Shown here: in pieces, positions 1 to 64,000 of the stretch
How the letters are laid out: each line of letters begins with the position of its first letter
How positions within the stretch are numbered: position 1 is the stretch's first letter
NCBI GenBank assembly: GCA_001821765.1
Contig: MHOA01000013.1
Location: 15,456 to 79,455 of the forward strand
Length of the DNA stretch: 64,000 nt
Reading direction: 5' to 3'
Origin: Candidatus Ryanbacteria bacterium RIFCSPLOWO2_12_FULL_44_26
Lineage (GTDB): Bacteria > Patescibacteriota > Minisyncoccia > Ryanbacterales > HO2-45-13
Notes under the pieces: generated by a model
Seen by the model: the letters and a program-made list of their open reading frames with translations, nothing else
What the model was told of the DNA's origin: nothing
Databases searched by the model: none
Translations under genes and position numbers: made by a program

Positions 1-806
1 ACTCCATTCTGGGCGGGAGGAATTTCTACTGGCACTGCGGGATGGCGTGGTTATATAAAATGAATCCGCTTAAGCAAATGTTCTTTCGGGTTGTACTACG
101 ATACTCAACGCTTGTTACCGGCACCGAAGGCATGAAACAGATGTATATAAGAAGATATGGCTTGATTGAAGAGAAAGTAAAGGTGATGCCAAACTGGATT
201 CATTTGGAACGATTTGCCCAATGGAAAGAGAAAAAAGAAGAAGCAAGAAATATGCTTGGTATCCCGAAAGAGAAGAAGGTTGTGCTTTTTGTGCACCATC
301 TCTCAAAAAGAAAGGGGGTTCATAGGATCGTGCCGGTTGCCCAAAGACTTCTGGATATTGCGGACATTCTTTTTTTGGTTGTTGGTTCCGGGCCGGAAGA
401 GGAATATTTAAAATCTGAAATAAAGCTTTTGTCCGCAGGGAAAGAAAAATTGGAGAACAGCATTCGTCTTGAAGGTTCCGTCCCAAATAAAGAAATACCA
501 AAATACCTCGCGGCTGCAGACATATTTTTTATGCCATCTGATGAGGAAGGATTTCCCCGCTCTCTTTTAGAGGCAATGGCCATGGGTGTTCCGTTTGTAG
601 CGAGCAATGTGGGCGGCATTCCGGAAATTATTCCAAGCGACGCACAAGCTTATATCACTAACCCCGAAGATATAGAAGGATATGCAAATAAAATAAAAGC
701 GCTCCTCACACAGGATAGCAGTATTGCAACTATGTTTAAGCGTCATGCAGAGCAATATGGCATCAACCGTGTTTTGCCGCGTTTTCTCAATATCCTCAAA
801 TTTTAA
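1..806 (+). CDS. Glycosyltransferase family 1 (GT4-like), C-terminal part; the gene starts upstream of the window
   Basis: The frame is open from the window edge. The C-terminal GT1 signature EGFPRSLLEAMAMGVPFVASNVGGIPEII is present. Confidence 0.7.
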   Translation, partial: SILGGRNFYWHCGMAWLYKMNPLKQMFFRVVLRYSTLVTGTEGMKQMYIRRYGLIEEKVKVMPNWIHLERFAQWKEKKEEARNMLGIPKEKKVVLFVHHLSKRKGVHRIVPVAQRLLDIADILFLVVGSGPEEEYLKSEIKLLSAGKEKLENSIRLEGSVPNKEIPKYLAAADIFFMPSDEEGFPRSLLEAMAMGVPFVASNVGGIPEIIPSDAQAYITNPEDIEGYANKIKALLTQDSSIATMFKRHAEQYGINRVLPRFLNILKF

Positions 807-816
807 AAAATGGAAG

Positions 817-2274
817 TCAAATTGTTTCTACCCGATAGAGCGTCAGGAATAACCCCTCAAATAGCGTTTGAGTATTGCGGCTAGAGGGATCATTAAGCTG
901 GAAAAACTTATTCTCAAGGGCATATTGGGAGACGACGAGGAAGCAGGGTTTTTTTAGCATTGTTTTTTCTGTAACGATAATGGGTTTTTGAGGATTTCTG
1001 TAGTAGTTTATCGTTTCATGTGATGGCCAAGAAAATATATACACTGGTATTGCCTCCGATTTTATAAGTTCCCCAATAATTTTTTCTTCCTCGGCAGATC
1101 TGGTAAGACTAGATCCCATAGGCAAAAGCATTGTGCCATGTTCAGTGGGAAAGAAGATCTGTATAACCGTTGCAGTGAAAGCAGTTATGACGAGAGCGGA
1201 GACAGTAATGACAGTCATATACGGCCACCTTAACTTTGCCTTTCTGATCAGTGGTATGCCTGTACTTACTATAAAGAGCGCCATAAACGGAAACAGCGGT
1301 GCAATATAGAAAAAAAGTTTGGACGCTGAACTTCCAAATAGAAACAACATAAAAAGCGCGATGGATAAAGTTGTCAATTGAGCTTTCCTGCGAAAGAAAT
1401 TTCTCCAACCAGTAAGCAAAAAAGCTATAAGTACAATAACAAAAACGGCTGTCCACGGTTCAACAAACTTGATGAGGTGTTTGGTATAGTAAAACGGTAT
1501 TTGCGTTCCTATAACAGGGTTTGCGTAACGGCCTACTATGTTGCTTATTAAGTGGTTCCAGAAACTTTCTCCGTATAGTATGTGTTGCTGAATAAGCCAC
1601 GGGAGCAATATGGCGGTCATCAGCAATATACCAAACCAGAAATATCTGCTTAAAAGCCAATCCCACCTTTGATATATCAGTGAATGAATGAAGAAAAGTG
1701 GAATGGCAAGAAGACCAATAACGCTTTTAAGCAGAACTCCAACGGCAATTCCCATTCCAACGCCAATGTACCATGCCGGCTGATGCACACCTCTTATAAA
1801 TGCGTAGAAAGTAAAAAGAATTGCTGTAGTGACAGGGATATCCATACGTACTTGCCTGCCGCTAAATATAAAAATGGTTGTGGTAAGCAGAATAAAAGCG
1901 GCCCCTAAAGCGACTGTAGGGTCGCGGAAAAGGCGTAGCCCCATAAGCCATGTAAGAATGATCGCTAAGACAATGAAGAAAGCAGATGGGAGCCGGAGCG
2001 CAAGTTCCGTCTCGCCGAATATTCCCACGCTTGCCGCCATCATCCAGAACAGAAGTGGCGGTTTGTCGAACCACGGCTCTCCGTCTTTTGTAAAAGAAAG
2101 TAAATCTTTTCTCTGCAGGCTTTCATGGAGCACCTGCGCATATGTGGCTTCGTCATAGTCGATGAACGCGGAGCTGCCCAACTGAAAAAAAGAAAGAAAA
2201 AGTGCAGTAAGGAGCAATAAAGTGAAGATAAACCTGTAGTGAGTTTCATTTGCTATGTTCATGTCAGTCATCAT
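817..2274 (-). CDS. GT-C fold ArnT/PMT_2-family polyprenyl-phosphate-sugar dependent glycosyltransferase (membrane)
   Basis: About 12 hydrophobic helices. The first-loop motif DYDEATYAQV...DGEPWFDKPPLLFWMM is typical of ArnT/PMT_2. Confidence 0.7.
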   Translation of the reverse strand: MMTDMNIANETHYRFIFTLLLLTALFLSFFQLGSSAFIDYDEATYAQVLHESLQRKDLLSFTKDGEPWFDKPPLLFWMMAASVGIFGETELALRLPSAFFIVLAIILTWLMGLRLFRDPTVALGAAFILLTTTIFIFSGRQVRMDIPVTTAILFTFYAFIRGVHQPAWYIGVGMGIAVGVLLKSVIGLLAIPLFFIHSLIYQRWDWLLSRYFWFGILLMTAILLPWLIQQHILYGESFWNHLISNIVGRYANPVIGTQIPFYYTKHLIKFVEPWTAVFVIVLIAFLLTGWRNFFRRKAQLTTLSIALFMLFLFGSSASKLFFYIAPLFPFMALFIVSTGIPLIRKAKLRWPYMTVITVSALVITAFTATVIQIFFPTEHGTMLLPMGSSLTRSAEEEKIIGELIKSEAIPVYIFSWPSHETINYYRNPQKPIIVTEKTMLKKPCFLVVSQYALENKFFQLNDPSSRNTQTLFEGLFLTLYRVETI

Positions 2275-2405
2275 TATGGGTGAATCTGTCTAAACTGGCA
2301 AATTGCATAAAAAATGAGCGGCTCGTTTTATGCCGCAATAGTGGCGTAAACAGAGGAAACCTGCTATATTTTTATTTACACGAATCTCGTTAGAGTTTAC
2401 AGCCT

Positions 2406-2510
2406 TATGAATTTCGTTTATCAAATAAGCAGCGCACATCCAAGAATCATGTTTACTGGTCATTATAATGTACGGAAATGCATTCAGCATTTCCTATCTC
2501 TAACGGGATG
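2406..2510 (+). repeat. Copy A of a conserved ~105-nt intergenic element (palindromic CATTATAATG, then hairpin GGAAATGC-ATTCA-GCATTTCC, then TATCTCTAACGGG-ATG)
   Basis: About 80-85% identical to 20072..20173 and 48499..48604. It lies directly upstream of the carbamoyltransferase start codon. Confidence 0.7.
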
Positions 2511-4322
2511 AATATTTTAGGAATTTCTGCTTTTTATCATGACAGCGCAGCTTGTCTTGTCCGCGACGGAAAAATTGTTGCAGCCGCACAAGAAGAGCGG
2601 TTTACCAGAAAAAAGCATGATTATTCTTTTCCTCAAAACGCTATTCGGTATTGTCTTAAAGAAGGGGGTCTTTCGGAAAGTGATATAAACTACGTCGCTT
2701 TTTATGATAAGCCATTTTTGAAGTTTGAGCGGATTCTTGAAACATATTTGGAGTATGCCCCCCGAGGTGTTCGGTCTTTTATAAAAGCAATGCCGCTTTG
2801 GATAAAGCAAAAGTTGTGGATTAGGGAGCTTATTCAAAAGGAACTTGCATATAAGAACGAAATTATTTTTCTTGAGCACCACGAATCTCACGCCGCCTCT
2901 GCCTTTTTTCCTTCTCCCTATCAGCATGCAGCGTTTCTGACGATGGATGGAGTTGGGGAGTGGGCTACGTCCAGTTTCGGAGTTGGTGAAGACAATCGCA
3001 TTCGGATTATTGCTGATATCCGTTTTCCCCACTCATTAGGGCTTTTATACTCGGCGTTTACATACTTTTGCGGCTTTAAGGTGAATTCCGGTGAATATAA
3101 ACTTATGGGGTTGGCTCCATATGGAGAAGAGGTTTATAAGGAGCTTATTTTAGAAAAGCTTGTTGATGTGAAGGAAGATGGTTCGTTTCGGATGAACATG
3201 GATTATTTTAATTATCCTTCCGGTCTTAAGATGACAAATAAAAAATTTGAGAAGCTCTTCGGCGGGCCGCCGAGGGCCGCGGAGTCAACGATAACACAGA
3301 GAGAAATGGACATCGCCCGTTCTATTCAGGAAGTTGTTGAGGAGATTGTGCTGCGAATGGGAAAGCATGTGTACAAAGAGACGAAAAAGGAGATGTTATG
3401 CCTCGCCGGCGGTGTTGCGCTAAACTGTGTGGCAAACGGCAAACTCCTTCGTGAAGGGCCGTTTAAGGACATATGGATTCAGCCGGCTGCGGGAGATGCC
3501 GGAGGGGCGGTTGGAGCGGCGCTGCTGGTTTGGTATCAGTATCTCCATAACAAACGTGAAGCCGGCAAAAACGATGCAATGCAGGGGGCGTATCTCGGGC
3601 CTTCCTACAGCAATGATGTTATAAAGCAGTTTTTACAGCAGAACGATATTTCTTTTACAGAGCTTTCAACGGACGAGATTCCGAAGCGAGTCTCCGATCT
3701 TATTGCAGATCAAAAAGTTGTCGGATGGTTCGAAGGGCGTATGGAGTTTGGTCCAAGGGCGCTTGGATCCCGCTCTATTCTAGGAGACGCTCGTTCTGCA
3801 AATATGCAGGAAATTATAAATGTAAAAATTAAATTTCGCGAATCGTTCCGTCCATTTGCGCCATCGGTCTTGGAAGAAAAAGCCGGGGACTATTTTGATA
3901 TTGATCGGCCATCCCCCTATATGTTGCTGGTTACGCCTGTAAAGCATAAGAAGAGAAAGCATATAAGTCCAAGAGATCAACACTTCACGGGGTTTAAAAA
4001 ATTACGGGTAGTACGGTCAGAGGTTCCTGCAGTAACGCACGTTGATTATTCAGCCCGTATTCAGACGGTCTCTCCCGACACAAATCCGCTTTATTACGCT
4101 ATGATAAAGCGGTTTTGGGAAGATTATGGCTGCCCTATTATTATAAATACGTCCTTTAATGTAAGAGGGGAGCCGATTGTTTGCACGCCCCAAGATGCGT
4201 ACAAATGCTTTATGCGCACCAACATGGATTACCTGCTTATGGGAAATTTTCTGCTTGATAAAAAGGATCAAAAACAAATTACGAGCGACAGCGCTTGGGA
4301 AAAGGGGCGCGAGCTGGATTAA
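2508..4322 (+). CDS. NodU/CmcH-family O-carbamoyltransferase
   Basis: N-terminal MNILGISAFYHDSAACLVRDGKIVAAAQEERFTRKKHD is typical of the NodU/CmcH family, and the length is about 600 aa. The start was chosen at MNILGIS, immediately after the repeat element. Confidence 0.85.
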   Translation: MNILGISAFYHDSAACLVRDGKIVAAAQEERFTRKKHDYSFPQNAIRYCLKEGGLSESDINYVAFYDKPFLKFERILETYLEYAPRGVRSFIKAMPLWIKQKLWIRELIQKELAYKNEIIFLEHHESHAASAFFPSPYQHAAFLTMDGVGEWATSSFGVGEDNRIRIIADIRFPHSLGLLYSAFTYFCGFKVNSGEYKLMGLAPYGEEVYKELILEKLVDVKEDGSFRMNMDYFNYPSGLKMTNKKFEKLFGGPPRAAESTITQREMDIARSIQEVVEEIVLRMGKHVYKETKKEMLCLAGGVALNCVANGKLLREGPFKDIWIQPAAGDAGGAVGAALLVWYQYLHNKREAGKNDAMQGAYLGPSYSNDVIKQFLQQNDISFTELSTDEIPKRVSDLIADQKVVGWFEGRMEFGPRALGSRSILGDARSANMQEIINVKIKFRESFRPFAPSVLEEKAGDYFDIDRPSPYMLLVTPVKHKKRKHISPRDQHFTGFKKLRVVRSEVPAVTHVDYSARIQTVSPDTNPLYYAMIKRFWEDYGCPIIINTSFNVRGEPIVCTPQDAYKCFMRTNMDYLLMGNFLLDKKDQKQITSDSAWEKGRELD

Positions 4323-4332
4323 ATAATGTATC

Positions 4333-4749
4333 ATGACTTATAAACAACTAAAATACATGTCGGGGGACAGAAAAGATTTAAGAAAATTCGGCATCACCAT
4401 CGGTGTTGTGTTTATGATGCTTGGGGTGTTATTTTTTTTGAAAGGCGGGCACAACGCAGTGTATCTTCTCTTTTTAGGAGTCGTGTTCACCGTGCTAGGA
4501 GTTACAGTCCCGCTTTTGTTAAAACCTTTTTATAGAATATGGATGACCGCAGCGGACATGCTCGGCCAGCTTGTTACAGGCATCATTTTGTGTATTCTGT
4601 TTTATATAGTGATAACCCCTCTCGGCTTTATTGCAAAACTTTTAGGCAAGCATTTTGTTGATCTGGGGTTTTACGTTAAGCAAGAAAGTTACTGGAATTA
4701 TAAGGAGCAAAAAGAGTTGGTAAACAGTGACTATGAACGGCAGTTCTAG
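4333..4749 (+). CDS. SxtJ-like small membrane protein (carbamoyltransferase-associated)
   Basis: 138 aa with 3-4 TM helices. Size and position match the sxtI-sxtJ-sxtK arrangement, directly downstream of the carbamoyltransferase. Confidence 0.45.
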   Translation: MTYKQLKYMSGDRKDLRKFGITIGVVFMMLGVLFFLKGGHNAVYLLFLGVVFTVLGVTVPLLLKPFYRIWMTAADMLGQLVTGIILCILFYIVITPLGFIAKLLGKHFVDLGFYVKQESYWNYKEQKELVNSDYERQF

Positions 4750-6013
4750 AAAAAAGATTTTCGTTGCCGGATCGGGTGTTTTTTTTATACTGGTCGGCCT
4801 TTTTTTAAATGAATGGCTTATTGCTTCCTGGTTTACTTACAGTGGCGCTCTTTCAGTAAAAGATCGCATTGCGGTTTGGATATTTGACATCTTGATGGTG
4901 GGGATGGGTGTTCTTTTGATTGTGTTGAGGGGGCGGGTTCATTTAACATTTGATAAGAAAAATTTTGCGCTATTTGTCGGCACTGTTGTATTTTTGTTTG
5001 TGCTTAGCGAGTTTTCCGCTCGGGTCATTGACCGTCTGCATGGAGGAGATTTTACCTATAACAAGGAACGTAATGAACAACAGCTTACACCGTTTCGAAT
5101 GTTCGGTCCTTCCTATTACGTGGAACAAGACGGCATAAGATATATTTCCAGTGTTCATAAGGAGCTGTACCCGTTTGAGAAAGGCAGGAACACCTATCGT
5201 ATTGTGGCATTTGGAGGGTCAACAACACAGAATGCAGTTGACGGGATACATTACCCCCTTGTTTTGGAACAGCTGCTTAAGGAGGAGTATCCTCAAAGAA
5301 ACATTGAAGTTATTAACATTGGCAATTCTGCTTATGCCACGCCCCATTTTATTATATCGCTTACGCTTGATGTAGTTTCATGGGAGAGTGACCTTATTAT
5401 TTTGAGTGAAAATATTAATGACCTCCTTGCTGGATATTTTCCTGACTTTCAACCTGATTATGCCAACAAATACAGGCATGCGGCATTTGTCCCGGAGATT
5501 TCAGCCCCCCGTATGTTATTGGGATGGTCGCGATTTTACTGGATAGTGAAGAGTCGCCTGGAAGCTTTGTCGTATCGTCTTGCTGACTATGGAGGCGTTG
5601 TTTTTAGACGCAGTTCCTATGGCAATGAGCCGCCGGTGGAAAGCCAGAAAATCTTCCGTCGCAATCTTCAAACGTTTGTTGAAATTGCGCGCGCCTATGA
5701 TATTCCTGTGGTACTGGGGACACAGCCGCTTGAAACGTCTGAGGAATATTGGAATCGCCATATGCGGTATAAGAAATACAACGGTATTGTTACTTATCCG
5801 CTGCACTCGGAGTTCATATCTCATCATCAAAGATTTAACGAAATTATTAGGGAAGTAGCGCGTGAGCAGAAGGCATATATCGTTGATAATGAAAAGATAT
5901 TTGCAGGAAAGAGCGTATTCTTTATTGATTTTGTGCATTACAGCAAAAAAGGGCTTGAGCAACTCGCTCGGAACTATTATAATGTTATTGTTTCCAACAA
6001 GTTCGTTCGCTAA
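4727..6013 (+). CDS. SGNH/GDSL-family hydrolase with N-terminal membrane anchor
   Basis: SGNH blocks are present: IVAFGGSTTQN (block I Ser), NIGNSAYAT (block III) and IDFVHYS (block V DxxH). N-terminal TM helices. Confidence 0.5.
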   Translation: MTMNGSSRKKIFVAGSGVFFILVGLFLNEWLIASWFTYSGALSVKDRIAVWIFDILMVGMGVLLIVLRGRVHLTFDKKNFALFVGTVVFLFVLSEFSARVIDRLHGGDFTYNKERNEQQLTPFRMFGPSYYVEQDGIRYISSVHKELYPFEKGRNTYRIVAFGGSTTQNAVDGIHYPLVLEQLLKEEYPQRNIEVINIGNSAYATPHFIISLTLDVVSWESDLIILSENINDLLAGYFPDFQPDYANKYRHAAFVPEISAPRMLLGWSRFYWIVKSRLEALSYRLADYGGVVFRRSSYGNEPPVESQKIFRRNLQTFVEIARAYDIPVVLGTQPLETSEEYWNRHMRYKKYNGIVTYPLHSEFISHHQRFNEIIREVAREQKAYIVDNEKIFAGKSVFFIDFVHYSKKGLEQLARNYYNVIVSNKFVR

Positions 6014-6101
6014 TCATTTGCGAATGTTATTATGACAAATACTTTCCAAAGCGGCATTCGTAACTATGTGAGTTTCATCAGAAACTAATGTGAGATCTTT
6101 T

Positions 6102-6260
6102 ATGTCAAAACTTTCCATTATTAAGGAACTTTGGGAATTTTTGCGAATTCGCAAAAAATGGTGGCTTGCGCCAATTGTTGTTTTTTTGGTCCTGCTCGGA
6201 GTTCTTATTGTCCTTACGGAGGGGTCGGCGGTAGCGCCGTTTATCTATACGTTATTTTGA
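6102..6260 (+). CDS. SxtK/DUF5989-like 52-aa membrane peptide (absent from the ORF track)
   Basis: Manual translation gives MSKLSIIKELWEFLRIRKKWWLAPIVVFLVLLGVLIVLTEGSAVAPFIYTLF. This family of ~50-aa peptides is characteristically found with carbamoyltransferase and SxtJ genes. Confidence 0.6.
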   Translation: MSKLSIIKELWEFLRIRKKWWLAPIVVFLVLLGVLIVLTEGSAVAPFIYTLF

Positions 6261-7093
6261 AACTTTTTGAATCCCCGAGAAATTCGCGCGATGTTGAACT
6301 CAACAATAAACCATCCTTTTATAACGTTTTCCACTGCGATAAGAAACAGCAAGACACCAAAAACCAAGGTAAGCCATGAGGTAAGCGGGTAGAACATGTA
6401 GTCAAGCAGGGTCAGTCGTTCAAACATCATAACGGCTCCCAAAACAAGAAGGATGATAAAAAATTCCTGGGTAAGGTGAAAAAGACGAGCGGGGATGTCA
6501 AACAGTTCCGGTTTCTCAAGGTTCCCATCAATGTCACCGTTTCCGTGTGTTGTGTTTGGAAGAAAGAAAAGCTCGGGGGATTTTATGTATTTTTTGATAA
6601 AGATCAGTTGCGATAAGCTGTTGGTTATTCGAATGACTATGAAAGAAAGCGCTGCTGTGACGCCTCCTATGTAAAGAAAAAGATCCGGTACCACTGTAAA
6701 CGGCGGCATCCCAAATGTGAAGCTCAGGAAAAAGACAGGAGGAATGATCAGATGATTTATTTCGTCTAGATAGATGCCTTTTAGTGACGCCCTTTTTTTA
6801 TATCTGGCTACTTCACCGTCGACCCTGTCAAGCAATGTGTGTACATATAAGGCCGCGATTCCTGTTATTTTTAACTCCCAGCTATCCTGGAAAACAAATA
6901 CGCACCCCACAATGCCCATAAGCAAGGCCGTTATGGTAATTTGGTTTGGGGTTATGGGGAATAACAGCAAAAAACGGGTTATGTAGATAGAGGGGCCACG
7001 CTGGAGGGTTTTATAACCAAATGGTCGTGACCATCCTTTTGGATGCACTTTTTCTTCCTGAAGCATTCTGCGTAATTCTTTAATTGACTCCAT
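6245..7093 (-). CDS. CDP-alcohol phosphatidyltransferase-family membrane protein
   Basis: LLDRVDGEVARYKKRASLKGIYLDE approximates the D-x2-DG-x2-AR...G...D signature. Multiple TM helices. Confidence 0.45.
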   Translation of the reverse strand: MESIKELRRMLQEEKVHPKGWSRPFGYKTLQRGPSIYITRFLLLFPITPNQITITALLMGIVGCVFVFQDSWELKITGIAALYVHTLLDRVDGEVARYKKRASLKGIYLDEINHLIIPPVFFLSFTFGMPPFTVVPDLFLYIGGVTAALSFIVIRITNSLSQLIFIKKYIKSPELFFLPNTTHGNGDIDGNLEKPELFDIPARLFHLTQEFFIILLVLGAVMMFERLTLLDYMFYPLTSWLTLVFGVLLFLIAVENVIKGWFIVEFNIARISRGFKKFQNNV

Positions 7094-7171
7094 AATATTC
7101 TAAATCCAAATTTGTAAAATCCAAATCACAAAACAAGCATATAAGCGCAAAATTTAAATGATAAAGCAATT

Positions 7172-8914
7172 TCATATATAAACTTTATTCTTTATTGAAC
7201 TAAATATCATATTTAAATTTGTTTTGTTATTTGTGCTTTGAATTTTGGATTTACTGTATTCATCTAGGATATCAAGAAGTGATTGCTGGGGTTTCCCATT
7301 GCTTCGCTGGATTTCTTCAATATGACGTACTGCCGTTGCAATATCTTTCTCTATCTCATAATAATATATTGCAAGATTTTCGTGGATAGGGAGGTAATGC
7401 GGGTTAAATGTTAATGCTTTTTCCCACGTGTCTCGTGCGTCCTCGAACCGGCCGAGTTTTAAAAAATAAAGAACGCCAAGGTTAAGATATGTATCGCTAT
7501 TGTATGGGTTTTTGGACAATTCCTTTTTAAATTCTTGTTCCGCCTCTTGAAAGCGGTTTGTGTAGTAATAAACAAGTCCGAGGTTGCCGTGAAGCACCTG
7601 TTCATCCGGATTTAGGGCGATGCCTTTTAGATACATCTCCTCGGCTTTATCATATATTCCCTTTTCCAGGTAAACGCTTCCCAGCCCGCTAAATGCTCTA
7701 GGGAGCGTGGGCGCGGTTTTTACCGCATGTTCCCAAAATTGCAGCCTATTTTTAAAGTTTTGGCTGTGTCGGATTGTAAGGAATGAGAAAACAAGGATAA
7801 GCAATACAATTGCTGCCGCAACACCGTGCTTTTCTGGTTTTATATTTTTTATAAAATCTATTTCCATAAGGATAATAAAAAGTCCTATCAGCGGAAGATA
7901 TATTCTGTGCTCGTAGAAGATGGGGGTCAACGATGGATCGTCTGTGAAAAACGAAGGCAGAAGAAAAACAAAAAACCACGCCGCGCCAAAGATAAGAAAT
8001 GGATATCGTTTTTCTTTGGAGAAAAACAAGAATAAAAGAACAAGAAGCATCGCGACCACTCCGTACATGAGCGTTGTATTTCCGAGCGTTGGCATTGCTG
8101 AAAGGTTAAACGGAAAGAAAATTTTCCCAACATAAAGCAGGATGGCGGGCGCATGTTCGACCATCGCTTTTATAATCTTAAATATTGGAAAGGCCGAAGC
8201 GCCGAGTGCCGCTTTTCTTGCGGCAAACCATATCAGCGTGAGGAGCAGCCATCCTGATGCGGGCCGGAGCAGACGGGCGTGCGCGTTTTTTATCCGCGCA
8301 ATCCCGTATGTGTAGAAGACTGCAAGCGGCAGAAAAAAAAGCGTTGACTCCTTCGTAAAAAGGGCTAAAAGATAAAAGAGCATGGAAACCGTATAGTGCT
8401 TCCACGTTGCAGTGTTTACATATCGGATGAAAAAGATGAATGCCAAAAGGATAAAAATCGTAAGCAGGCTGTCGTTTCTTCCGGGCAGCCATCCAACAGT
8501 TTGGGTGAGGATCGGGTGAGCGACAAATATGAGCGAAAAAAGAAGCGCAAGAGCTCGCTTGTATTGCATTGTTATAAGAAAGATGAAAAGCACGCTTGAA
8601 GCTGTAAGATGCAGGAGTATGTTTATAAGAAAATGCGGAAACGGAATTGCAGTGTTGCTAAAAAGCGCCCCGGCCATAAATGATACCGTAAGCATCGGAC
8701 GATAATAGGCAGACCGGTCAGTGGGATATAATATATCGTGCCTGAAAAACTGTAATATATTTGCAGGTTTGTTTAAAAAATGAAGGTTATGATGAATGAG
8801 TTTTGTGTCGTCGAAATAAACAAAGTCAAACGTCATGACAGGAGCATACATAATCCCTCCCAGCAACAGAATCCAAAGGAAAGGAAGATACCCTTTAAGC
8901 AGTGTGTGTTCCAT
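7172..8914 (-). CDS. TMTC-like GT-C glycosyltransferase fused to C-terminal TPR repeats
   Basis: N-terminal polytopic domain with FDFVYFDD (DD catalytic-loop motif). The C-terminal ~200 aa are TPR-like (AFSGLGSVYLEKGIYDKAEEMYLKGIALNP...). Confidence 0.6.
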   Translation of the reverse strand: MEHTLLKGYLPFLWILLLGGIMYAPVMTFDFVYFDDTKLIHHNLHFLNKPANILQFFRHDILYPTDRSAYYRPMLTVSFMAGALFSNTAIPFPHFLINILLHLTASSVLFIFLITMQYKRALALLFSLIFVAHPILTQTVGWLPGRNDSLLTIFILLAFIFFIRYVNTATWKHYTVSMLFYLLALFTKESTLFFLPLAVFYTYGIARIKNAHARLLRPASGWLLLTLIWFAARKAALGASAFPIFKIIKAMVEHAPAILLYVGKIFFPFNLSAMPTLGNTTLMYGVVAMLLVLLFLFFSKEKRYPFLIFGAAWFFVFLLPSFFTDDPSLTPIFYEHRIYLPLIGLFIILMEIDFIKNIKPEKHGVAAAIVLLILVFSFLTIRHSQNFKNRLQFWEHAVKTAPTLPRAFSGLGSVYLEKGIYDKAEEMYLKGIALNPDEQVLHGNLGLVYYYTNRFQEAEQEFKKELSKNPYNSDTYLNLGVLYFLKLGRFEDARDTWEKALTFNPHYLPIHENLAIYYYEIEKDIATAVRHIEEIQRSNGKPQQSLLDILDEYSKSKIQSTNNKTNLNMIFSSIKNKVYI

Positions 8915-8917
8915 GTG

Positions 8918-10351
8918 TTAATGTCCTTTTATAGAAGCAAGCGGCCTTATATATGCCAATGGTTGTATTATACCTTCCTGCTCAAACGCGCGCGTTACCT
9001 CAAAAAGTCCGTCCGAGTAGGTATGCGGAACACCTTTGAGTTTTTTTTCTTTGCGTTTTGAAATCAATGTTTGATGTAAAGGGTCTTTGGTGCTTTTCTT
9101 TTCATGTACATATCTTTCTATTGTTTTTGCGGCGCTTGGGGAAAGAGAATGAAAAGAAGACGTGATATTATTGCCCCCAACTCCAATATAGGAAAGTGTG
9201 TTATTGCTTCCGGAAATCATAACGGGTTTTTTAGAAAAGATGCGCATCGCATCTTGTCGGTGTACGATCAATTGTTGACCATCAATATATTCTTCAATAA
9301 TTGAATTATGCGCAGCATCCCAAAGAAACGATACCTTTGGGGCCTTTTCCGGCAAGCTTTCTTCCAAAGCGTCGATAAGACGCCGCAGTAGCGCTACGCG
9401 ATATCCGTAACCATAGTTCATTGCCGCTTTTATGGAGTGCAAAAGGCGTTTTCCTTCCTCGGTTTCCACCGGAATTTCCGGAAATGCTCTTGAGCTGAAA
9501 TAATATTTCCAGCGCTCCCGAAAGTGTTTTAAGCCATTTGGGTAGCCAAAATGAAAGATACATTTTAAGAAAAAAAGCGCGAATTTTTCTGATGTTTTAT
9601 TTTTTTTTCTATTGGCGAAATAGCGGCCTAAATGATAAGTGGCATGCCCCCCGCCGCCATGATAAAAAAACAGAAGCTGATTCTGCTTTATGTTAAATCG
9701 TTCCGCAAGCGCCTTGTCTTTAATAGTTTCAACATAGTGCAGTTCAAGAAAGTGGTTTCCCCCGAAATTATATCCCATTTCATGCTTGGCGTTTCTGTAA
9801 GAAGAGCGCGGGATGAGATGTTTGAGATTCAGGTTTTTCATTTCTTCGTTTGTAAAAAGAGAGCCCCCGTATTCAATATTTTCCAGTTCGCTTTCAGGGA
9901 GATTGTATTTTTTTGTTGCTGCTTTGGCGCCATGGACAAAAAAATCCTCTAATTCTGACTCTGTAAGGTCGTACGGGAGAAACGGTCGTTCTTCAATACC
10001 GATCCAGTTGAGAAACGTTTGAAACTTCCCGATTCTTTGGGGCACATGTATTCTTAAACGGCGCGCAAACATCACGAAAAATTCCGGCGAAAAGTCTTCT
10101 TTAAAAAGGGATGTGGTAAAAACAGACATGCCGCAATTAAGAGAGGGGGCCGAAAGCATCGGGACGATTGTTTTTTTAGTTGCTGTTACAAACTGGGGAG
10201 GAGATTCTAAACCCTCCTTTTTGTGGATATTCGGAAGGCAGATTGGAGGATAAGCAAGACTTTTGATCTTTTTTACGCGCTGCAATTGTTCACGGATGTA
10301 CGGGTCGGTGACTTTGTCGCAACCAAAGACCATGTCCATAAAAATTTCCAA
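8918..10351 (-). CDS. Divergent RtcB-family (RNA 3'-phosphate ligase-like) protein, paralog 1
   Basis: Conserved RtcB blocks are present: NCGM (GCGM), GNHFLELHY (GNHFIEI), FFYHGGGGHATYHLGRYF (HSGSRG...YF), AAHNSI, VHRQDA (RKGA) and the terminal ...IKGH. Two motifs deviate: PNIH in place of PDxH and FHSLS in place of HGAG. Confidence 0.5.
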   Translation of the reverse strand: MEIFMDMVFGCDKVTDPYIREQLQRVKKIKSLAYPPICLPNIHKKEGLESPPQFVTATKKTIVPMLSAPSLNCGMSVFTTSLFKEDFSPEFFVMFARRLRIHVPQRIGKFQTFLNWIGIEERPFLPYDLTESELEDFFVHGAKAATKKYNLPESELENIEYGGSLFTNEEMKNLNLKHLIPRSSYRNAKHEMGYNFGGNHFLELHYVETIKDKALAERFNIKQNQLLFFYHGGGGHATYHLGRYFANRKKNKTSEKFALFFLKCIFHFGYPNGLKHFRERWKYYFSSRAFPEIPVETEEGKRLLHSIKAAMNYGYGYRVALLRRLIDALEESLPEKAPKVSFLWDAAHNSIIEEYIDGQQLIVHRQDAMRIFSKKPVMISGSNNTLSYIGVGGNNITSSFHSLSPSAAKTIERYVHEKKSTKDPLHQTLISKRKEKKLKGVPHTYSDGLFEVTRAFEQEGIIQPLAYIRPLASIKGH

Positions 10352-10387
10352 TTACCAATTTCTAATTCCCAATTGGATTTTCAGCTG

Positions 10388-11815
10388 TCATCCTTTAAAC
10401 ACCGCTATTGGCCGCAGTTTTACTACCGGACGAGCAATACCTGCATTTTCCAGCTGTTGTACAACATAATCGACCCCTTCATTTGTAATGTGGTTTACAA
10501 TCTTTTGAAATGGCGGATGTGACTGGTAAATAACCGTTTTATATTTTTTGGGGTGAGTCGTTGTGTTATTTTTCTCCATCATTTTTTTTATTGTGGTGCC
10601 TGCGCCGTGATCTGATGAGAAAAGGTGCCGCTCGGCGTTTTGCATGCCGACCGCAATGTAGGAGTTGGTGTTGTTAAAACCAGATATAATAAGGGGTTTT
10701 TTGTCAAAGACACGATTTGCGGTATGCCGGTGCACAATAACGTTTTTTCCAGAAACGATTTCTTCGGTGATGGCGTTATGCGCGCCATCCCAAATTAAAC
10801 TCACCGTTGGTGTAGCAGGCGCCGCTTTGCCGAGACTGTCAATGATGCGTTTTATAATAGCCATGCGAAAACCATAGCTGTAATTGAGAGACGCCTTCGT
10901 TGCCATAAGAAGGCGTTTTCCTTCGGGTGAATTCGCAGGAATTTCCATAAAACGTGAAGAAAAAAAATAGTACCGAAGACGCTTTGGAGCATATTTCCAT
11001 TCCAAAGGGGAACCAAAGTGGAAAAGCGCTTTAAAAGCAAGTAGGTAGAGTTTTTGTGATGCCGTGTTTTTCTTTCTATTTCCAAAGTAGCGTCCTATAT
11101 GGTAAGAAACAGCGCCGCCGCCACCGTGATACATAATCACGATTCGATTTTTCTCCAGCCCCCATGCTTTTGCCAGCTTTTCGTCAAGCAATTCCTCAAT
11201 ATATTGAATTTCAAGAAAGTGATTTCCTTTAAACCCATATCCGATATTATGTCTCCCGGAGCGGTAAGAAACCCTTGGGAGGATTTTTTTTAAGTTTAAA
11301 CCGGCCAGTTCCTTTTTTGTAAAAAGCCCGCCCTCATATTCCACTTGTTTGAGGAAATCTGCCGGAAGGCCGTATATTGCTACAGCCGTTTTTGCTCCGT
11401 GTTTTATTATTTCTATAAAATCTCTTACAGAAAGGTCGTAGTGCATTTTCGGCCGCTCAATCAATCCAAACCAGTTAAGCATATTTTTTATTTTCCCGTA
11501 GTTTGGCCCCAACTCCGTTTGCATTGAGCTGTAGAAGCGTTCAAGAAACTGTTCAGTAATTGTTTCTTTTGAGATGGACGTAATAAGCGCCCCCATGCCG
11601 CAGCCAACTGACGGCGCTGTCAGTTCGGGCACTATGGTGTTTTGTGTCGCCGCTGCAAACGAGCAGGGACCCTCGGTGCGTTCTTTCATATGTAGATCTG
11701 GAAGGCATACGACAGGAAAAGCGAGACTCTTGAGTTTTGTAATGTGCGACAAAACACCTCGAATGCGGTTGTCTGAAAGATCACAGCCGAGAGAGTGAAT
11801 TTTAGAGGAATCCAT
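10388..11815 (-). CDS. Divergent RtcB-family protein, paralog 2 (canonical motifs better preserved)
   Basis: LPDLHMKE (PDxH), VGCGMGA, GNHFLEIQY, MYHGGGGAVSYHIGRYF, GAHNAI, VHRHTA, SSDHGAGT (His-nucleophile motif) and terminal AVFKG. Roughly 40% identical to paralog 1. Confidence 0.55.
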   Translation of the reverse strand: MDSSKIHSLGCDLSDNRIRGVLSHITKLKSLAFPVVCLPDLHMKERTEGPCSFAAATQNTIVPELTAPSVGCGMGALITSISKETITEQFLERFYSSMQTELGPNYGKIKNMLNWFGLIERPKMHYDLSVRDFIEIIKHGAKTAVAIYGLPADFLKQVEYEGGLFTKKELAGLNLKKILPRVSYRSGRHNIGYGFKGNHFLEIQYIEELLDEKLAKAWGLEKNRIVIMYHGGGGAVSYHIGRYFGNRKKNTASQKLYLLAFKALFHFGSPLEWKYAPKRLRYYFFSSRFMEIPANSPEGKRLLMATKASLNYSYGFRMAIIKRIIDSLGKAAPATPTVSLIWDGAHNAITEEIVSGKNVIVHRHTANRVFDKKPLIISGFNNTNSYIAVGMQNAERHLFSSDHGAGTTIKKMMEKNNTTTHPKKYKTVIYQSHPPFQKIVNHITNEGVDYVVQQLENAGIARPVVKLRPIAVFKG

Positions 11816-11852
11816 GATATAGTGTAGTATACGTTATTCTCCTTTATTTTCA

Positions 11853-12944
11853 ATGATAAAACTTCGCTACGTCACTTCACTGAAGTACCCCTCAAGGTAT
11901 GCTAATCGTCTGCAGGTGATGAAAATGTCTGAAGCATTTGCCCAGAAAGCCGACTACGCTCTTTTTGTCGCGTCTTGCCCTAACAAGAGGAACGTTTTTG
12001 AGGATTATGGAGTTACTGGTGATATTTCTATCCGGGAGATCGGAGGAGTGCCGGCGTTTCTTTGGCCAAAGAGTTTTTGGATTGCAATGCGTTTCAGGAA
12101 AATGATAGCAAGGGAACCGGCTGATGCCGTATTTTATATCAGAGACGTTCTGCTCGCGTTTTTTCTGACGTTTTTATCTGGAAAATTTCGCAACTGTTTT
12201 TTCTTTGAAATGCACTCTTTGGAGAAATTTCCGGATTTTGTTTATGGGAGAATTTTTTCCTGCGCACGCGGCGTTATCTCGACGAATGTTGAAAAAGAAA
12301 AAGCAGTGCATTTAAAATGGAACATCCAAAAAAAAGATATCATATCTTTTCCAAACGGTGTTGATATACGTCTTTTTCAGCGCCTTCCAAAGAAAGCAAC
12401 GTTAAGAAAAGAACTCTCGTTGCCCAGCAAAGATATCGTTGCGATGTATATAGGAAGCATGCAATACTGGAAAGGTGTTGAGACTATCCGGCAATGTGCG
12501 GAAGTGCTTAAGCAATATGTTTTTGTTATTGTTGGAGGCGCGGCAAAGAGGCGGGATGGCAATCTTTTGGAATTGCCTCGCGTTGCGCCGAATATGGTGC
12601 CGAGATTTCTTGGTGCGGCGGATGTATTGCTGGCGCCGTATCCAAAGCATTATAAGATAAGTAGCCGCTGGACCTCGCCTATGAAGCTTGCTGAATATAT
12701 GGCCTCCGGAACCCCGATTGTGGCGTCTGATGTGGTATCTGTGCGCGAGTTGCTTGATGTTTCAACCGCCCACCTTGTAAACTCGGCAGATGCGCGGCAA
12801 TTTTGCGATGGGATTCAATGGGCGGTTTCGCATATGGATGAAATGCATCTAAAGGCGGAAAAAGCGCAAAGGCGGGCAGAAGAGTTCACTTGGGAAAAAC
12901 GCGCCGGATGTATTGTGGATTTTGTCACCGAACACATCGGTTAA
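11853..12944 (+). CDS. Glycosyltransferase family 1 (GT4)
   Basis: C-terminal RFLGAADVLLAPYPKHYK...KLAEYMASGTPIVASDV follows the EX7E-type GT1 pattern. Confidence 0.7.
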   Translation: MIKLRYVTSLKYPSRYANRLQVMKMSEAFAQKADYALFVASCPNKRNVFEDYGVTGDISIREIGGVPAFLWPKSFWIAMRFRKMIAREPADAVFYIRDVLLAFFLTFLSGKFRNCFFFEMHSLEKFPDFVYGRIFSCARGVISTNVEKEKAVHLKWNIQKKDIISFPNGVDIRLFQRLPKKATLRKELSLPSKDIVAMYIGSMQYWKGVETIRQCAEVLKQYVFVIVGGAAKRRDGNLLELPRVAPNMVPRFLGAADVLLAPYPKHYKISSRWTSPMKLAEYMASGTPIVASDVVSVRELLDVSTAHLVNSADARQFCDGIQWAVSHMDEMHLKAEKAQRRAEEFTWEKRAGCIVDFVTEHIG

Positions 12945-12947
12945 GTT

Positions 12948-14279
12948 ATGAAAAAGGACATTCTTATCGTTGTATGCATTGCATTTGTGTTACGCCTCGC
13001 TTTTTCTTTTGTCGTGGCTGAGCGTGTGGGACCGGGCGCTTTTGAGGATGTACGGCCGATGAGTGATGCAGGACAATACATTGCTCTTACAAAGAATATA
13101 TTAGACAATCAGACGTTTACACTTTACGGAGAGCCGCACAGTTTTCGCACTCCCGGTTATCCGGCCTTTCTCGCATTTTGGTATTGGTTAAGCGGCAGCT
13201 GGTTTTTTAGTGTTGCAGTAGTGGGAAGCGCTTTGGGAGCCTTGAGTGCCGGTGTTACATATATCATTGGAAGAGAACTTTTTTCCCGCACTGTTGGTTT
13301 GCTGGCCGGAGCGTTTTTTGCATTTGAACCATATGGAGCGCACATGGCGGCGCGTCCCATGACAGAATCTGTTTACACAATACTTGTTGCGCTTCTCGCA
13401 TTTTTTATTGTTCGGTTTTACCGTTCTTCCTCAAAGCGTGCGGTGCTGTATATTTTCCTTTCAGGATTAGTTGTGGGGCTTGCCGTTTGGGTAAGGCCGC
13501 AACTATGGCCGTTTTATGTGTTCCCAATGACACTGGTTGTTTTTCTTACTTCCAGAAACGTTCATCAAGCCAAAACTGCCCTTCTGTCAGCAGTACTGTT
13601 CATTGGTGTCGCGGCGCTTGTTATTGTTCCATGGATTGTCCGGAATGCCGTGCTGTTTGGTGAGCCGTCCATAAGTTCCCAAGGTGGATGGAATCTCTAT
13701 TTTTATCACACAAAACGTTTTACCGGATCAGAGCGTTTCTTTGGTTTAGAAAACGATGAAATAAGGCGATTTTTGGAAATACGTCTTGGAAAGCCCGGAC
13801 CTGATGATATTCGAAGTATTGTATACCAGCCGATTTATTATACCGAGGCTTTTAACATCATTTTACAAAGGCCCGCATCTTACGCTTTTTGGCATATCAA
13901 AGAGTCGCTGGTGTTTTTTTATGATGATGGCATAAGAGATGTGCTTCGGCATATGGGCGCGGAATCTTCTTTTACGTTTGAGAGCATATCAGCAGCGCAG
14001 ATACTAAAATCGCCAACAGCTCTTTTGGCGTTGGGAGGCGTTGCTTTTTGGATAGGAGTATTTTTGCTTGCCGGATACGGCGCATGGCAGGGAATATGGA
14101 AGGGAACTCCTGTAATCAGGTGTGCGACCATTTTTTTTCTCTTGACTATTCTTTATGTGCCGTTTGTTGCTGGCACTCTTGCGGTGGCTCGTTTTCGCTT
14201 TCCATTGACGCCAATGATATTTCCGCTTTTTGGCTTTGGGCTTTGTATGTTATGGGAAAGATTAAAATGGGCCGTTTAG
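12948..14279 (+). CDS. GT-C fold ArnT/PMT_2-like glycosyltransferase (membrane)
   Basis: Polytopic. The first-loop motif MSDAGQYIALTKNILDNQTFTLYGEP is ArnT-like. Confidence 0.65.
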   Translation: MKKDILIVVCIAFVLRLAFSFVVAERVGPGAFEDVRPMSDAGQYIALTKNILDNQTFTLYGEPHSFRTPGYPAFLAFWYWLSGSWFFSVAVVGSALGALSAGVTYIIGRELFSRTVGLLAGAFFAFEPYGAHMAARPMTESVYTILVALLAFFIVRFYRSSSKRAVLYIFLSGLVVGLAVWVRPQLWPFYVFPMTLVVFLTSRNVHQAKTALLSAVLFIGVAALVIVPWIVRNAVLFGEPSISSQGGWNLYFYHTKRFTGSERFFGLENDEIRRFLEIRLGKPGPDDIRSIVYQPIYYTEAFNIILQRPASYAFWHIKESLVFFYDDGIRDVLRHMGAESSFTFESISAAQILKSPTALLALGGVAFWIGVFLLAGYGAWQGIWKGTPVIRCATIFFLLTILYVPFVAGTLAVARFRFPLTPMIFPLFGFGLCMLWERLKWAV

Positions 14280-15028
14280 AAAAAAAAATAATTGCAGTAC
14301 TCCCCGCTTATAACGCGGAAAAGACGCTCAAGAGAACGTTCTATGACATTCCAGAGGATTGGGTGGATGATGTTATTCTGGTGGATGACGCCAGTCGGGA
14401 TAAAACCGTTGAAGTGGCAAAAACGCTTCCGATCCGCACGTACGTTCATCCAAAAAATCTTGGCTATGGAGGAAATCAAAAAACGTGTTATCAAAAAGCA
14501 CTCCAGCTCGGTGGGGATATTATTGTGATGATTCATCCAGACCACCAATATGATCCCCGTCTTGTTCCGGAATTACTCAAGCCCATTGTTGAAGGGAGGG
14601 CTGACGCGGTGTTTGGATCTCGCATGATACGCAGAGAAGATGCTTTGAAAGGAGGGATGCCTCATTGGAAGTTTGCGGCAAATATTTTACTTACGAAAAT
14701 TGAAAATGTTGTCTTAAGACTTCATTTAACGGAATATCATTCCGGTTTTAGGGCATACAGCAGGAAAGTGCTTGAAACGGTGCCATTTAAAAAAAACTCT
14801 GATAATTTCGTTTTTGATACGGAGATCATCGTGCAAATGAAGCTTGCTGGACTGCGTATCATGGAAATTCCGATTCAAACGCGGTATTTCCCCGAGGCAT
14901 CAATGATCGGATTTTCAAAAAGCGTTCAATACGGTATTTCAATACTTTATGTGATGATAAAGTATCTTGTGCACGTGATGGGGTTTAAAAAGATCAGCCA
15001 GTTTGTCATAAAACATGACAATAAGTGA
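14267..15028 (+). CDS. GT2 polyprenyl-phosphate sugar synthase (DPM1/ArnC/GtrB-like)
   Basis: IIAVLPAYNAEKTL...VILVDDASRDKT...GSRM. The 5' extension at 14048 in the track is a read-through overlap; the start was set at MGRLEKK. Confidence 0.8.
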   Translation: MGRLEKKIIAVLPAYNAEKTLKRTFYDIPEDWVDDVILVDDASRDKTVEVAKTLPIRTYVHPKNLGYGGNQKTCYQKALQLGGDIIVMIHPDHQYDPRLVPELLKPIVEGRADAVFGSRMIRREDALKGGMPHWKFAANILLTKIENVVLRLHLTEYHSGFRAYSRKVLETVPFKKNSDNFVFDTEIIVQMKLAGLRIMEIPIQTRYFPEASMIGFSKSVQYGISILYVMIKYLVHVMGFKKISQFVIKHDNK

Positions 15029-16748
15029 TGGACAAAAACTGCAACGGCACATACGATACGTTTTTCTAGCGTTCACTGTTGTTATTGGCGGAATCCACGC
15101 ATATGCTGCGCGCAACAATATGAATCCGGACGGAATTTCTTATCTTGACATAGCAGAAGCGTACATTCGTGGGGAATGGGATTTGGCGATTAACGCTTGG
15201 TGGAGTCCGTTATATTCATGGATATTGGGTCTTGCGCTTTCTTTGTTCCATCCTTCCGCTTATTGGGAATTTCCTTTGGTGCATGCCGTAAATTTTGTAA
15301 TTTATATTGCCGCCTTTGGAAGTTTCTCTTTTTTCTTGCATGAGTTTATACGTGCGCTTCACAAAAATGGTCAGGAAGCGCACGCAAACAACAAACCGAC
15401 GCCCCTGCCGGCATGGACGCTCGCTCTTATAGGATACACGCTTTTTCTCATAGCCTCTCTTAATTTGATCACTATTTCTCTTGTAACGCCTGATATGCTT
15501 GTTTCAGTGTTCGTATATTTCGCCGCAGGGCTTATCGTTCGCATGCGCAGAACCGGGGCCAGCTGGACCTCATTTATATTGTTGGGGATAGTGCTGGGTT
15601 TTGGGTATCTTGCCAAAGCGCCCATTTTTCCTTTGGCGTTTGTATTTTTTGCTTCAAGCATTCTGGTTGTCGGCAGTTTTCGAAAAGCGCTTCCTAAAGT
15701 CTCAATCAGCGTGTTCTTTTTTCTTCTTATTGCCGCTCCTTTCGTGTTTTTTTTATCGGAAGTGAAGGGGAAACCCACCTTTGGGGAAAGTGGAAGGATA
15801 AATTATGCTTGGTATCTCAATGGTCCGGCCGAACACATTCACTGGCAGGGCGGGCCCGAAGGCCGCGGTGTTCCTACTCATCCGACAAGAAAAATTTTTG
15901 ATTCCCCAGCGGTTTACGAATTTGGATCGCCAATCGGCGGCACCTATCCGCCGTGGTACGATCCTTCGTACTGGCACGAAGGCATTACGCCTTATTTTGA
16001 TTTTAACGCACAACTATGGACGCTTTATAAAAGCTTCAATGCTTACTATGATATATTTTCAAGAGCGCATACAGTGCTTTTTTTGGGCTTTATCTTTTTC
16101 TTGATTGTCGGCGGCGTTCGGCCGTTTCTCAAAAATGCTAAAGATCAAGTCGTTATCCTGCTCCCGGCCCTTTCGGCGCTCGGAATGTTTGCGCTTGTCT
16201 TGGTAAAAGACAGGTATGTTGCCCCATTCATAGTTTTGTTGTGGCTTGGGGTGTTTGCGGCAGTGAGAGCATATGATTCTGTACTATCACGGAACATAGT
16301 GAAAGGATTGGTCGTTGCTATGGTCGTTGTTATGATGGCGGCTGTTTTTATATCAAGTGTGCCGGATGCATTAACAGCTGTCCGTGACATTGTAAAAAGT
16401 AGAGATGCATTCAGGCACATTCATTGGTATGTTGCCCAAGGGCTCGATCAGAGAAATATTCAAGCCGGGGACAAAGTTTCAGTTATAAGCCACCATGTAA
16501 ACGGTCTTACTGCTTATTGGGCGCGTTTGGCGAAAGTTCAAATTGTTTCGGAAATACCATCGGAGGAGGAAAGAACATTTTGGGCGAGTGATGATGCGCG
16601 CAGGAATCAGATTTTAAACTTATTTGTGAAAACAGGTGCAAGGGCCGTCATAGCGGAAAACGTACCGGACCCCTATACGCGGCCGGAGTGGAAAAACATT
16701 GACGGTACGAGTTATTATATTTACCTTTTATCTACCGAGAAAGATTAA
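15015..16748 (+). CDS. Large polytopic membrane protein, probable GT-C fold glycosyltransferase
   Basis: About 14 TM helices. The N-terminal loop DGISYLDIAEAYIRGEWDLAINAWWSPLYSW resembles GT-C first-loop architecture. Confidence 0.45.
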   Translation: MTISDGQKLQRHIRYVFLAFTVVIGGIHAYAARNNMNPDGISYLDIAEAYIRGEWDLAINAWWSPLYSWILGLALSLFHPSAYWEFPLVHAVNFVIYIAAFGSFSFFLHEFIRALHKNGQEAHANNKPTPLPAWTLALIGYTLFLIASLNLITISLVTPDMLVSVFVYFAAGLIVRMRRTGASWTSFILLGIVLGFGYLAKAPIFPLAFVFFASSILVVGSFRKALPKVSISVFFFLLIAAPFVFFLSEVKGKPTFGESGRINYAWYLNGPAEHIHWQGGPEGRGVPTHPTRKIFDSPAVYEFGSPIGGTYPPWYDPSYWHEGITPYFDFNAQLWTLYKSFNAYYDIFSRAHTVLFLGFIFFLIVGGVRPFLKNAKDQVVILLPALSALGMFALVLVKDRYVAPFIVLLWLGVFAAVRAYDSVLSRNIVKGLVVAMVVVMMAAVFISSVPDALTAVRDIVKSRDAFRHIHWYVAQGLDQRNIQAGDKVSVISHHVNGLTAYWARLAKVQIVSEIPSEEERTFWASDDARRNQILNLFVKTGARAVIAENVPDPYTRPEWKNIDGTSYYIYLLSTEKD

Positions 16749-17445
16749 AACGGATGATAGCGAGAACTGCTTTTACTCCATCCCACCAGTTAATTTTTTT
16801 CCCTGCACTGCGATCTCTCGGGTTATAGGTGATTGGCACCTCATATATTTTCCAAGGGCCTTTGGCTGCTTTAGCGGTGAGTTCTGGTTCTATCCCGAAC
16901 CGCTTGGATTTTAATTTGAACGATTGAATAATATCACGCCTGAATAACTTATAGCACGTTTCCATATCTGTAATGTATATGCCGCTAAAAATATTGGAGA
17001 GCATCGTAAGAAAACGGTTTGTAAGATACCGATGCGTGCGGAATACTCTCCTTGTTCCCGTCATTTGGAATCTGGAGCCGAAAACAATATCGGCGCCATA
17101 TTTTTCGAAAGGCTCAAGAAGTTTTGGATATTCGTAAGGGTCTGTTTCAAGATCCGCGTCTTGGATGATGACAATGTCCCCAGAAATATGCGAAAGCGCT
17201 GTTCTAATCGCTGCGCCCTTGCCCTCGTTTGTTTCTTTATGGATAATTTCCAGCCCTTTTACATAAAGAGAAGGTTTTTCTTTCAACTTCTTTTCAATGC
17301 CGTCTAGAATTGATTTTGTGCCGTCAGTGGAGTTGTCATTGACGATGATCACCTCCTTTTTTATGGGAACAGCAAAAACGGTTTGAACAAGTTTTTCTAC
17401 CGTCCGCTCTTCGTTGTAGACGGGTATAATGACTGAAATCAGCAT
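16732..17445 (-). CDS. GT2 polyprenyl-phosphate sugar synthase (DPM1-like)
   Basis: MLISVIIPVYNEERT...IIVNDNSTDGT...IIQDADLETDP...VFGSRF. Confidence 0.8.
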   Translation of the reverse strand: MLISVIIPVYNEERTVEKLVQTVFAVPIKKEVIIVNDNSTDGTKSILDGIEKKLKEKPSLYVKGLEIIHKETNEGKGAAIRTALSHISGDIVIIQDADLETDPYEYPKLLEPFEKYGADIVFGSRFQMTGTRRVFRTHRYLTNRFLTMLSNIFSGIYITDMETCYKLFRRDIIQSFKLKSKRFGIEPELTAKAAKGPWKIYEVPITYNPRDRSAGKKINWWDGVKAVLAIIRFNLSR

Positions 17446-18389
17446 TACATCATTGATCGAATAATATTATCAAGCGCATAGGTGGGCTTGTAGCCGATAA
17501 GAGCATGCGCTTTTTTTAAGTCCGGAATGCGTTTTTGCATGTCTTCAAATGTGCTGGAGTACGCTTTTTTATAAGGAATTTTGACGATGCGTGATGTGCT
17601 TTGAGTCATTTTTTTTATTTTTCTTGCTAAATCCATCATGCTGATGGATTCGGTAGAGCCGAGGTTTATTATTTCTCCCCGCGCTTTTGATGCGTTCATG
17701 AGTTTTATCATTGCTTTTATAATGTCTTCCACATGCGAAAAACACCGCATTTGCGTTCCCGTGCCGTACACGGTGATGGGCTTGTTCTCTTTTGCTTGAG
17801 CGATAAATGTGGGGATCACCATGCCGTACCGGCCTGTTTGGCGGGGACCAACCGTGTTAAAAAGGCGCACCACAACCGCAGGTAAGCGCTGTTTTTTCCA
17901 GTAGGCAAGCGCAAGACATTCATCAACCGATTTCGAAAGCGCATACCCCCACCGCTCACTGTAAACAGATCCGTATGTTCTGTCCGCCGTTTCTTTAAAT
18001 GGAAGCGAGCTGTTTTTTCCATAGACTTCAGAAGAAGAAGTGATAAGTATCGGCGTTTTACTTTTAGCGGCGAGTTCAAGGACATTTTTCGTCCCTTCAA
18101 TGTTTGTAAGCAGGGTTTTAAGCGGATTTTCTATGATATGTTTTACCCCAACAGCAGCCGCGAGATGGTATATCTGATCGGCCTTCTTCACAAACGGTGC
18201 CAACTCTTTGATATTGAGTATAGAACCCTTCTTAAAGAAGAAACGTTTATTTTTTATAAACGGTCTTATGTTGCCGCGGCTTCCGGTAGATAGATCATCA
18301 AACACAAATACCTGATTTTTTTTCTGAAGCAGTTTTTCAGCAAGATGACTTCCTATAAATCCCGCCCCACCCGTAATTAAAATTTTCAT
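17445..18389 (-). CDS. NAD-dependent sugar-nucleotide decarboxylase/epimerase, UXS/ArnA-decarboxylase-like SDR
   Basis: ITGGAGFIGSHL Rossmann motif, SSSEVYG, YALSK (YxxxK) and RLFNTVGPRQ, which is characteristic of UDP-glucuronate decarboxylases. Confidence 0.75.
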   Translation of the reverse strand: MKILITGGAGFIGSHLAEKLLQKKNQVFVFDDLSTGSRGNIRPFIKNKRFFFKKGSILNIKELAPFVKKADQIYHLAAAVGVKHIIENPLKTLLTNIEGTKNVLELAAKSKTPILITSSSEVYGKNSSLPFKETADRTYGSVYSERWGYALSKSVDECLALAYWKKQRLPAVVVRLFNTVGPRQTGRYGMVIPTFIAQAKENKPITVYGTGTQMRCFSHVEDIIKAMIKLMNASKARGEIINLGSTESISMMDLARKIKKMTQSTSRIVKIPYKKAYSSTFEDMQKRIPDLKKAHALIGYKPTYALDNIIRSMM

Positions 18390-18547
18390 ATTCCCATGTT
18401 ACTATAAAGTAATACACGTTCCCACACCACGGAACCATACCCAAGGCACATTGTTGTCTTCATATTGTTTTGAGTATTGCCGTTTAGCGCTGTTTTTTTT
18501 TATGCATATGTATACCACATCAAAACATAACGTTCAAAGTTGATATA

Positions 18548-20050
18548 TTGGTTATGTTTCATATCATATTTCCAATCATTGTCGTAGCTACGCTCACTTT
18601 TTCTTTTTACAGTCCCGTTGGTGATTTTACACCATTACAGAAGATAAGTCACATGCCCCGCTGTATTGGGAACTTCCTTACAACAATGAGCGCAGCACAT
18701 GACGCTTGCCGCGCGCTCGGAGTGGCCATTACTTCAACTCCAAAATTTTGGCGCGATGAATCCATCCCTTATGAAATAGCACGCACGTATGCAGAACTGG
18801 GGAAGCTTGATGTTGTGACAGAGCCGGGTGTTGTTGACGGCCGGCCCTATCTTACGCATGCAACGGGGTTTCCGCTTACCATTTCTTTAGCCGGATTTTT
18901 TAAACTGTTTGGTGTCGGGGTGGTTCAATCAAGGATATTTATGACGTTTTGGATTGTTGCCGTACTGATGGTGCTGTATTTAGTGCTGAGAAGTTTTTTT
19001 GGGCCGTTTCAGGCCGGTTTTGGCACCCTGTTAGTTTCTACGTTTAGCTCTTTTTATGCAAATGGCCGTACGTTTACCGGTGAAATTCCGGGCTTTCTCT
19101 TTTTACTGCTGGCTCTTTTTTTCATTTATAGAAAGAAACAATATATTCTTGGAGGCATGTTGCTCGCGATTGCTGTGGTGACAAAGCCGTCTGTGTACTT
19201 ATTGCTATTGCCCGCAGCAGCGTTTGAGTTTTTTATTTGGGATTTTAAGAAATCACTACGGTTTGGCGCTCGTTTAGCAATAGGAGTGCTCCCTGTAATT
19301 TTGTTATGGATTTTTATTATTTTACCCCAGCCTTTTAGCGTTGAGAGTTGGGCTGGCATGATTGATCTTTACAGACATCCGTTTAATGAACCGTCGCTGT
19401 TTTCAAGGTTGCCGGAGGCGTTTTTTGATCTTTTAACCAACTCCACGATATGGTACTTTGGGTTTTTGCTCGGGCTTATTTTGTTTTCCTACAGTAAAGG
19501 CGTTTTTAGAGATGATCAGAAGAGGTTATTGCATTTTTTCTTGCTTTTTGGCGTTTTGAGTATTATTTATTTTTTACGAAGCCCCGGGTGGTTTCGGTAC
19601 CTTCTCGTTACAGAGTTGTTCATCTTGGCGTTTACATTCCCAGCTGCAGATTCTTTAGTCCAAAAAAGAAGGTCGGCGGCTGTTTCGTTTGCCGGATTAT
19701 TAGTGGTGATTCAGGTATTGAATTTTTTCTTCTTTTCTGATATTCCTTCAGGGAGGGTAAGTATTAGCACGGCAGAGTTTATTAACAAGCAACTGCTTTT
19801 AGGCAACGATTCCACCATAGGGTTTATACACATGCCAACCGTAGCGCCGCTTATCTCATCCCACCGCAAGTATCAAATTGCACAGATTGGAGGGAAAGAA
19901 ACCTACGGCAAGCACCCTCTTATGCTTCCGGAAGAAAAACTTCCAGATTACATTATTGGCTATCAAGGTGAATATAACGACATCTTCGAGAGGCACTATG
20001 AGTTTGCGTTTGTAACGCCCGAAGGGTTTAAAATTTATAGAAAAAAATGA
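18548..20050 (+). CDS. GT-C fold ArnT/PMT_2-like glycosyltransferase (membrane)
   Basis: RDESIPYEIARTYAELGKLDVVTEPGVVDGRPYLTHATGFPL matches the ArnT DE...Y.EIA...G first-loop pattern. Polytopic. The exact start is uncertain. Confidence 0.55.
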   Translation: MVMFHIIFPIIVVATLTFSFYSPVGDFTPLQKISHMPRCIGNFLTTMSAAHDACRALGVAITSTPKFWRDESIPYEIARTYAELGKLDVVTEPGVVDGRPYLTHATGFPLTISLAGFFKLFGVGVVQSRIFMTFWIVAVLMVLYLVLRSFFGPFQAGFGTLLVSTFSSFYANGRTFTGEIPGFLFLLLALFFIYRKKQYILGGMLLAIAVVTKPSVYLLLLPAAAFEFFIWDFKKSLRFGARLAIGVLPVILLWIFIILPQPFSVESWAGMIDLYRHPFNEPSLFSRLPEAFFDLLTNSTIWYFGFLLGLILFSYSKGVFRDDQKRLLHFFLLFGVLSIIYFLRSPGWFRYLLVTELFILAFTFPAADSLVQKRRSAAVSFAGLLVVIQVLNFFFFSDIPSGRVSISTAEFINKQLLLGNDSTIGFIHMPTVAPLISSHRKYQIAQIGGKETYGKHPLMLPEEKLPDYIIGYQGEYNDIFERHYEFAFVTPEGFKIYRKK

Positions 20051-20071
20051 ATCCTGTTAGAGATCCAAGTT

Positions 20072-20173
20072 TTATGAATTTCGTTTTTCAAATGAGCGGC
20101 GCATATCCAAGAATGATGTTTACTGGCAATTATCATTCACGGAAATTTCCGATTTCCTATCTCTAATATAATG
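20072..20173 (+). repeat. Copy B of the conserved ~105-nt intergenic element
   Basis: TTATGAATTTCGTTTTTCAAATGAGCGGCGCATATCCAAGAATGATGTTTACTGG...GGAAATTTCCGATTTCCTATCTCTAATATA-ATG. The hairpin is shortened to GGAAAT/ATTTCC. Confidence 0.7.
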
Positions 20174-20869
20174 AAAGTTTCAATAATCATTCCTGTTTAC
20201 AACGAGGCAAAAACAATTCAGCGTATTGTTGATGTTGTTCGTGTCGCTTCATTCGGTTTTGAGGCCCAAAGAGAAATAATTGTCATTGACGATGGATCCG
20301 CTGACGGCACTTATGAGGCGCTGAAAAGCATTAAAGGAATTAAGGTGTTGCATTTTGAACGCAATCAAGGAAAGGGCGCGGCGCTAAAGGCAGGCTTTGG
20401 GCAGGCATCTGGGGATTTTGTTATTATTCAGGATGCGGATTTGGAATATGATCCAGCCGATTACGCTATTTTATTAAAACCCATGTATGAGGGGAAAGCC
20501 GACGTTGTGTTTGGTTCTCGGTTTAGGGGAGAATACCAGCGGGTGCTCTATTTTTGGCATTATTTCGGAAATTTTCTTTTAACGCTTCTTTCCAATATGT
20601 TTACTAATTTAAACCTCTCGGATATGGAAACGGGATATAAAGTGTTTAAGCGGGAGGTTGTCAAATCGTTCACTCCTCATTTAAGGTCAAAGCGTTTTGG
20701 TATAGAACCGGAAATAACAGCGCGTGTGGCACGGGGCGGTTGGCGTATCTATGAAGTGCCAATCAATTATTATGGACGCACATATGAGGAGGGCAAAAAG
20801 ATACGATGGTACGACGGGGTAAAAGCCATTGCAGCAATTTTATATTTTAATCTTTTTGATCGCCGATGA
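20171..20869 (+). CDS. GT2 polyprenyl-phosphate sugar synthase (DPM1-like)
   Basis: MKVSIIIPVYNEAKT...IVIDDGSADGT...IIQDADLEYDP...VFGSRF. Paralog of 16732..17445. Confidence 0.8.
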   Translation: MKVSIIIPVYNEAKTIQRIVDVVRVASFGFEAQREIIVIDDGSADGTYEALKSIKGIKVLHFERNQGKGAALKAGFGQASGDFVIIQDADLEYDPADYAILLKPMYEGKADVVFGSRFRGEYQRVLYFWHYFGNFLLTLLSNMFTNLNLSDMETGYKVFKREVVKSFTPHLRSKRFGIEPEITARVARGGWRIYEVPINYYGRTYEEGKKIRWYDGVKAIAAILYFNLFDRR

Positions 20870-22185
20870 AGACGGCATTTCCTCGTTTTGTTCCAGTCGT
20901 TGCTGTCATTGTAGTGTTGATCAGCGGTGCATATTCTTTTTATCATCATGACCGTCCACGCATTGATGCGCTTGGTTACGATCAGATCGGATGGAATCTT
21001 GCCCGTGGCTTGGGATATGTTGAGGATGAATCCAACGCCGCTACACCCGAAAAAGACTTTGCAATAAATAGAGTGGGGCCCGGTTATGAATTCTTCCTTG
21101 CCGGCGTTTATACTGTTTTTGGACATAAAATCTGGGTGGTATGGATGTTGCATGCCCTTCTTCGGGGGGTGAGTGTTGTGCTTGTATTTTTAATCTCAAG
21201 ATTGCTTTTTTCTCAAAATGAAAAGATCGGGATTGTTGCGGCGATACTGTTTGGATTTGTTCCGGATCTTATCGTAGTAAACGGATTGTTGCTTACTGAA
21301 ACGCTATTTATTTTCCTGCTGCTGTTGGTTACTTATATAAGTCTTGTTGCCGTTCGGGGTCAAAGCCGTTCCATGCCGGCTTTGGCGGGATTGTTTTTTG
21401 CTTTTGCCATTATGACAAGACCCATTGCAATACTTCCTTTCCTTGCATTTATTGCTCTTTTTATATGGAGAAAAAACTGGAAAGAGGTTTTGCTGTCGGT
21501 GCTTTTTCCGCTTATTATTATCGGAACATGGTCATCGTTTGTTTCCCGTCGGTACAGTACCTTTATTTTAACAACCGGTGTCGGCACGTATGACTTATGG
21601 GTGGGAAATAATATTGACGCAAAAGGCGGTTTTGAGAAGACTGCCGAACAGCTTGAGGCGCGACACAGCCTCAGCGTTGCTGAACTGGATACGATTTCAA
21701 GGAGTAAATACGTAGCATTCATTACAAGTCATCCGTTGCGGTTTCTTGAGTTGCAGTGGAGAAAAACAGCGCTTTATTTTAGCCTTATAAGACCCGGCGG
21801 GTATTGGATTCATCTGATGGCGCATCCATTTGAACGGTTATTGACGCTTTATGCCTCTGCGTTTTGGACGGCGGCTCTTTTTATATTTGGTCTTGCCGGC
21901 GCTTGGGTGTTGTACAGAAAAAGGAATGATATATCATGGTATCTTCTTGCTGTTTTTGCGTTGTTACAGCCGCTTGCAGTCATTCCCATTATAGTTGAGA
22001 CGCGATACCGGTACCCGTTTTTCCCTTTTTTGGCAGTTTTCGCGGCGTATTTTTTATTATTGCGTCCCATCATGCGCGGCGCTTTTTTTGGCGCACTCGC
22101 TGTTATTATCATTTTTACCGGATACGATGCGATTTATAATGCAAGCGAGATCGCATCGAAAATAATGAGTGTGTTTGCATTCTAG
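20866..22185 (+). CDS. GT-C fold ArnT/PMT_2-like glycosyltransferase (membrane)
   Basis: YDQIGWNLARGLGYVEDESN first-loop motif, polytopic. ATGA start/stop overlap with the upstream GT2 gene. Confidence 0.6.
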   Translation: MKTAFPRFVPVVAVIVVLISGAYSFYHHDRPRIDALGYDQIGWNLARGLGYVEDESNAATPEKDFAINRVGPGYEFFLAGVYTVFGHKIWVVWMLHALLRGVSVVLVFLISRLLFSQNEKIGIVAAILFGFVPDLIVVNGLLLTETLFIFLLLLVTYISLVAVRGQSRSMPALAGLFFAFAIMTRPIAILPFLAFIALFIWRKNWKEVLLSVLFPLIIIGTWSSFVSRRYSTFILTTGVGTYDLWVGNNIDAKGGFEKTAEQLEARHSLSVAELDTISRSKYVAFITSHPLRFLELQWRKTALYFSLIRPGGYWIHLMAHPFERLLTLYASAFWTAALFIFGLAGAWVLYRKRNDISWYLLAVFALLQPLAVIPIIVETRYRYPFFPFLAVFAAYFLLLRPIMRGAFFGALAVIIIFTGYDAIYNASEIASKIMSVFAF

Positions 22186-22197
22186 GACTGGTTATCG

Positions 22198-23286
22198 ATG
22201 CATCAGGTTTTATATCTTACGCGCGCAAAACTCTCTCTTTCTCGTGCTCACACACTCAATATTGTAAAAACCGCTGAATACGTGACGGCGCTCGGAGATT
22301 GTACTGTGACGTTGTTTTCTGCCGCAAAGGAATCAAAAAGCAAGGAAGCTATTTTCCATGATAAGGCTGTTAGGAACGATTTCCCGCTTGATATATGTGT
22401 TCGTCGCCGTTCGGTTTTTCGCGCTCTTCTTTCTTTGCATCGCAAATATGATGTGATATATCTAAGGGATCCGTTTTTGTGGCATGTTGGATGTTTTGCC
22501 AGATTTATTTTAAGGAAAAAAGTTGTTTTTGAGGTGCACGGCAGCCATGAATGGTGGTGGGCCAAGCCTTTTTGGCGATTTTCCATTGCTGCAGCTCACG
22601 GACTTCTATTTATCACTAAAAATCTTCAGGAATATTACAATTCAGCAAAACCGCAGATTGTTGTGCATACGGGAGGATTTGACGCTGCCGATTTTGAAGA
22701 TCGTCCTGATATACGGGAATTACGCTCCGAACTTTCACTGCCCCAAAACGCAACCATTATTCTTTATGCCGGCAGTTTTCTTTGGCATTCCAAAGATATG
22801 CTTGTTTCGCTTATTGAAAAACTGCCCCAATCGGCCATTCTAGTGGTCCTTGGCGTTAAAAAGGAAGAGAAACAGGTGTTGGAGAAAATGGCGCGTGAGA
22901 GGAACATTCTTCATCGCCTTATGGTTATTGGGCGTCTTACTCCTTCTGCTGTCCCGCCTTATCTCCTTGCCGCTGATATACTCATTAACCCTCTGCTGAT
23001 TCAGTATCCAGGAAGCGTTTCATCTAAGCTTTTTGAATACCTTGCTGCGGGAAAGCCGATTGTTTCATCTGGCGGGGCTGCAGTCAGGGAAATTCTTATA
23101 GACGGTCAAAACGCACTTTTGGTGGATTCTCCCACTGCAGAACATTTTGCGCACGCAATCAAACGTATTATAGAGAACAACAATGTAAGAATATTGCTTT
23201 CTAAAAACGCCCTTAAGGATTCTCGTGCATATACATGGCAAAAAAGAGCAGAGGTTGTTTCAGAATTTCTCAAGGGAATTTTATGA
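22198..23286 (+). CDS. Glycosyltransferase family 1 (GT4)
   Basis: C-terminal domain KLFEYLAAGKPIVSSGGAAVREILIDGQNALLVD. Confidence 0.7.
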   Translation: MHQVLYLTRAKLSLSRAHTLNIVKTAEYVTALGDCTVTLFSAAKESKSKEAIFHDKAVRNDFPLDICVRRRSVFRALLSLHRKYDVIYLRDPFLWHVGCFARFILRKKVVFEVHGSHEWWWAKPFWRFSIAAAHGLLFITKNLQEYYNSAKPQIVVHTGGFDAADFEDRPDIRELRSELSLPQNATIILYAGSFLWHSKDMLVSLIEKLPQSAILVVLGVKKEEKQVLEKMARERNILHRLMVIGRLTPSAVPPYLLAADILINPLLIQYPGSVSSKLFEYLAAGKPIVSSGGAAVREILIDGQNALLVDSPTAEHFAHAIKRIIENNNVRILLSKNALKDSRAYTWQKRAEVVSEFLKGIL

Positions 23287-24296
23287 AAATTCTTTTTTTT
23301 ACAAAAGGGGGGGTTACTGTTGCGAGTTCCAATGAGCGTGTCTGGATTGTCGCAGATTATCTAAGGAAGCATTATGGGTATGAATATGATATAGTGTCCG
23401 CGCGCGAAAGCGGAATAAAAGATGCTTTTGCGAAACTCTTTAAAAATTCGTACGATGTTTTGGTTGTTCATAAATCACTGTTCTCGTTTAAAGTTGTTGC
23501 TCTGCTGGTGCTCGCCAAGCTTCTTTTACGCAAACGCTTTATCTATGATCTTGATGATGCGCAATGGCTGCATTCTCCAAAAAAAAGCGCGCTCTTCGCG
23601 CGTCTTGCAGATACGGTCTTCGCGGGAAGTCATTACATTATGGAGTGGGCGGAACATTTCAACAGCAGCGTTGTGCATATACCTACACTTGTTGACCATA
23701 AGCGCTTTGCTCAATATAAGGTCAGTCATAAAAACAAACACCGTTACACTATCGGGTGGATTGGCGGGGGGCCGGAGCATTTTAGGAGAGGGAATTTTAG
23801 CATTATCCGTCCCGCGCTTGAAAAACTGGGTAAACGAGGATGCTGTTTTCGTTTTTATATTATAGGAACACGCGGCCACAAACCACTTGAAGCATATATA
23901 CAATCTCCGTTTTATGAGATCAACATTGTACCATTTATTCCTTATGCTGATGTTCCGAAATATATACGGGATTTTGATATCGGCGTTATGCCGTTACAGG
24001 ATGATCCTTTTGAACGAGCTAAATGCGCTGCGAAGGCAATTCAGTATATGGCGGTCGGCGTTCCGCCAGTAGTAAGTCCGGTGGGGGAGAATGTGTTTGT
24101 CGTTGAAAACGGAAAGGACGGGTTTCTTGCTTCTTCAACGGATGAATGGGTTAACATTTTTGAGATGTTATTGGAAGATACAGCGTTAAGAAATAAGATA
24201 GGAAAAGCCGGGATGGAAAAAGTAAAAAACAATTATTCCCACAAAACAGTGCTTAAGCGCTACGCTACTATCGTTGCATCCTTGATGCAAAAGTGA
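23283..24296 (+). CDS. Glycosyltransferase family 1-like
   Basis: GT-B C-terminal pattern AIQYMAVGVPPVVSPVGENVFVVENGKDGFL. ATGA overlap with the upstream gene. Start chosen at MKILFF. Confidence 0.55.
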   Translation: MKILFFTKGGVTVASSNERVWIVADYLRKHYGYEYDIVSARESGIKDAFAKLFKNSYDVLVVHKSLFSFKVVALLVLAKLLLRKRFIYDLDDAQWLHSPKKSALFARLADTVFAGSHYIMEWAEHFNSSVVHIPTLVDHKRFAQYKVSHKNKHRYTIGWIGGGPEHFRRGNFSIIRPALEKLGKRGCCFRFYIIGTRGHKPLEAYIQSPFYEINIVPFIPYADVPKYIRDFDIGVMPLQDDPFERAKCAAKAIQYMAVGVPPVVSPVGENVFVVENGKDGFLASSTDEWVNIFEMLLEDTALRNKIGKAGMEKVKNNYSHKTVLKRYATIVASLMQK

Positions 24297-24332
24297 ATTT
24301 TCGTTACACTTGAAGCTCACGCAGCTTATTCA

Positions 24333-25325
24333 ATGATTATGCGAAAGATTTTGGTGACAGGCGGCTCCGGATACATAGGAAGTGTCTTAATAAGGCGCCT
24401 GCTTGAAAAAGGATACGGTATCCGTGTTTTGGATATCGGTTTTTTTGGGCACGAGTCGTTACATGACGTTAAGGATAAAATAGAATTGGTGGAAGGCGAT
24501 ATACGATTGGCGGGGAAGGATATTTTTAAAGGGATGAGTGCCGTTATTCACCTTGCCGGATTTTCTAATGATCCAACAGCAGAATACAGACCAAAAGAGA
24601 ATTTTTCCGTTAATGTTGACGGCACACGTCATGTTGTGAATTTTGCCAAAGAATCGGGTGTTGAAAAATTCGTTTTTGGGTCTTCATGTTCCGTTTACTA
24701 TACGACAAATCCCGATAATATGGAAAAAAATGAGGATCATTTTATAACGCCAACGGTACCGTACGCCCTGTCCAAACATATGGCGGAGGATATTGTATTG
24801 GATGCGGGAGATGCTTCGTTTATACCGGTTGTCTTCAGAAAAGGAACGGTGTACGGATTATCTCCGCGCATGCGTTATGATTTGGTTGTCAATGCACTGC
24901 TCAAAGACGCTTTTACCAGCAAAAAGATGATTTTACACCAAGGGGGAAGAATGTGGAGGCCGCTGCTGGATATTGAAAGTGCGGCGTCTGCGTATATCTA
25001 TGCCATTGAGCATGATATTTCTGGTATCTTTAATCTTGTTGATAGCAATGTTTTGGTAAGTGACTTGGCAGACCGTATATGTGCCATTCTTAAGGAAATT
25101 TACAATGAAGACATATCGATTGAGAAAATAGACGTTGGGGTTGCAAGAAGTTACAGGGTGTCGGGGGACAAGTTACGGCAGCATGGATTTAGGCCTCCGC
25201 GGGAATTTCGCAAAGCTATTTGTGAAATGTGGGATGATCTTTTAAAGCGCGGTGATATTCACCACGAGAAATATTATAATATAAGAACATTTGAGAAATT
25301 ATTTCCTAATCATTCTAATAATTAA
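24333..25325 (+). CDS. NAD-dependent epimerase/dehydratase (extended SDR)
   Basis: VTGGSGYIGSVL Rossmann motif, GSSCSVYY, YALSK. Confidence 0.75.
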   Translation: MIMRKILVTGGSGYIGSVLIRRLLEKGYGIRVLDIGFFGHESLHDVKDKIELVEGDIRLAGKDIFKGMSAVIHLAGFSNDPTAEYRPKENFSVNVDGTRHVVNFAKESGVEKFVFGSSCSVYYTTNPDNMEKNEDHFITPTVPYALSKHMAEDIVLDAGDASFIPVVFRKGTVYGLSPRMRYDLVVNALLKDAFTSKKMILHQGGRMWRPLLDIESAASAYIYAIEHDISGIFNLVDSNVLVSDLADRICAILKEIYNEDISIEKIDVGVARSYRVSGDKLRQHGFRPPREFRKAICEMWDDLLKRGDIHHEKYYNIRTFEKLFPNHSNN

Positions 25326-25328
25326 CAT

Positions 25329-25802
25329 ATGAATAAAAATCAAACAGCACCAACGGGAGAAATTGAGGGACTTATTATAAAAGATCTGGAAGTGCACAGC
25401 GATGATCGGGGGTACCTGTTTGAGCTCGCTCATTCGTATGATCTTCCGGGGTTTGGTCAGGTGTATGCAGTGGGTGATCCCGTGAGAGGTTCCATCAGGG
25501 CTTTCCATAAACATGACAAACTATGGGATCTTTTTTGTATCGTGAGCGGTTCGGCAAAGTTTGTGTTTGTTGATGACCGCGCTGACGCCAAGACTAAGGG
25601 TAATATGCAGATCATTGTCGCAGGCGAGCGTTCACCAAAACTTATTATTGTCCCTCCGGGGATTTACCACGGCTGGATGTCACTTGAAGATAACACTCTT
25701 TTGATCTCAACCGCTTCTGAGCTTTATAATCGTGAAGCTCCGGACGAATACCGCATTGATCCGTACACCTACGGGGATGTATGGACTGTGAAGGGAAAAT
25801 AA
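25329..25802 (+). CDS. RmlC-like cupin (dTDP-sugar 3,5-epimerase / ketoisomerase family)
   Basis: HSDDRGYLFEL...FHKHDKLWDLFCIVSGSAKFVFVDDR matches the RmlC-like cupin core. Confidence 0.5.
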   Translation: MNKNQTAPTGEIEGLIIKDLEVHSDDRGYLFELAHSYDLPGFGQVYAVGDPVRGSIRAFHKHDKLWDLFCIVSGSAKFVFVDDRADAKTKGNMQIIVAGERSPKLIIVPPGIYHGWMSLEDNTLLISTASELYNREAPDEYRIDPYTYGDVWTVKGK

Positions 25803-25939
25803 ATTACTGATAATGTAAAGTTAAAAAATCAAAGTGCAAAATAACAAAAAAATATCCAATATTTTAACCCCGAGCACATGAACACTGAAAGGAAAGAAAT
25901 AATTTTATCATTTTAATCTGTCATTTTACATTTTGAATT

Positions 25940-26824
25940 ATGGTTATTGTCATTTGCGGAGGAGAAGGGCAACTGGCGCGCGAATTTGCGGCATATTTTA
26001 AAAACTATCACTCTGCTGTTAAGGTGACGTCACTCTCACACGGTGATCTGGACATAACCCAGGAAAAAAGCGTTCTAGAAGTTTTTAAACAGCTCCGCCC
26101 TCATGTTGTTATTAATACCGTTGCGTACCATAAGGTTGATGAATGTGAGAGAAATGTGGCGCGCAGTTTTAACGTTAATGCATTCGGCGGCTATCTGGTT
26201 GCAAAAATGAGCCGTGATATAGGAGCGCGGTCAATGTATTTTAGCACGAACTATGTCTTTGACGGCGCAAAAGCAACTCCGTATGAAGAAACAGATATCC
26301 CTAATCCGCTTAATATTTACGGTCATTCCAAGGCCCTTGCGGAACGGTTGATTCATGTGTGCGATCCTCAGGCGTGGATTGTTCGCACAAATGGTCTTTT
26401 CGGACGTTACTGCGGACCAAAAACAAAAGGCGGGAGTGGAAATTTCGTTGATTTTGTTTTAGGAAACGCAAAAGAAAACGCTGATTTGGAAATGGTGTCT
26501 GACCAAAACATTACCCCGACGTTTACGGCCGATCTCGTTAAGGCGTGTGTTCAGCTGATTTTGGAGAATGAAAAAGGAGGTATATTTCATATCACAAACA
26601 GTGGAGAGACGACATGGTTTGAGATTGCTGAAAAAATTTATGCGTTAGTTGGTTCACATGGCAGGGTAAAACCCATTACGACAGAAGAAAGAAATGCACC
26701 GGCAATGCGCCCTAAAAACGCCGTATTGGCAAATAACAGGCTTAAAGCATTGGGGTTCTCAACACTTCCTGATTGGAAGGTTGCATTAAGAAAGCATCTT
26801 GAGTTGAAAGGGGTCTTGCCTTAA
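25940..26824 (+). CDS. rmlD: dTDP-4-dehydrorhamnose reductase-like (RmlD family)
   Basis: MVIVICGGEGQLAREF..., HVVINTVAYHKVDECE, YGHSKALAE (YxxxK). Length ~290 aa. Confidence 0.7.
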   Translation: MVIVICGGEGQLAREFAAYFKNYHSAVKVTSLSHGDLDITQEKSVLEVFKQLRPHVVINTVAYHKVDECERNVARSFNVNAFGGYLVAKMSRDIGARSMYFSTNYVFDGAKATPYEETDIPNPLNIYGHSKALAERLIHVCDPQAWIVRTNGLFGRYCGPKTKGGSGNFVDFVLGNAKENADLEMVSDQNITPTFTADLVKACVQLILENEKGGIFHITNSGETTWFEIAEKIYALVGSHGRVKPITTEERNAPAMRPKNAVLANNRLKALGFSTLPDWKVALRKHLELKGVLP

Positions 26825-26827
26825 TAC

Positions 26828-27892
26828 TTAAGAAGTCCGGATTTTTTCTACAATCCTTACAATTTGATTTGCAACGTCCACGCAAGTTCCAATTTTGCCG
26901 GAAAAAAGAACCACGCATCTATCGTTAATTTTTTCAACCCATGTCGGTCTGGTATCGTCATGCTCCTTGTAAGGCGGAACAGCACGGACAGTGTACATAG
27001 ATCCGACGTGTTCTGCTCGTTCGATTTCATAGAAGAATTCTTCGGCTGATTCAATGAAACTTTGAAAGTTTGTAATAGGCGGATTCTCAATAATTCCTTT
27101 ATTTAATAGTGGTTGGAACATATGGGGAATTTCTGGAAATTTTCCGATATTTGTGTGGTGAACAGCGTGCGCCACATTGCCCATCACAAACATACCTGTA
27201 GAGCCGAATGGGTCAATACACATAAATGGTCCGTCCAGAATAACTATGCTTTTGCCGTTATAGATTGATGGAAGTTTTACTACCGGTTTTTCACAAAGTT
27301 CGAATTGATAATCATGTTGTCTGTTGGGAAAGTTTTTCAGAAGTGTATTGTTGTTTGCATATAGAGCAATGACTGTAAAATCGTATTTTCTCAAATCTCT
27401 TTCACTGGCAACGCGATTTAGTAAAAGGTTTACCCCATATTCATTCAATTTTTTCTTGCAGAATATGTTAAGCTTTGGAAGGTCAATAAGTTCCTCTTGA
27501 ACTTTTGCTATATATTCGATTTTTTCTTTCTTTACAACGGTTAGTTCATCCTCTTCATACGGAAGGTTGCAAGCATCCCAAATTGTTCTGCATTGTTTTG
27601 CGTTAGTTAATGTGTTTTCTTTTGCAATGCAGTAAAAATGGTCAATTGGTTCGTCGATCAGGGTGTCTTTGTATTCTTTTATGAAACTTTTCTCTCCTTG
27701 ACAAGAAAGAAGAATGGTTTCCACGCTCCTCGGATAATGAAAGCCTTTGTGAAGGCGATATTGATTGATTCCAGATGCTGCCGTGAGGATGTCCGGTTGT
27801 TTTTCATAAAGATCAACACCATGGCCCTTTTGTGCCAACTTCCAAGCGGACGTGATTCCAAATATCCCTCCTCCTACAACCGCTATTTTCAT
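26828..27892 (-). CDS. FAD-dependent oxidoreductase
   Basis: N-terminal MKIAVVGGGIFGITSAWKLAQKGHGVDLYEK is a Rossmann dinucleotide-binding fold. Confidence 0.5.
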   Translation of the reverse strand: MKIAVVGGGIFGITSAWKLAQKGHGVDLYEKQPDILTAASGINQYRLHKGFHYPRSVETILLSCQGEKSFIKEYKDTLIDEPIDHFYCIAKENTLTNAKQCRTIWDACNLPYEEDELTVVKKEKIEYIAKVQEELIDLPKLNIFCKKKLNEYGVNLLLNRVASERDLRKYDFTVIALYANNNTLLKNFPNRQHDYQFELCEKPVVKLPSIYNGKSIVILDGPFMCIDPFGSTGMFVMGNVAHAVHHTNIGKFPEIPHMFQPLLNKGIIENPPITNFQSFIESAEEFFYEIERAEHVGSMYTVRAVPPYKEHDDTRPTWVEKINDRCVVLFSGKIGTCVDVANQIVRIVEKIRTS

Positions 27893-27901
27893 ATTTTTAT
27901 A

Positions 27902-29188
27902 TTATTTTTTAAAAAGCAGAAAGGGCAGGAAATAATTTGCGAATCTCCCGATAATTCTTCCCCCCACCGCTCCCCAGATGCCGTAGGATGGAATAAGCAC
28001 GAGGAGTGCGAGAATCTGTATGAAAGGAACCGCAGTATTGTATGCGTATATCTTTTTCATGTTTCCTTCCGCTTTGAGCGCCGCGTTAAAGACACCAAAC
28101 GGAAAAGGGATAAGTGAAAGAGTAAAAATTTGTGAGAAGAGAACTGATTCCATGTATTTTGGAAATAGGACACGGAACAAAACAGGCGCTGCGAGTATAT
28201 ATATCACAACCAGCACGCCGGTTAGTATTGATGCTTTCAGCGCCTTTCCGGGAAGAGTTTTTTTGAGTTCTTGTGTTGTGTGTCTATCATTCGTTTTCAA
28301 CGAGAGTTTCGGAAATACAACAGTTTGGACAGTGCTTAAAAAAGCCTTCATTTGTTCTGGAATTGCGATTGCAAAAGAATACACAGCCAGCGCGCTTGAG
28401 CCGAGGAGGTTATAGAGAATGATTGCGTCAAGGTAATTTGAAGCAGTCTGTGGTACGTAGAGCGCGCTTAATTTTAGGCCGTATCTGATTGATTCCGGAT
28501 CATCAACGCTTTCTTTTGATATGAGCCGTACCGTTTTTCGGTAGAATATTGCGCTTGGAATTGCATGAGAAAGGAAATAGGTGCTTATAAGAAGTATCAT
28601 GCTTTGAGCATGCGGAAGCTTCCATACAATAATTGCAACCATCGCGCTCATCATAGAAAGGCCATAGATAACGTGCGCCCAGATGTTGTAGTATGTTTTT
28701 TTTCGAAATTTCATTTTACCTTCAAAAAACCCTCTCCAGACGCTCAAGCTTTCATTAAACGGCGCGATGAATGAGGCGATGACGAACGCCGCTCCAAGCA
28801 CCGCGTTTCCTTGCCAAAAAAGATAACTTCCGATGAGGATTCCCGACAGGGTAATTCCAAAAGATGAAAAAAGTATAATCCGCGCACCTCTTATGAACGC
28901 ATAATCGTAGCCGCGGGAAACAGCTCTTCGGATTGCAACACCCATCCCCGGAAGCGCAAAAACACCCAATAAGCCCAAAACGCTCAGAACGTATCGGTAG
29001 TCGCCATATGCGTCTTTAAGCAGGAACCGGGCGTATAGCATTGAAAGCGCCAGAGCAATGATGGTCCCGATCGCTTTTCCTAGTATCAGCCAAAAACTCC
29101 CGCGCGCTACATAGGCGGTGTCTATTTTGAGAAAGCGTTCCAGCGCCTTGAGCGCGCTTTCCATAACGCGCATCCCTCTAGAGATCAT
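27902..29188 (-). CDS. Wzx-like (MOP superfamily) polysaccharide/oligosaccharide flippase
   Basis: About 12 TM helices. The N-terminal region matches polysaccharide biosynthesis protein (PF01943-like) architecture. Confidence 0.65.
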   Translation of the reverse strand: MISRGMRVMESALKALERFLKIDTAYVARGSFWLILGKAIGTIIALALSMLYARFLLKDAYGDYRYVLSVLGLLGVFALPGMGVAIRRAVSRGYDYAFIRGARIILFSSFGITLSGILIGSYLFWQGNAVLGAAFVIASFIAPFNESLSVWRGFFEGKMKFRKKTYYNIWAHVIYGLSMMSAMVAIIVWKLPHAQSMILLISTYFLSHAIPSAIFYRKTVRLISKESVDDPESIRYGLKLSALYVPQTASNYLDAIILYNLLGSSALAVYSFAIAIPEQMKAFLSTVQTVVFPKLSLKTNDRHTTQELKKTLPGKALKASILTGVLVVIYILAAPVLFRVLFPKYMESVLFSQIFTLSLIPFPFGVFNAALKAEGNMKKIYAYNTAVPFIQILALLVLIPSYGIWGAVGGRIIGRFANYFLPFLLFKK

Positions 29189-29298
29189 GGCTCTATGTAT
29201 ATCGGTATACCGTTACAGAAGAGAAAATCTTTGGATTGTGTCATAACGGCAAGTTTAATGTACGGAAATCATCAATGTTCCGTTTCGTAAAACACATT

Positions 29299-29970
29299 TC
29301 AATATTCGACGGTATCCTTGCCGCTCATCAGTTCTACAGACTCAACTCCGCGAGCTTGACGGAGCTCATCAACAAGCCGTGATGCATAAGAAGGATCGGT
29401 GAGCTGAATGCCGAGGGTAAATTCTCTTAAGCCGTCATGGAGCGTTTTAACTGAAATAGTATGTAAGCCCTTAAGCGATGTTTTCCAAGGGCCGGTTTCT
29501 TCGGGTATGAATGGTTCTCGAGCGGCAATAACAAGAATATGTCCCCCGCGGCTTACTGAAGCAAAATCAAATTGGTACAGAATCAGAATAATAACAGAGA
29601 CAAGGAGTGTTCCGATGGTGGCAACCGTATAATTACTGGTCCCGACTGCTACGCCGATTGCCAGAGAAAAGAACACAAAAGCAATGTCGCGCGTCTCTTT
29701 TACGATCGTTCGGAAGCGGATAAGAGCAAAGGCGCCTAAAAGGGCAAAGGCGCCCACAATATTTTCCGCCACAACCATCATAATGAGGCTCGCAATGATT
29801 CCCATCAAAACAATGGTAAAAACAAACGACTGCGAATAGGACAGCGTTCGGTGGGTTTTTCGGTATACCCATGCAATAATAAGTTCCAGGAAAAACACAT
29901 ACAGAATATTCAGCACAACGACAGCCGCATTAATTTCCGTTTCTGCGAGTAAAAGAAAGTTATCAAACAT
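29299..29970 (-). CDS. DUF4956-family membrane protein
   Basis: Four to five TM helices. The conserved core ALLGAFALIRFRTIVKETRDIAFVFFSLAIGVAVGT is DUF4956-like. Confidence 0.55.
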   Translation of the reverse strand: MFDNFLLLAETEINAAVVVLNILYVFFLELIIAWVYRKTHRTLSYSQSFVFTIVLMGIIASLIMMVVAENIVGAFALLGAFALIRFRTIVKETRDIAFVFFSLAIGVAVGTSNYTVATIGTLLVSVIILILYQFDFASVSRGGHILVIAAREPFIPEETGPWKTSLKGLHTISVKTLHDGLREFTLGIQLTDPSYASRLVDELRQARGVESVELMSGKDTVEY

Positions 29971-29985
29971 ACGACATATTATAAC

Positions 29986-30693
29986 TTATCGTGGGATAGG
30001 ATGGAAGCGATATACGGATTCCACCGCCTCTGCGTATTTTGAAAATGTGGTTCGGGAAAGTTGAAATTCATCAAGCAGCCGGCGGAACCAGTAGGGTAGA
30101 GGGTTGGCAAATTTTACTTCCATCACAATAAAGCCCGGATGCACCCGTGTGGTAGCATGCGGCACTCTTAAGTCAGATGTCTTCGACGCTTCTATTTTTG
30201 AGTCAATTGTTATTCTAAGATCACTTCTTCCTTTAGAGATATAAGGACGCCGGATGTAGCGCACCATAACTGATGGTTTCATCCTTTGGGTGAGAAGCGG
30301 CAAAAAGGTCGGATGGGAGGTGACCAACGGCACGCGTGATCCATAAAGCAATGTTTCATAGGTCCGCGCGTCAAGCAGCACCCTTTTTTTAAAAACAACC
30401 ATCTCATATTTTTCCTTTTTCTCAAGCCATATCTCTGGTGTATGTTCGTTGAGGAATGGCGCATAAATGCGCACTCTGATTTTTTTTCTTCTTAGAAGTC
30501 CGCCCGCTTTGTCTAAATAGTCTTCCATTGTCGGCGTGTCAAAATAAAGACTTGTCACGGGATAGGCGTTTTGATGATATGAGACGCTATTCGGATCGGA
30601 CTGCAAGCCGTTTTGAAGAAGCTTATTGCAGATTAACCCCTCCGTTGATTCAGGGAGAATGTATTTAAACTCATAACGGCTAAAATGTTGCAT
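29986..30693 (-). CDS. VTC-domain (polyphosphate polymerase-like, triphosphate tunnel) protein
   Basis: MQHFSRYEFKYILPES...TSLYFDTPTMEDY...LRRKKIRVRIY matches the VTC/CYTH-like domain signature. Confidence 0.6.
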   Translation of the reverse strand: MQHFSRYEFKYILPESTEGLICNKLLQNGLQSDPNSVSYHQNAYPVTSLYFDTPTMEDYLDKAGGLLRRKKIRVRIYAPFLNEHTPEIWLEKKEKYEMVVFKKRVLLDARTYETLLYGSRVPLVTSHPTFLPLLTQRMKPSVMVRYIRRPYISKGRSDLRITIDSKIEASKTSDLRVPHATTRVHPGFIVMEVKFANPLPYWFRRLLDEFQLSRTTFSKYAEAVESVYRFHPIPR

Positions 30694-30870
30694 GTTTATT
30701 TAACGCGTGAATACTTGTCTGCTGTTTTGGGTGTATCAAAGTGAAGGGTTGTCATCGAATAGGTGTTATCTTCGAAAAAGCGGTTTTTTTCGGATTTGGT
30801 TCCATGCCATGTCTTATTAGGACTTTCCGAATTTCTTCCGCAGCCCTTTTAAGACAGAGTGCATTGAAAC

Positions 30871-32190
30871 TCAAAGCGGGTACATTTCGTCTGCATATTT
30901 ATATATAAGAGCATTGTTTTCCTTAAGCATGGATTGAAGTGTGAGAAAGTTGTGTTTATAAATCTCGCGGTCTTCCCGGACTTGTTTTTGGGCTTCAAAC
31001 GATGTTTGTATTTTGGAAGTGTCACTATATATCTCTGGCAGTATTATTTCTGTCATTTCATCGTAAAAAGCAAGGTCATCTTCCAGATTTTTTATATCTA
31101 GAACATAGGATCGTGCCAAATCTTCAAACCGTTCCCTAAACGCTTCACTGGCGATGAGTCTGTTTACGATGCGATGTTCTGTAAGATCAATCGCGCCATT
31201 CATTGCCGTTAAATGCGCGTCAAAAAAGACCGGCTCAAACTTTTCGGACTCCTCGTTGTAGAAGAAATTAAGATTATCATAATTACCCTGATGGAAGTTA
31301 CCGGAGAGTACTGATAGCAATGTCCATCTTAAAAAAACGTCGGTATCAAGAATTGTTCCGATCTCTTTTTCAAATTCTTGCTTCGTGGATTTAGCTGTGA
31401 GGGCAAGGAGTTTCATCAGCTCCGGATATGTCTCACCTGAGCGTTCCGGTTCGTCGCGGTCATACCACTGGCCTGCTGCTTCAGTGGTCAGGCGGTCTTT
31501 AGCGCCCTTGATATTTTTAACGCTAAAAACGCGTCCGTCGAGTTCTTCCCATCCTTCAATGAGAATATACACGCCCATGTCTTTTTTATTTACATATAGT
31601 CTCACCGGCTCTGCCTGCAGGGTTAATACATCGTGCTTATTACCGAGATGATTCCAAAGCATAGCTTTTATCCATCCTTTATCCTCACCGATAAAAAAGC
31701 GAAAAACCCTTCGTCCATCAAGCTGGGCGTCAATGGGGAGTTGCACATGCCATGATTTCTTAAGAGCATTCCAGTGGTTCGGCGAATTTCCTCTGTAGCG
31801 GATTTTGGCGTTCGCAGTTGTATACGTTCCGTGACGAAATTCCGCTTTTACTGTCTTTTTGAATTCTTCATAAAGTCTGTTCTCTTCAGGGTAGTTAGGA
31901 AGATTGTTGATGAGGTTAAGGCGATCGTTTTGAGTCAGCGTGATTTTATAGATTGGAAGAGTTGATTTGCGAAATGAGACGCGAACAAGATACGGGAAAT
32001 CCGTTATCTTTTTCAGTGAACGCCATGTAGGAGAAAAGTGTCGTATCAACGGATTTAAGTTAGAAGAAATGCCATCCAGGCGCGTTACTGTATTGCCATG
32101 CGTTATAATACCGATAAGGAAAAGTGTCATTATTATAAGTCCTGTAAAAAAGAGCCGTTTTCGCATTTTCATTGAGGATAATGCTAGCAT
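30871..32190 (-). CDS. CotH-family atypical protein kinase-like protein
   Basis: LLSVLSGNFHQGNYDNLNFFYNEESEKFEPVFFDAHL resembles the CotH DWD...NNYYLY...WDLD core. N-terminal signal/TM segment. Confidence 0.6.
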   Translation of the reverse strand: MLALSSMKMRKRLFFTGLIIMTLFLIGIITHGNTVTRLDGISSNLNPLIRHFSPTWRSLKKITDFPYLVRVSFRKSTLPIYKITLTQNDRLNLINNLPNYPEENRLYEEFKKTVKAEFRHGTYTTANAKIRYRGNSPNHWNALKKSWHVQLPIDAQLDGRRVFRFFIGEDKGWIKAMLWNHLGNKHDVLTLQAEPVRLYVNKKDMGVYILIEGWEELDGRVFSVKNIKGAKDRLTTEAAGQWYDRDEPERSGETYPELMKLLALTAKSTKQEFEKEIGTILDTDVFLRWTLLSVLSGNFHQGNYDNLNFFYNEESEKFEPVFFDAHLTAMNGAIDLTEHRIVNRLIASEAFRERFEDLARSYVLDIKNLEDDLAFYDEMTEIILPEIYSDTSKIQTSFEAQKQVREDREIYKHNFLTLQSMLKENNALIYKYADEMYPL

Positions 32191-32249
32191 GGATACGTCT
32201 GCATTTCAATATAACGTATGGTAAGTTGAATAAGTATATCAATTTTTCT

Positions 32250-32498
32250 ATGATGGCTTATATGAAGCTTTTTCAATACTTTACAGTTTTGATTATTCTT
32301 ATTGTTTCTTTTGTCTTTTTCTTCCCGAGAAATTCTTATGCATACCTTGATCCCGGAACATTCAGCTATTTCATACAGATGTTGGTTGCGGTGTTGGCTG
32401 GGATAGGTGTTGCGGTGAAAGTCTCTTGGACAAGTATTAAAGGCGTGTTTTTAAAATTATTTTCAAAAAAGAAACAGGATGAAAAAGATAGCGCGTGA
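32250..32498 (+). CDS. Small 2-TM membrane protein (hypothetical)
   Basis: Start chosen at MMAYMKLF. Two hydrophobic helices. The 3' end overlaps the downstream gene start by 20 nt, suggesting coupling. Confidence 0.3.
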   Translation: MMAYMKLFQYFTVLIILIVSFVFFFPRNSYAYLDPGTFSYFIQMLVAVLAGIGVAVKVSWTSIKGVFLKLFSKKKQDEKDSA

Positions 32499-33636
32499 GT
32501 TCGCTGATATATACCGTTTTTTCTGGAAGACCCCCATTGGAGAAAGAAGCGTTGTCTTTTATGCAGAGCATGAAGGCTACTTTGCATATTTTGAAGGACT
32601 CATTCGAGAACTCACCGAGTTGCGCGGATTGACTATTGCCTATATCACTTCAGACGTCAAAGACCCCATCTTCTCAATGGAAGCGGCAAAGAAAGGGAAG
32701 ATTTTTCCTTTTTATATCAGGACGCTTCTCCCTTATTTCATGTTATTTGTTCATTCAAAAGTTTTTGTGATGACCATGACCGATCTTGGACAATTCCATA
32801 TCAAAAGGTCCATAAACCAAGTACATTATGTTTATTTGTTCCATGCCCTTGTAAGTACGCATATGGCGTATAGAGAAAGCGCCTTTGATAGCTATGATAC
32901 AATCTTGTGTGCAGGCCCGCATCAGGTAGCTGAGATTCGTCAAAGGGAAAAGTTGAAGCAATTGCCCCCCAAAAATCTTATGGAGGCGGGATACTATCGC
33001 CTGGAGCGTATTTATAATTCGTATAAGAATTTTAAGCACAAGAGGAGAGATGATAAAAAAGTTATACTTATAGCTCCTTCATGGGGTAAAGACAATGTGC
33101 TTGAGGCCTGCGGCGGATATCTTATTGATAAATTATTAAACGCCGGATATGAAGTGATTGTTCGGCCACATCCGGAAACAATACGTCGTTTCCCGAAATT
33201 GGTTGATTCGTTTGCTGTCAGATTCGGCAATAATGATTTTTTTACACTTGAGAGATCGGTTGCATCAGATGATTCTATTCTACGTGCTGATGTTTTGATA
33301 AGCGACACCTCTGGTATTACTCTTGAATATTCATTTGGCACTGAACGGCCTGTTTTATTTATAGACGTACCACCAAAAGTGAGAAATGAAAATTTTAGAG
33401 AATTGGAAATAAAACCCATAGAACTGGCACTCCGGGATAAAATTGGTATTATTGTTTCTCCCAAAAAACTGGATGATATAGATCAGATGATTGATAATCT
33501 CATTTCAAAAAAAGATGATTATCAAGAAAGCATCAGAGTCTTGCGGGCCCAATATGTCTATGCATTCGGCCAATCTTCAAAAATCAGCTCTAAATACATA
33601 ACTGACCTCATCACACAAAATGTCCAAAAAGCGTGA
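32479..33636 (+). CDS. TagB/TagF-family (CDP-alcohol-dependent) glycerophospho-/phosphonotransferase-like protein
   Basis: VILIAPSWGKDN...VIVRPHP...ADVLISDTSGITLEYSFGTERPVLFID resembles the Glyphos_transf C-terminal core. Confidence 0.45.
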   Translation: MKKIAREFADIYRFFWKTPIGERSVVFYAEHEGYFAYFEGLIRELTELRGLTIAYITSDVKDPIFSMEAAKKGKIFPFYIRTLLPYFMLFVHSKVFVMTMTDLGQFHIKRSINQVHYVYLFHALVSTHMAYRESAFDSYDTILCAGPHQVAEIRQREKLKQLPPKNLMEAGYYRLERIYNSYKNFKHKRRDDKKVILIAPSWGKDNVLEACGGYLIDKLLNAGYEVIVRPHPETIRRFPKLVDSFAVRFGNNDFFTLERSVASDDSILRADVLISDTSGITLEYSFGTERPVLFIDVPPKVRNENFRELEIKPIELALRDKIGIIVSPKKLDDIDQMIDNLISKKDDYQESIRVLRAQYVYAFGQSSKISSKYITDLITQNVQKA

Positions 33637-33768
33637 TATAGTCCTTTGCGTGTATCGGCGCGATCTCTGAAGCAGCGGGCGATTTATTGCCCGTTTTTTA
33701 TTTCTAAATTTTTAACAAATAAAAAGGCGCTTGATCATTTGCCGAATGAGAGCAAGCGCCGAGTTGAA

Positions 33769-35241
33769 TTAACGTGCATTTTCCTCAAAAGGAAAATCCG
33801 TTATGCTGATTCTCCGGCTTCGTTCCAGGAGTCTTGCATGTATTATTTCCAAAAGTCCCTCCCTGAGAATGCCTTGTTTTAAGGCAAGCACGGTCCAGGC
33901 AGGACATAAAGGATCCTCTCTTTTCTCGCTGTAGTTATGAAGATTTGGATTTTGGGTGAGCAGCCCCGTGTTCGTGTCTACCTTGGAATAAGCTGACCGT
34001 GTGGCACACCCCCCTTGGCATAGGTTGTTTGCGTACAGATCGCAAACCTCAGGTGAGCAGACATAGGTGCCATAGCCCTTTGCGAATTCTTTTCGGTAAG
34101 CGCGCAATTTTTTGCCTTTTACGATGTTCTCCAGAGAGAAATTCTTGTTAAACACGTTTCCAAAAGTGTATCTTTCGGTTGTATCTCTGCCGGGAGATTC
34201 CGAACAAGCTGTTACATCTCCATTAGCTCTTATGTGGAGACCTGATCTATTCCTGTTGCAGGTTTTGTTGTAGGTAAAGGCTGAGCGCGGGGTCCAGGCT
34301 ATGCCAAATTTTTCTTTATCTATTCTTGAGATAAGATCATAAAGGACTTTTACATGTGGAGAGTGTATACCGGCTTCTTGCTCCTTGCTTTCAGCGCCAC
34401 CGCAATAGTGAATAGGAACAATGGAGTGATCAAACCCGTTTTCCATAACCCACATGTGCAGATCAAGCATGCTGTCAAATGTGGCGTGATTAAGCACTGA
34501 ATTTACCACTAATCTTAAGTTGGGGTTTTTGCCGTACCCTGCGGCGATCAGATTCTCATAGCCTCTTTGCATTCTTTGAAATGCACCGGGTTGATTGACT
34601 AGGAAATCCTGGAGTTCTGGTATTAAGGTATCGCCCTTCGTGCATAGCCCAACTTCATAATCTCTAAACCTTTTTGCAACCTCTGGTGTTATCAGCGCAA
34701 CATCATCAAAGGTAAGGAGTTTGGGCTTCTTGCCTTTGCACGCGTAAACATTGATTATCATCTCTACAACCCTGAAAAAATGATCCCTCACCCCCTTTTG
34801 TTTTCCTAGTTCCGGATCCTTGTATAATAGCGGCTCCCCACCCGTAAGAATAAACAGGCTTGTTCCCAGATCTCGAGCTTCTTCGGTTATCGATCTTATC
34901 ATACGGAATGGCAGATATTCACTCTGCCTTGGGCCGGAGTTGGCGAAACACCATTGGCATTCGAAGTTACATCCCCGGGTGAGCATATAATCCAGTGAAG
35001 TAAGCTCAATACCCTCATTGATCATGCTGATAAGCTTGTCTGGTGCAATGCCTCCCATGCCCGGATGTAGATCCACGACAGCTCCTCTTAAAGCGCGAAT
35101 TGACACGATCTCTTTTGTGGAGAGACTGTATACTTTCTCTCCCTTTTTGGGCTCCTTCAGAGGTTCTGTAAAAATCGGCTCTTTCTTAAACAAGTCTGGG
35201 TTCAGTAACGCCTTTAGTGTATCAGTCATAGGAACTTTCAT
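33769..35241 (-). CDS. Radical SAM enzyme with C-terminal SPASM/twitch auxiliary-cluster domain
   Basis: CNFECQWC (CxxxCxxC), LILTGGEPLLY, and a C-terminal cysteine cluster CSPEVCDLYANNLCQGGC plus CNRNRSG...ACSESPG. There is an N-terminal extension of about 110 aa. Confidence 0.75.
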   Translation of the reverse strand: MKVPMTDTLKALLNPDLFKKEPIFTEPLKEPKKGEKVYSLSTKEIVSIRALRGAVVDLHPGMGGIAPDKLISMINEGIELTSLDYMLTRGCNFECQWCFANSGPRQSEYLPFRMIRSITEEARDLGTSLFILTGGEPLLYKDPELGKQKGVRDHFFRVVEMIINVYACKGKKPKLLTFDDVALITPEVAKRFRDYEVGLCTKGDTLIPELQDFLVNQPGAFQRMQRGYENLIAAGYGKNPNLRLVVNSVLNHATFDSMLDLHMWVMENGFDHSIVPIHYCGGAESKEQEAGIHSPHVKVLYDLISRIDKEKFGIAWTPRSAFTYNKTCNRNRSGLHIRANGDVTACSESPGRDTTERYTFGNVFNKNFSLENIVKGKKLRAYRKEFAKGYGTYVCSPEVCDLYANNLCQGGCATRSAYSKVDTNTGLLTQNPNLHNYSEKREDPLCPAWTVLALKQGILREGLLEIIHARLLERSRRISITDFPFEENAR

Positions 35242-35373
35242 TATCTTCCTCCTCTTTATGTTAAATAACAGCCATGTTCAAGGTATCACTCTTTTCAACA
35301 ATTGTAAAAGCAAATAGTGACGGAATAAGCGTTTTATGGTATGTATGGTATGTAATAGTGGCAAGAAATTGAT

Positions 35374-36984
35374 ATGACGAGCCGAGCAACAAAATTTCGT
35401 GAACTTTTAAATTCCGGTAAGCTGGAGTTTCTTTGTGAAGCCCATAACGGTATTTCTGCAAAGATTGTTGAAGAAGCCGGTTTTAAAGGGATTTGGGCAA
35501 GCAGTCTCACCATTTCCGCAGCGATGGGCGTTCGCGACAATAACGAGGCAAGCTGGACACAGATTTTGGAGGTATTGGAATTTATGAATGATGCGACGAC
35601 CATTCCGATTTTGCTTGATGCGGATACGGGATACGGCAATTTTAATAACGTGAGGCGGCTGGTCAAAAAATTAGAACAGCGCAACATCGCCGCTGTATGT
35701 ATAGAGGACAAGCGGTTTCCGAAAACAAACAGTTTATTGGCGGGCGGACGTCAGGAGCTTGCGGATATTGATGAATTCTGCGGGAAAATTAAAGCGGCAA
35801 AAGATACTCAAACCAATCCGGATTTTTCTGTTATAGCTCGCGTTGAGGCTTTTATTGCGGGTTTAGGACTTGATGAGGCTTTAAAGCGTGCAGGCGCCTA
35901 TCATCGGGCAGGCGCAGACGGCATTTTGATTCACAGTAAATCCAAGAAACCTGATGAAGTACTCGCTTTTAAAAAAGAATGGGGAGATCGTTCCCCGGTG
36001 ATTATTGTACCGACCGCATATTATACAACCCCTGTTGAGGTTTTTGAGGAGGCAGGTTTCGGTATCGTCATCTGGGCAAATATGATTTTGCGAGGCGCTG
36101 TGAAGGCCATGAAGGAAGCATCAAGTCATTTAGCGCGAGAAAAATCCCTTCTTACCCTTGAAGATCATATTGTCCCCATTACGGAAATTTTCCGGCTTCA
36201 GGGGTCAGACGAGCTTAAATTTGCAGAGGAGCGTTATCTTCCAGTGGCTGGAGAACATGTCCGGGCTGTTATTCTTGCTGCGTCCCGCGGCAAAGAGTTT
36301 GGTTCCCTAACCGCTCAAAAGCCAAAAGCTCTTTTAGAGGTTGCCGGCAGGCCGATATTGTATAAACAAATAGACACGCTTCGCGAGATTGGCGTGAAAG
36401 ATGTTACGGTAGTGCGCGGGTTTCAAAAAGAAATGATCAACGCTCCACGCATTCGTTATATTGACAATGATGAATACGAAAGCACACAAGAAGTTGTTTC
36501 GTTATGGAAAGGAGTTCAAAACACGTCAGGAAAAACCATCATCGCATACGGCGACATTCTGTACAAAAAATATATACCCACCACCCTTCTTGAAACGGAC
36601 GGCGATTTTGTTATTGCTGTTGATTCGGACTGGAAGTCAAGTTATGAGAAAGGGCGCTATGCAGATTTTGTTTCCTGTTCCGAGCCTTATCAGAAGAAGG
36701 TGTTTGATCAAAAAGTATGGCTGAAGGACATGGGGACAACCCTTGCGCGCGATAGTATTTGCGGAGAGTGGATTGGCCTTCTTTCGGTTTCTGCCGGAGG
36801 CCTTGAAACGCTTCAAAACGTACTTGGAGATTTATCTAAGAAAGATGACTTTGGAAAAATGCGTATGGCCGAACTTTTTCGCGAGCTTATCAAACGAGGA
36901 CATGAAATGAAGGTGTTATATATTCTCGGACACTGGCTTGATGTAGATGACATTATGGATCTTAGCGAGGCCAGTGTGTTCTAG
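35374..36984 (+). CDS. pepM: Phosphoenolpyruvate mutase fused to a C-terminal nucleotidyltransferase (phosphonate cytidylyltransferase-like) domain
   Basis: The N-terminal half carries the PEP mutase motif [12 protein letters not shown] (EDKxxxKxNS) and [10 protein letters not shown]. The C-terminal half has [32 protein letters not shown], an NTP-transferase fold. Confidence 0.85.
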
Positions 36985-36993
36985 TTTGCGTAT

Positions 36994-38127
36994 ATGCTTC
37001 AATGTGACGCGTTTTATAATTTATTAAAAAAACATGGCATAACTTTTTTTACTGGTGTTCCGGATTCGCTTTTAAAAGATTTCTGCGCATACGTGGCGGA
37101 TCATACGGATCCTAAAAATAATATTGTCGCCGCTAATGAAGGAGGGGCAGTTGCTTTGGCTGCAGGACATCATTTGGCAACAGGAAACATTGGTTTGGTG
37201 TATATGCAAAATGCAGGCGTGGGCAATGCTGTAAACCCTCTTGTGTCTCTTGTTGACGGGGAAGTGTACAGTATTCCGGTTCTTTTATTTATTGGATGGA
37301 GGGGAGAGCCGGGCGTAAAGGACGAGCCGCAGCATATAAAGCAAGGCAGGATTACCATCCCTTTATTGGAAGTTCTCGGAATTCCGCACGAAGTGCTCCC
37401 GGATGTTTTTGAGGAAGCAAAACGCGTCTTAAAAAAAGCAGTTGGTTCTATGACCCAAAGAAGCGCTCCCTACGTATTCATTATAAGAAAAGGCATCTTT
37501 GAGCCCTACCTCTTAAAGAAAAAAGAATATTCCTCGTATAAACTTACGCGGGAGCGCGTTATCCAGTCCATTGCCGGGCAATTGGACAACAGAGACATTG
37601 TCATCAGCACAACCGGAAAAACATCCAGGGAACTGTTTGAATATAGAGAAAGGGTTGGGCAAGATCATTCAACAGATTTTTTGACTGTTGGGTCCATGGG
37701 GCATGTCTCTCAAATCGCGCTTGGTCTTGCTTTATCAAAACCAAAAAGAAACGTTTATTGTTTGGATGGTGATGGTTCTCTCATCATGCATATGGGTTCT
37801 TTGGCCATAAATGGCACACGAGCGCCTAAAAACTTTAAGCATATTGTCTTAAATAACGGAGCGCATGACTCTGTCGGGGGACAGCCGACTGCCGGTTTTA
37901 AGATTGACATTGTTTCTATTGCTAAGGCATGTGGTTATAAGGCAGCTTTTGCGGCGGAAGTGGAAAACGAACTTCTAGAAAAGATACATACACTTAAAGA
38001 AACGGCAGGACCTGTATTGTTGGAGGTGAGAATCAATACGGGAAGCCGCAAAGACCTCGGACGACCGACAATAGATCCTAAAGAAAGTAAAAAGGCATTT
38101 ACAAAATTTCTTCAGGATAATGATTAG
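36994..38127 (+). CDS. ppd: Phosphonopyruvate decarboxylase (TPP-dependent)
   Basis: TPP-binding GDGSLIMHMGSL...NNGAHDSVGGQ. About 375 aa. Immediately downstream of pepM. Confidence 0.85.
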   Translation: MLQCDAFYNLLKKHGITFFTGVPDSLLKDFCAYVADHTDPKNNIVAANEGGAVALAAGHHLATGNIGLVYMQNAGVGNAVNPLVSLVDGEVYSIPVLLFIGWRGEPGVKDEPQHIKQGRITIPLLEVLGIPHEVLPDVFEEAKRVLKKAVGSMTQRSAPYVFIIRKGIFEPYLLKKKEYSSYKLTRERVIQSIAGQLDNRDIVISTTGKTSRELFEYRERVGQDHSTDFLTVGSMGHVSQIALGLALSKPKRNVYCLDGDGSLIMHMGSLAINGTRAPKNFKHIVLNNGAHDSVGGQPTAGFKIDIVSIAKACGYKAAFAAEVENELLEKIHTLKETAGPVLLEVRINTGSRKDLGRPTIDPKESKKAFTKFLQDND

Positions 38128-39253
38128 AGAATATTTCGGAGTAGGGAGCATAGAAAATGTAAGATTGATATTAGCTGGTGTTGCTCCAAGGAGCATTTTT
38201 CTTGTTACGGGAAAAAGATCCTATGACGATTGTGGTGCCAGCAAGGCGCTTGGAAATTTATTGGCGGAATATTCAGTGTCTCGGTTTAATGATTTTGATG
38301 TCAATCCAAACATAGATAACATCCGGAAAGGGGTTGATCTGTTTAAAAAAAAGAGATGTGATCTTGTTATCGCTGTCGGTGGTGGGAGTGTTATGGATAC
38401 CGCAAAGGTTGTAAACATTCTTTCAGCGCACGATGAAGACGCGGCGCTGTACGTTAAAAAGGAAAGAAAAATACGGTGCAGCGGAAAACCTCTCGTTGCC
38501 GTTCCGACGACTGCTGGTTCCGGTGGTGAGGCGACGCATTTTGCCGCTCTTTATATTGATAAAAAAAAATATTCTCTTGAAGATGAGCGTCTATTGCCCA
38601 CGTATGCGATTATAGATCCGCAGTTTACTTTTTCTCTCCCAAAAAGAATTACCGCGTCAACTGGCATGGACGCGCTTTCACAGGCAATAGAATCATATTG
38701 GAGTATTTATTCATCCGATGAGTCAAAAGCGTATGCAAGAGAAGCAATTATGCTTGCGCGGGAACATATTGTACATGCCGTCAATCAGCCGACAATAGAA
38801 GCGCGAATTGCGATGAGCAGGGCGGCGCATGCGGCGGGAAAGGCGATTAATACTACCAGGACAACGGCATGTCATGCCGTTTCTTATCCTATAACGGCGT
38901 ATTTCGGCGTTCCGCACGGTCATGCTGTTGGTCTTACGCTTTCGCGCATGTTTGCGTACAATAGTACTCCAAGCGAGGCAGATATTTTAGATATAAGGGG
39001 AGTGGCATATGTGAAAGGTGTTATGCGGGAACTCGCTGTGTTGTTGGGAGCTCAAGACACAGAAAGCGCCAAGAAAGCAATAGATTCCATAATGAGAAAG
39101 ATTGGACTTGAAATGCATTTGCGCGAGTTAGGAATCAGCGGCAATGATATTGAAATAATCATAAAAAACGGTTTTGACCCTGAAAGAGTAAAAAACAACC
39201 CACGGCTTGTAACCGAACAGGCCCTTAGAAAAATATTAAACGATATTCGTTAG
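38120..39253 (+). CDS. Iron-containing (group III) alcohol dehydrogenase, probable phosphonoacetaldehyde reductase
   Basis: GGGSVMDTAKVV motif plus His-rich Fe-binding region. Its position after ppd mirrors FomC/PhpC. Confidence 0.65.
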   Translation: MIREYFGVGSIENVRLILAGVAPRSIFLVTGKRSYDDCGASKALGNLLAEYSVSRFNDFDVNPNIDNIRKGVDLFKKKRCDLVIAVGGGSVMDTAKVVNILSAHDEDAALYVKKERKIRCSGKPLVAVPTTAGSGGEATHFAALYIDKKKYSLEDERLLPTYAIIDPQFTFSLPKRITASTGMDALSQAIESYWSIYSSDESKAYAREAIMLAREHIVHAVNQPTIEARIAMSRAAHAAGKAINTTRTTACHAVSYPITAYFGVPHGHAVGLTLSRMFAYNSTPSEADILDIRGVAYVKGVMRELAVLLGAQDTESAKKAIDSIMRKIGLEMHLRELGISGNDIEIIIKNGFDPERVKNNPRLVTEQALRKILNDIR

Positions 39254-39264
39254 TCCGCGTTTTA

Positions 39265-40026
39265 GTGAATATGAAAGCCATTATTATAGCAGCGGGATTG
39301 GGGAGCCGGCTCGCCCCGCTGACGGAGCATAAGCCAAAGTGCCTGTTGGATGTGGGCGGAAAAAGCATTCTTCAACGTCAACTTGATACTCTTCGTTCAG
39401 CTGATATACACAATATATCTCTTATTAAAGGATATAAAAAAGAACAGATACACTTTCCGGATCTTAAGTATTATGTAAATGATAATTACAGGAACAATAA
39501 CATACTTTATTCTCTGATGAGCGCGGAGGATGAGATGGATTCGGAATTTATTGCACTTTATGCAGACATAATCTTTACCAGCGAGGTCGTCGAGGAGTTG
39601 AAACGGTGTACGGCAGACATAGCCATTGTTGCCGATATTGCTGATCGTAAGTATTATGATGGGTGGGTCGATCATCCCACAGAAGAGGTGGAAAACATCA
39701 TCTTTGATGATGATCACAATGTTATTGCCATAGGCAAGCATATTACCGCACCCGCCGAGTTCATCGGTATGTTGAAATGTACAAGGAGAGGCGCTAAAGT
39801 TTTTAAGGATTATTTTCATAGAGCGCAAAAAGAATTTTCCGGCAAACCTTTTATGCGCTCAAGCGTATTTGAGAAAGCCTATCTTACCGATTTTATCCAA
39901 TATCTTACGGACAACGGCGTAAAAGTTAAGTGCGTTCTTATTAAACAGGGATGGTATGAAATAGACACGATTCAAGATTTAGAAATGGTCAATAGCATAT
40001 TTAAGAAAGCGCGCAGCCATGTCTGA
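39265..40026 (+). CDS. Nucleotidyltransferase (LicC/phosphocholine-cytidylyltransferase-like)
   Basis: MKAIIIAAGLGSRLAPLTEHKPKCLL N-terminal NTP-transferase motif. Confidence 0.6.
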   Translation: MNMKAIIIAAGLGSRLAPLTEHKPKCLLDVGGKSILQRQLDTLRSADIHNISLIKGYKKEQIHFPDLKYYVNDNYRNNNILYSLMSAEDEMDSEFIALYADIIFTSEVVEELKRCTADIAIVADIADRKYYDGWVDHPTEEVENIIFDDDHNVIAIGKHITAPAEFIGMLKCTRRGAKVFKDYFHRAQKEFSGKPFMRSSVFEKAYLTDFIQYLTDNGVKVKCVLIKQGWYEIDTIQDLEMVNSIFKKARSHV

Positions 40027-40517
40027 AAAGGATTTCAAAAAATTATTGGGATCACGCATTTTGGGCGAGGCCAATGATCTTAAACGAACCATAGAGTCGC
40101 TAGCGAGTGAACTTGGCATGGATGCTGGCAAGATGCAAGCCGTGATCAGGGGAGAGGCGAGCGTAGAAGAAGCCCGAGCTATTATCGCTGTCAGGGGGTG
40201 TGAAATACCCCGTAGATGTCTATGAACTGTCTTGGGTTCAAGATGGTTGTGTCAAGGGTGTAAAGATCATGCGTAAAAGCGATTCTGAAGCGTCCAGCAG
40301 AGTTTTTGAAAGAATGGACGGAGATGAAATGGCCGGAGGACTCCTTATTATGAATATAGAGATATTGCCATTGCCGGCGCATATCATGCGCAACTGTGCT
40401 TAATAGGTGTTGGTGGTCATGTCAATCTGGGAGTCCAGCGCGAACTATCTTGTCTTTCCCATGTCGATCGTATCATAGAAAATAAACGTTGGTTTGACTA
40501 ATTATGAAAGGGACTCA

Positions 40518-41618
40518 TCATGTATGCCACTCGTGAATTTTTTTTACAACAAAGTCAACTTCTTCGTTTCTTAATTCAGGAAAGCACGGCAAAGACAATA
40601 CTTCCTCCGCGCAGGCTTCTGCCACCGGAAAACTCTCCTCTTGCTTTATCGGGCGACTGTATGCAGGCTGTTTGTGTAGCGCAATGGGGTAATGAAGCCC
40701 TGTTTGAATAGCATGCTTTTCCAGATACTGTTTGAGCGCATCCCGCATCTTTAGGCGGATCACATATAGGTGATAAACGTGCTTCCCTCCTTGAGTTTCC
40801 TCCGGCAGTATCAGCGGTAAACCCTTCAGGCCGTTATTGTAGCGATGCGCAATCTCGCGCCTCCGTGCATTCCATTGATCAAGATGGGGGAGTTTTACGG
40901 CAAGAATTGCGGCTTGCAGTGCGTCAAGCCTGGAGTTTCTCCCGATTATTTTATGGGTATATTTATCAGATCGGCCATGATCTCGAAGCATTTTTATTTT
41001 TTGAGCTATATGTTCATTGTTTGTAACAACCATTCCGCCATCTCCCCATCCGCCGAGGTTTTTGGAAGGAAAAAAACTGAACACCCCTGCATTTCCAATG
41101 GTTCCTACGCGGCGGAAATCAATAAAAGCTCCATGAGCTTGCGATGCATCCTCAATTAAAAGAAGTTTATGATCCTCCGTGATGCGTTTTATAGCGGTCA
41201 TGTTGGCTGGTTGTCCGTAGAGATGTACCGGTATAATAGCTTTTGTCGAAGGGTTGATAGCTTTTGATATATCGTCGGGATCAATGTTGTAGGTTCTCGG
41301 ATCAATATCAACGAATTTCACTTCAGCTCCGGTATTTATAATTGATTCCACTGTCATAAATGCTCCGTGCGCCGCAGTAATAACTTCGTTGCCATGTCCG
41401 ATGTCGTACGCCTTTAGTGTAAGTGTTATTGCGTCAGATGCATTTGCAACACCCACTGCGTATTTAGTGCCGATAAAAGAGGAAAATTCTCTCTCAAATT
41501 CCAAAACCTCGTTTCCAAGAATGAACGAGGAATTGTTCGCAACCCTTTCAATAGCTCTTTGTATTTCTTTTGAAAGGTTTTTGTGTTGACGGTCAAGGTT
41601 AATAAACGGTATAGTCAT
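40518..41618 (-). CDS. DegT/DnrJ/EryC1/StrS-family PLP-dependent sugar aminotransferase
   Basis: Start set at MTIPFINLDRQ. Other matches are SFILGNEVLEFEREF, GVANASDAITL and SFFPSKNLGGWGDGG (PLP lysine region). Confidence 0.85.
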   Translation of the reverse strand: MTIPFINLDRQHKNLSKEIQRAIERVANNSSFILGNEVLEFEREFSSFIGTKYAVGVANASDAITLTLKAYDIGHGNEVITAAHGAFMTVESIINTGAEVKFVDIDPRTYNIDPDDISKAINPSTKAIIPVHLYGQPANMTAIKRITEDHKLLLIEDASQAHGAFIDFRRVGTIGNAGVFSFFPSKNLGGWGDGGMVVTNNEHIAQKIKMLRDHGRSDKYTHKIIGRNSRLDALQAAILAVKLPHLDQWNARRREIAHRYNNGLKGLPLILPEETQGGKHVYHLYVIRLKMRDALKQYLEKHAIQTGLHYPIALHKQPAYSRPIKQEESFPVAEACAEEVLSLPCFPELRNEEVDFVVKKIHEWHT

Positions 41619-41631
41619 ATTTTTTTGATTT

Positions 41632-42393
41632 TTAGGCGAGTGGTTTTTTGAAATATCTTCCAACGCCGTCAACATCATATGATTGCAATGTTACGTTTCT
41701 TTCTTGAAAAAAATCATTTACCGCATTTCTTGTACCTTCGTATTCCCATGTGTTGAATACAAGAAATCCTCCCGGCTGTACTTTATCGTACAGGTGCCTT
41801 AAAGAAATTATTGTTGCGTTATATAACACCGCGTCAAAATGTATGAGAGAGATGGATGGAGATCTGAAGCGCGGCAATGTATCTTCATAGAATCCTTTTA
41901 TGATTTTGTATGATTCTTTCGGTATTTTCATTTTTTTGAATAATTCGTGCACCTTGTTTTCGTTTACTTTACTTCTTCCTTTCAGTGTGCTGGTGTTTAG
42001 TTTAGTCCCAAAATCTTTTTGTGAAGGCGCTGGATATCCTTTAAAAGAATCAAAAAGCCAGATTGTGCGGTGAAAAGGCGATTTTTTCGCTGCGTGTGCG
42101 AGAACAGCTCCGGAGCCGCCGCGCCAAACACCAAACTCTACAATATCTCCTTTCATGGATAATTTATCCAATTTTTTTGTCAAACGATAAAGTGTTTTTA
42201 GACGAGGTATGCGAACTTTGGTGTGTCGCCTGACTTTCCGAATGACGATAAATATTCTAAGCGTTTCAAAAAACCCATGAACTGAAGAGAGCTCAATCGT
42301 GCGAATAAAATCCCGGACGAAGTTTATTACATAACGCATCATCTTTATTGAAGAAAGGGAATAGTTACATTCGTTATGTTGTATGTGTGCCAC
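41632..42393 (-). CDS. TylF/MycF-like SAM-dependent O-methyltransferase
   Basis: GDIVEFGVWRGGSGAVLAHAAK...WLFDSFKGYP matches the macrocin-O-methyltransferase family. Confidence 0.6.
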   Translation of the reverse strand: MAHIQHNECNYSLSSIKMMRYVINFVRDFIRTIELSSVHGFFETLRIFIVIRKVRRHTKVRIPRLKTLYRLTKKLDKLSMKGDIVEFGVWRGGSGAVLAHAAKKSPFHRTIWLFDSFKGYPAPSQKDFGTKLNTSTLKGRSKVNENKVHELFKKMKIPKESYKIIKGFYEDTLPRFRSPSISLIHFDAVLYNATIISLRHLYDKVQPGGFLVFNTWEYEGTRNAVNDFFQERNVTLQSYDVDGVGRYFKKPLA

Positions 42394-42414
42394 TTTTGTG
42401 ATACGTTTTCCAGT

Positions 42415-43341
42415 ATGCGCACGCTAAAACAACCGAAAGTCAGCATTCTCTTGCCCTCATATAATAGAGCTTACTTGTTACCTTTCACGATAGAGAACAT
42501 TCTTGAACAAACGTGGAAGGATTGGGAGCTCATTATTGTTGATGACGGGTCGCTTGATAATACTGATGAGGTAATAAAAAATTTCGATGATCGAAGGATA
42601 ACATATATAAAACACCAAGTAAATGCAGGTGAGGCTGCTGCAAGAAACACAGCTCTTGCTGCGGCGAGAGGAGAATATATCGCAAACCAAGATTCAGATG
42701 ACGAATGGTTCCCCGAGAAGCTGGAGGAGGAGGTGTATTTGCTTGATCGATCACCGGCGAGAGTTGGTGCTGTGTATTCTTCGTTTCATAAAACCTTATT
42801 TGACGGAAGCGAAGAAATTGTTCCTTCAGCAATTCACCACCAAAAAGAAGGAAACCTTGTAAACACTTTTTTACGCAGCGACTTTTATATCACTGGACAA
42901 GCTCTCCTAATTAAAAAAGAGTGCTATAAGAACGTTGGTGGATATGATGAGAAATTGCGCGTGCTTAATGATGCTGAGTTTCTTATAAGGTTAGCAAGTC
43001 AATATGAATTTGTTCATAATCCTCACGTTCGTGTTCGTATAAAACGTTTTGAAGACAGTATTTCGAGAAACTTTAAGATGAGATTGGTTTCCAGAGAGTA
43101 TATTTTGCACAAACACGAAGATCTTTTTAAAAAATTCCCCGACTCATTTGCCCGTTACTCATATCGCATAGGGCACACGCATGCACTTTTGGGGAATACA
43201 GACAAAGCGCGCATGTATCTCCGCAAAGCGTTTGTTTTTAGTCCTCTCCATATAAAATATATCGCGGCATTTTTGCTTTCCCTTACCGCTTCATCATGGC
43301 TGTACCGGACGCTCGGTCGTCTTAAAACCAAATGGATGTAA
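42415..43341 (+). CDS. Glycosyltransferase family 2
   Basis: VSILLPSYNRAYLL...LIIVDDGSLDNT...DSDDEW (DxD). Confidence 0.8.
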   Translation: MRTLKQPKVSILLPSYNRAYLLPFTIENILEQTWKDWELIIVDDGSLDNTDEVIKNFDDRRITYIKHQVNAGEAAARNTALAAARGEYIANQDSDDEWFPEKLEEEVYLLDRSPARVGAVYSSFHKTLFDGSEEIVPSAIHHQKEGNLVNTFLRSDFYITGQALLIKKECYKNVGGYDEKLRVLNDAEFLIRLASQYEFVHNPHVRVRIKRFEDSISRNFKMRLVSREYILHKHEDLFKKFPDSFARYSYRIGHTHALLGNTDKARMYLRKAFVFSPLHIKYIAAFLLSLTASSWLYRTLGRLKTKWM

Positions 43342-44885
43342 CCATAGCAATGAAGAAATGTATCATTCATCCGTATCTTTTTGCGGTTTTTCCCATTGTT
43401 TTTCTTCTCGCGCATAATATCGAACAGACATTTTTCAGCAATATAATTGTTCCGGCGCTCTTTGCCGTTTTTATTACTGTTTTTATCTTCGTCATCCTGC
43501 GTTTTAGTGTTGGGGATAATAAAAAGGCAGGACTCATTACATCTTTATTTCTCATACTGTTCTTTTCTTTCGGCCATATTCGCCGTTTGGTCGAAGATTT
43601 CGTGATAGGAGGACTTGATATAGGAAGAGACCGACATATCCTTTTATTCTCTGCAGCAATTTTTGTTTTGGCAACATATTGGATATTGCAGACCAAAAAA
43701 AAACTGCACAATCTCACCACAGTTGCAAATGTAATGGCTGTTACGCTGGTTATTATCCCGCTTGTCAGTATCGGGATGTATGAATTTAAGCGGAGCCCGG
43801 AAACCGAGTTTCCGAGTGAAAACTTGGTTTCCGATTCGGACGGAGCGTTAAAGAAACATGAGGCGCTTCCCAACATATATTACATAATTTTGGATGGCTA
43901 CGCGGCCCAGAGCACTCTGAAAGAAATTTATAATTACGATAATGCGGCATTTCTTCAATTCCTTGCAGAAAGGGGGTTTTTTGTCGCAGACGAGTCGAGG
44001 AGTAACTACACACAGACTTTTTTGTCGCTTTCCTCATCGCTCAATATAAGGTACATTAACGACCTAACCGAGAAGGTTGGAATGGATTTACAAAACCGCG
44101 CAATCCCATATCAGATGATCGAAGACAACACCATATGGCGCTTCTTAAACTCACGGGGATACCGGTTTATACATATAAGCTCCGGTTCTACCGAGATGAC
44201 AGATAAGAATGGAAACGCAGATATTAATTTTAAGGGCGGCAAATTGGACGAATTTTCCTTGACCTTATTAGAGACAACAGCGCTTTACCCGTTTATAAGG
44301 CACTCGGTTGAGGCAGATGCAAGAGAACGCGTTTTATATTCTTTTGATTCGTTGGCCAGAATATCCCGTCTTTCAGGTCCTAGGTTTACGTTTGCGCATA
44401 TTCTTGTGCCACATTCTCCTTATGTTTTCGGGCCGAACGGCGAAAAAGTTGAAAATCCCAAATTGCAGCTTTCCGGAGACAATTATTGGAAATTCAAAGA
44501 ACATTATGTAAATCAAGTGATCTTTACTAATAAGAAAATCATGGCACTCGTTGAGGCAATATTAAAAACTGAAAAAAATCCCCCGATTATTATTCTTCAG
44601 GGGGATCATGGTCCTGCTTCCGAAGGCGAGGGCACAAAAGGTCTTTCTCTTCTCAAACATATACTCGTTAAGGAGCGGATGAAAATATTTAATGCTTATT
44701 ATCTTCCAGTGGATGGCAATAAGCTTTTGTACAAATCAATAACTCCGGTAAATTCTTTCCGGCTTATTTTCAGTCATTATTTTGGAGCTGATTATCCGCT
44801 TCTTGAGGACGAGAGTTATTTTTCTACTGAGGAAGAGCCTTATACATTTATTAATGTAACCGATATAGCAAGAGAGGATTATTAA
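43332..44885 (+). CDS. Membrane-anchored alkaline-phosphatase-superfamily protein (LtaS/sulfatase/phosphoethanolamine-transferase-like), copy 1
   Basis: Five N-terminal TM helices. NIYYIILDGYAAQS is a metal-site-like block and ILQGDHGPAS is the C-terminal GDHG motif of the AP superfamily. Confidence 0.5.
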   Translation: MDVTIAMKKCIIHPYLFAVFPIVFLLAHNIEQTFFSNIIVPALFAVFITVFIFVILRFSVGDNKKAGLITSLFLILFFSFGHIRRLVEDFVIGGLDIGRDRHILLFSAAIFVLATYWILQTKKKLHNLTTVANVMAVTLVIIPLVSIGMYEFKRSPETEFPSENLVSDSDGALKKHEALPNIYYIILDGYAAQSTLKEIYNYDNAAFLQFLAERGFFVADESRSNYTQTFLSLSSSLNIRYINDLTEKVGMDLQNRAIPYQMIEDNTIWRFLNSRGYRFIHISSGSTEMTDKNGNADINFKGGKLDEFSLTLLETTALYPFIRHSVEADARERVLYSFDSLARISRLSGPRFTFAHILVPHSPYVFGPNGEKVENPKLQLSGDNYWKFKEHYVNQVIFTNKKIMALVEAILKTEKNPPIIILQGDHGPASEGEGTKGLSLLKHILVKERMKIFNAYYLPVDGNKLLYKSITPVNSFRLIFSHYFGADYPLLEDESYFSTEEEPYTFINVTDIAREDY

Positions 44886-44888
44886 CGT

Positions 44889-46289
44889 ATGAACAGTGAT
44901 TACTACGTCATAAGCGGCATTGTTGTTCTTGCTCTTGTGGTGGCGCTTGTTGTTGCTTTGGAGACCGGCGCGATCTCCGATATTTTCACACCCATTGCAA
45001 AGGCAACAACGGGTTCCGCTTCGCCCCAGCACAGTCAGGTTCGCGAGGCAGTAAGTTTTTTGAATACAGGGACGTTTAATAACGGCGGCCCAGGCTACAC
45101 CGGCATGCAGAGGGGCCCGGTCTACCCTTTGGTTTTGGCCGCCGTTTTTTCACTTTTTGGATTATATGTAGGAGCTATTCATATCATCAATTTTTTATTT
45201 TTAGCACTCGCAATTGTTTTCTTATGGCGTTTAAGCAAACAATATTTTAAGGGCGGATGGGAGTTTATTCCTCCCCTGGCGCTTGTCCTTGTTGGAAGGG
45301 CAACAGCACGGGTCTGGGTTGCAAGCTATGAAACGCTTACTCTTTTTTTGTCTATCCTCGCAATCTTTGCTTTTTTGGAATATCGCAGCACCGGAAAGAC
45401 TGTGTGGCTAGTGACCGGTACAGCCGCTTTTTCCTTATGGGTCCTTGAGAAACCGGCCGCTTTTTATTTCATTCCGGTTATTCTTGTTTTTTTAGTCTTA
45501 TGGCGGCGTCCTTATGCTTCGCCAAAAAAGGTTTTAACCCATTCGCTTATTTTTCTTTTTGTTACGGCAGCTTTTATCGGCTCATGGTCATTAAGAAACC
45601 ACAGGGTCATAGATACATGGCAGTTAGGCAGCGGCGGCCACGCAGTATTGCTTAGTTCCAGTCAGGTTGATTTTAATCGTGAAGAGCTTGTCTCATTGGG
45701 ACTTAGTTTGTCGGTTGGCGATTTTATTGGCAGCAGAATTTACAAACACTACCCGCAAAACGCAAAGCCAAAAGCGTGGGACCCATCGATTCTTGACGAT
45801 CGATGGTATCAGCAGGGATGGTATGTAAAAGATATTGACGGCAGTATTATTACAAAAACAGAGCTGGATAAAAGAATGTATGCAGAAGCGGTACAAAATA
45901 TCAAGCGCCGTCCAATGAAGTTTCTTTTAACAGGTATTTTCAAATTTATGCGTCTCAATGCTCCAGAAAACCATCGCGGGCAGGAGATCACACATCTTTT
46001 TGTTGGAACATATTTAGAAATTCCGACAGCAGTGAAAGCGGCGATTATCCTTTTTATTCGCATCATATGGTTCATGTTTCTTGTTGTTGTTCTTTATGCC
46101 ATGATAAAGCACATAAGGGACTGGAGTACTTGGGGAATTTTATTTTTAGTGATATTCTATTACAACGGCGCGCATGCGTTACTTACACATGCGCTGGCGC
46201 GCTATATCTTGGTTATACTTCCTTTTTACTTCATTTTCTTTACGGAAGGAGTGCGCATCTTATATGGAAAATACACGGAGGCAAGATAA
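44889..46289 (+). CDS. GT-C fold PMT_2/ArnT-like glycosyltransferase (membrane), copy 1 of a duplicated pair
   Basis: Polytopic. TGTFNNGGPGYTGMQRGPVYPLVLAAVF. Paralogous to 50898..52328. Confidence 0.55.
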   Translation: MNSDYYVISGIVVLALVVALVVALETGAISDIFTPIAKATTGSASPQHSQVREAVSFLNTGTFNNGGPGYTGMQRGPVYPLVLAAVFSLFGLYVGAIHIINFLFLALAIVFLWRLSKQYFKGGWEFIPPLALVLVGRATARVWVASYETLTLFLSILAIFAFLEYRSTGKTVWLVTGTAAFSLWVLEKPAAFYFIPVILVFLVLWRRPYASPKKVLTHSLIFLFVTAAFIGSWSLRNHRVIDTWQLGSGGHAVLLSSSQVDFNREELVSLGLSLSVGDFIGSRIYKHYPQNAKPKAWDPSILDDRWYQQGWYVKDIDGSIITKTELDKRMYAEAVQNIKRRPMKFLLTGIFKFMRLNAPENHRGQEITHLFVGTYLEIPTAVKAAIILFIRIIWFMFLVVVLYAMIKHIRDWSTWGILFLVIFYYNGAHALLTHALARYILVILPFYFIFFTEGVRILYGKYTEAR

Positions 46290-47016
46290 AGAAAAAACAT
46301 TTTTGGTGGTACTGCCGGTTTATAATGAAGAAACAGATTTATCAAAAAATTTTCCCGTTGTACACCGCTTTTTAGATGAACATTTTGATCAGCTTCATTG
46401 GGAAGTCATTATTGCCGAACAGGCATCAACTGACCACACATTGGAAATCGCCCAAAAACTTTCGCAAAACTATCCAAGGACATCATGTATTCACTTAGAT
46501 GAAAAGGGGAGAGGCGGGGCATTGCGGGAGGCCTGGACCGGATCTGACGCCGATGTCGTTTCCTATATGGACATTGATCTTTCATCTCGTCTTGAATTTT
46601 TCCCAAAGCTTATGTATGTCCTTCAAGGCGGCGCTGATATTGCAGTGGGATCTCGTTTATCGAAAGGATCAAAAGTGCATGATCGGACTCTTGTGAGGAA
46701 ATTTTCTTCATGGGCTTTTAAGTTTTTTTTAAAAACATTGTTTCGTATCAGATTTGACGATGCCCAGTGCGGCTTTAAGGCCATAAGAAGAGATGTTTTT
46801 TTAAAAATCGCTCCTTTGATCAAAAGCAACGGATGGGTGTTTGATACCGAACTGCTTGTCATTGCCCAGAAAGCCCGTTTCAGTATTGCCGTTGTGCCGA
46901 TTGAATGGTTTGATGATCAGAAAAGCAGTGTAAGAATCATCCGTTATGCGCTGGAGGGCTTCACCGCGGGATTGCGGCTTTTTATAACACGGCCATGGAA
47001 GAGCATTACGAAATAA
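46264..47016 (+). CDS. GT2 polyprenyl-phosphate sugar synthase (DPM1-like)
   Basis: FLVVLPVYNEETDL...VIIAEQASTDHT...YMDIDLS...AVGSRL. Start set at MENTRRQ; the 5' end overlaps the upstream gene by 26 nt. Confidence 0.75.
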   Translation: MENTRRQDKEKTFLVVLPVYNEETDLSKNFPVVHRFLDEHFDQLHWEVIIAEQASTDHTLEIAQKLSQNYPRTSCIHLDEKGRGGALREAWTGSDADVVSYMDIDLSSRLEFFPKLMYVLQGGADIAVGSRLSKGSKVHDRTLVRKFSSWAFKFFLKTLFRIRFDDAQCGFKAIRRDVFLKIAPLIKSNGWVFDTELLVIAQKARFSIAVVPIEWFDDQKSSVRIIRYALEGFTAGLRLFITRPWKSITK

Positions 47017-47729
47017 AATACCACCAACTTGAAAAAGACGGCTGGTGGTTTTTAGCAAGAAGAGACATTATTTTACGGTTGTTTACAGAGATACCGAAAC
47101 ATTCCAGTATTTTGGATATCGGTTGTTCGGGAGGTGTATTGCTTTTGGATCTGGCGCGCGAGGGATTTTCAGATACGTATGGGATTGATATTAGTAAGCG
47201 TGCCATTCAGAAATGTAAAGATCAGGGTATAGAGAATGTGAAAGTTGCTGACGGGCGCGAGACAGGATATCAGGACGGTTTCTTTGATATCGTTATTGCT
47301 TCAGATACATTGGAGCATATCCATAACGAACACAAAGCGCTTGGTGAGTGGCAGCGCATTTTAAAAACCGGCGGTATTGCGATTATCTTTGTCCCGGCAC
47401 ATATGTTTTTATGGGGTAAGCACGACGAAATAAACCAGCATATCAAACGTTACAGCAAAGCAGATTTTAAAAACGCAGTGCAAAAGAGCGGTTTTGAAAT
47501 AGCACGAATTGGGTATTGGAATTTTCTTTTGTTTTTTTCGGCGTGTATTGCAAAAATGTTAGAACATCTCAAACTTAAAAAGAGCGGTACTCCGGAAGAA
47601 ATACTTACCGCCAAAGGACTGTTTCATGCTTTGCTTTTCAAGGTTCTTGCGTTTGAGAACCGGCTTATCGGAGTCGGCTTTCGATTTCCCGTTGGCATGA
47701 GTCTTTTTTGCGTTGCCAGAAAAAAGTAA
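46995..47729 (+). CDS. Class I SAM-dependent methyltransferase
   Basis: ILDIGCSGGVLLLDLAREGF (motif I) and FDIVIASDTLEHI (motif II). Confidence 0.75.
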   Translation: MEEHYEIKYHQLEKDGWWFLARRDIILRLFTEIPKHSSILDIGCSGGVLLLDLAREGFSDTYGIDISKRAIQKCKDQGIENVKVADGRETGYQDGFFDIVIASDTLEHIHNEHKALGEWQRILKTGGIAIIFVPAHMFLWGKHDEINQHIKRYSKADFKNAVQKSGFEIARIGYWNFLLFFSACIAKMLEHLKLKKSGTPEEILTAKGLFHALLFKVLAFENRLIGVGFRFPVGMSLFCVARKK

Positions 47730-47758
47730 ATGCCCGTCTAAATATCGCTGTTGGCTTT

Positions 47759-48118
47759 TTATGTATGGTTTTGGTAGATGTTGCCGATGATTTCAAGCGG
47801 CTTTTTTTTGTCAATATTCCAGCCGCAACGCTCATCATTCCACGTTACTGAAATCATATTGCCATTAGATTGGTCTTTCACAATATCTCCTTCATAAATC
47901 TCTTTTCCATGCCCATCTTTTAGTCCTATGTACTGCATGAGGATCATGTTTTCCCCGTCTTGTCTTACCAAACTTCCTAACTTAAATTCAATTATATAAT
48001 TCAAACGGTACTCTTCGTTCCTATTCATCGTTGACAAATTAAATGACAGCGTATTTACCATTGTCATTTCTTTGTGTTGTTTATCCCAAGCTCTGAATTT
48101 AATGTCTCTATAAGGCAT
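47759..48118 (-). CDS. YopX-like phage-associated protein
   Basis: IKFRAWDKQHKEM...MQYIGLKDGHGKEIYEGDIV...EIIGNIYQN matches the YopX domain consensus. Confidence 0.5.
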   Translation of the reverse strand: MPYRDIKFRAWDKQHKEMTMVNTLSFNLSTMNRNEEYRLNYIIEFKLGSLVRQDGENMILMQYIGLKDGHGKEIYEGDIVKDQSNGNMISVTWNDERCGWNIDKKKPLEIIGNIYQNHT

Positions 48119-48125
48119 GTTCCGT

Positions 48126-48425
48126 TTATTTTTTGCTCTCTATGATGAGTATACGTGTATAAGCAGAACCCATGTTTTCAATGGCGTGCATTTCAACGGG
48201 ATCGTGATGAGTGATACCGCGCTCTTTTCCGCTCATAATTTTGGAACTGCCATCCGGGAAATAGGCTCGAAGGTTAAAATCAGTTAAAGCGTAGATGGTA
48301 AACTGTGGATGGGAATGCATCTCGTCTTTTTGGCCCGGCCACCATTGCGCATCAATTACGCGAACATGGTCATTTTCAAAAATGACTTGGTATACTTCCG
48401 GAGATACGCTGATTGGATCCGTCAT
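48126..48425 (-). CDS. Small cupin-domain protein
   Basis: 99 aa with His-containing cupin motifs (EMHSHPQF...HAIENMG). Confidence 0.4.
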   Translation of the reverse strand: MTDPISVSPEVYQVIFENDHVRVIDAQWWPGQKDEMHSHPQFTIYALTDFNLRAYFPDGSSKIMSGKERGITHHDPVEMHAIENMGSAYTRILIIESKK

Positions 48426-48498
48426 TTATAAAACATGAAAGACTTCTAATATCAAACCTTTTGGCCATGTTAGCATGATCCCGTGAGAGATTACAGGT

Positions 48499-48604
48499 TT
48501 ATACATTTCGTTTACCAGATAAGCATTGCACATTCAGAAATCATGTCTACTGATCATTATAATGCACGGAAATGCCTTCAGCATTTCCTGTCTTTAACGG
48601 GATA
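48499..48604 (+). repeat. Copy C of the conserved ~105-nt intergenic element (no start codon follows)
   Basis: TTATACATTTCGTTTACCAGATAAGCATTGCACATTCAGAAATCATGTCTACTGATCATTATAATGCACGGAAATGCCTTCAGCATTTCCTGTCTTTAACGGGATA. The ATG has become ATA. It lies between two minus-strand genes. Confidence 0.65.
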
Positions 48605-48655
48605 CCTCCTGTCTTATGTGCATAGTGTGTCACGTATAATGTAAATAGTTAGATG

Positions 48656-49315
48656 TTAATCTGTCATGTTTTGTTTTTGGTGGGATGAAAGTCTCAATTT
48701 CTCCAAAATAAAAAAACGATGACGGGGGTTTTCAAAAACCCGGTAAGTTCGTAAAATTTTAAAACCCGAGTCTTTTATATCCTGTAAAATTTTCTTTAAA
48801 CTGTAACCCTTTTGCCCTATTTCCCAAAAGTGCCCTTTAAAAAGGGGCTTTTTTGGAGGCCAAAGGTATGGCAGAGAAATAAGTTTTTTTACCTTTGTTA
48901 CTTTTGGAACAGGCACTTCAAAGCGCAGGGAACGATTCGCTTCAGGGAGTGAAATAATAACCCACCGGGAAGACACCTTGTGTAGTTCTCTCAACGCCTT
49001 GAGTGCCTCTTGGTAGGGCATATGCTCCAGTACCTCATACGCTGTTACAGCTTCAAAGGAGTTTTTATCAAATGGCAGATGTATTATTGATGCCGTGTAG
49101 TCCGCAGACAATGTTTGATCGTTATCACAAGTAGTGATGTTCACGCCGTGATGTTTGAGATACTGCGACACAAAGCCATTGCCAATTCCTATCTCCAAAA
49201 CGCTTGAAGGATGCAAAACAAGCACTTCGTTAATCTGATGCCAGTAACTGATGAAGCGCTGTTTTGAGTCGTACTCTCGTCGTTGATAATAATGAGAATC
49301 AATTTTAGTGGCCAC
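48656..49315 (-). CDS. Class I SAM-dependent methyltransferase
   Basis: VLEIGIGNGFVSQYL (motif I) and AVTAYEVLEHM. Confidence 0.7.
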   Translation of the reverse strand: MATKIDSHYYQRREYDSKQRFISYWHQINEVLVLHPSSVLEIGIGNGFVSQYLKHHGVNITTCDNDQTLSADYTASIIHLPFDKNSFEAVTAYEVLEHMPYQEALKALRELHKVSSRWVIISLPEANRSLRFEVPVPKVTKVKKLISLPYLWPPKKPLFKGHFWEIGQKGYSLKKILQDIKDSGFKILRTYRVFENPRHRFFILEKLRLSSHQKQNMTD

Positions 49316-49320
49316 ACTGT

Positions 49321-50895
49321 GTGTATATCACAGCTTATGCTATGATGTCCATTATGTCAAAAAAGCTATGGATACTGCATCCGTTTCTTTTTGCAGTTTT
49401 TCCAGTTCTTTTTCTTTTGTCTCATAATATTTATCAAACAGCGCCGCAAGCCGCTGTTATTCCGGCCATACTCGTATTATTCGCTACCGTAATTATCTTC
49501 AGAGCGCTGCTTTTTTTCTTAAAAGACGGCGGGAAATCCGCGTTTATTACATCTTTTTTTCTTTTGATATTTTTTTCCTTTGGGCATGTCAGAAATACTG
49601 TAGAAAACGTTACGATAGCGGGACTGGATATTGGAAGAAATCGTTATGTTTTTTTAATATTTGCTTTGCTTTTCGTTTTAAGCGTTTTTTGGACTGTTCT
49701 TACAAAGAAAAATTTAGATAAGTTTACGAATGTTGTAAACGTTATAGCCGCCGTGCTGGTCGCCATCTCTATTATAAACATCGGGATGTATGAGTTGAGG
49801 CATGGCAGGACTGCCAGAAGTATAGAAAACACAACTGTTTATGAATCAGACGGGAAATTTAAAAATCAAGGCGCCTTGCCGAATATCTATTATATTATTT
49901 TAGACGGATACGCCGCAGCGGATACACTGAGCGAGATTTATAGTTACGATAATAGTGAATTTCTTGCCTTTCTTGCCGATCGCGGTTTTTTTGTTCCAAG
50001 TAAGTCAAGGAGCAATTATGCATGGACCCATTTGTCTCTCGCTTCTTCTTTAAACATGGAACATATTACTTTTTTAACTGATACTCTCGGTATAGATTCT
50101 CTGGACCGGACTACTCCGTTTCAGATGATCGAAGACAACGCTGTGCAGGAGTTTCTAAAGGCCAATGATTATAAATTTATTCATGTAAGTTCGGGTTTGG
50201 CGCGCATGACCAATAAAAATCGAAATGCAGAGGTTAATTTTAAAGCTGGTCGTCTGGATGAATTTTCCTTGTTACTGCTGGAAACAACTGCTCTTTATCC
50301 GTTTATGAAGGGCGCGGTTGGCGTTGATGCAAGAAACACGGTACTGTATGCGTTTGATGTTCTAAAACACGTACCAAAGTTGCCGGGCCCTCGGTTTACA
50401 TTCGCGCATATTCTCATTCCCCATCCAGTCTATCTTTTTGGTCCTAATGGCGAGGCAATTCAGGATCCAACGGCAGGTCTGTCTGGTTATAATCGCTGGA
50501 AGTTAAAAGATTATTATGTTAATCACGTAATTTTTACGAATAAGAAGGTGCGCGAAGTCGTGGATGCTATTTTACAAGAAGAGTCAACGCCGCCGATTAT
50601 TCTGCTTCAGGCGGATCACGGAACGCTTTCAGAAGGCGATGAATATGAGAATTTCTCGAGCATTACCGATCGTCTTGCAAAAGAGCGCATGAAAATATTC
50701 AGCGCTTATTATCTGCCGGGCGACGGCAAAGATATGCTCTATGATTCAATAACTCCGGTAAACTCCTTTAGGATTATTTTTAATCATTACTTTGGGACGG
50801 AGTATCCTTTGTTGGCAGATGAAAGTTATATATCTTCAGATAAACAACCATATGGTTTTATCAATGTTACCGATATAACGAGCGAGCCGTATTAA
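49321..50895 (+). CDS. Membrane-anchored alkaline-phosphatase-superfamily protein (LtaS/sulfatase-like), copy 2
   Basis: About 60% identical to 43332..44885. NIYYIILDGYAAAD and LLQADHGTLS. Confidence 0.5.
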   Translation: MYITAYAMMSIMSKKLWILHPFLFAVFPVLFLLSHNIYQTAPQAAVIPAILVLFATVIIFRALLFFLKDGGKSAFITSFFLLIFFSFGHVRNTVENVTIAGLDIGRNRYVFLIFALLFVLSVFWTVLTKKNLDKFTNVVNVIAAVLVAISIINIGMYELRHGRTARSIENTTVYESDGKFKNQGALPNIYYIILDGYAAADTLSEIYSYDNSEFLAFLADRGFFVPSKSRSNYAWTHLSLASSLNMEHITFLTDTLGIDSLDRTTPFQMIEDNAVQEFLKANDYKFIHVSSGLARMTNKNRNAEVNFKAGRLDEFSLLLLETTALYPFMKGAVGVDARNTVLYAFDVLKHVPKLPGPRFTFAHILIPHPVYLFGPNGEAIQDPTAGLSGYNRWKLKDYYVNHVIFTNKKVREVVDAILQEESTPPIILLQADHGTLSEGDEYENFSSITDRLAKERMKIFSAYYLPGDGKDMLYDSITPVNSFRIIFNHYFGTEYPLLADESYISSDKQPYGFINVTDITSEPY

Positions 50896-50897
50896 GC

Positions 50898-52328
50898 ATG
50901 GCAAGAGAATATTACACTATTACTGGCATTCTTGTTGTTGCAATTTTTGTTGTCGGAATTGTTGGTTTTATTAACAGCGGTGTCATATATACGCTTCCGA
51001 AATCGCTCCACGAACCTGACGCGGGTCCGGTTGATCCTTCCAGAGGATTTATAGGCACCGCGATCAGCCTTGTTCATACCGGAACGTTTAATAATAGAGG
51101 TCCGGGTTATATCGGGAACGGGCAACGCGGCCCGGCGTACGCGGTGGTGCTCGCGCTCGGTTTTCTCATGTTTGGGGAATATGTCTGGCCCGTCTATTTG
51201 ATGAACTTTATCTTTCTTGCGCTTGTGATTATTCTTCTTTGGCGTCTTAGCCGGCGTTATCTTGACGGATATTTGGCATTTCTCCCGCCATTAATGCTTG
51301 CTGTATTTCCTTTTTCTGCGCATCAGGTATATGGGCGTTATGAATTATTTTCATTATTTTTAGGAGTTTTTTCCGTTTTCGCTTTGCTCAAATACCGTGA
51401 GCATAAGGGGTTTTTATGGCTTTCAGTCGGCACACTTATATTTACAGTTTGGATTCTTGAAAGGCCAATAGTGCTTTATTTTTTACCTTTGGTATTGATG
51501 TTCCTTGTATTCTGGCAGCGGTCTTCTTTATCAATAAGCCGTCTTCTTGTGCATATGCTCCTGTTCTTTTTCATAATCGGTTCAGTGATAGGTTTATGGG
51601 CATGGAGAAATCATCGTGTGCTCGATACATGGCAAATAGGGTCGGGCGGCCACATGCTGCTTCGGACTGCCATGCACACCGATCGCACAAGCAAGGAGCT
51701 TATATCGCTTGCGTTAAGTTATGGAGTTGGAGATTTTATCGGGAGCAGGGTGTACGCGCATTATCCAGAAAACGCGGCTCCCTCCGGCTGGATTCATTCG
51801 CTTGAAGATCGCTGGGTGCAGAAAGACGAATGGATAGTAGAGGATCTAGATGGTGAGATTCTTACACGTGTAGAGCTTGATAAAAAAATGTATCGGGAAG
51901 CATTTTTAAAAATAAAGGAGCGCCCGGTCAAATTTGTTCTTACGGGTTTTATCCGGCTTATACGTCTTAACGCTCCTTTAAACCACAGAGGACAGGAGAT
52001 CATAAGAATGTTTATGGGAGAGTATCAATATCTTTCTTCGGGTATGAAAATAATGATAATCCTTGCGATTCGTCTTATTTGGCTTTTCTTTCTCACTTTG
52101 GTGCTTTATGCAATAGCAAGACATTGGAGAGAATGGGAAACATGGGGGATTTTGATTCTTCTTTTACTTTATTATAACAGCATGCATGCATTACTTACTC
52201 ACGGAGAAGCGCGTTACGTAGTAACTGTAATGCCCTTCTATTTTCTCCTTTTTGCGGAAGGGTTTCGATTATTTTATTCCAAAATAAAGCTAAGGCGTAA
52301 CTTATTGGCCGCTCCAGGATCCTTGTAA
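50898..52328 (+). CDS. GT-C fold PMT_2/ArnT-like glycosyltransferase (membrane), copy 2
   Basis: Paralog of 44889..46289 (HTGTFNNRGPGYIGNGQRGPAYAVVLALGF). Confidence 0.55.
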   Translation: MAREYYTITGILVVAIFVVGIVGFINSGVIYTLPKSLHEPDAGPVDPSRGFIGTAISLVHTGTFNNRGPGYIGNGQRGPAYAVVLALGFLMFGEYVWPVYLMNFIFLALVIILLWRLSRRYLDGYLAFLPPLMLAVFPFSAHQVYGRYELFSLFLGVFSVFALLKYREHKGFLWLSVGTLIFTVWILERPIVLYFLPLVLMFLVFWQRSSLSISRLLVHMLLFFFIIGSVIGLWAWRNHRVLDTWQIGSGGHMLLRTAMHTDRTSKELISLALSYGVGDFIGSRVYAHYPENAAPSGWIHSLEDRWVQKDEWIVEDLDGEILTRVELDKKMYREAFLKIKERPVKFVLTGFIRLIRLNAPLNHRGQEIIRMFMGEYQYLSSGMKIMIILAIRLIWLFFLTLVLYAIARHWREWETWGILILLLLYYNSMHALLTHGEARYVVTVMPFYFLLFAEGFRLFYSKIKLRRNLLAAPGSL

Positions 52329-52340
52329 ATGCGCTTTCCT

Positions 52341-53261
52341 TTACTTTTCTATAGTTTCCCGGATCATGTATGGCCGCTCTTTTTTGCTCTCGTAGTAAAC
52401 CCGGAGCATGAGTTCGGCTATGAAGCCGAGCATAAATAGAAGAAAACCCAAAATAAAGAAAAGGACCGCAACAACAGGAAGTGGTGTTTGTGCAAAATTT
52501 ACCCCCCGTAGTTTTAAAACTATGGCATAGATCGTTGCCGAGATTCCAGCTGCGGTCGAAGCTATGCCCCACCCGCCAAAAAATAACATAGGACGGGACA
52601 TATAATCAGACAGGAACTTTACTGTCAGTAGATCTCCAATGTCTTTTATGGCTTTCATGAAATTGTGCTTTGAGGCGCCGGCGGCACGCTCGTTATGTTG
52701 TACTATCATTTCAACAACACGCGCACCGCGGTTGTGGAGAATGCCGGCAAGCAGAACATGCATCTCTCCGTAAAGATTAAGCCCTCGCGCAAATTCTTTT
52801 TTAAACACTTTAAGGCCGCATGCATGGTCGTGGAGTTTCAGCCCCACAACTTTTGAAGTAAGCCAGTTCGCAAGTTTAGAGAGAACTTTTCTTGAGAGGG
52901 TGTCCATGCGGTTTTTTCTCCAGCCAACCACCGCGTCATATCCTTCTTTTAACTTTTTAAGCATTTTAGGTATGTCCGCAGGGTCGTTTTGCAAATCAGC
53001 GTCAAGAATCGCGATGATTTCTCCTTTGGCCGCTTGTATTCCCGCATCAAGCGCGGCAGTTTGTCCGTAGTTTCGCGAAAAGACAATAATTTTAATTGGA
53101 GAAAGGTTTTTCAGCATCTCAAGCGTATGATCGGTAGAGCCGTTTTCAACGGCAATAATTTCAAAGGTTTCTTCGTGCGAACGAAGCGCATCCGAGATTC
53201 TTATATAAAGCTCGCGCACATTTTCTTCCTCATTATATGCGGGGAAAATAACCGATATCAT
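52341..53261 (-). CDS. GtrB/ArnC-like GT2 polyprenyl-phosphate sugar synthase with C-terminal TM helices
   Basis: MISVIFPAYNEEEN...IIAVENGSTDHT...ILDADLQNDP, plus two C-terminal TM helices typical of GtrB/ArnC. Start set at MISVIF. Confidence 0.8.
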   Translation of the reverse strand: MISVIFPAYNEEENVRELYIRISDALRSHEETFEIIAVENGSTDHTLEMLKNLSPIKIIVFSRNYGQTAALDAGIQAAKGEIIAILDADLQNDPADIPKMLKKLKEGYDAVVGWRKNRMDTLSRKVLSKLANWLTSKVVGLKLHDHACGLKVFKKEFARGLNLYGEMHVLLAGILHNRGARVVEMIVQHNERAAGASKHNFMKAIKDIGDLLTVKFLSDYMSRPMLFFGGWGIASTAAGISATIYAIVLKLRGVNFAQTPLPVVAVLFFILGFLLFMLGFIAELMLRVYYESKKERPYMIRETIEK

Positions 53262-53431
53262 AGTCTCAACAATAAAAGAAAAAAACGCATTTTGCAATTT
53301 TTGTCACGGCGGTGTATCTCCAAAAAACTATCCTACAATAATACTGTCTTTCTTGTTTAGGGAAATGACGCTCTTATCAATTGTGAGGAGGTGAGAAATG
53401 CTACTTGCGCAGGCGCAAAAACGAGACAAGA

Positions 53432-53460
53432 AAAGCCCATCGTGATGTCCGATGGGCTTT
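53432..53460 (-). terminator. Intrinsic terminator (11-bp perfect stem AAAGCCCATCG/CGATGGGCTTT, 7-nt loop) followed on the minus strand by TTCTTGTCTCGTTTTTG
   Basis: The inverted repeat was read directly. A U-rich tract follows only on the minus strand, downstream of the small ORF 53479..53610. Confidence 0.55.
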
Positions 53461-53478
53461 CTGGCCAGCAAGGACCGG

Positions 53479-53610
53479 CTACGAGAAAAAGTTGTAGAGA
53501 GCCAGGCAAAGCCCGATGAAGCTGAAGAAAAGCACTATTCCTGCGAAGATTGGAGCCAGTCTTTTGTGGAGAAAATTATGAATTCGTAGATCTCTCTCAC
53601 TCTGTCCCAT
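53479..53610 (-). CDS. Small 43-aa hydrophobic peptide (absent from the ORF track)
   Basis: GGAGGTGAAAC precedes the ATG. Manual translation gives MGQSERDLRIHNFLHKRLAPIFAGIVLFFSFIGLCLALYNFFS*, a single TM helix, followed by the terminator hairpin. Confidence 0.4.
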   Translation of the reverse strand: MGQSERDLRIHNFLHKRLAPIFAGIVLFFSFIGLCLALYNFFS

Positions 53611-53666
53611 GTTTCACCTCCTTTACTCCTAAGCTAGCCGCTTAGAGCTTGTGTCAATAGGTAAAT

Positions 53667-54197
53667 TCATACAACCATTATGATCCCGTAAAACGCAAGA
53701 ACTGCGAAAAAAGTTGTTCCTATGCGTAACGGGACTGGCGTTGTATCTAGCTTGTGAAAGTGCCCTCCCTTTAAACCAAGCAGGTCCTCTATCTCCTTTC
53801 CTCTTTCAACACAACCATTACCATAAAGGTTTCGCGTTCTCCACTCAATAAGCGTAAGAATGAATAGAAAAAGAATGCCGATGATGGGTATCGCTTTGGT
53901 TGCCGTTTTCTTGAGTTCAGCCAGCAGTATTTCTTCTTTCTTCTTTTCGATTGCAATCTTTTTTGTGTTTTCTTTCTTTTCTGTAACTTCCTGTTTCTGC
54001 TCTGTGACAACTTGTTCGGGTGTAAGAGTAAATTGATACGCGCCGAGCAGAAATGAGTTTAGGGTAATAGAGAACGCTAAAAGCGCGAAGCGAATACTGC
54101 TTAGAAATCTCCAATCGGATCCGACGACGTTGTACTCCTGTTCCAGTGCGCTTCTGCGTTTCGGATCGGTTGCCTCTGTAATCTTCTGTTCAGGCAC
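53667..54197 (-). CDS. Hypothetical membrane protein with a Lys/Glu-rich central segment
   Basis: 176 aa, with TM helices flanking a charged KKEN/EKKKEE stretch. No recognisable family. Confidence 0.3.
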   Translation of the reverse strand: MPEQKITEATDPKRRSALEQEYNVVGSDWRFLSSIRFALLAFSITLNSFLLGAYQFTLTPEQVVTEQKQEVTEKKENTKKIAIEKKKEEILLAELKKTATKAIPIIGILFLFILTLIEWRTRNLYGNGCVERGKEIEDLLGLKGGHFHKLDTTPVPLRIGTTFFAVLAFYGIIMVV

Positions 54198-54413
54198 ATC
54201 TCTTCCTCTCCCAGTAAAAGATTTTTAGGTACTTTCTGAATTTTTCTTATCATGCTTCATTGAGAAAGTCAAGTTATCTAAGCGATCTTGTAGAAATACG
54301 ATTGTTTTCTGTTCAACTGAGGATTCACCAAATTCTCACCAGACTCCTGTATAAGGAAAAAAATATAAACGAGAACTTGTATTGTTGTACAGTTTCTTTA
54401 AGATAATTGTGTT

Positions 54414-54971
54414 ATGAATAAAGCTGTTTTTTTAGATCGTGACGGGATTTTAAACAAGCTCGTCATGCATGAGGGGAAGCCAAGATCGCCGTGGACGTTT
54501 TCTGATTTTGAGATATTGCCGGATGTGCGAGAAGCCGTCTCAACGCTGAAAGCTCACGACTTTTTATGTATTGTAGTGACCAATCAGCCCGACATTCATC
54601 CCGGCTGGTTGTCTCTTGATGAATTAGAAAAAATGCATCTTCACTTATTGAAAGAGCTTCCCCTGGATCATATTTATTTTTGTCCTCATCCGGGAGACTC
54701 CGATTGTGAATGTTCAAAGCCAAAGCCGGGAATGGCCCACGAGGCGGCCAAGAAGTTTTGCATCGACTTTCCCCGTTCCTTTGTTGTCGGGGATCGTTGG
54801 CGTGATATAGATCTTGGAAAAAATATTGGCTCAAGAACAATTCTTATTCCTACTGAAGCGACCCATTTTGACGGTCGTGAACTCGCACCCGATTATATGG
54901 GAACAAATCTGCTCCATGCTGTTAAGACTATTTTGACATTGGAAGATCTTTCAAAGGACAAACGCGATTGA
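54414..54971 (+). CDS. gmhB: D-glycero-D-manno-heptose 1,7-bisphosphate phosphatase (HAD-IIIA, GmhB-like)
   Basis: VFLDRDGILN (DxDG nucleophile), VVTNQP, CPHPGDSDCECSKPKPGM (Zn-binding insert) and GDRWRD. Confidence 0.8.
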   Translation: MNKAVFLDRDGILNKLVMHEGKPRSPWTFSDFEILPDVREAVSTLKAHDFLCIVVTNQPDIHPGWLSLDELEKMHLHLLKELPLDHIYFCPHPGDSDCECSKPKPGMAHEAAKKFCIDFPRSFVVGDRWRDIDLGKNIGSRTILIPTEATHFDGRELAPDYMGTNLLHAVKTILTLEDLSKDKRD

Positions 54972-55007
54972 CAGGGCGTTATTCATAGGGTACGGTAATT
55001 TCACGCA

Positions 55008-55988
55008 ATGATTATCACACGCACACCTCTTAGGATTGCAATCGGCGGCGGCGGCACCGATCTTCCTTCATATTATTCTCAATTCGGAGGTTTTTTTATA
55101 AGCGCTGCCATTGATAAGTATATTTACATCAGCATGCAGCGAACTTTTACAAATGAAGTCATTCTGAAGTATTCAAAAATGGAACGTGTGCAGTCGCTGG
55201 ATGAAATTGAGCATGATATTGTTCGGTCCGCTCTTACGTCTTACGACTTTAGTAAAGGTTTTGAGATGGCCAGTTTTGCTGACATCCCCGCCGGTACCGG
55301 ACTTGGTTCTTCCGGGAGTTTTACCGTTGGTTTGCTCAAAGGACTTAGCGCTTTAGATAATAAGATTATGCCCGCTGACATGCTTGCACACCAAGCAAGT
55401 CATTTGGTGATGGAAACACTCAATCGCCCTGATGGTAAGCAAGATCAGTATGCGGCTGCGTATGGCGGCATTAATTGCTATACGGTCAATCCGGGCGGTC
55501 AGGTATCTGTTGAATCGCTTCAGATGAGCCATGAGACGCTAGATAAGCTTCGCGATCATTTGGCTCTTTTTTTTACTGGTTTTTACCGGCAATCGGAAAA
55601 GAATCTCAATATCCAAAAAGAGAAAAGCGAAGCAGGAGACAGCGCCATGCTTGAGAGCCTTCATTTTATTAAGGGTTTGGGTTTTAAGATTAAAGATGCC
55701 TTGGAGAAAGGAAACATTGAAACATTCGGTCTTTTAATGAATGAGCACTGGAAGCATAAGAAGAAACGGCTTGGCGATATGACCAACTCATTGATTGATA
55801 ACTGGTATGATTTGGCTTTGCAAAACGGCGCCTTGGGAGGAAAAGTTATTGGCGCAGGAGGGGGAGGTTTTTTATTGTTTTACAGCACCGACAGAGAAAA
55901 ACTTGCAGACGTTCTTACAAAAGCGGGTCTTCAGCATGTTCGCTTTGATTTTGACTTTGAGGGATCAAAACTGCTTGCAACAGTATGA
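55008..55988 (+). CDS. hddA: GHMP-family sugar kinase, D-glycero-D-manno-heptose 7-phosphate kinase-like
   Basis: RTPLRIAIGGGGTDLPSYY and PAGTGLGSSGS (GHMP ATP-binding motif). Confidence 0.7.
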   Translation: MIITRTPLRIAIGGGGTDLPSYYSQFGGFFISAAIDKYIYISMQRTFTNEVILKYSKMERVQSLDEIEHDIVRSALTSYDFSKGFEMASFADIPAGTGLGSSGSFTVGLLKGLSALDNKIMPADMLAHQASHLVMETLNRPDGKQDQYAAAYGGINCYTVNPGGQVSVESLQMSHETLDKLRDHLALFFTGFYRQSEKNLNIQKEKSEAGDSAMLESLHFIKGLGFKIKDALEKGNIETFGLLMNEHWKHKKKRLGDMTNSLIDNWYDLALQNGALGGKVIGAGGGGFLLFYSTDREKLADVLTKAGLQHVRFDFDFEGSKLLATV

Positions 55989-56743
55989 GGTTATTTATAG
56001 ATACAGCAAAGTTAGAGGACATTGAGTGGGGGTTAAAGACTGGCGCCATGAGAGGCATTACCACAAATCCCTCGCTGCTTGCAAAAGAACCCAAAGGAAA
56101 TTACCTTGTCCACCTTGGAAAAATCGTTGAGCTTATAAAACAACATGTTCCTTTGGAGAACCGGAAAGGTTTTTCTCTAAGCGTTGAGGTCTTTAGTGAT
56201 GAGCCAGATGAAATTCTTGCGCAGGCTCGGGAATTTGTAGAAAAACTGCAGTGGCCTGCTCTTGCGGTAAAAGTGCACATTGACCACAGAGGCAGGGATA
56301 ATTTGGTTTTGATCAATCAGCTTTCACGTTCCGGCATTTCGGTGAACTGCACGGCATGCATGACGGTATATCAGGCGATGACCGCAGCGGCTGCCGGCGC
56401 CCGGTATGTCAGTCTTCTTTGGGGACGAATTCGAGACGGCGGTATTGAAGAAAAATTCGCCAAAGAGCGTGAAGAACTTATTGCGTCAGGAAAACTGCGA
56501 AAGGAAGATTTTGATCCCGCTGTTGCGGTAAAGGAAACGCGAATACTCCTTGAACGGTTTTATCCCAAAAGCAAAATTATCGCTGGAAGCGTTCGAACAC
56601 CCTCCGACGTAAAAGACGCGTCGCTTGCGGGAGCGCATATCGTCACGGTCCAGCCAAAGGTTTTAAGAGAAATGTTCGGACACTTTAAAACGGATGAAAT
56701 TGTTGACCAATTCTTCAGTGACTTTAAGGCGTGGAGCAATTAG
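55985..56743 (+). CDS. Transaldolase / fructose-6-phosphate aldolase family
   Basis: FIDTAKLEDI...GITTNPSL, Schiff-base Lys region ALAVKVH, and NCTACMTVYQAMTAAAAGARYVSLLWGRIRD. Confidence 0.7.
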   Translation: MRLFIDTAKLEDIEWGLKTGAMRGITTNPSLLAKEPKGNYLVHLGKIVELIKQHVPLENRKGFSLSVEVFSDEPDEILAQAREFVEKLQWPALAVKVHIDHRGRDNLVLINQLSRSGISVNCTACMTVYQAMTAAAAGARYVSLLWGRIRDGGIEEKFAKEREELIASGKLRKEDFDPAVAVKETRILLERFYPKSKIIAGSVRTPSDVKDASLAGAHIVTVQPKVLREMFGHFKTDEIVDQFFSDFKAWSN

Positions 56744-57324
56744 GTTATATGAAGTACAGCGATTATATCGACAGGTATTTGAAGGAAGTAGCGGAAATTT
56801 CCGTAAGCATTGATCGAAATGCTATTCATAAAACAATTGCACTTTTAAAAAATCTTAAAGAAAAAAATGGGCGACTCTTTGTAATTGGCGTTGGGGGTTC
56901 GGCGGCAAATGCTTCTCATGCGGTAAATGATTTTCGGAAAATGTGCAAGATTGAAGCATATGCGCCTACCGATAATGTTTCGGAACTTACCGCATGGACA
57001 AATGACAGCAGTTTTCATGTGGTGTTTGAGGAGTGGCTGAAGGAGTCGCATGTAAAAAGCGGCGATGCCGTGATGGTGCTTTCAGTCGGCGGCGGGAGTG
57101 ATACGGTTTCCCAAAACATCGTTCGTGCCCTCAAGTATGCAAAAGAAACAGGGGCGGTGATTCTCGGCATTGTAAGCCGAGACGGTGGTGCGACCGCAAA
57201 ATTGGCAGACGCGGTTATTTTAGTGCCGGTTGTCCACGAAAAGCGCATCACTCCCCATGCGGAAGAATGGCAGGTTGTTGTGTGGCATCTTTTGGCAAAT
57301 GCGCTTTTGGAGCGTCATGTATAG
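56731..57324 (+). CDS. gmhA: Sedoheptulose-7-phosphate isomerase (SIS domain, GmhA)
   Basis: LFVIGVGGSAANASHAVNDF...VLSVGGGS. Start may be at MKYSDY (56749). Confidence 0.8.
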   Translation: MEQLGYMKYSDYIDRYLKEVAEISVSIDRNAIHKTIALLKNLKEKNGRLFVIGVGGSAANASHAVNDFRKMCKIEAYAPTDNVSELTAWTNDSSFHVVFEEWLKESHVKSGDAVMVLSVGGGSDTVSQNIVRALKYAKETGAVILGIVSRDGGATAKLADAVILVPVVHEKRITPHAEEWQVVVWHLLANALLERHV

Positions 57325-57371
57325 CAGAGTTGCGCGATGTTTTTGTTTCCGTGGAATAAAATAATCAATTT

Positions 57372-58043
57372 TTAAAGAGCGTCAACGTCTTTAGGTGAGT
57401 CAAAATGGGGTCGCTCTTGAAGTGAAACTGTTCGGCGGATTGCCTGAACGGGGAAGTCTTTGATAAATTGATTCATAAGCGAAGTAAAGAAATATTCTCC
57501 GCTTTGATGTCTTTCAGGTTTGTATGAAAAAATCTCTGCATTGACCACCATTGCTCCGGCGGCAGCCCAGTTTGATTTTGGTTCTTTTGGTTTTTCTTCT
57601 ACATATAGAATCTGTCCGTTTTCTGCGATGGTTACAATGCCGGAAAGTTTTGGATTTTTGACCTGATAGCAAAGCCATGAATGCTGATATTTTAAGCACT
57701 CGTCAATATCTTCACGCAAGATTGGCTCATCGGCATAGAGAACCAAAAAACGCTCTCCTTTTTTAAACAGCGGTTTTGCGGCAAGAAAACTATAGGCATT
57801 GCCTTTCTCGGAACCCTCAATATAAGTGATGTTTCTGTCCCGAAATGTGTCGCCGCAATATGCTTTGATTTTGTCCTGCAGATGGTGAACAATAAGAATC
57901 GCTTCTTCAATGCCATCCGGAAGCCCATTAAAAATATAATCAATGAGGGGTTTGCCCTTGAATTTTAAAAGCGGTTTTGGGGTGTGCTCTGTAAGAGGTG
58001 TCATTCTTTTTCCCTTTCCTGCCGCAAGAATTACTGCTTTCAT
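57372..58043 (-). CDS. hddC: Sugar-1-phosphate nucleotidyltransferase, heptose-1-P guanylyltransferase-like
   Basis: MKAVILAAGKGKRMTPLTEHTPKPLL. Start set at MKAVIL. Adjacent to gmhA. Confidence 0.7.
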   Translation of the reverse strand: MKAVILAAGKGKRMTPLTEHTPKPLLKFKGKPLIDYIFNGLPDGIEEAILIVHHLQDKIKAYCGDTFRDRNITYIEGSEKGNAYSFLAAKPLFKKGERFLVLYADEPILREDIDECLKYQHSWLCYQVKNPKLSGIVTIAENGQILYVEEKPKEPKSNWAAAGAMVVNAEIFSYKPERHQSGEYFFTSLMNQFIKDFPVQAIRRTVSLQERPHFDSPKDVDAL

Positions 58044-58246
58044 CTTGTGCGAAATAGGACGCGGACAGATACTGTCCCCATCCACATAGTAAACTCTCTT
58101 AAAGCATCAACCTTTTGAAACATATATATCTTTAACATCCGCGATTTCGCGCGGGACTTATGGCCTACCATTATAACGATTGTTGCTTTGAAAAACAACA
58201 CGCACGCTTGTTTGAGGGCATATTTTTATGGTAATGTGATACTCTT

Positions 58247-59545
58247 ATGAACGTTGGTGTTGTGGGGCTCTGGCATTTAGGTGAAACTGTAGCGGTCTTA
58301 CTTGCTGCATTGGGTCACAATGTCATTGGAATTGATATAGATAAGAAAGTAATTCAGAAACTGAACAGTGGCGTGCCGCCCATAGAGGAGCCGGGGCTGC
58401 GCGAATTGCTTGCCAAACATCTTAAAAAAGGGGCAGTCTCGTTTACGGATGATGTTTCTGCGCTGAAGGATACAGAGGCACTTTTTTTAACAACAGATAC
58501 GCCTATTTTAGAAGATGACACTCCTGATGTTTCTTTGCTGTTTGATATTGTAAAAAACATCGCTCCTCATATGCGCTCCCAGGCGCTTTTTGTTGTCATG
58601 AGTCAGGTACCGGTTGGAACGACACATCGGCTCGCGGGCGCTTTAAAGGAGGCAAACCCGGCGTTGAATCCTGATATTATATATCTTCCTGAAAATCTGC
58701 AGCTCGGTAGAGCTGTAGAGAGTTTTTTAAAACCAGACCGTATTGTGATTGGCGCGGATACGGATCGCGCGCGTACACGCGCAGATTCATTGTTAAAAAA
58801 CATAACGGCGCGAAGACTTTTTATGAGCATTGTGTCGGCTGAAATGTCAAAACATGCATTGAATGCATACTTGGCAACATCACTTTCATTTATCTACAAT
58901 ATTTCTGACATGTGTGAAGCGGTTGGCGCCGATGTGACTGATGTGTCAACGGCGTTAAAAAGCGACAGGCGCATCGGTCAGGATGCATATCTTGATTCAA
59001 GTATTGGGTTTTCCGGAGGAACGCTGATGCGCGATTTAAAGGCTCTTATGCATGTTGCAGACACGAACAAAAAAGAAATTCCGGTTATCAGCGGGACTAT
59101 GGTTACAAATAATGAACGGAGAAAAAACATTGTTTTACGCATTGAAAAGTTGCTTGGCGCCCCCTTTGCTGAAAGCCGTATCGGAATTTTGGGAGTTACA
59201 TATAAACCAGGAACATCAACGCTCAGAAGATCTCTCGGGCTTGAGATTTTTGGGATACTGCGTAAAGCCGGTGCTGACGTGAGGGTGTATGATCCGCAGG
59301 CGTCTGGCGAGGCATTTTTAAAAGAAACCGGGATGAAACTTTCACGCGATCCGTATGAAATGGCGGTAGGATGCAATGGGGTTTTATTGATAACCGCTTG
59401 GCCGGAATTTAAAGATATTGATTTTTCAAAACTCAAAGAAAGTATGCGGGAGCCGTATTTTTTCTTTGATGCCCGTAATTTTTTAAAAGAGAGAGAAAAT
59501 AACTTAAAAAGCGCTGGATTCCAGTACGTCGGAATTGGAAGATAG
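58247..59545 (+). CDS. UDP-glucose/GDP-mannose 6-dehydrogenase family nucleotide-sugar dehydrogenase
   Basis: MNVGVVGLWHLGETVAVLLAALGHNVIGID (N-terminal NAD fold). About 430 aa. Confidence 0.8.
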   Translation: MNVGVVGLWHLGETVAVLLAALGHNVIGIDIDKKVIQKLNSGVPPIEEPGLRELLAKHLKKGAVSFTDDVSALKDTEALFLTTDTPILEDDTPDVSLLFDIVKNIAPHMRSQALFVVMSQVPVGTTHRLAGALKEANPALNPDIIYLPENLQLGRAVESFLKPDRIVIGADTDRARTRADSLLKNITARRLFMSIVSAEMSKHALNAYLATSLSFIYNISDMCEAVGADVTDVSTALKSDRRIGQDAYLDSSIGFSGGTLMRDLKALMHVADTNKKEIPVISGTMVTNNERRKNIVLRIEKLLGAPFAESRIGILGVTYKPGTSTLRRSLGLEIFGILRKAGADVRVYDPQASGEAFLKETGMKLSRDPYEMAVGCNGVLLITAWPEFKDIDFSKLKESMREPYFFFDARNFLKERENNLKSAGFQYVGIGR

Positions 59546-59672
59546 TGTTGTGATGGCGATTGCAATACCGCAATACTTCTGTGTATATCCCGGCAGAAAG
59601 CCATAATAGTGTATTTTACCTTAACATATAAGGTGATTTTCGGTCGGTCTTATATAACAGGGATGATGTTAC

Positions 59673-59707
59673 TTGACAATGGATTTAAAACATAGATAAT
59701 CATCTAT
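59673..59707 (+). promoter_or_regulatory. Putative sigma70-like promoter (TTGACA-16nt-GATAAT) overlapped by the palindrome ATAGATAATCATCTAT that abuts the ArsR start codon
   Basis: Hexamers and the inverted repeat ATAGAT-N4-ATCTAT (59692..59707) were read directly. The implied transcription start is at or near the ATG, which suggests a leaderless transcript. Confidence 0.45.
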
Positions 59708-59989
59708 ATGTTAGTTTCCAAGAAGAAAAGTTGCTTACAGTGTTTTAGGATGCTTGCTGACGATACTCGTATGGAGCTTATTAAAATGCTTCAGCAAAAG
59801 AGGTGGAATGTAAGTGAATTGACAAAGAATCTCGGCGTTACCCAGCCAACGGTTTCTCATCACTTAAAAACTCTAGACGCCATTGGCATTGTTATAAAAA
59901 GCAAGGGAGGCAGGGAAACCATTTATCGGTTCAATGACCAATATCTTTGTAAAGGATGTGAGGCTTATACTACTCCATTAAAAGCATGA
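59708..59989 (+). CDS. ArsR/SmtB-family HTH transcriptional regulator
   Basis: LADDTRMELIKML...VSELTKNLGVTQPTVSHHLKTL. Confidence 0.8.
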   Translation: MLVSKKKSCLQCFRMLADDTRMELIKMLQQKRWNVSELTKNLGVTQPTVSHHLKTLDAIGIVIKSKGGRETIYRFNDQYLCKGCEAYTTPLKA

Positions 59990-61302
59990 AGAGAATTTAT
60001 TTAGATCATGCAGCGACAACACCGGTTGATCCTCGGGTCAAAGAGGTGATGTTGCCGTTTCTTGAATGTGTATTTGGCAACCCCTCGGCTCTGTATAGAG
60101 ACGGGAGGGTTGTAAAAGAAGCGGTAAAGTCAGCCCGTGAAAGCATTGCCAAGATTTTGCATTGTACATCGGAAGAGATTATTTTTACCGGGAGCGGAAC
60201 TGAATCTGATGCGTTGGCTATGTTGGGTGTTATGAAAAAAAATCAGATACGCAAGAAAGATGGATCTTTGAAAAAAGGACACTTGGTTACCACTACCTTT
60301 GAACATCATGCAGTTCTTTATAATGCCGAGCGGCTTGAAAAGGAAGGGTATGAGGTAACATACGTAAGAGTGAACAAGGAAGGATTGGCCAACCCAAAAG
60401 ATGTTCGTGATGCTATACGACCGGACACTGTTCTGGTTTCTGTGATGTATGCAAACAATGAGATTGGTACCATCCAGCCGATTCATGAGATTGGACAGAT
60501 TATCAAGGATATTCGAAAAAAACGAAGGGAAAGTGGCGACCCTAATCCCATATGGTTTCATACCGATGCCTGTCAGGCCTCGGCATATCTTAATCTTGAT
60601 GTACAAAAACTCGGAGTTGATTTGATGACCATTAATGGAAGCAAAATCTATGGACCGAAAGGAATAGGACTGCTTTTTGTGCGCCGTGGTGTGAAACTGG
60701 AAGCCCTGTATGAAGGGGGCGGTCAGGAAAATAAATTAAGGAGCGGTACCGAGCATATCGCAGGAATTGTTGGTTTAGGAGAAGCATTGAAACTTGTGCA
60801 GGAACATAAGGAGCAGGAAAATAGACGCTTGACCGAGCTTAGGGATTATTTTATTAAGGGTTTGTTTGAGCGCGTTCCGAAGATTGTTTTAAACGGGCAT
60901 CCTGTGAAAAGACTTCCGAATAATGTTAATATCTCCATTCTTGATATAGAGGGGGAAGCAATGCTACTTTATTTAGATAAGTACGGCATTGAGGCTTCCA
61001 CCGGCTCTGCTTGTGACTCTGCAACACTGGATCCATCGCATGTTATATTAGCGCTCGGAAAGCCGTACGAGTTTGCTCATGCGAGTATGCGTTTTACAAT
61101 GGGTCACAGCACCACGCGGGAGGATTTGGACATAGCGCTTAAGACACTGCCCGGTATTGTCGAGATTTTAAGAAAGATTTCTCCGGTTCATTTGGATTTA
61201 GATGCAACACAGATGTCAACTGCGGCGGCATTTGCGGGTGAGGGGTTCCCTCACTGGGAAGCAAAAAGAGGATCAAAATTGAAATTAAGAAGTAAACAAT
61301 AA
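59986..61302 (+). CDS. Cysteine desulfurase (class V aminotransferase, IscS/NifS-like)
   Basis: IYLDHAATTP, SGSK-like Lys region NGSKIYGPKG and STGSACDS (active-site Cys loop). Confidence 0.85.
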   Translation: MKRIYLDHAATTPVDPRVKEVMLPFLECVFGNPSALYRDGRVVKEAVKSARESIAKILHCTSEEIIFTGSGTESDALAMLGVMKKNQIRKKDGSLKKGHLVTTTFEHHAVLYNAERLEKEGYEVTYVRVNKEGLANPKDVRDAIRPDTVLVSVMYANNEIGTIQPIHEIGQIIKDIRKKRRESGDPNPIWFHTDACQASAYLNLDVQKLGVDLMTINGSKIYGPKGIGLLFVRRGVKLEALYEGGGQENKLRSGTEHIAGIVGLGEALKLVQEHKEQENRRLTELRDYFIKGLFERVPKIVLNGHPVKRLPNNVNISILDIEGEAMLLYLDKYGIEASTGSACDSATLDPSHVILALGKPYEFAHASMRFTMGHSTTREDLDIALKTLPGIVEILRKISPVHLDLDATQMSTAAAFAGEGFPHWEAKRGSKLKLRSKQ

Positions 61303-61309
61303 ATAATAT

Positions 61310-61996
61310 ATGGCGGAACCAACAAAAAAATTAGAGAAAAAACCGATCCCGAAAGGAATATATGAGGTTGTAAATGAATACACCGGTGAAGGTTGGGTGT
61401 ATTCTGATATTGTAAAAGAGCATTTTTTTCATCCAAGAAACCTTCTCTTAGAAGAACCCAAGGACGGAGATTTTGATGCGGTTGGTGAAGTCGGTTCTCC
61501 GGCGTGCGGAGACACGATGAGAATGTGGGCGAAAGTAAATCAAGATGAAGATCGCATCCAGGAGCTGAAATGGAAAACGTTCGGATGCGGTTCTGCCATC
61601 GCTTCAACGTCAATGTTTTCTGTTATGCTTACTGAAAACGGGGGTATGAAGGTTGATGATGCACTCAAGATCAAGCCGCAGCATGTGATGGATCGGTTAT
61701 CGGGCCTTCCAAATCGGAAAATTCACTGTTCGGTGCTGGCGGATAAAGCATTTCGAAAAACTATGAATAATTATTTTCACGCCTCGGGACAACACGATAG
61801 GGTTATTGTGGAAAACTCGCGCGTTATTGATCCAAAACTTAATATAACGGATAAAGATATTGAAGAAGCGGTCTTGGAGGGAGCGCAGACATTGGAGGAG
61901 GTACAAAAAAAGTTAAAAGTTGCTGTTGGAAGCCCGGAAATTGTCACGGAGGTTGATCAGTTGATTCGATTCTATAAAGAGAAGTATTATGGATGA
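61310..61996 (+). CDS. IscU/NifU-type Fe-S scaffold protein with C-terminal extension
   Basis: GEVGSPACGDTMRMW...FGCGSAIASTS...HCSVLA (three conserved Cys). Confidence 0.75.
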   Translation: MAEPTKKLEKKPIPKGIYEVVNEYTGEGWVYSDIVKEHFFHPRNLLLEEPKDGDFDAVGEVGSPACGDTMRMWAKVNQDEDRIQELKWKTFGCGSAIASTSMFSVMLTENGGMKVDDALKIKPQHVMDRLSGLPNRKIHCSVLADKAFRKTMNNYFHASGQHDRVIVENSRVIDPKLNITDKDIEEAVLEGAQTLEEVQKKLKVAVGSPEIVTEVDQLIRFYKEKYYG

Positions 61997-62279
61997 AAAA
62001 CCAGTCCAAACTAATACCGTTGTTGAGCAAAGGCTTGAGGAGAGTGCTGATAAGAAACCGCTGAAGATTGGCAGAATTGTCGTTGATCGGGACAAATGCA
62101 TTAGCGCGGCAACCTGCCTCGCGTTTGCGCCCAATGTCTTTGCGCTTGATGAAGAAATGAAGGCGTTTGTGACCAATCCAAAAGGCGATGATGATGAAAC
62201 GATACTCGCTGCTGCGAAATCGTGTCCAGAGCTCGCAATATTTCTTTATGACGAAGAGGGTAATCAAATTTTTCCTTAG
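61989..62279 (+). CDS. Small ferredoxin-like protein
   Basis: VDRDKCISAATCLAFAPNVF...AKSCPELAI resembles single-cluster ferredoxins. Confidence 0.45.
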   Translation: MDEKPVQTNTVVEQRLEESADKKPLKIGRIVVDRDKCISAATCLAFAPNVFALDEEMKAFVTNPKGDDDETILAAAKSCPELAIFLYDEEGNQIFP

Positions 62280-62320
62280 TCGTCCGGTTATGAAGGGATT
62301 TAAAAGACCGCATATAATAT

Positions 62321-62548
62321 ATGATTGAAGAAAAGCTTAAAAAAGTCATTGATGAAGAAGTTAAACCCATGGTTGCCATGCATGCAGGCGTTATTGATTT
62401 TGTGAGTTTTAAAGACGGCGTTGTGCATCTTCGTCTTTCTGGCGCCTGCAAAGGATGTTCTCTTTCACAAATAACGCTTAAGGAAGGGATTGAAGAGATG
62501 CTGAAACAGCGATTTGACAGTGTTGAAAGGGTTGAAGCTGTAGAGTAG
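62321..62548 (+). CDS. NifU C-terminal (Nfu-like) Fe-S cluster assembly domain protein
   Basis: LSGACKGCSLSQITLKEGIE (CxxC) in a ~75-aa protein. Confidence 0.7.
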   Translation: MIEEKLKKVIDEEVKPMVAMHAGVIDFVSFKDGVVHLRLSGACKGCSLSQITLKEGIEEMLKQRFDSVERVEAVE

Positions 62549-62597
62549 CATAAAAGCAAACATTTTCATCCATTAATTATTTAAAAATTCTGGCAAT

Positions 62598-64000
62598 ATG
62601 AGAAAGAATGTGGATTTGTTGTTTGTATATCCCCCCATTTCCGTTCACGAGCGTTATGCAAGCAATGTGGGGAATGCAGGCGGCAACTTGGCCCCGATCG
62701 GCATTGCGCAGGTCGCGGCTTTTTTGAGAGAAAAGGGCTTTACGGTGGATATTATTGATGCGGTGATAGAGGGCTACACGGTAGATGAAACGATGGAGAA
62801 GATTTTAGAGCTTGAACCGAGAGCGGTTGGTTTTTCTGCGCTCACGTCTAATTTTTATAGGGCCGTCGCCGTAGCGAGAGAAATGAAAAAGAAAGTTCCA
62901 CACATCCTGACCATTATGGGCGGACACCATGCAACGTTAATGCCAAAAGAAGTGATAGAGGAAAATTCCTGCTTTGACGTATTAGTGAGGGGAGAAGGAG
63001 AAGAAACGGCTGCAGAGTTGATTGGGAAATATAAAAATGCTGGATACGATATCAATAAACTTTTGACAAAATGTAAAGATATTAAAGGGCTCTGTTTTAG
63101 GGAAGGAAATGAGGTGATTTTAAACGATCCAAGGCCGCCGATTGAGGATTTAGACAGTCTTCCATTCCCGGCCAGAGATTTACTTCCAATGGATAAATAT
63201 ATACCTTTGCCTAACCAGTATAAACGAAAGCCGGTAGTCAATATGGTTGTCATACGGGGCTGCGCGTTTAATTGCTCTTTTTGTTCTGCTACTGCTGTAT
63301 TTGGAAGAGCAATGAGATGGTCAAGTCCCAAAAGGGCGGTTGCTGAGATAAAGCATGTCATAAAAGAGTACGGAGCGAGAGAGATTTCCTTTTGGGATGA
63401 CATGATGACGGCGAACAAACAATGGATACACGATTTTAGTGATTTGATTATCAAAGAAAAGTTAGATATAACTTGGACCTGTTATGCAAGAGTAAACACC
63501 GTTGATTATGAGCTCTTAAAGCACATGAAAGATGCCGGTTGTTGGAACATATTTTTTGGGTATGAATCGGGCGTTCAGGAGCTGTTAAACAATATAGATA
63601 AACGCATAACTTTAAAGCAAGCAGAAGTCGCGACCGCTTTATGTAAGCAGGTGGGTATAGAAATACGGGCCGCTTTTATGATAGCGCTGCCGGGTGAAAC
63701 CCCCGAACTTGCCCAAAAGACAATAGATTTTGCGAAAAAACTTAATCCGGATTACGCGCAATTCTCTGTAACTACTCCTTATCCCGGCACCAGGCTATAT
63801 GATGAGGTTGATAAGTATGGAACCATGACGAAGGATTTTTCAGAATTTCATGGCTGGAGCGCCGTCTTTATCCCGTGGGGATACAAAAACAGTGAAGAAA
63901 TAGAAGCGGTGAAACGGAGTGCGATGCGTCAGTTCTACTTAAGGCCAAAATACATCTTAGGCAGAATAAAAGCGATTACCAGTTTTGAAGACATTCCTCG
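62598..64000 (+). CDS. Cobalamin(B12)-binding radical SAM (class B) enzyme, 3'-truncated by the window end (absent from the ORF track)
   Basis: The frame is open from the ATG at 62598 to the window end. The N-terminal domain (LFVYPP...IIDAVIEG) is B12-binding-like, and VVIRGCAFNCSFCSA carries the CxxxCxxC radical SAM motif. Confidence 0.8.
   Translation, partial: MRKNVDLLFVYPPISVHERYASNVGNAGGNLAPIGIAQVAAFLREKGFTVDIIDAVIEGYTVDETMEKILELEPRAVGFSALTSNFYRAVAVAREMKKKVPHILTIMGGHHATLMPKEVIEENSCFDVLVRGEGEETAAELIGKYKNAGYDINKLLTKCKDIKGLCFREGNEVILNDPRPPIEDLDSLPFPARDLLPMDKYIPLPNQYKRKPVVNMVVIRGCAFNCSFCSATAVFGRAMRWSSPKRAVAEIKHVIKEYGAREISFWDDMMTANKQWIHDFSDLIIKEKLDITWTCYARVNTVDYELLKHMKDAGCWNIFFGYESGVQELLNNIDKRITLKQAEVATALCKQVGIEIRAAFMIALPGETPELAQKTIDFAKKLNPDYAQFSVTTPYPGTRLYDEVDKYGTMTKDFSEFHGWSAVFIPWGYKNSEEIEAVKRSAMRQFYLRPKYILGRIKAITSFEDIP

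Follow-up and report, generated by a model that had tools for sequence, protein, structure and literature searches.

Three-component extracytoplasmic glycosylation systems are the precedent for the genes presented here (PMC11127046, PMC7389260), as exemplified by CsbB(GtlA)/GtcA/YfhO(GtlB) in the teichoic-acid glycosylation of Firmicutes (PMC7389260) and by the systems of a polyprenyl-phosphoribose synthase, a MATE flippase and a GT136 (PMC11127046). ArnC and ArnT are the undecaprenyl-phosphate L-Ara4FN synthase and the lipid A transferase, respectively. The mechanism, in which a lipid-phosphate-sugar synthase lies beside a GT-C, is already well known, and our locus is notable for its multiplicity, as it appears to be employed unusually many times within a reduced genome. 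The window, which is the whole stretch of 64,000 nucleotides that was analyzed, comes from Candidatus Ryanbacteria (Parcubacteria/CPR), a groundwater bacterium with a tiny genome, and contains about 60 kb of surface-sugar genes. It matches GCA_001819715.1 and a scaffold from Rifle groundwater exactly, and its homologs carry the name Candidatus Ryanbacteria. The window probably represents the larger part of a variable glycan island for the cell surface, equipped with five lipid-sugar synthases and the accompanying GT-Cs. The gene content of the island differs among close relatives. Sugar-nucleotide pathways are represented (Pfam/NCBIfam profiles) by RmlD and RmlC-like enzymes, a heptose-type set, UGDH and SDR enzymes, and the polymer-type genes are Wzx, TagF-like, GT4s, a CDP-alcohol transferase and LtaS-like enzymes.

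What the analysis shows directly is which genes are present, to which families and folds they are assigned, which motifs are conserved, and that the linkage is conserved and non-random. All ten ORFs of the preliminary description are present at their positions and, as it had claimed, five GT2s of the DPM1/ArnC/GtrB class each adjoin a polytopic gene of GT-C fold. The GT2s (14267, 16732, 20171, 46264 and 52341, with 16732 and 52341 on the reverse strand) match PF00535 with E-values from 1e-21 to 8e-37. In NCBIfam they come closest to AglJ, PpgS, Dol-P-hexose transferase, PgfS or ArnC, all with scores far under the equivalog cut-offs, so that the sugar is not assignable. Among solved structures they come closest to Pyrococcus DPMS (5mlz), ArnC and GtrB. 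In both NCBIfam and the PDB, the top matches of all five are polyprenyl-phosphate sugar synthases. Each paired GT2 has the metal motif D-x-D-[LH]-[QES] (as an HPDHQ variant in 14267), while the unpaired sixth GT2 at 42376 lacks it and matches TuaG/EpsE/WcaA. Absence of the GtrB/ArnC transmembrane hairpin from four of the five counts against our explanation. Concerning the GT-C partners, four of the five (12948, 20866, 44889 and 50898) match PMT_2 (PF13231) above the gathering score, a threshold passed by six genes in the window, and AlphaFold (AF2) models searched with Foldseek gave GT-C folds for 15015 and 44889. The GT-C candidates have 8–11 transmembrane helices each and a long first loop.

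When the order of the 57 genes of the window was permuted, all five polyprenyl-phosphate-type GT2s touched a GT-C in 0.04% of the shuffles (p ~4e-4), or 0.1% when only the glycan part was shuffled. Adjacency of all five by chance is therefore unlikely, and the GT2/GT-C linkage was also seen outside this genome, both among related Patescibacteria and in further phyla. Start/stop overlaps, previously described for several pairs, were also found: ATGA at 20866, where the start overlaps the stop of 20171, and overlaps of 13, 14 and 26 nt with the preceding genes at 14267, 15015 and 46264. The pairs 15015/16732 and 50898/52341 are convergent and not co-transcribed. The view of five repeats of a single two-gene module, however, is too simple. 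The only close paralogs are the GT2s 16732 and 20171 (48–52% identity) and the GT-Cs 44889 and 50898 (48–49%), which belong to different pairs, and all other GT2 or GT-C comparisons among the pairs range from 21 to 32% identity; according to these identities the GT2s and GT-Cs of the pairs did not co-diverge. The suggestion that each pair has its own specificity is likewise too simple, as the functional units are unequal: two synthases with two GT-Cs at 12948–17445, one with two at 18548–22185, and four-gene modules at 43332–47729 and 48656–53297.

The first unit opens on the forward strand with a PMT_2-type GT-C at 12948–14279 (443 aa, about eight transmembrane helices, PF13231 E-value = 1e-8). 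Its first loop carries SDAGQY, and the Asp of D-[AS]-x-x-Y is retained across six distant homologs in the alignment. The polyprenyl-phosphate-sugar-synthase-type GT2 that follows at 14267–15028 (forward strand, 253 aa, no transmembrane helix, PF00535 E-value = 2e-24) has AglJ/PpgS as top NCBIfam and 5mlz DPMS as top PDB match; it overlaps a GT-C gene on both flanks, so its assignment to one pair is arbitrary. The second GT-C, at 15015–16748 (forward strand, 577 aa, about 11 transmembrane helices plus a C-terminal alpha/beta domain, loop-1 NPDGISYLD), belongs to a family without a Pfam model and had no sequence match in Pfam, NCBIfam or PDB. The family comprises more than 1,700 homologs, in which D39 is near-invariant and Y43 invariant. 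The protein models confidently as a GT-C fold (pLDDT 88.5, pTM 0.91), and its 24 best Foldseek matches in the PDB are all GT-C enzymes, with ArnT (5ezm, E-value = 3e-7) first. A polyprenyl-phosphate GT2 is adjacent to family members in about 13–15 of 80 species from many phyla, but most members in Acidobacteriota and Cyanobacteria have no neighboring GT2, which counts against our explanation. Convergent with this gene, in a layout found again in two other loci (L008 and L091), is the GT2 at 16732–17445 (reverse strand, 237 aa, no transmembrane helix, DADLE, PF00535 E-value = 8e-35, best NCBIfam AglJ/ArnC). It is transcribed after an SDR-family NDP-sugar dehydratase/epimerase identified by Pfam (17445–18389, reverse strand), which lies directly upstream with a 1-nt junction and probably supplies its sugar-nucleotide substrate; LegB, dTDP-Glc dehydratase and UDP-xylose synthase are the best NCBIfam matches of the latter, all under cut-off.

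The second unit, entirely on the forward strand, is a conserved one of one synthase and two GT-Cs, both of which the synthase would serve. The PMT_2 GT-C at 18548–20050 (500 aa, about ten transmembrane helices, PF13231 E-value = 3e-9) has a DE motif in loop 1, whose D70 and E71 show 90% or higher conservation across 15 homologs. It is followed by a polyprenyl-phosphate-type GT2 at 20171–20869 (232 aa, no transmembrane helix, DADLE, PF00535 E-value = 8e-37), related to AglJ in NCBIfam (1e-36) and to 5mlz, ArnC and GtrB in the PDB, and by a PMT_2/GT39-like GT-C at 20866–22185 (439 aa, about ten transmembrane helices, PF13231 E-value = 4e-12), whose family keeps D34, A35, Y38, D134, E145 and R185 invariant. 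Among 48 well-flanked relatives of the latter, a polyprenyl-phosphate GT2 is directly adjacent in 21 and within 2.5 kb in 39, and homologs of 18548 are co-located with those of 20171/20866 in many loci.

The two remaining pairs are parts of paralogous conserved four-gene modules, in which the GT-C and the GT2 are accompanied by an enzyme of the alkaline-phosphatase superfamily and by a methyltransferase. In GCA_964581395.1 every gene of either module has its counterpart, the particular GT2 partner being 63% identical for the first module and 73% for the second, and both modules are linked to phosphonate biosynthesis. The first module, on the forward strand, starts with a membrane-anchored alkaline-phosphatase-superfamily enzyme of Sulfatase-family, LtaS/EptA-like architecture (43332–44885, 517 aa, about six N-terminal transmembrane helices, PF00884 E-value = 3e-9, above gathering score), with D188, T229, H356, H361 and D425-H426 invariant in the alignment. 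Next comes the PMT_2 GT-C at 44889–46289 (466 aa, PF13231 E-value = 5e-7), for which the AF2 model (pLDDT 77.5) matches ArnT/STT3/AglB with Foldseek and hhalign against the family of 20866 gave 99.3%. The GT2 at 46264–47016 (250 aa, no transmembrane helix, PF00535 E-value = 1e-21, PDB 5mlz 5e-20) carries DIDLS, which we take to resemble the DADLSH motif of eukaryotic DPM1. Its ortholog in locus L089, 63% identical, is at the equivalent position, and so is that (51% identical) of the last gene, a Pfam-assigned SAM methyltransferase at 46995–47729. In the second module the SAM methyltransferase (48656–49315, reverse strand, assigned by Pfam; 52% identical to its ortholog at the equivalent position of locus L088) is divergent from the other genes, the first of which is the alkaline-phosphatase-superfamily membrane enzyme at 49321–50895 (forward strand, 524 aa). 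It matches PF00884 below the gathering score (E-value = 0.003) and is a paralog of 43332 with 57% identity. The PMT_2 GT-C at 50898–52328 (forward strand, 476 aa, PF13231 E-value = 9e-8), 48% identical to its paralog 44889, keeps one Asp (D46) and an aromatic residue in loop 1. Convergent with it is a full-length ArnC/GtrB-type GT2 at 52341–53297 (reverse strand, 318 aa, DADLQ, two C-terminal transmembrane helices), which matches ArnC 9hwj over residues 13–316 (E-value = 4e-44), GtrB (2e-30) and the ArnC NCBIfam model (1e-49) and whose L088 ortholog supplies the 73% identity given above.

Enzymatic activities, sugar identities, flippase and acceptors are predictions from the genes. The five GT2s would each transfer one sugar from an NDP-sugar to a polyprenyl (undecaprenyl-type) monophosphate at the cytoplasmic face, and the lipid-linked sugars would then be flipped across the membrane. 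The sole recognizable flippase candidate for them in the window is a Wzx/MOP-family gene at 27902–29188 (reverse strand, PF01943, PF13440), and no GtrA-family ORF was found there, a point against our explanation. At the outer face, at least seven neighboring GT-C-fold enzymes would take the flipped sugars as donors and may extend or decorate an envelope glycopolymer made by the rest of the island (GT4s, Wzx-like flippase, TagF-like, LtaS/EptA-like). As neither a priming phosphoglycosyltransferase nor a ligase was recognized in the window, this acceptor polymer is hypothetical. The same cytoplasm-to-outer-face route had been proposed before, and most genes, though not all, passed the computational tests of it. 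The GT-Cs 12948, 15015, 18548 and 20866 have the acidic motif in the first loop, and their families conserve it. In 44889 and its orthologs the ancestral DDAxxY motif of this loop is gone, and it is not conserved in the close family, so that for this one gene the absence earlier named as contrary evidence is real.

Four more unpaired GT-Cs had been reported, and three further candidates were found, one of which, 18548, is not unpaired but belongs with 20171/20866. The unpaired gene at 817–2274 (reverse strand, loop-1 DYDEATY) is the most ArnT/PMT-like of the set (PMT_2 2e-23, PMT PF02366 1e-12, ArnT NCBIfam 4e-24 but below cut-off). The putative TMTC-like GT-C at 7172–8914 (reverse strand) is a polytopic membrane protein of about nine transmembrane helices with FVYFDD after the first and C-terminal TPR matches, but its membrane part is sub-threshold (PMT_2 E-value = 1.7, hhalign probability 53%). 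As the target, an envelope glycopolymer seems likelier than secreted proteins. It is rather improbable that the GT-Cs are protein O-glycosyltransferases (PMT, mycobacterial Pmt, TMTC-like) of secreted, pilus or S-layer proteins with one synthase feeding each, although every Pfam assignment is to PMT_2, 817 also matches PMT, the TPR fusion of 7172 recalls TMTC and homologs are annotated GT39. PMT_2 includes ArnT-like lipid or polymer glycosyltransferases too, the Pmt equivalog model is matched by 817 only and far below cut-off (3e-4), MIR or WW-type acceptor-binding domains were not detected, and polymer-type genes abound in the island.

Equally doubtful is an extracytoplasmic assembly line polymerizing a heteroglycan from polyprenyl-phosphate sugars instead of adding single side chains, as for mycobacterial lipomannan, LAM and arabinan (MptA/B, Emb, Aft, PimE). 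In its favor are the single island in which eight GT-C candidates accompany five donor synthases, the one synthase common to two GT-Cs in a conserved block, AftB, EmbC and PimE among the fold matches and the lack of a recognized Wzy-type polymerase in the window. However, the Emb, Aft and Mpt families have no sequence-level similarity to these GT-Cs, the GT4s and Wzx-like flippase suggest that the core glycan, at least, is assembled in the conventional Und-PP-linked way, and the island varies between close relatives like decoration cassettes do. Finally, GT2 function is notoriously difficult to predict, four GT2s lack the hairpin and family matches are all under curated cut-offs, but that these four short proteins are ordinary Leloir glycosyltransferases extending an Und-PP-linked or soluble acceptor, adjacent to GT-Cs by mere glycosyltransferase gene density, is very improbable, given that synthases of DPM1/Ppm1 type without transmembrane helices are an established class, that two independent libraries give only polyprenyl-phosphate-sugar synthases as their best relatives while the control 42376 matches chain-extending enzymes, and that the adjacency is non-random in the window and conserved over dozens of Patescibacteria loci.

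The preferred reading, lipid-linked sugars extending or decorating an envelope glycopolymer, can be set against the known systems. ArnC is the best solved relative of 52341 and ArnT the top structural match for both GT-C models, besides matching 817 in NCBIfam, but scores are far under the equivalog cut-offs (85 vs. 567 bits for ArnT, 169 vs. 529 for ArnC), lipid A is absent from CPR bacteria and there is no ArnA/B/D/E/F set. Like Ppm1 with Pmt, MptA/B, PimE and Emb/Aft in Corynebacteriales, or eukaryotic DPM1 with PMT/ALG, DPM1-type synthases without transmembrane helices (5mlz being the best PDB match of four GT2s) would feed many GT-Cs, several of which can draw on one donor; those synthase genes are dispersed, whereas ours adjoin their transferases, and the GT-Cs show no detectable orthology to these transferases. 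The PgfS/PgfM1/PgfE/PgfM2 system of Streptococcus mutans, which glycosylates proteins, and the GT136 systems are also multi-gene modules, where a lipid-phosphate-sugar synthase goes with an epimerase and with one GT-C or two; the resemblance here lies in PgfS among the top NCBIfam matches, the SDR gene 17445 co-transcribed with 16732 and a flippase candidate of the MOP superfamily; their GT-C families differ, no PRPP-dependent synthase is present and scores are beneath equivalog thresholds. As in GtrA/GtrB/GtrC (O-antigen glucosylation) and CsbB/GtcA/YfhO, a GT2 would make a C55-P-sugar for an adjacent GT-C acting outside the membrane. Genes often overlap in one operon, as in csbB/yfhO, there is no outer membrane in this organism, as in the Firmicutes comparison, and 52341 has the full GtrB/ArnC architecture. 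Unlike those systems, there is no GtrA/GtcA flippase gene in the window, four synthases have no transmembrane helices and the GT-Cs are of PMT_2 type, not of the YfhO or GtrC families. Where Gtr and CsbB systems have one of each, this locus combines five synthases with at least seven GT-Cs.

All ten open reading frames that the preliminary description arranged into five repeated two-gene modules of a GT2 and a GT-C enzyme exist. The five GT2 genes (14267, 16732(-), 20171, 46264 and 52341(-); genes are named by their start in the window) each carry the GT-A GT2 catalytic domain PF00535 above the gathering score (E-values from 1e-21 to 8e-37), in agreement with the class first given to them. The metal-binding motif D-x-D-[LH]-[QES] is found in all five, as DADLE in 16732 and 20171, DADLQ in 52341, DIDLS in 46264 and the variant HPDHQ in 14267. 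In NCBIfam each of them is matched best by models for AglJ, PpgS, dolichyl-phosphate hexose transferase, PgfS or ArnC, and their top solved relatives in the PDB are the Pyrococcus Dol-P-Man synthase (5mlz), ArnC and GtrB. Every score lies far below the curated equivalog cut-off (e.g., AglJ, 126 vs 325 bits; ArnC, 169 vs 529 bits), too low to assign a particular sugar to any of the five. Specifically, 52341 aligns with ArnC over its whole length (residues 13-316, E-value = 4e-44) and is the only one with a C-terminal TM hairpin (TM 243-261 and 275-293); the other four (232-253 aa) are free of TM segments, like the soluble catalytic-subunit type of DPM1/Ppm1. A sixth GT2 of the window (42376), with neither a GT-C neighbor nor the metal motif and with its best matches among the chain-extending TuaG, EpsE and WcaA, was used as an internal negative control. 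Taken from sequence comparison, these data support the placement of the five GT2s in the putative Pren-P-sugar-synthase class.

Eight GT-C candidates were considered, namely the five partners (12948, 15015, 20866, 44889 and 50898) and 817(-), 18548 and 7172(-); four genes additional to the partners had been announced, and three were found. Each of the eight has 8-11 hydrophobic segments, and a long loop of 50-90 residues comes after TM1. PF13231 (PMT_2) was matched above the gathering score by 817, 12948, 18548, 20866, 44889 and 50898, thereby including four of the five partners, while the fifth, 15015, had no match and is recognized by its predicted fold. The protein previously described as a TPR-fused, TMTC-like GT-C (7172) is less secure, its membrane half giving a sub-threshold PMT_2 match (E-value = 1.7) and a PDB sequence search with the full-length protein returning TPR proteins only. 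A profile search of the PDB with the 20866 family gave no match either; given these empty PDB searches, residues cannot be mapped onto ArnT or PMT. The equivalog cut-offs for ArnT (NF009784) and Pmt (NF058602) were not reached, the best scores being those of 817 (85 vs 567 bits and 19.6 vs 800 bits, respectively), and the remaining GT-Cs had no match to these two models. Two proteins, 15015 and 44889, were modeled, and both predicted structures match GT-C folds. Overall, the presence of at least seven putative GT-C-fold proteins in the window is supported.

The acidic motif of the first loop, which had been proposed as a check on the GT-C assignment, is conserved in 15015, 20866, 18548 and 12948 and lost in 44889 and its orthologs. 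In 20866 it reads VDAxAYD, with D34, A35 and Y38 invariant in the family; in 18548 it is DE (D70 and E71, conserved at 90% or more), and in 12948 it is D-A/S-x-x-Y, with the Asp kept in distant homologs. The motifs DYDE of 817 and FDD of 7172 were assigned by inspection only, and 50898 keeps the motif partly (one Asp and one aromatic residue); with 50898 included, six of the seven firmer GT-Cs show the motif in sequence. In 44889, S-P-Q-H-S-Q replaces DDAxxY, as it is likewise lost in the orthologs P0122 and P0126, while DDAxxY is still present in more distant relatives of the 44889/50898 family. A word-indexed homolog search had suggested that the 44889 family has only seven members, a picture corrected by an exhaustive profile search, in which 75 representatives reached E ≤ 1e-30 and, at the looser limit of E ≤ 1e-10, the number was 765. 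The family is homologous to that of 20866 (hhalign probability 99.3%) and shares with it the conserved positions E148/E145 and K188/R185 and a C-terminal E-x-R-Y motif. The top Foldseek matches of its AlphaFold model (pLDDT 77.5) are ArnT, STT3 and AglB (E-value = 3e-4). For this one gene of the set, the outcome is the one that the preliminary description had named as speaking against the assignment; GTC_44889 may be an enzyme that has diverged or a partner without catalytic activity.

The product of 15015-16748 has no match in Pfam, NCBIfam or PDB sequences. It belongs to a large, well-conserved family of more than 1,700 homologs (40-48% identical), for which neither Pfam nor NCBIfam has a model and none of whose members carries a Pfam domain, spanning Acidobacteriota, Cyanobacteria, Planctomycetota, Nitrospirota, Clostridia and others. 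Its first loop reads NPDGISYLD, with D39 near-invariant and Y43 invariant; the family also has the conserved motifs N[ASG]xWSP[LF]Y and YDPSYW, and an alpha/beta domain at the C terminus. An AlphaFold model built from 36 family members (pLDDT 88.5, pTM 0.91) was compared with the PDB by Foldseek, and the best 24 matches were all GT-C, ArnT being first (E-value = 3e-7, TM-score 0.51/0.54), followed by AftB, ALG12, AglB, PglB, STT3, ALG9, Pmt1/2 and EmbC. Of 80 species genomes, about 13-15 have a Pren-P-type GT2 adjoining the 15015-family gene, and about 22 have one no more than 6 kb away; beside a random gene we estimate that one would be expected in well under 1%. Most members from Pyrinomonadaceae and cyanobacteria have no such neighbor, so the donor can also come in trans. 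The convergent layout of 15015 and its GT2 in the window is seen again in Bacterium BMS3Abin15 and at one further locus (L091). In one Methylomirabilales genome, the homolog stands between a UGDH and SDR gene and a GT2 and LPG_synthase_TM protein, and it is adjoined (L004, 10492-13821) by a GHMP-kinase/SIS/HAD/TAL set which the window also holds at 54414-57324. At five loci from Pyrinomonadaceae/Blastocatellia of the Acidobacteriota (L015, L018, L028, L033 and L045), the GT2 beside the 15015-family GT-C has about 485-498 aa, twice the size in the window, and is presumably fused to an extra, perhaps membrane, domain.

The start/stop overlap ATGA reported at 20866 is present in the sequence, and genes overlap by 13 nt at 14267, 14 nt at 15015 and 26 nt at 46264. 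When gene order was shuffled, all five GT2s touched a GT-C in 0.04% of the trials over the whole window and in 0.1% over the glycan part alone. The comparison with 80 metagenomic relatives of 20866, which come almost entirely from Patescibacteria, included 48 that are flanked by 1 kb or more on each side; in 21 of these 48 a Pren-P-type GT2 directly adjoins the 20866 relative, and in 39 it lies no more than 2.5 kb away. Chance adjacency of GT2 and GT-C genes is ruled out by this permutation and this conservation, and a non-random, conserved linkage, as judged from gene order, is supported.

Repetition of the pair is another matter. Tandem duplication of a two-gene module is ruled out by the identity matrices. 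GT2_16732 and GT2_20171 share 48-52% identity, but by BLAST no relationship is seen between the GT-Cs next to them, 15015 and 20866. GTC_44889 and GTC_50898 share 48-49%, but the GT2s that stand beside them share only 26-28% and differ in architecture. All remaining pairwise comparisons give 21-32%. The co-divergence test suggested in the preliminary description therefore fails, and the five are not repeated modules in the sense of duplicated pairs. The preliminary description read the mechanism correctly and over-simplified the module structure.

The block at 18548-22185 illustrates this. The commonest layouts among the 20866 relatives are GT2, 18548-like GT-C, 20866-like GT-C, or 18548-like GT-C, GT2, 20866-like GT-C, the latter being the order of the window. 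A second Ryanbacteria genome has GT2/PMT_2/PMT_2 in the equivalent place, between RtcB-GT4 and GT4, and has none of the genes of 12948-17445. From these layouts, the unit consists of one synthase and two GT-Cs. Related Patescibacteria hold the same kinds of module in other combinations and, on the evidence of gene content, the island is modular and variable between relatives.

A higher-order arrangement was found for the pairs d (43332-47729) and e (48656-53297), which are conserved gene for gene in assembly GCA_964581395.1. One locus there (L089) has the order Ppm-NTP-transferase, Ppd, Fe-ADH, alkaline-phosphatase (AP) superfamily enzyme, GT-C, GT2, methyltransferase, and the other (L088) methyltransferase(-), AP-superfamily enzyme, GT-C, methyltransferase(-), GT2(-), NifS, NifU; orthology of their genes to modules d and e is at 45-73%. 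The AP-superfamily enzyme (57% identity between the window paralogs) and the GT-C (48% identity) form the duplicated core, while each copy retains its own GT2 type. In the 0.9-kb gap between the duplicated modules, a YopX-family (phage-type) ORF at 47759-48118(-) is followed by a 99-aa ORF. The AP-superfamily proteins (43332-44885 and 49321-50895), absent from the preliminary description, each lie immediately upstream of a GT-C. PF00884 was matched by 43332 at 37 bits (above the gathering score of 25) and by 49321 at 17 bits (below it), and neither NCBIfam nor PDB sequences gave a match, even with a profile of the alignment. Both carry about six N-terminal TM segments, and D188, T229, H356, H361 and D425-H426, residues of metal-ligand or nucleophile type, are invariant in an alignment of four sequences; the predicted architecture resembles that of LtaS/EptA-type membrane transferases.

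Phosphonate genes lie nearby at 35374-40026 (2706-6490 in L089). A PEP mutase, fused to a PntC-type NTP transferase and carrying a 10-residue motif, is followed by a phosphonopyruvate-decarboxylase-like TPP enzyme (Ppd) and an Fe-alcohol dehydrogenase, the latter pointing to a product of hydroxyethylphosphonate type; the set also includes another NTP transferase. Fusion to a PntC-type nucleotidyltransferase has been described for about 60% of Ppm enzymes (PMC6697681). In GCA_964581395.1 the phosphonate genes run straight into the AP-superfamily/GT-C/GT2/methyltransferase module. The tight link of modules d and e with a bona fide PEP mutase leads us to speculate that sugar, methyl and phosphonate or phospho-alcohol groups might be added jointly on the outer face.

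Glycan-related functions fill nearly all of positions 1-59,500 according to the window annotation. The island includes GT4 enzymes, SDR dehydratases/epimerases, RmlD, an RmlC-like protein, a Wzx-type flippase, a TagF-like enzyme, a CDP-alcohol phosphatidyltransferase, a carbamoyltransferase, UDP-glucose dehydrogenase and methyltransferases, together with phosphonate and heptose-type pathways; putative sugar-nucleotide supply genes are abundant. The GDP-heptose-like set (54414-58085) comprises a GmhB-like HAD phosphatase, an HddA-like GHMP kinase, a transaldolase/FSA, a GmhA-like SIS isomerase and a nucleotidyltransferase. At 2478-6013 the carbamoyltransferase stands with an SxtJ-like small membrane protein (4333-4749) and a GDSL-family protein, and this trio recurs beside GT2/GT-C pairs in another Patescibacteria contig (L171), which suggests that the glycan is O-carbamoylated or modified with acyl groups. 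Inside the island, at 8918-11815(-), are two RtcB RNA-ligase paralogs in tandem; in another Ryanbacteria genome (L170), RtcB is likewise found at the flank of the island. Additionally, a DUF4956/VTC-domain/CotH-kinase trio (29299-32190(-)) and a radical-SAM/SPASM protein (33769-35241(-)) stand inside the island, and the edge of the window is taken up by a B12-binding radical-SAM protein (62598-64000(+)), preceded by NifS/NifU and an ArsR-type regulator. The sequence of the window is identical to part of contig MHNJ01000005.1 (assembly GCA_001819715.1) and of a 351-kb scaffold from Rifle groundwater, and public records list its proteins under Candidatus Ryanbacteria bacterium RIFCSPHIGHO2_02_FULL, which places the source in the Parcubacteria/Candidate Phyla Radiation (CPR). 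No tRNA gene lies in the window, and its GC content is even, at about 42% (range 39-45%); judged by these two features only, a mobile or horizontally acquired origin of the island is not indicated.

Concerning the mechanism, each GT2 would make a C55-P-monosaccharide on the inner membrane face, a flippase would move it across, and on the outside the GT-Cs would pass the sugar on to a protein or an envelope polymer. The sole candidate flippase in the window is the Wzx/MOP protein (27902-29188). No GtrA/GtcA-family flippase was detected when every ORF of 70 aa or more lying outside the annotated genes was checked; small membrane proteins are encoded there only by the SxtJ-like ORF and an unassigned one of 108 aa. 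We slightly prefer envelope glycopolymers over proteins as acceptors because the island resembles a polymer-assembly locus. A wider picture, which we consider unlikely as a whole, is that this reduced-genome CPR bacterium assembles a large part of a complex envelope glycan outside the membrane, in a lipoarabinomannan-like assembly line of at least seven GT-Cs and five lipid-phosphate donors. In that picture the two AP/GT-C/GT2/methyltransferase modules would attach a methylated sugar along with a head group of phosphonate or phospho-alcohol type, perhaps drawn from a phosphonolipid donor, and GTC_44889, which lacks the Asp, would either use another catalytic residue or be a partner with no catalysis of its own.

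A large part of bacterial diversity belongs to the CPR/Patescibacteria. This Ryanbacterium gives roughly 60 kb to surface glycans and, going by its genes, would rely heavily on extracytoplasmic glycosylation dependent on lipid-phosphate sugars. The differing combinations of modules among relatives are reminiscent of a variable locus of the O-antigen kind and could be a basis for recognizing hosts or escaping phages. In practical terms, the analysis yields defined enzyme pairs suited to heterologous testing, a widespread GT-C family without a Pfam model (15015) and a conserved, phosphonate-linked four-gene module. A full-text search of the CPR/Patescibacteria literature for GT-C or polyprenyl glycosylation found no earlier description.

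Three-component systems of this kind are known as CsbB-GtcA-YfhO, Gtr, Arn, Ppm/Pmt, PgfS/PgfM and GT136 (PMC7389260; PMC11127046), and the window shares their overall logic. Unlike the Gtr-type system it has no GtrA component, and its proteins score too low for membership of any specific equivalog family. The finding is real and is one of further members of an already known kind of system; the mechanism itself is textbook, and the interest therefore lies in scale, host lineage and module architecture, the unusual features being how many such units a reduced genome carries, its two types of higher-order module and a GT-C family without a Pfam model.

Follow-up and report, generated by a model that had tools for sequence, protein, structure and literature searches.

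A VTC, DUF4956 and CotH gene trio in a glycan locus of Candidatus Ryanbacteria and its possible role in phosphorylating the cell exterior

Introduction

What might a VTC-domain protein, a DUF4956 membrane protein and a CotH-family protein do together when their genes stand side by side among genes for surface glycans? The question arises from a 64,000-nucleotide stretch (the window) of the genome of a Candidatus Ryanbacteria (CPR) organism, a tiny bacterium from groundwater. A preliminary description, made from the sequence, had noted three such genes there, held that the function of the module was not established and suggested that it may phosphorylate or polyphosphorylate an extracytoplasmic glycan or protein. 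On function it stands, in that we found no paper establishing one in the literature searched, but the trio itself has already been described in the pel operons of Gram-positive bacteria, where it belongs to an accessory set with the composition cotH-PPP-DUF4956-DUF4832 (bioRxiv 10.1101/768473).

The trio genes of the Streptococcus intermedius pel cluster, SIR_1592 together with SIR_1593 and SIR_1594, have been deleted one by one (PMC12345266). Deletion of the DUF4956 or the CotH gene altered Pel levels and halved aggregation, with Pel shifting in opposite directions in the two mutants, and deletion of the VTC gene gave no aggregation phenotype. The same study, from 2025, states that synteny of the trio is absent outside Pel loci. 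We find that it does occur outside them, contrary to that report. New here are the non-Pel setting, a CotH type with a histidine at the catalytic aspartate position, and a reach into CPR and Asgard archaea.

Results

The trio and its neighbours

Open reading frames corresponding to all three genes of the preliminary description were found, consecutive on the minus strand at 29299-32190, and an HMM check placed each protein above the Pfam gathering cut-off for its family. The flanking Pfam matches also agree with the position proposed for the trio, which has a Wzx-like flippase on one side and teichoic-like and phosphonate genes on the other. The features are as follows.

26828-27892, minus strand: FAD-dependent oxidoreductase (Pfam DAO and NAD_binding_8)
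27902-29188, minus strand: Wzx-like flippase (Pfam Polysacc_synt and Polysacc_synt_3)
29299-29970, minus strand: DUF4956 gene, 223 aa (ORF list)
29986-30693, minus strand: VTC gene, 235 aa (ORF list)
30700-30850, minus strand: frameshifted VTC N-terminal relic, in the spacer between CotH and VTC
30871-32190, minus strand: CotH gene, 439 aa (ORF list)
32479-33636, plus strand: TagB/F-like Glyphos_transf gene (Pfam)
35374-36984, plus strand: PEP mutase fused to a nucleotidyltransferase (profile match)
36994-38127, plus strand: phosphonopyruvate decarboxylase (profile match)

The trio is contiguous on one strand, with gaps of 177 nt between CotH and VTC and 15 nt between VTC and DUF4956; in the public gene call, CotH begins at 32172 and is 433 aa long. 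The Wzx-like gene shares this strand and lies 110 nt downstream of the DUF4956 gene; the closest relatives (loci L002-L005) and locus L010 have homologues of it, and it is likely an operon partner of the trio and the supplier of the exported glycan. The oxidoreductase gene lies 9 nt past it, again on the same strand, and is context only; it has a homologue in 0 of 80 related loci and is thus not conserved with the trio. Sites found in a promoter and terminator scan of 26500-33000 were no more numerous than in shuffled sequence, so the operon boundaries are drawn solely from spacing. Rfam and tRNA scans of the window gave no matches.

The spacer relic is no functional part of the module. Its translations, AAEEIRKVLIRHGMEPNP and EDNTYSMTTLHFDTPKTADKYS, resemble VTC residues ~18-62 (E=3.4e-5 against the VTC HMM, in a search of three sequences), and its nucleotide identity with the 5' region of the VTC gene is ~55%, an estimate over conserved alignment columns. 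More widely, the annotated genes at ~12.9-47.7 kb encode GT1, GT2, PMT_2, SDR, Wzx, TagF-like, phosphonate and methyltransferase functions, and no gene in that interval is annotated as a Pel protein or DUF4832.

A putative polyphosphate polymerase

The VTC protein matches PF09359 at 111.2 bits (cut-off 23; E=7.5e-32), with residues 6-228 covering positions 2-235 of the 235-position model. A single-sequence PDB search returned nothing useful and a profile was needed to reach yeast Vtc4, which the family profile matches at E=2.4e-15 (3G3Q). Nine Vtc4 residues, each required for polyphosphate synthesis in yeast (bioRxiv 10.1101/2023.01.27.525886), map by alignment to identical residues in the window protein: K200 to K10, R264 to R73, R266 to R75, K281 to K93, Y359 to Y146, R361 to R148, E426 to E192, S457 to S218 and K458 to K219. 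The last of these separates active Vtc4 from the inactive Vtc2/3, which carry Ile or Leu at that position (bioRxiv 10.1101/2023.01.27.525886). The set is kept across 81 VTC homologues from related loci, the exceptions being truncated ORFs and one Ser-to-Gly change, and from the ancestral ExExK motif the bacterial proteins also retain a single Glu (E8), at a position that is Thr in Vtc4. With neither an SPX domain nor a membrane segment (maximum KD19 hydropathy 0.68), the protein is predicted to be soluble. On its catalytic residues we assign it as a putative polyphosphate polymerase, a triphosphate-tunnel enzyme of the Vtc4 type; the literature searched reports no polyphosphate synthesis assay on any bacterial VTC-domain protein. 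The prokaryotic family to which it belongs comprises 8,241 clusters at 50% identity (E<=1e-10).

A membrane partner with an MgtC-like fold

The DUF4956 protein matches PF16316 at 51.7 bits (cut-off 30.6; E=1e-13). It falls below the thresholds for MgtC, with 20 bits against Pfam MgtC PF02308 (cut-off 31.4) and 26.4 bits against NCBIfam MgtC/SapB NF007431 (threshold 214), and so is not MgtC proper. Hydropathy and loop charges give five transmembrane helices with the N-terminus outside, and an AF2 model (pLDDT 78) has five membrane helices followed by a beta-alpha-beta domain. In Foldseek this C-terminal domain matched ACT domains as well as the C-domain of MgtC (2LQJ), and residues ~144-216 are accordingly modelled as a cytoplasmic ACT-like domain. 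At the end of TM3 that faces the cytoplasm, the basic motif I84-R-F-R87...K91...D95 is invariant in the homologue alignment and in 75 homologues from related loci. PDB searches added little, the single-sequence search giving nothing useful and the profile search only marginal membrane-protein noise. A relationship to Vtc1-like channels was considered and is unsupported, with no sequence or Foldseek match to the membrane domains of Vtc1/3/4. MgtC, the nearest relative, is known as a regulator and not as a channel.

The yeast VTC complex (Vtc4/Vtc3/Vtc1; 3G3Q, 7YTJ, 8I6V) is one of the closest known systems; it shares the tunnel-domain family with identical catalytic residues, likewise pairs a cytoplasmic tunnel enzyme obligatorily with membrane-embedded partners, and couples synthesis to translocation away from the cytoplasm (PMC9911596). 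In the window, however, the tunnel domain is separate and soluble and lacks both SPX and the three-helix DUF202 fusion, its partner is an unrelated five-helix MgtC-like protein with a predicted ACT-like domain, and the proposed destination is the cell exterior, not the vacuole.

A CotH protein with an altered catalytic loop

Membership of the third protein in the CotH family was borne out by both sequence and fold, with 65.4 bits against PF08757 (cut-off 23.8; E=8e-18) and an AF2 model (pLDDT 89.6) that Foldseek aligns to Bacillus cereus CotH (5JDA) at E=1.7e-17 and TM 0.78. That it is a kinase, as the preliminary description had it, is less secure. Active-site roles were assigned from PMC7821199 and from alignment to 5JD9, in 68 aligned sequences (the window protein, B. 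cereus CotH and 66 ORFs from related loci). The phosphate- and metal-binding residues R133, G134, K144, K145, N306 and D324 are conserved, and the catalytic-loop Asp is replaced by His300, with Asn306 and the metal-binding Asp324 retained. His occupies the catalytic position in the window protein and in 27 of the 67 others, all of them from loci with CotH either ahead of VTC or immediately after it; the Bacillota clade and a few others have kept Asp. Asp324, equivalent to B. subtilis D251, is present in 67 of the 68 sequences, and Asn306 is kept in every His-type protein although the flanking positions vary and the His types span several phyla. B. subtilis CotH is a protein kinase that the D228Q substitution inactivates (PMC7821199), so the change to His in the window clade means that its CotH may not be a kinase at all.

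Hydropathy identifies residues 11-36 as an N-terminal signal anchor, which places the catalytic domain outside the cell; the juxtamembrane segment next to it, residues 37-61, is conserved. The window protein is a short form with no accessory domain; relatives are fused to beta-helix, NosD, CHB_HEX_C, Fn3_assoc, LTD, pectate-lyase-like and T9SS-tail domains. It thus shares with Bacillus CotH (5JD9/5JDA) the Pfam family, the fold and the conserved RG and KKS phosphate-binding elements, catalytic-loop Asn and metal Asp. The Bacillus enzyme, however, has the catalytic Asp (Bs D228) and acts in the mother-cell cytoplasm on the coat substrates CotB and CotG, whereas the window protein carries a signal anchor in a non-sporulating CPR organism. 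Spore formation is not known from CPR organisms. At the general level of the kinase fold, and only there, it also resembles POMK/SgK196 and Fam20B, whose sugar substrates lie across a membrane from the cytoplasm; POMK is active despite a non-canonical active-site arrangement (PMC5142810). Those enzymes differ in relying on ATP imported into the Golgi/ER lumen and in having no associated polyphosphate system.

Co-conservation across genomes

The preliminary description had stated that these domains recur together, and a co-conservation check confirmed it. DUF4956 accompanies VTC in all 42 loci with enough flanking sequence, directly adjacent in 40, and CotH is present in 32-34 of them. Eight of the 42 have VTC and DUF4956 without an adjacent CotH, which indicates that this pair can work without it. 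Co-variation among the trio's proteins is strong over 49 loci (r=0.89-0.92, Mantel p=0.001), and their linkage persists through three gene orders, many phyla and one archaeon; on these grounds we rejected chance adjacency. The trio is present in CPR and in Asgard archaea, where it is intact in Lokiarchaeum.

Glycan genes neighbour the trio in both main clades, with chitin-synthase-like or PgaC-like GT2 synthases nearby in Bacillota. In one relative, a processive GT2 polysaccharide synthase is fused to an intact VTC domain and followed by DUF4956 and CotH genes; the locus begins with a DUF2334 gene, which we take to encode a deacetylase-like protein. No VTC::DUF4956 or VTC::CotH fusion was found among 80 loci, 120 DUF4956 homologues and the top 150 VTC representatives. 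In locus L050 an apparent long VTC ORF proved artefactual, as it runs antisense to a CotH gene encoded on the other strand. A general link between the trio and phosphonate genes was likewise set aside, being clear in L031 only, with weak matches elsewhere that perhaps reflect the nucleotidyltransferase half.

Two described gene clusters come closest to this arrangement. In the Gram-positive pel set, as in S. intermedius, the same three families stand side by side and adjoin exopolysaccharide genes; there too a secreted CotH is predicted, DUF4956 combines an MgtC-like membrane domain with ACT, and VTC carries the annotation polyphosphate polymerase. The window differs in lacking pelDEADAFG and DUF4832, in belonging to a CPR organism with a Wzx-type glycan locus and phosphonate genes, in its gene order (CotH-VTC-DUF4956 against VTC-DUF4956-CotH in Bacillota), and in its minimal CotH of 439 aa, which has no FN3 or other accessory domain and carries His for Asp. 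In the NELoc-2 locus of Clostridium perfringens (CP4_0460-0468), each VTC-domain gene is followed by one for a membrane protein of ~225 aa; CotH comes next, and after it a HEAT-repeat protein and a GT2 of chitin-synthase-like type (PMC2879425), an arrangement that recurs in 9-11 Bacillota loci. NELoc-2 comes from a Gram-positive pathogen, is a synthase-dependent EPS operon and has an Asp-type CotH, whereas the window locus is Wzx-type and its CotH His-type.

Discussion

The proposal that the trio may phosphorylate or polyphosphorylate an extracytoplasmic glycan or protein is compatible with these findings, given the outward-facing CotH, a Vtc4-like enzyme with its catalytic residues complete, the glycan contexts, the carbohydrate-type CotH fusions and the fusion of a glycan synthase to VTC; it remains putative. 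As a specific form of it we tentatively favour, while judging it somewhat short of probable, a single membrane-spanning machine in which polyphosphate is made inside, exported via DUF4956 and used by CotH on an exported glycan. The soluble VTC enzyme would polymerise the gamma-phosphate of ATP at the inner membrane face. DUF4956, by its predicted ACT-like domain and basic motif, would dock VTC and conduct the nascent chain outward, a role suggested by strict adjacency, co-variation and topology; in yeast it falls to membrane domains of Vtc1/3/4 that are unrelated to DUF4956. The anchored CotH, facing a compartment without ATP, would take exported polyphosphate as phosphoryl donor or as the group transferred, with the glycan delivered by the Wzx-type locus as acceptor, and the end product would be a phosphate-bearing, more anionic surface polymer.

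Several observations argue for this machine: a VTC protein without a membrane segment has a polytopic DUF4956 protein as its obligate neighbour; the nine Vtc4 residues are present; the trio co-varies; and CotH lies outside with its ligands conserved. The carbohydrate-type CotH fusions, the glycan neighbours, the GT2::VTC fusion and the S. intermedius phenotypes of DUF4956 and CotH deletion point the same way. There is also precedent in yeast, where a mechanical coupling links the polyphosphate synthesis of this tunnel domain to a membrane channel (PMC9911596). The deletion data fit only partly, since a linear pathway predicts neither the silent VTC deletion nor the opposite changes in Pel. Also counting against the machine are the lack of detectable similarity, in sequence or fold, between DUF4956 and a Vtc1-type channel, its kinship with the regulator MgtC, the His in CotH and the eight of 42 loci without CotH. 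To our knowledge, no enzyme of the protein-kinase fold uses polyphosphate as donor.

Other readings divide the same evidence differently. Polyphosphate might itself be the product, a secreted anionic matrix that cross-links or neutralises cationic, partly deacetylated exopolysaccharides (Pel, PNAG-like or chitosan-like), with CotH tethering, trimming or regulating it. The published Pel association does involve a polymer handled by a deacetylase domain (PelA_DA), the fusion locus places DUF2334, presumably deacetylase-like, beside GT2::VTC, and the Bacillota loci have chitin-synthase-like and PgaC-like synthases; a self-sufficient VTC-DUF4956 pair where CotH is missing (8/42 loci), and less aggregation with more Pel on DUF4956 deletion, as with loss of a cross-linker, would follow as well. 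We nonetheless consider it unlikely: the VTC deletion had no aggregation phenotype, the phosphonate/glycerophosphate-type decoration of the Wzx-type heteroglycan in the window suggests an anionic or zwitterionic polymer and not a cationic one, and no reason is given for the tight co-evolution with this pair of a kinase fold whose metal and phosphate ligands are conserved.

CotH might also be an ordinary ATP-dependent Ser/Thr protein kinase controlling or modifying surface or EPS-machinery proteins, with VTC-DUF4956 a separate MgtC-like phosphate-homeostasis pair linked to it by shared regulation only. The activity of B. subtilis CotH (PMC7821199) is a precedent, the pel-operon authors proposed regulation through protein phosphorylation, Salmonella MgtC affects ATP synthase and PhoR as cited in PMC12345266, and the differing phenotypes of the three S. 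intermedius deletions fit separable functions. A CotH domain outside the membrane of an organism without a known extracellular ATP source, and a His at the position where D228Q kills the B. subtilis enzyme, make this quite unlikely, as do CotH accessory domains that are mostly of carbohydrate type and not protein-interaction modules; shared regulation alone would hardly explain strong co-variation and a linkage kept through three gene orders and many phyla. The replaced Asp could instead signal a non-catalytic glycan-binding pseudokinase or adhesin, much as Mucorales CotH proteins are surface ligands (PMC9973265), beside a VTC protein that is a tunnel-fold triphosphatase or signalling enzyme with an MgtC-like regulator. 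Retention of E8 from ExExK, Thr in Vtc4, fits such a role. Most bacterial tunnel-fold (CYTH) enzymes are indeed hydrolases or cyclases. The match here, however, is to full-length VTC and not to CYTH, the Vtc4 catalytic set is complete including K458, and a strict His with Asn306 and Asp324 kept amid variable flanks argues for a live active site and not decay, so that we regard this combination as very unlikely.

Taken further, the membrane-spanning machine that we favour would amount to a third, VTC-type polyphosphate route of bacteria and archaea, built for export, in which a Vtc4-like polymerase and an MgtC-like conduit feed polyphosphate, as source of both phosphate and energy, to an outward kinase-fold enzyme that (poly)phosphorylates surface glycans, possibly through a phospho-His in the His-type clade. 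We think it unlikely that this fuller scheme is correct. If it were, it would explain phosphorylation in an ATP-free compartment, and, given the intact trio of Lokiarchaeum, the eukaryotic VTC machine could have had its prokaryotic forerunner here.

Bacterial polyphosphate synthesis is usually credited to PPK1 and PPK2 only, and VTC is seen as a eukaryotic invention. The VTC enzyme described here, catalytically complete as judged by its residues, belongs to a very large prokaryotic family and is tied to a membrane partner, and in most loci also to a secreted kinase fold, always beside exopolysaccharide genes. With few genes involved and the residues for mutation already identified, the question is directly testable. 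Should the module prove to export polyphosphate or to phosphorylate extracellular glycans, it would define a new polyphosphate pathway, show how kinases can operate without ATP, and reveal a new class of glycan modification relevant to biofilm matrices such as streptococcal Pel and that of C. perfringens NELoc-2, and also to CPR cell envelopes, which are poorly understood.

Gene set and surroundings

The preliminary description placed three consecutive minus-strand genes, for a DUF4956 membrane protein, a VTC-domain protein and a CotH-family kinase-fold protein, at 29299-32190. The ORF coordinates agree, and all three products exceed their Pfam cut-offs; one further gene of the surrounding glycan locus is listed with them.

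29299-29970 (-): DUF4956 gene, 223 aa; Pfam 51.7 bits (cut-off 30.6)
29986-30693 (-): VTC gene, 235 aa; Pfam 111.2 bits (cut-off 23), full length
30871-32190 (-): CotH gene, 439 aa; Pfam 65.4 bits (cut-off 23.8)
43332-44885: LtaS/EptA-like sulfatase-family protein, glycan locus

Within the 177 nt that separate CotH from VTC lies a degenerate, frameshifted copy of a VTC N-terminus (30700-30850, -), whose translations AAEEIRKVLIRHGMEPNP and EDNTYSMTTLHFDTPKTADKYS are similar to VTC residues ~18-62. It probably survives from a second VTC gene or from a partial duplication long ago; in C. perfringens NELoc-2 the VTC genes are duplicated, which recalls the window's possible lost second copy.

The glycan locus extends from ~12.9 kb to 47.7 kb (12948-47729) in a host of the CPR/Patescibacteria lineage. 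Surface-glycan genes take up ~35 kb of a small CPR genome. The expected flanks, a Wzx flippase on one side and phosphonate/teichoic-like genes on the other, are present by Pfam and neighbouring annotations: a Wzx-like Polysacc_synt gene and an FAD oxidoreductase lie downstream on the same strand, and the other flank genes encode a TagB/F-like glycerophosphotransferase, a radical-SAM/SPASM protein, a PEP mutase::nucleotidyltransferase fusion and a phosphonopyruvate decarboxylase. The locus also holds four PMT_2 (ArnT/PMT-like) glycosyltransferases, several GT1 and GT2 enzymes, small polyprenol-phosphate-sugar-synthase-like GT2s, SDR sugar-nucleotide enzymes, methyltransferases, a TylF-type O-methyltransferase and a 577-aa ORF (15015-16748, +) without a Pfam match at E<=1e-4. 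Its phosphonate branch occupies 33769-40026, where the fusion and the decarboxylase are joined by an Fe-alcohol dehydrogenase and a second nucleotidyltransferase. The dehydrogenase suggests a hydroxyethylphosphonate-type rather than an aminoethylphosphonate head group; for the divergent radical-SAM/SPASM protein of this branch, no NCBIfam equivalog reaches its cut-off.

Co-conservation across genomes

A VTC profile built from 25 homologues and scanned against one genome per GTDB species returned 584 confirmed relatives; at 50% identity the family comprises 14,271 clusters (E<=1e-3) or 8,241 (E<=1e-10). Around the best 80 of the 584, ORFs were called and searched iteratively with the three window proteins, and Pfam confirmed 64 of 66 CotH and 74 of 75 DUF4956 matches. 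Homologues of the window's small GT2 at 20171-20869 occur in 19 of these 80 loci. Within the 80, 42 loci are informative, with at least 3.5 kb on either side of VTC. DUF4956 is present in all 42 and directly adjacent to VTC in 40; CotH is adjacent on the same strand in 32 and lies on the opposite strand in two more (L028 and L050). For 49 loci, matrices of pairwise identity were compared between the three proteins and correlate at r=0.89-0.92 (Mantel p=0.001); the three genes are therefore passed on, and diverge, as one unit. Shared species phylogeny adds to this value. The claim that the trio recurs together in related genomes is borne out by these counts (DUF4956 in 42/42, CotH in 32-34/42) and by this correlation.

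The remaining eight of the 42 (L010, L039, L040, L043, L052, L069, L079 and L080) hold VTC and DUF4956 without an adjacent CotH, so in some lineages the two evidently have a role independent of CotH. Loci of Bacillaceae (Jeotgalibacillus, Gracilibacillus and Lentibacillus) are among the eight, and three neighbour proteins in this group belong to the sigma-70 family and may be of the ECF type.

The trio is arranged in three different orders: VTC-DUF4956-CotH (16 loci), CotH-VTC-DUF4956 (11) and DUF4956-VTC-CotH (3). Bacterial carriers span Patescibacteria, Bacillota, Chloroflexota, Bacteroidota, Ignavibacteriota, Planctomycetota, Fermentibacterota and MAGs labelled as Proteobacteria. The archaeal carrier is Candidatus Lokiarchaeum ossiferum, whose closed genome (CP104013.1, L047:9878-14382) has adjoining genes for VTC, a 950-aa CotH that keeps the catalytic Asp (Asp-type) and DUF4956.

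Glycan genes accompany the trio in relatives as well. In the CotH-first clade, the 138 neighbour proteins are mainly GT1 and GT2 enzymes, sugar-nucleotide epimerases/dehydratases, methyltransferases, Wzx-type flippases, nucleotidyltransferases and UDP-sugar dehydrogenases. Loci with CotH after VTC (109 neighbours, nearly all Bacillota, all with Asp-type CotH) carry a conserved set behind the trio, namely a hypothetical protein, a HEAT-repeat protein and a processive GT2 synthase or, alternatively, a BcsA-like GT2 with PilZ, often with EAL, GGDEF or GH5 genes; the published layout of C. perfringens NELoc-2 (PMC2879425) is the same. Gram-positive pel operons also hold the trio (bioRxiv 10.1101/768473; PMC12345266). 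The trio is therefore a portable cassette on at least three kinds of exopolysaccharide pathway. A 2025 S. intermedius paper described the three-gene synteny as absent outside Pel loci (PMC12345266), a statement contradicted by the non-Pel loci found here. Phosphonate genes clearly accompany the trio in only one other locus (L031) and are thus a local feature.

In two loci on metagenome contigs, an intact VTC domain and a processive GT2 polysaccharide synthase form a single fused protein (P0396, 718 aa).

L082:1265-8560: GT2::VTC fusion locus
L083:607-5916: GT2::VTC fusion locus

Their order is DUF2334, GT2::VTC, DUF4956 and an 822-aa CotH with a lamin-tail-like N-terminus. Through this fusion, a putative VTC activity is physically coupled to the making of glycan on the inner membrane face.

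Features of the three proteins

With the VTC profile, yeast Vtc4 is matched in its catalytic tunnel domain (3G3Q) at E=2.4e-15. According to a cryo-EM study of the yeast complex, the triphosphate is bound by K200, R264, R266, K281, Y359, R361, S457 and K458, mutation of which lowers polyphosphate, and Mn2+ by E426; of these, only K458 is changed in Vtc2 and Vtc3, which are inactive (bioRxiv 10.1101/2023.01.27.525886). The window protein is identical at all nine (K10, R73, R75, K93, Y146, R148, E192, S218 and K219), and 81/81 locus homologues keep them, barring truncated ORFs and one Ser-to-Gly change. It has neither an SPX domain (Pfam) nor a hydrophobic segment (hydropathy) and is therefore a soluble cytoplasmic enzyme.

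DUF4956 has five membrane helices by hydropathy, loop charges and an AF2 model (pLDDT 78). Its acidic N-terminus is extracellular, the cytoplasmic loops are basic, and the C-terminus forms a beta-alpha-beta domain on the inner side. In Foldseek this domain resembles the C-terminal domain of MgtC (2LQJ) as well as ACT domains; the membrane part gave no match, including no Vtc1-type chain, and a sequence profile found no match in the PDB. The top conserved feature, G73-A-F-x-L-L-G...I84-R-F-R87...K91...D95, is located where the third helix meets the cytoplasm. It is invariant among CPR homologues, and across all 75 locus homologues conservation is at least 90% at the R-F-R, K and D positions. 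DUF4956 is the best conserved of the trio among close relatives (up to 73% identity, against 62% for VTC and 58% for CotH).

CotH has one hydrophobic segment (residues 11-36, hydropathy) preceded by KMRKR, which places the remainder outside the cell. The best structural match of its AF2 model (pLDDT 89.6) is B. cereus CotH, at E=1.7e-17 and TM 0.78, followed by PI3K, PI4K II, HipT, CtkA and inositol-phosphate kinases. An alignment with 5JD9, a B. cereus CotH structure, and 66 locus CotH ORFs retains the RG and KKS elements, D170, N201, E212, N306 and the metal-binding D324, the counterpart of D251 in B. subtilis. The catalytic Asp (B. cereus D224, B. subtilis D228) is not retained, and in B. 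subtilis D228Q is inactive (PMC7821199). This position is His300 in the window and His in 27 other aligned sequences, most from CotH-first loci and three from Chloroflexota/Cytophagia loci ordered DUF4956-VTC-CotH; the Bacillota clade and a few others keep the Asp, often with Ser at the Asn position. Because the His is constant across phyla and the metal ligands are intact, the His-type seems to be a functional variant of the active site and not a decayed one.

A C-terminal parallel beta-helix is frequent in close CotH homologues. Accessory domains over all loci are Beta_helix (21), NosD (15), LTD (11), CHB_HEX_C_1 (10) and Fn3_assoc (10), with pectate-lyase-like domains (6) and T9SS sorting tails (3) rarer; these are extracellular, largely carbohydrate-associated modules. 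The window protein is the minimal short form only. Seven loci of relatives, several CPR ones included (L004, L005, L013, L019, L020, L021 and L026), carry two or three CotH genes in tandem, typically a long form with the beta-helix and a short form of ~450 aa; one copy in L013 is seemingly degenerate, several active-site positions being lost.

Discussion

The preliminary description proves real and correctly read, including its view that the trio's function had not been established: a literature search found no activity reported for a bacterial VTC-domain protein or a secreted bacterial CotH, and the gene set itself is known and biochemically uncharacterised (bioRxiv 10.1101/768473; PMC12345266; PMC2879425). 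What is new here is its distribution, the His variant and the synthase fusion. By domain and catalytic set the window's VTC belongs to its family, as DUF4956 does to its own; CotH has the family domain and fold but lacks the catalytic Asp. The window trio departs from the published set: it is not part of a pel operon, stands in a Wzx-type and phosphonate context in a CPR host, differs in gene order, and its minimal CotH carries His at the catalytic Asp position. It also falls outside the architecture of the eukaryotic VTC complex, having neither SPX nor DUF202.

The complete catalytic signature suggests that the VTC protein would polymerise polyphosphate from ATP. DUF4956 would take the nascent chain and move it across the membrane, a role proposed because of its obligate adjacency, co-variation, topology and basic inner-face motif, and because in yeast the tunnel exit feeds a membrane channel (PMC9911596). 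CotH, facing outwards into a compartment that lacks ATP, would then act on the glycan supplied by the locus around it, with polyphosphate serving as donor or being itself transferred. This three-step chain is the best-supported reading, although we hold it only tentatively; we have slightly better than even confidence in the weaker statement that the three genes form a module for phosphate chemistry on secreted glycans outside the cytoplasm. Weaknesses of the chain are that DUF4956 has no detectable relationship to the Vtc1 channel by sequence profile or Foldseek, that an adjacent CotH is missing from eight of the 42 informative loci, and that, to our knowledge, there is no case of a kinase-fold enzyme using polyphosphate.

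The main counter-evidence to the three-step chain is genetic: in S. intermedius, VTC deletion leaves aggregation unaffected, DUF4956 deletion raises Pel and lowers aggregation, and CotH deletion lowers both (PMC12345266). Polyphosphate could instead be the secreted product itself, a counter-ion for cationic EPS; the pair-only loci are compatible with this, the tight co-variation of CotH with the pair less so, and we consider it unlikely. Still less likely is the reading that CotH is an ATP-dependent protein kinase and VTC-DUF4956 an unrelated phosphate-homeostasis pair, against which speak the correlated divergence of all three proteins and an outward-facing CotH. That VTC is not a polymerase and His-type CotH a pseudokinase would fit the replacement of the catalytic Asp and sits poorly with the nine retained VTC residues and the constant His; we regard it as improbable.

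The trio yields a sharply testable hypothesis, that of polyphosphate export and phosphorylation outside the cell, and its presence in an Asgard archaeon may be relevant to how the VTC polyphosphate polymerase of eukaryotes arose.

Follow-up and report, generated by a model that had tools for sequence, protein, structure and literature searches.

What do two similar pairs of membrane protein genes do in a cell-surface glycan locus of Candidatus Ryanbacteria (Parcubacteria, CPR)? The window, the whole 64,000-nt stretch of DNA that was analysed, covers a locus of about 64 kb that contains two ancient paralogous two-gene modules, cassette A (43332-46289) and cassette B (49342-52328). The modules are collinear, with gene 1 encoding a membrane protein of the alkaline phosphatase superfamily (sulf) and gene 2 a GT-C protein. 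Each is adjoined by its own DPM1/ArnC-type GT2 and SAM methyltransferase genes, and cassettes A and B probably differ in the acceptor or head group that they serve.

Paralogy of the cassettes and the genes between them

Protein identity was 57% between sulfA and sulfB (291/513, gap-free) and 48% between gtcA and gtcB (227/469), close to the values of about 60% and 50% given in a first-pass annotation of this DNA. A recent assembly duplication was rejected, because DNA identity across the cassettes was 60.2% and the longest exact word in common was 19 nt. Both cassettes were present in the genome of a relative, GCA_964581395.1, in the same contexts as in the window, and in the trees proteins from other metagenomes grouped nearer to each copy than copies A and B did to each other. 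These results confirmed that the duplication is old, as had been claimed. A comparison with relatives had also been suggested; besides the two copies in the relative, it showed that the pairing of sulf with a GT-C protein is limited to a small clade, most family members having another partner protein.

Features of the window that are discussed in the text (strand "." where none applies)
Feature	Coordinates	Strand	Evidence or remark
DUF4956, VTC, CotH trio	29299..32190	-	Directly abuts sulf/GT-C pair in close relatives
TagF-like (Glyphos_transf) protein	32479..33636	+	Pfam 37.5 bits
2-Hydroxyethylphosphonate pathway	35374..40026	+	Four genes, listed in the next four lines
Ppm fused to nucleotidyltransferase	35374-36984	+	TIGR02320 376.9 bits, over cut-off 319.55; EDKxxxxxNS motif
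Ppd	36994-38127	+	2-Hydroxyethylphosphonate pathway
Fe-ADH	38120-39253	+	2-Hydroxyethylphosphonate pathway
Second nucleotidyltransferase	39265-40026	+	2-Hydroxyethylphosphonate pathway
sulfA, cassette A gene 1	43332..44885	+	517 aa; 5 TM helices and predicted extracytoplasmic alkaline-phosphatase-superfamily domain (Pfam Sulfatase, AF2, Foldseek)
gtcA, cassette A gene 2	44889..46289	+	466-aa GT-C-fold (PMT_2) membrane protein; PMT_2 30.5 bits, Foldseek
GT2, Dol-P/polyprenyl-P-hexose synthase type, cassette A operon	46264..47016	+	Glycos_transf_2 77.7 bits
mt1, SAM methyltransferase, last gene of cassette A operon	46995..47729	+	Methyltransf_23 85.5 bits
YopX-domain gene, phage-type	47759..48118	-	Pfam YopX 79.4 bits; phrog_98 87.7 bits
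orf99, function not assigned to family	48126..48425	-	Below threshold in Pfam, PHROGs
Repeat copy C, ~125-nt intergenic repeat	48478..48603	.	Closing 12-bp stem and inner 8-bp hairpin
mt2, SAM methyltransferase, divergent from sulfB	48656..49315	-	Methyltransf_11 40.9 bits; conserved cassette B flank
sulfB, cassette B gene 1	49342..50895	+	sulfA paralogue, same catalytic motifs at same positions; identical to public protein P0002
gtcB, cassette B gene 2	50898..52328	+	gtcA paralogue, 48% identity; PMT_2 32.9 bits
ArnC/PgfS-like GT2, polyprenyl-phosphate sugar synthase architecture, convergent with gtcB	52341..53297	-	Glycos_transf_2 111.8 bits

The Pfam matches agreed with the GT2, the two SAM methyltransferases and the YopX gene that had been described between the cassettes. 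The accompanying proposal of an insertion at this site failed for the GT2, mt1 and mt2, since their orthologues occupy the same places in the relative: the GT2 (342 bits) in the same position and mt1 (263 bits) directly after it in locus L084, and mt2 (230 bits), likewise divergent from a sulfB-type gene, in locus L085. The GT2 and mt1 belong to the cassette A operon and mt2 to the cassette B flank; they are conserved, not inserted. Only the YopX gene, orf99 and repeat copy C look specific to the lineage of this genome; no YopX gene homologue was found in L084 or L085, and the gene is missing from the junction in the relative. The open reading frame orf99 had been called a small cupin, a reading for which searches of Pfam and PHROGs gave no family over threshold. 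Similarly, copy C had been described as decayed; it was 84% identical to copy A, with both stems intact, and was less diverged than copy B (67%).

The real start of the cassette A GT2 gene is probably at 46264, and its best NCBIfam matches, which were weak, were AglJ and dolichyl-phosphate hexose transferase. The GT2 convergent with gtcB aligned with the ArnC model along its entire length (169 bits, positions 8-313 of 316) and had an orthologue in L085 (500 bits). For sulfB, the GTG at 49321 had been taken as the start of the cassette; the ATG at 49342 is more likely, because public gene calls give 517 aa and the motif numbering is then equal in both copies.

Fold and conserved residues of the sulf and GT-C proteins

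In agreement with the earlier description of gene 1, the AlphaFold (AF2) model of sulfA (pLDDT 87.7) comprised five N-terminal TM helices and an alkaline-phosphatase-type domain, which is predicted from the model and the positive-inside rule to face outside. The Pfam Sulfatase model scored 37.1 bits for sulfA and 17.3 bits for sulfB (cut-off 25). When the sulfA model was searched with Foldseek, the best matches were MCR-1, EptC and EptA, followed by sulfatases, PbgA and LtaS, all with a probability of 1.0; full-length MCR-1 and EptA were among them. The likeness to LtaS, EptA and MdoB that had been noted was thus upheld for structure. Membership of these families at the sequence level was rejected, since solved structures (PDB) gave no match to the sulf sequence or its profile, NCBIfam gave none, and the EptA_B_N domain was not found. 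The sulf family has motifs of its own (SNYxxTFLSLASSLN, AHIxxPHPPY, QADHG and ITPVNTFR).

The Thr/Ser nucleophile and metal ligands that were to be looked for in this domain have conserved counterparts across 43 sulf homologues. D188, H356 and H361 were invariant, position 229, at the N-terminus of a helix, was Thr in 38 sequences and Ser in five, and D425 and H426 were found in 42 and 40 sequences, respectively. D188, T/S229, H361 and D425-H426 were kept at identical positions in both copies despite their divergence. In hhalign comparisons H361 and D425-H426 fell on the GSH and DHG motifs of E. coli EptA/B/C, a weak match (probability 17%); together with conservation and secondary-structure position, it points to a putative residue-level correspondence with the EptA site. 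The C-terminal GDHG motif first reported for both copies is literal only in copy A (QGDHG); the corresponding letters are QADHG in copy B and in the family consensus. A lineage-specific change adjoining the putative nucleophile, Q228W, divides the A lineage from the B lineage.

Assignment of gene 2 to the GT-C class was confirmed: PMT_2 scored above the Pfam cut-off of 26.1 in both copies, and Foldseek matched gtcA to STT3, ArnT, PglB and PMT, and also to GPI-pathway GT-C enzymes. The UniRef name for gtcB is 'RgtA/B/C/D-like'. The subfamily is small (75 representatives at E<=1e-30), with proteins of about 470 aa. In the loop-1 alignment gtcA and the other A-lineage GT-Cs lacked the Asp of the DxxxY motif, which most GT-C relatives keep, and on this ground gtcA may not be an ordinary glycosyltransferase.

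Phosphonate genes and the proposed head-group transfer

The link to phosphonate synthesis that had been suggested from the nearby operon was supported by comparative genomics. In the window, the Ppm fusion partner is a PF12804 nucleotidyltransferase, which is the most frequent kind of Ppm fusion; the Fe-ADH gene and sulfA are about 4 kb apart, with other genes in between, and none of the phosphonate genes directly adjoins cassette B. In GCA_964581395.1 (L084), ppm-ppd-adh-sulf-GT-C-GT2-MT form a single gene run with gaps of a few bases. Hydroxyethylphosphonate genes also precede sulf in a thaumarchaeote and in two MAGs, one from Zixiibacteriota and one from an unclassified bacterium, and the gene orders included ppm-ppd-adh-tagF-sulf (L062), ppm-ppd-adh-ntp-sulf (L071) and, in the thaumarchaeote, ppd-sulf-tagF (L070). 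True Ppm (EDKxxxxxNS) adjoined sulf in 4 of 80 unrelated loci (total 1.11 Mb). With Ppm present in about 4% of bacterial genomes (PMC8942020) and an assumed genome of 3.5 Mb, we estimate that approximately 0.016 would be expected in 1.11 Mb, and this adjacency is far above chance. Close homologues of the TagF-like protein adjoined sulf in six other loci; those in L023, L027, L031, L062 and L065 scored 334-488 bits and the end-cut L070 copy 124 bits. The L084 homologue scored 382 bits. At 51 of the 80 loci the partner was a kinase-like/methyltransferase protein (~460 aa) with no phosphonate genes nearby, and phosphonate transfer is therefore not a family-wide function.

We tentatively favour, at a little below an even chance, a reaction on the outer side of the membrane in which sulf transfers a phosph(on)o head group and which is coupled to glycosylation that draws on a lipid-linked sugar. 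The GT2 would charge polyprenyl phosphate with a sugar at the cytoplasmic face, the GT-C protein, on the outer side of the membrane, would pass this sugar to a surface glycan or glycoprotein, and sulf would then attach the head group by way of a covalent Thr229 intermediate. The likeliest head group would be 2-hydroxyethylphosphonate, the predicted product of the adjacent Ppm-Ppd-Fe-ADH genes. The fused or adjacent nucleotidyltransferase may activate it as a CMP conjugate, and either the TagF-like enzyme or the CDP-alcohol phosphatidyltransferase encoded at 6245-7093 may load the head group onto a lipid carrier. The putative donor would be lipid-linked, since there are no nucleotide donors outside the cell. 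In general, de novo lipid synthesis is considered absent from CPR bacteria, which counts against this scheme.

It is unlikely that sulf is instead an ordinary transferase like LtaS, OpgB or EptA, moving phosphoglycerol or phosphoethanolamine from common, possibly host-derived phospholipids to a surface glycan or polymer, with the phosphonate genes as mere neighbours. Its nearest folds, the phosphoethanolamine transferases and LtaS, the majority of family loci and the context of cassette B are consistent with such a function, but sulf lies directly after ppm-ppd-adh in at least four distant lineages, and its family has motifs of its own and no sequence-level match to LtaS, EptA or OpgB.

The closest non-syntenic relatives of the window sulf have CotH-VTC-DUF4956, not ppm, as their neighbour; in L091 and L092 this trio is directly next to sulf (together with GT-C, MT and GT2), and in L089/L090 it flanks sulf on both sides. 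The trio is known as an accessory set in loci for exopolysaccharide (Pel) (PMC7112168) and is also found in the window, which raises the alternative that sulf acts with the CotH kinase, the VTC-type polyphosphate polymerase and the DUF4956 membrane protein in adding phosphate or polyphosphate to extracellular glycans or in its processing. We regard this as quite improbable, as no CotH homologue was found near sulf across the 80 genome loci and 11 kb lie between sulfA and the window trio, which has the TagF-like and phosphonate genes beside it.

A hydrolase (phosphodiesterase, phosphonate-ester hydrolase or sulfatase) that trims or recycles surface groups would account for the Pfam Sulfatase match and for the numerous sulfatases among the structural matches, and alkaline-phosphatase-family enzymes have been proposed to free phosphonates from marine glycans (PMC8931226). 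This function is very unlikely, because the C/SxPxR (formylglycine) motif was absent from sulfA and sulfB, residue 229 is transferase-like, and the five-TM, lipid-facing domain fits the architecture of full-length EptA/MCR-1. Furthermore, the neighbouring genes are biosynthetic, and the scanned window and locus genes gave no match to phosphonate-catabolic families. That one or both sulf copies lack catalysis and, like PbgA/YejM, serve as lipid- or glycan-binding partners, with gtcA likewise non-enzymatic, would suit the PbgA match and the missing loop-1 Asp but is highly improbable, given that every putative catalytic residue is kept in both copies.

Comparison with known systems

The proposed head-group transfer by sulf finds its closest structural parallel in EptA, EptC and MCR-1. 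In these enzymes, too, five TM helices at the N-terminus lead into an alkaline-phosphatase-fold domain that faces outward (in sulf, by prediction). The order of the putative site is also shared, at similar spacing: an acidic metal ligand that follows strand 1, a Thr at the start of a helix, His, and Asp-His. In contrast, sulf is just 11-12% identical to these enzymes, its first metal ligand is Asp (ILDGY) rather than Glu (GETxR), and it lies among phosphonate and glycan genes instead of in a lipid A context. Like sulf, LtaS and OpgB/MdoB (phosphoglycerol transferase I) are anchored by several TM segments and have a sulfatase-fold domain outside the cytoplasm, with a Thr nucleophile (putative in sulf), and by analogy with their lipid head-group donor sulf may use a similar one. 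Listeria LtaS was a weaker match to sulfA (rank 42) than the phosphoethanolamine transferases.

The DPM1/ArnC-type GT2 beside each PMT_2 GT-C resembles the two-step extracytoplasmic glycosylation systems ArnC/ArnT, RgtE/RgtA-D, CsbB/YfhO and GtrB/Gtr, although the GT-Cs here are small and the loop-1 Asp is missing in the A lineage; a flippase gene was identified in neither cassette. In luminal GPI-anchor assembly, DPM1, GT-C mannosyltransferases and the ethanolamine-phosphate transferases PIG-N/O/G act on one glycan at the non-cytoplasmic side. The cassettes hold the same three enzyme classes, an analogy with homology at the superfamily level alone.

The Pnt pathway of phosphonoglycan tailoring (Ppm-Ppd, the cytidylyltransferase PntC and transferases of LicD type) shares the Ppm-PF12804 fusion within a cell-surface glycan locus, and its steps beyond CMP activation have been termed enigmatic (PMC6697681). 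It differs in that the branch enzyme here is Fe-ADH, leading to HEP, and not AEP transaminase, and the transferase candidates are the TagF-like protein and the sulf family in place of LicD. Since this large, unnamed family is often found in phosphonate-synthesis operons, it is a good candidate for the missing enzyme that attaches phosphonates to cell-surface sugars.

Two paralogous cassettes in a surface-glycan locus

The entire 64-kb window is a surface-glycan locus, with six PMT_2 GT-C genes, many GT1 and GT2 genes, sugar-nucleotide enzymes, a flippase, a GDP-heptose-type pathway and a hydroxyethylphosphonate pathway. It includes two cassettes, A and B, each composed of a gene for a membrane protein (sulfA or sulfB, members of a family referred to here as sulf) and a gene for a protein of the GT-C glycosyltransferase fold (gtcA or gtcB). 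The exact cassette proteins have been recorded from several Candidatus Ryanbacteria MAGs (Parcubacteria, Patescibacteria group) of the Rifle aquifer, in which they carry the labels hypothetical, "Sulfatase N-terminal domain-containing" or "RgtA/B/C/D-like".

The sulfA and sulfB proteins were 57% identical over 513 residues in a gapless alignment, and gtcA and gtcB were 48% identical. The sulfB gene most likely starts at an ATG at 49342, since both proteins are then 517 amino acids in length, with all motifs at equal residue numbers. At the DNA level the cassettes shared 60% identity, with a longest exact common word of 19 nt, and the same layout was found in independent public assemblies; the near-identical DNA of an assembly duplication was absent, and such an artefact was therefore excluded.

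The genes between the cassettes encode a GT2 enzyme, a SAM methyltransferase, a YopX protein (Pfam PF09643, 79.4 bits against a cut-off of 22.4), a 99-residue ORF with no family match and a second methyltransferase, together with a copy of a repeat of approximately 125 nt. Neither the two GT2 genes that adjoin the GT-C genes nor the two methyltransferase genes belong to the cassette duplication, as each pair was only 26% identical over partial alignments. Promoter and terminator scans gave results no better than shuffled sequence. The repeat is closed by a 12-bp stem (ATCYCGTTAGAG / CTCTAACGRGAT) and contains an 8-bp hairpin inside it (GGAAATGC-N5-GCATTTCC); its folding z-scores on the + strand were -3.2, -1.2 and -2.6 for copies A, B and C, respectively. 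There was no Rfam match, and the repeat may represent either a structured RNA or an element of the MITE-like kind.

Positions of the cassettes and of other features in the window
Feature	Position	Strand	Remarks
Intergenic repeat, copy A	2384-2509
Carbamoyltransferase, SxtJ-like protein, GDSL-type acylhydrolase	2478-6013	+	In a row, just 3' of repeat copy A
CDP-alcohol phosphatidyltransferase family	6245-7093	-	28 kb from ppm
RtcB RNA ligase	8918-10351	-	Adjacent paralogues, mid glycan locus
RtcB RNA ligase	10388-11815	-
Intergenic repeat, copy B	20051-20176
DUF4956, VTC (polyphosphate-polymerase-type) and CotH-kinase trio	29299-32190	-	Adjoins TagF-like gene
Radical SAM/SPASM protein	33769-35241	-	Between TagF-like gene and ppm
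sulfA	43332-44885
gtcA	44889-46289
Inter-cassette GT2	46264-47016		Start probable
First methyltransferase	46995-47729	+
Intergenic repeat, copy C	48478-48603
Second methyltransferase	48656-49315	-
gtcB	50898-52328
GT2 adjoining gtcB	52341-53297

Age of the duplication

Comparison with a relative, genome GCA_964581395.1, showed that it carries both cassettes in matching contexts. On contig 71 the order is TagF-like, NTP transferase, three other genes, PEP mutase fused to an NTP transferase (ppm-NTP), phosphonopyruvate decarboxylase (ppd), Fe-ADH (adh), sulf, GT-C, GT2 and methyltransferase. On contig 70 it is methyltransferase (-), sulf, GT-C, methyltransferase (-), GT2 (-), NifS, NifU, four other genes and heptose genes. 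Contigs 71 and 70 share approximately 91 nt, at the end of the former and the start of the latter, within an IS30-type HTH ORF, so that the two cassettes are probably adjacent in the relative too, with the caveat that a repeated IS could yield the same overlap.

Each gene of the relative scored higher against the window copy of matching context. In neighbor-joining trees that included public homologous proteins, sulfB grouped with P0006 (100%), gtcB with P0124 (99%) and gtcA with P0122 (96%), and a B-type sulf clade that did not contain sulfA received 78% support; among the GT-C proteins, the complete A and B clades had weak support (44% and 38%). A third A-type sulf, adjoining P0122, was nearer to sulfA than to sulfB. 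The pairing of sulfA with sulfB in a first family-wide tree was overturned by better alignments with close outgroups. Taken with the shared layout, these scores and groupings indicate that the pair was duplicated before these lineages split, in agreement with the ancient duplication proposed in the first-pass annotation.

That annotation had also read the inter-cassette genes as a possible insertion. The GT2 and methyltransferase genes have orthologues at equivalent positions in the relative and therefore do not represent an insertion; only the YopX gene, the 99-residue ORF and the repeat had no counterparts on its contigs 70 and 71. What varies is the junction between the two units. At this junction the relative probably has an IS element, where the window has the YopX gene, the ORF and the repeat.

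Fold and conserved residues of the cassette proteins

The AlphaFold model of sulf (pLDDT 87.7) consisted of five TM helices (residues 13-28, 35-60, 63-87, 100-120 and 126-153) followed by an alpha/beta domain. The K+R counts of the loops (2/0/2/1/3) placed this domain outside the membrane, and it is predicted to face outward; the model and loop charges together predict for sulf the five TM helices and extracellular domain of LtaS. When the model was compared with the PDB using Foldseek, 162 chains matched at E≤0.001. Full-length MCR-1, EptC and EptA ranked first, followed by carbohydrate sulfatases, PbgA and LtaS. With normalisation to the soluble-domain targets, the TM-scores were 0.55-0.62. 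These results bore out the proposed alkaline-phosphatase-superfamily fold. Consistent with this fold, sulfA scored 37.1 bits against Pfam Sulfatase (PF00884), above the gathering cut-off of 25; sulfB alone scored 17.3 bits, below the cut-off, yet is 57% identical to sulfA.

The predicted metal ligands and a putative nucleophile at a helix N-terminus were conserved across 43 homologues, these residues being assigned by position and conservation rather than by superposed coordinates. D188, at the end of strand 1, H356 and H361 were invariant, D425 was present in 42 and H426 in 40 of the 43 sequences, and position 229, where helix 229-237 begins with T229, was threonine in 38 and serine in five. 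The conserved residues follow the same order as in the phosphoethanolamine transferases and are similarly spaced; the putative first ligand of sulf is Asp, whereas EptA and MCR have Glu. In an hhalign comparison with an alignment of E. coli EptA, EptB and EptC, H361 and D425-H426 fell on the GSH and DHG motifs and the nucleophile region was left unaligned; this match was weak (probability 17%, E 0.0014), that with EptA alone had a probability of 0.4%, and both are usable as a consistency check only.

Direct membership of LtaS, EptA or OpgB did not hold at the sequence level. Neither phmmer nor the 43-sequence profile matched any PDB chain, no NCBIfam model matched, and the only Pfam family detected in sulf was Sulfatase, the EptA_B_N membrane domain being absent. 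The [CS]xPxR formylglycine motif of type I sulfatases was absent throughout sulfA and sulfB. The fold, the conserved residues, the missing sequence matches and the lack of this motif show sulf to be a distinct family of the alkaline phosphatase superfamily, with the predicted architecture of the lipid-dependent head-group transferases; at the sequence level it does not belong to LtaS, EptA or OpgB.

Both partner proteins belong to PMT_2 (PF13231; gtcA 30.5 and gtcB 32.9 bits, cut-off 26.1), and a GT-C model of moderate confidence (pLDDT 74) matched only GT-C enzymes in Foldseek (STT3, ArnT, PglB, Pmt and ALG9/12). Their subfamily is small, with seven homologues in a word-indexed search and 75 representatives at E≤1e-30 in a full HMMER scan. 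Remoter relatives retain the loop-1 motif DxxxYxxxAxxLxxGxF, in whose acidic column Asp was found in 25 of 50. The acidic residue of DxxxY is absent from gtcA, and gtcA, P0122 and P0126 read S-A-S-P/V; in gtcB and P0127 an Asp lies one column before the motif column. The A-type lineage (gtcA, P0122 and P0126) has lost the loop-1 Asp. E148 is still conserved (E in 42 and D in eight of 50). A GT2 gene of putative DPM1/ArnC type adjoins each GT-C gene: the product next to gtcB scored 169 bits against the ArnC model (positions 8-313 of 316; cut-off 529), and the inter-cassette product 48 bits against AglJ (cut-off 325).

Phosphonate genes, other neighbours and a proposed role

The Ppm protein of the window matched the PEP mutase model TIGR02320 (376.9 bits, cut-off 319.55), carries the EDKxxxxxNS motif at residue 111 and is fused to a PF12804 nucleotidyltransferase. 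Genes for phosphonopyruvate decarboxylase, Fe-ADH and a second nucleotidyltransferase (ntp) follow, and the predicted pathway is the hydroxyethylphosphonate (HEP) branch. When the Fe-ADH was compared with NCBIfam for a match to a PhpC-type phosphonoacetaldehyde reductase, the best model, Phn_Fe-ADH (TIGR03405), gave 203 bits, short of the 423.7 that it requires. This Ppm-nucleotidyltransferase fusion is the commonest type of Ppm fusion (PMC8942020, PMC6697681). The radical SAM/SPASM protein encoded between the TagF-like gene and ppm matched no specific subfamily, and no such gene was called at that place in the relative. A literature search found no paper linking candidate-phyla-radiation (CPR) bacteria with PEP mutase.

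In the relative, sulf lies directly 3' of the Fe-ADH gene. Furthermore, a true Ppm was encoded in four of 80 sulf loci from other species (1.11 Mb); approximately 0.016 would be expected, as estimated from a Ppm frequency of about 4% of bacterial genomes (PMC8942020) and an assumed genome of 3.5 Mb. The gene order was ppm-ppd-adh-tagF-sulf in a Zixiibacteriota MAG, ppm-ppd-adh-ntp-sulf in an unclassified bacterial MAG and ppd-sulf-tagF in a marine thaumarchaeote. A TagF-like protein adjoined sulf in six loci, scoring 334-488 bits against the window copy in five and 124 bits in an end-cut copy. In the first-pass annotation the phosphonate idea stood, as did the fold and the age of the duplication; the extent of the insertion and the direct family membership did not.

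The sulf family comprises at least 1,905 homologues in many bacterial phyla and archaea, nearly all annotated as hypothetical. In 51 of the 80 loci (e.g. L005:8625-10001) a protein of approximately 460 residues, missing from the window, is encoded directly upstream on the same strand. The N-terminal half of this protein is kinase-like (LKDxxxxNIxF...IDT) and the C-terminal half is a SAM methyltransferase. It is highly conserved across phyla (mean column identity 65%), and no Pfam family scored above cut-off; its similarity in the PDB was weak to plant phosphoethanolamine N-methyltransferase and non-significant to the WbdD methyltransferase-kinase. In the closest non-syntenic relatives (L089-L092) sulf, usually with GT-C, methyltransferase and GT2 genes, abuts the CotH-VTC-DUF4956 trio, which is known as a group of accessory genes in loci for the Pel exopolysaccharide (PMC7112168). 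One of these loci also encodes a 971-residue fusion of cytidylyltransferase-like, PPDK_N and PEP-utilising domains (L089:14449-17364). In L014, L073, L075 and L077 (Ignavibacteriaceae and Anaerolineales MAGs), between three and five sulf paralogues stand in tandem, and duplication is a recurrent habit of the family. No GT-C partner was found in the 80 loci, even at E≤10, and sulf with this GT-C is therefore not a family-wide unit. Since the partners vary, phosphonate transfer is not the function of the whole family; all three kinds are tied to phosphorus chemistry, as would be expected if the family served more generally in phosph(on)oryl transfer at the cell surface.

The paralogy and its age, the folds, the conservation of residues and the gene neighbourhoods are established observations. 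Beyond them, a scheme can be proposed in which the GT2 enzyme would make a polyprenyl-phosphate sugar, the GT-C enzyme would transfer that sugar outside the membrane, and sulf would use a lipid-linked donor to add a head group via Thr229. For cassette A, the head group with the best support is hydroxyethylphosphonate. To produce the lipid donor, the CMP conjugate could serve as substrate for the TagF-like enzyme or for the CDP-alcohol phosphatidyltransferase, which could make a phosphonolipid from CMP-phosphonate. Five positions separate the A from the B lineages, including Q228W beside the putative nucleophile, which hints that their substrates differ.

A wider proposal, which we regard as rather unlikely, is that sulf is the missing extracytoplasmic phosphonyl transferase in the biosynthesis of phosphonoglycans, moving the phosphonate outside the cell through a Thr-phosphonyl intermediate after the TagF-like enzyme loads CMP-HEP onto a lipid carrier, and that the same pair operates in marine Thaumarchaeota. 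The phosphonate clusters of marine Thaumarchaeota feed the oceanic methylphosphonate pool. In the methylphosphonate cluster of Nitrosopumilus, a sulfatase-like gene was reportedly noted in 2012; literature searches turned up nothing on it, nor on newer phosphonate transferases. In its boldest form, the proposal extends to polymerisation: HEP has one free hydroxyl, so that either sulf or the TagF-like enzyme could link it into a phosphonate counterpart of teichoic acid.

Approximately half of the phosphonate pathways of microbes are thought to serve in decorating the cell surface (PMC8942020), and the phosphonoglycan steps after CMP activation have been described as enigmatic (PMC6697681). The transferase-like architecture of sulf and its repeated place at the ends of hydroxyethylphosphonate operons make it a testable candidate for the attachment step, including in a marine thaumarchaeote. 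Two diverged copies in a CPR bacterium, each with its own GT-C, suggest heavy investment in varied surface chemistry despite a reduced genome. The fold class is already known, as is the logic of a lipid-linked sugar, a GT-C enzyme and an alkaline-phosphatase-type head-group transferase; what is uncharacterised is the sulf family, its recurrence in phosphonate operons and, in a CPR genome, its partnership with a rare subfamily of GT-C proteins.
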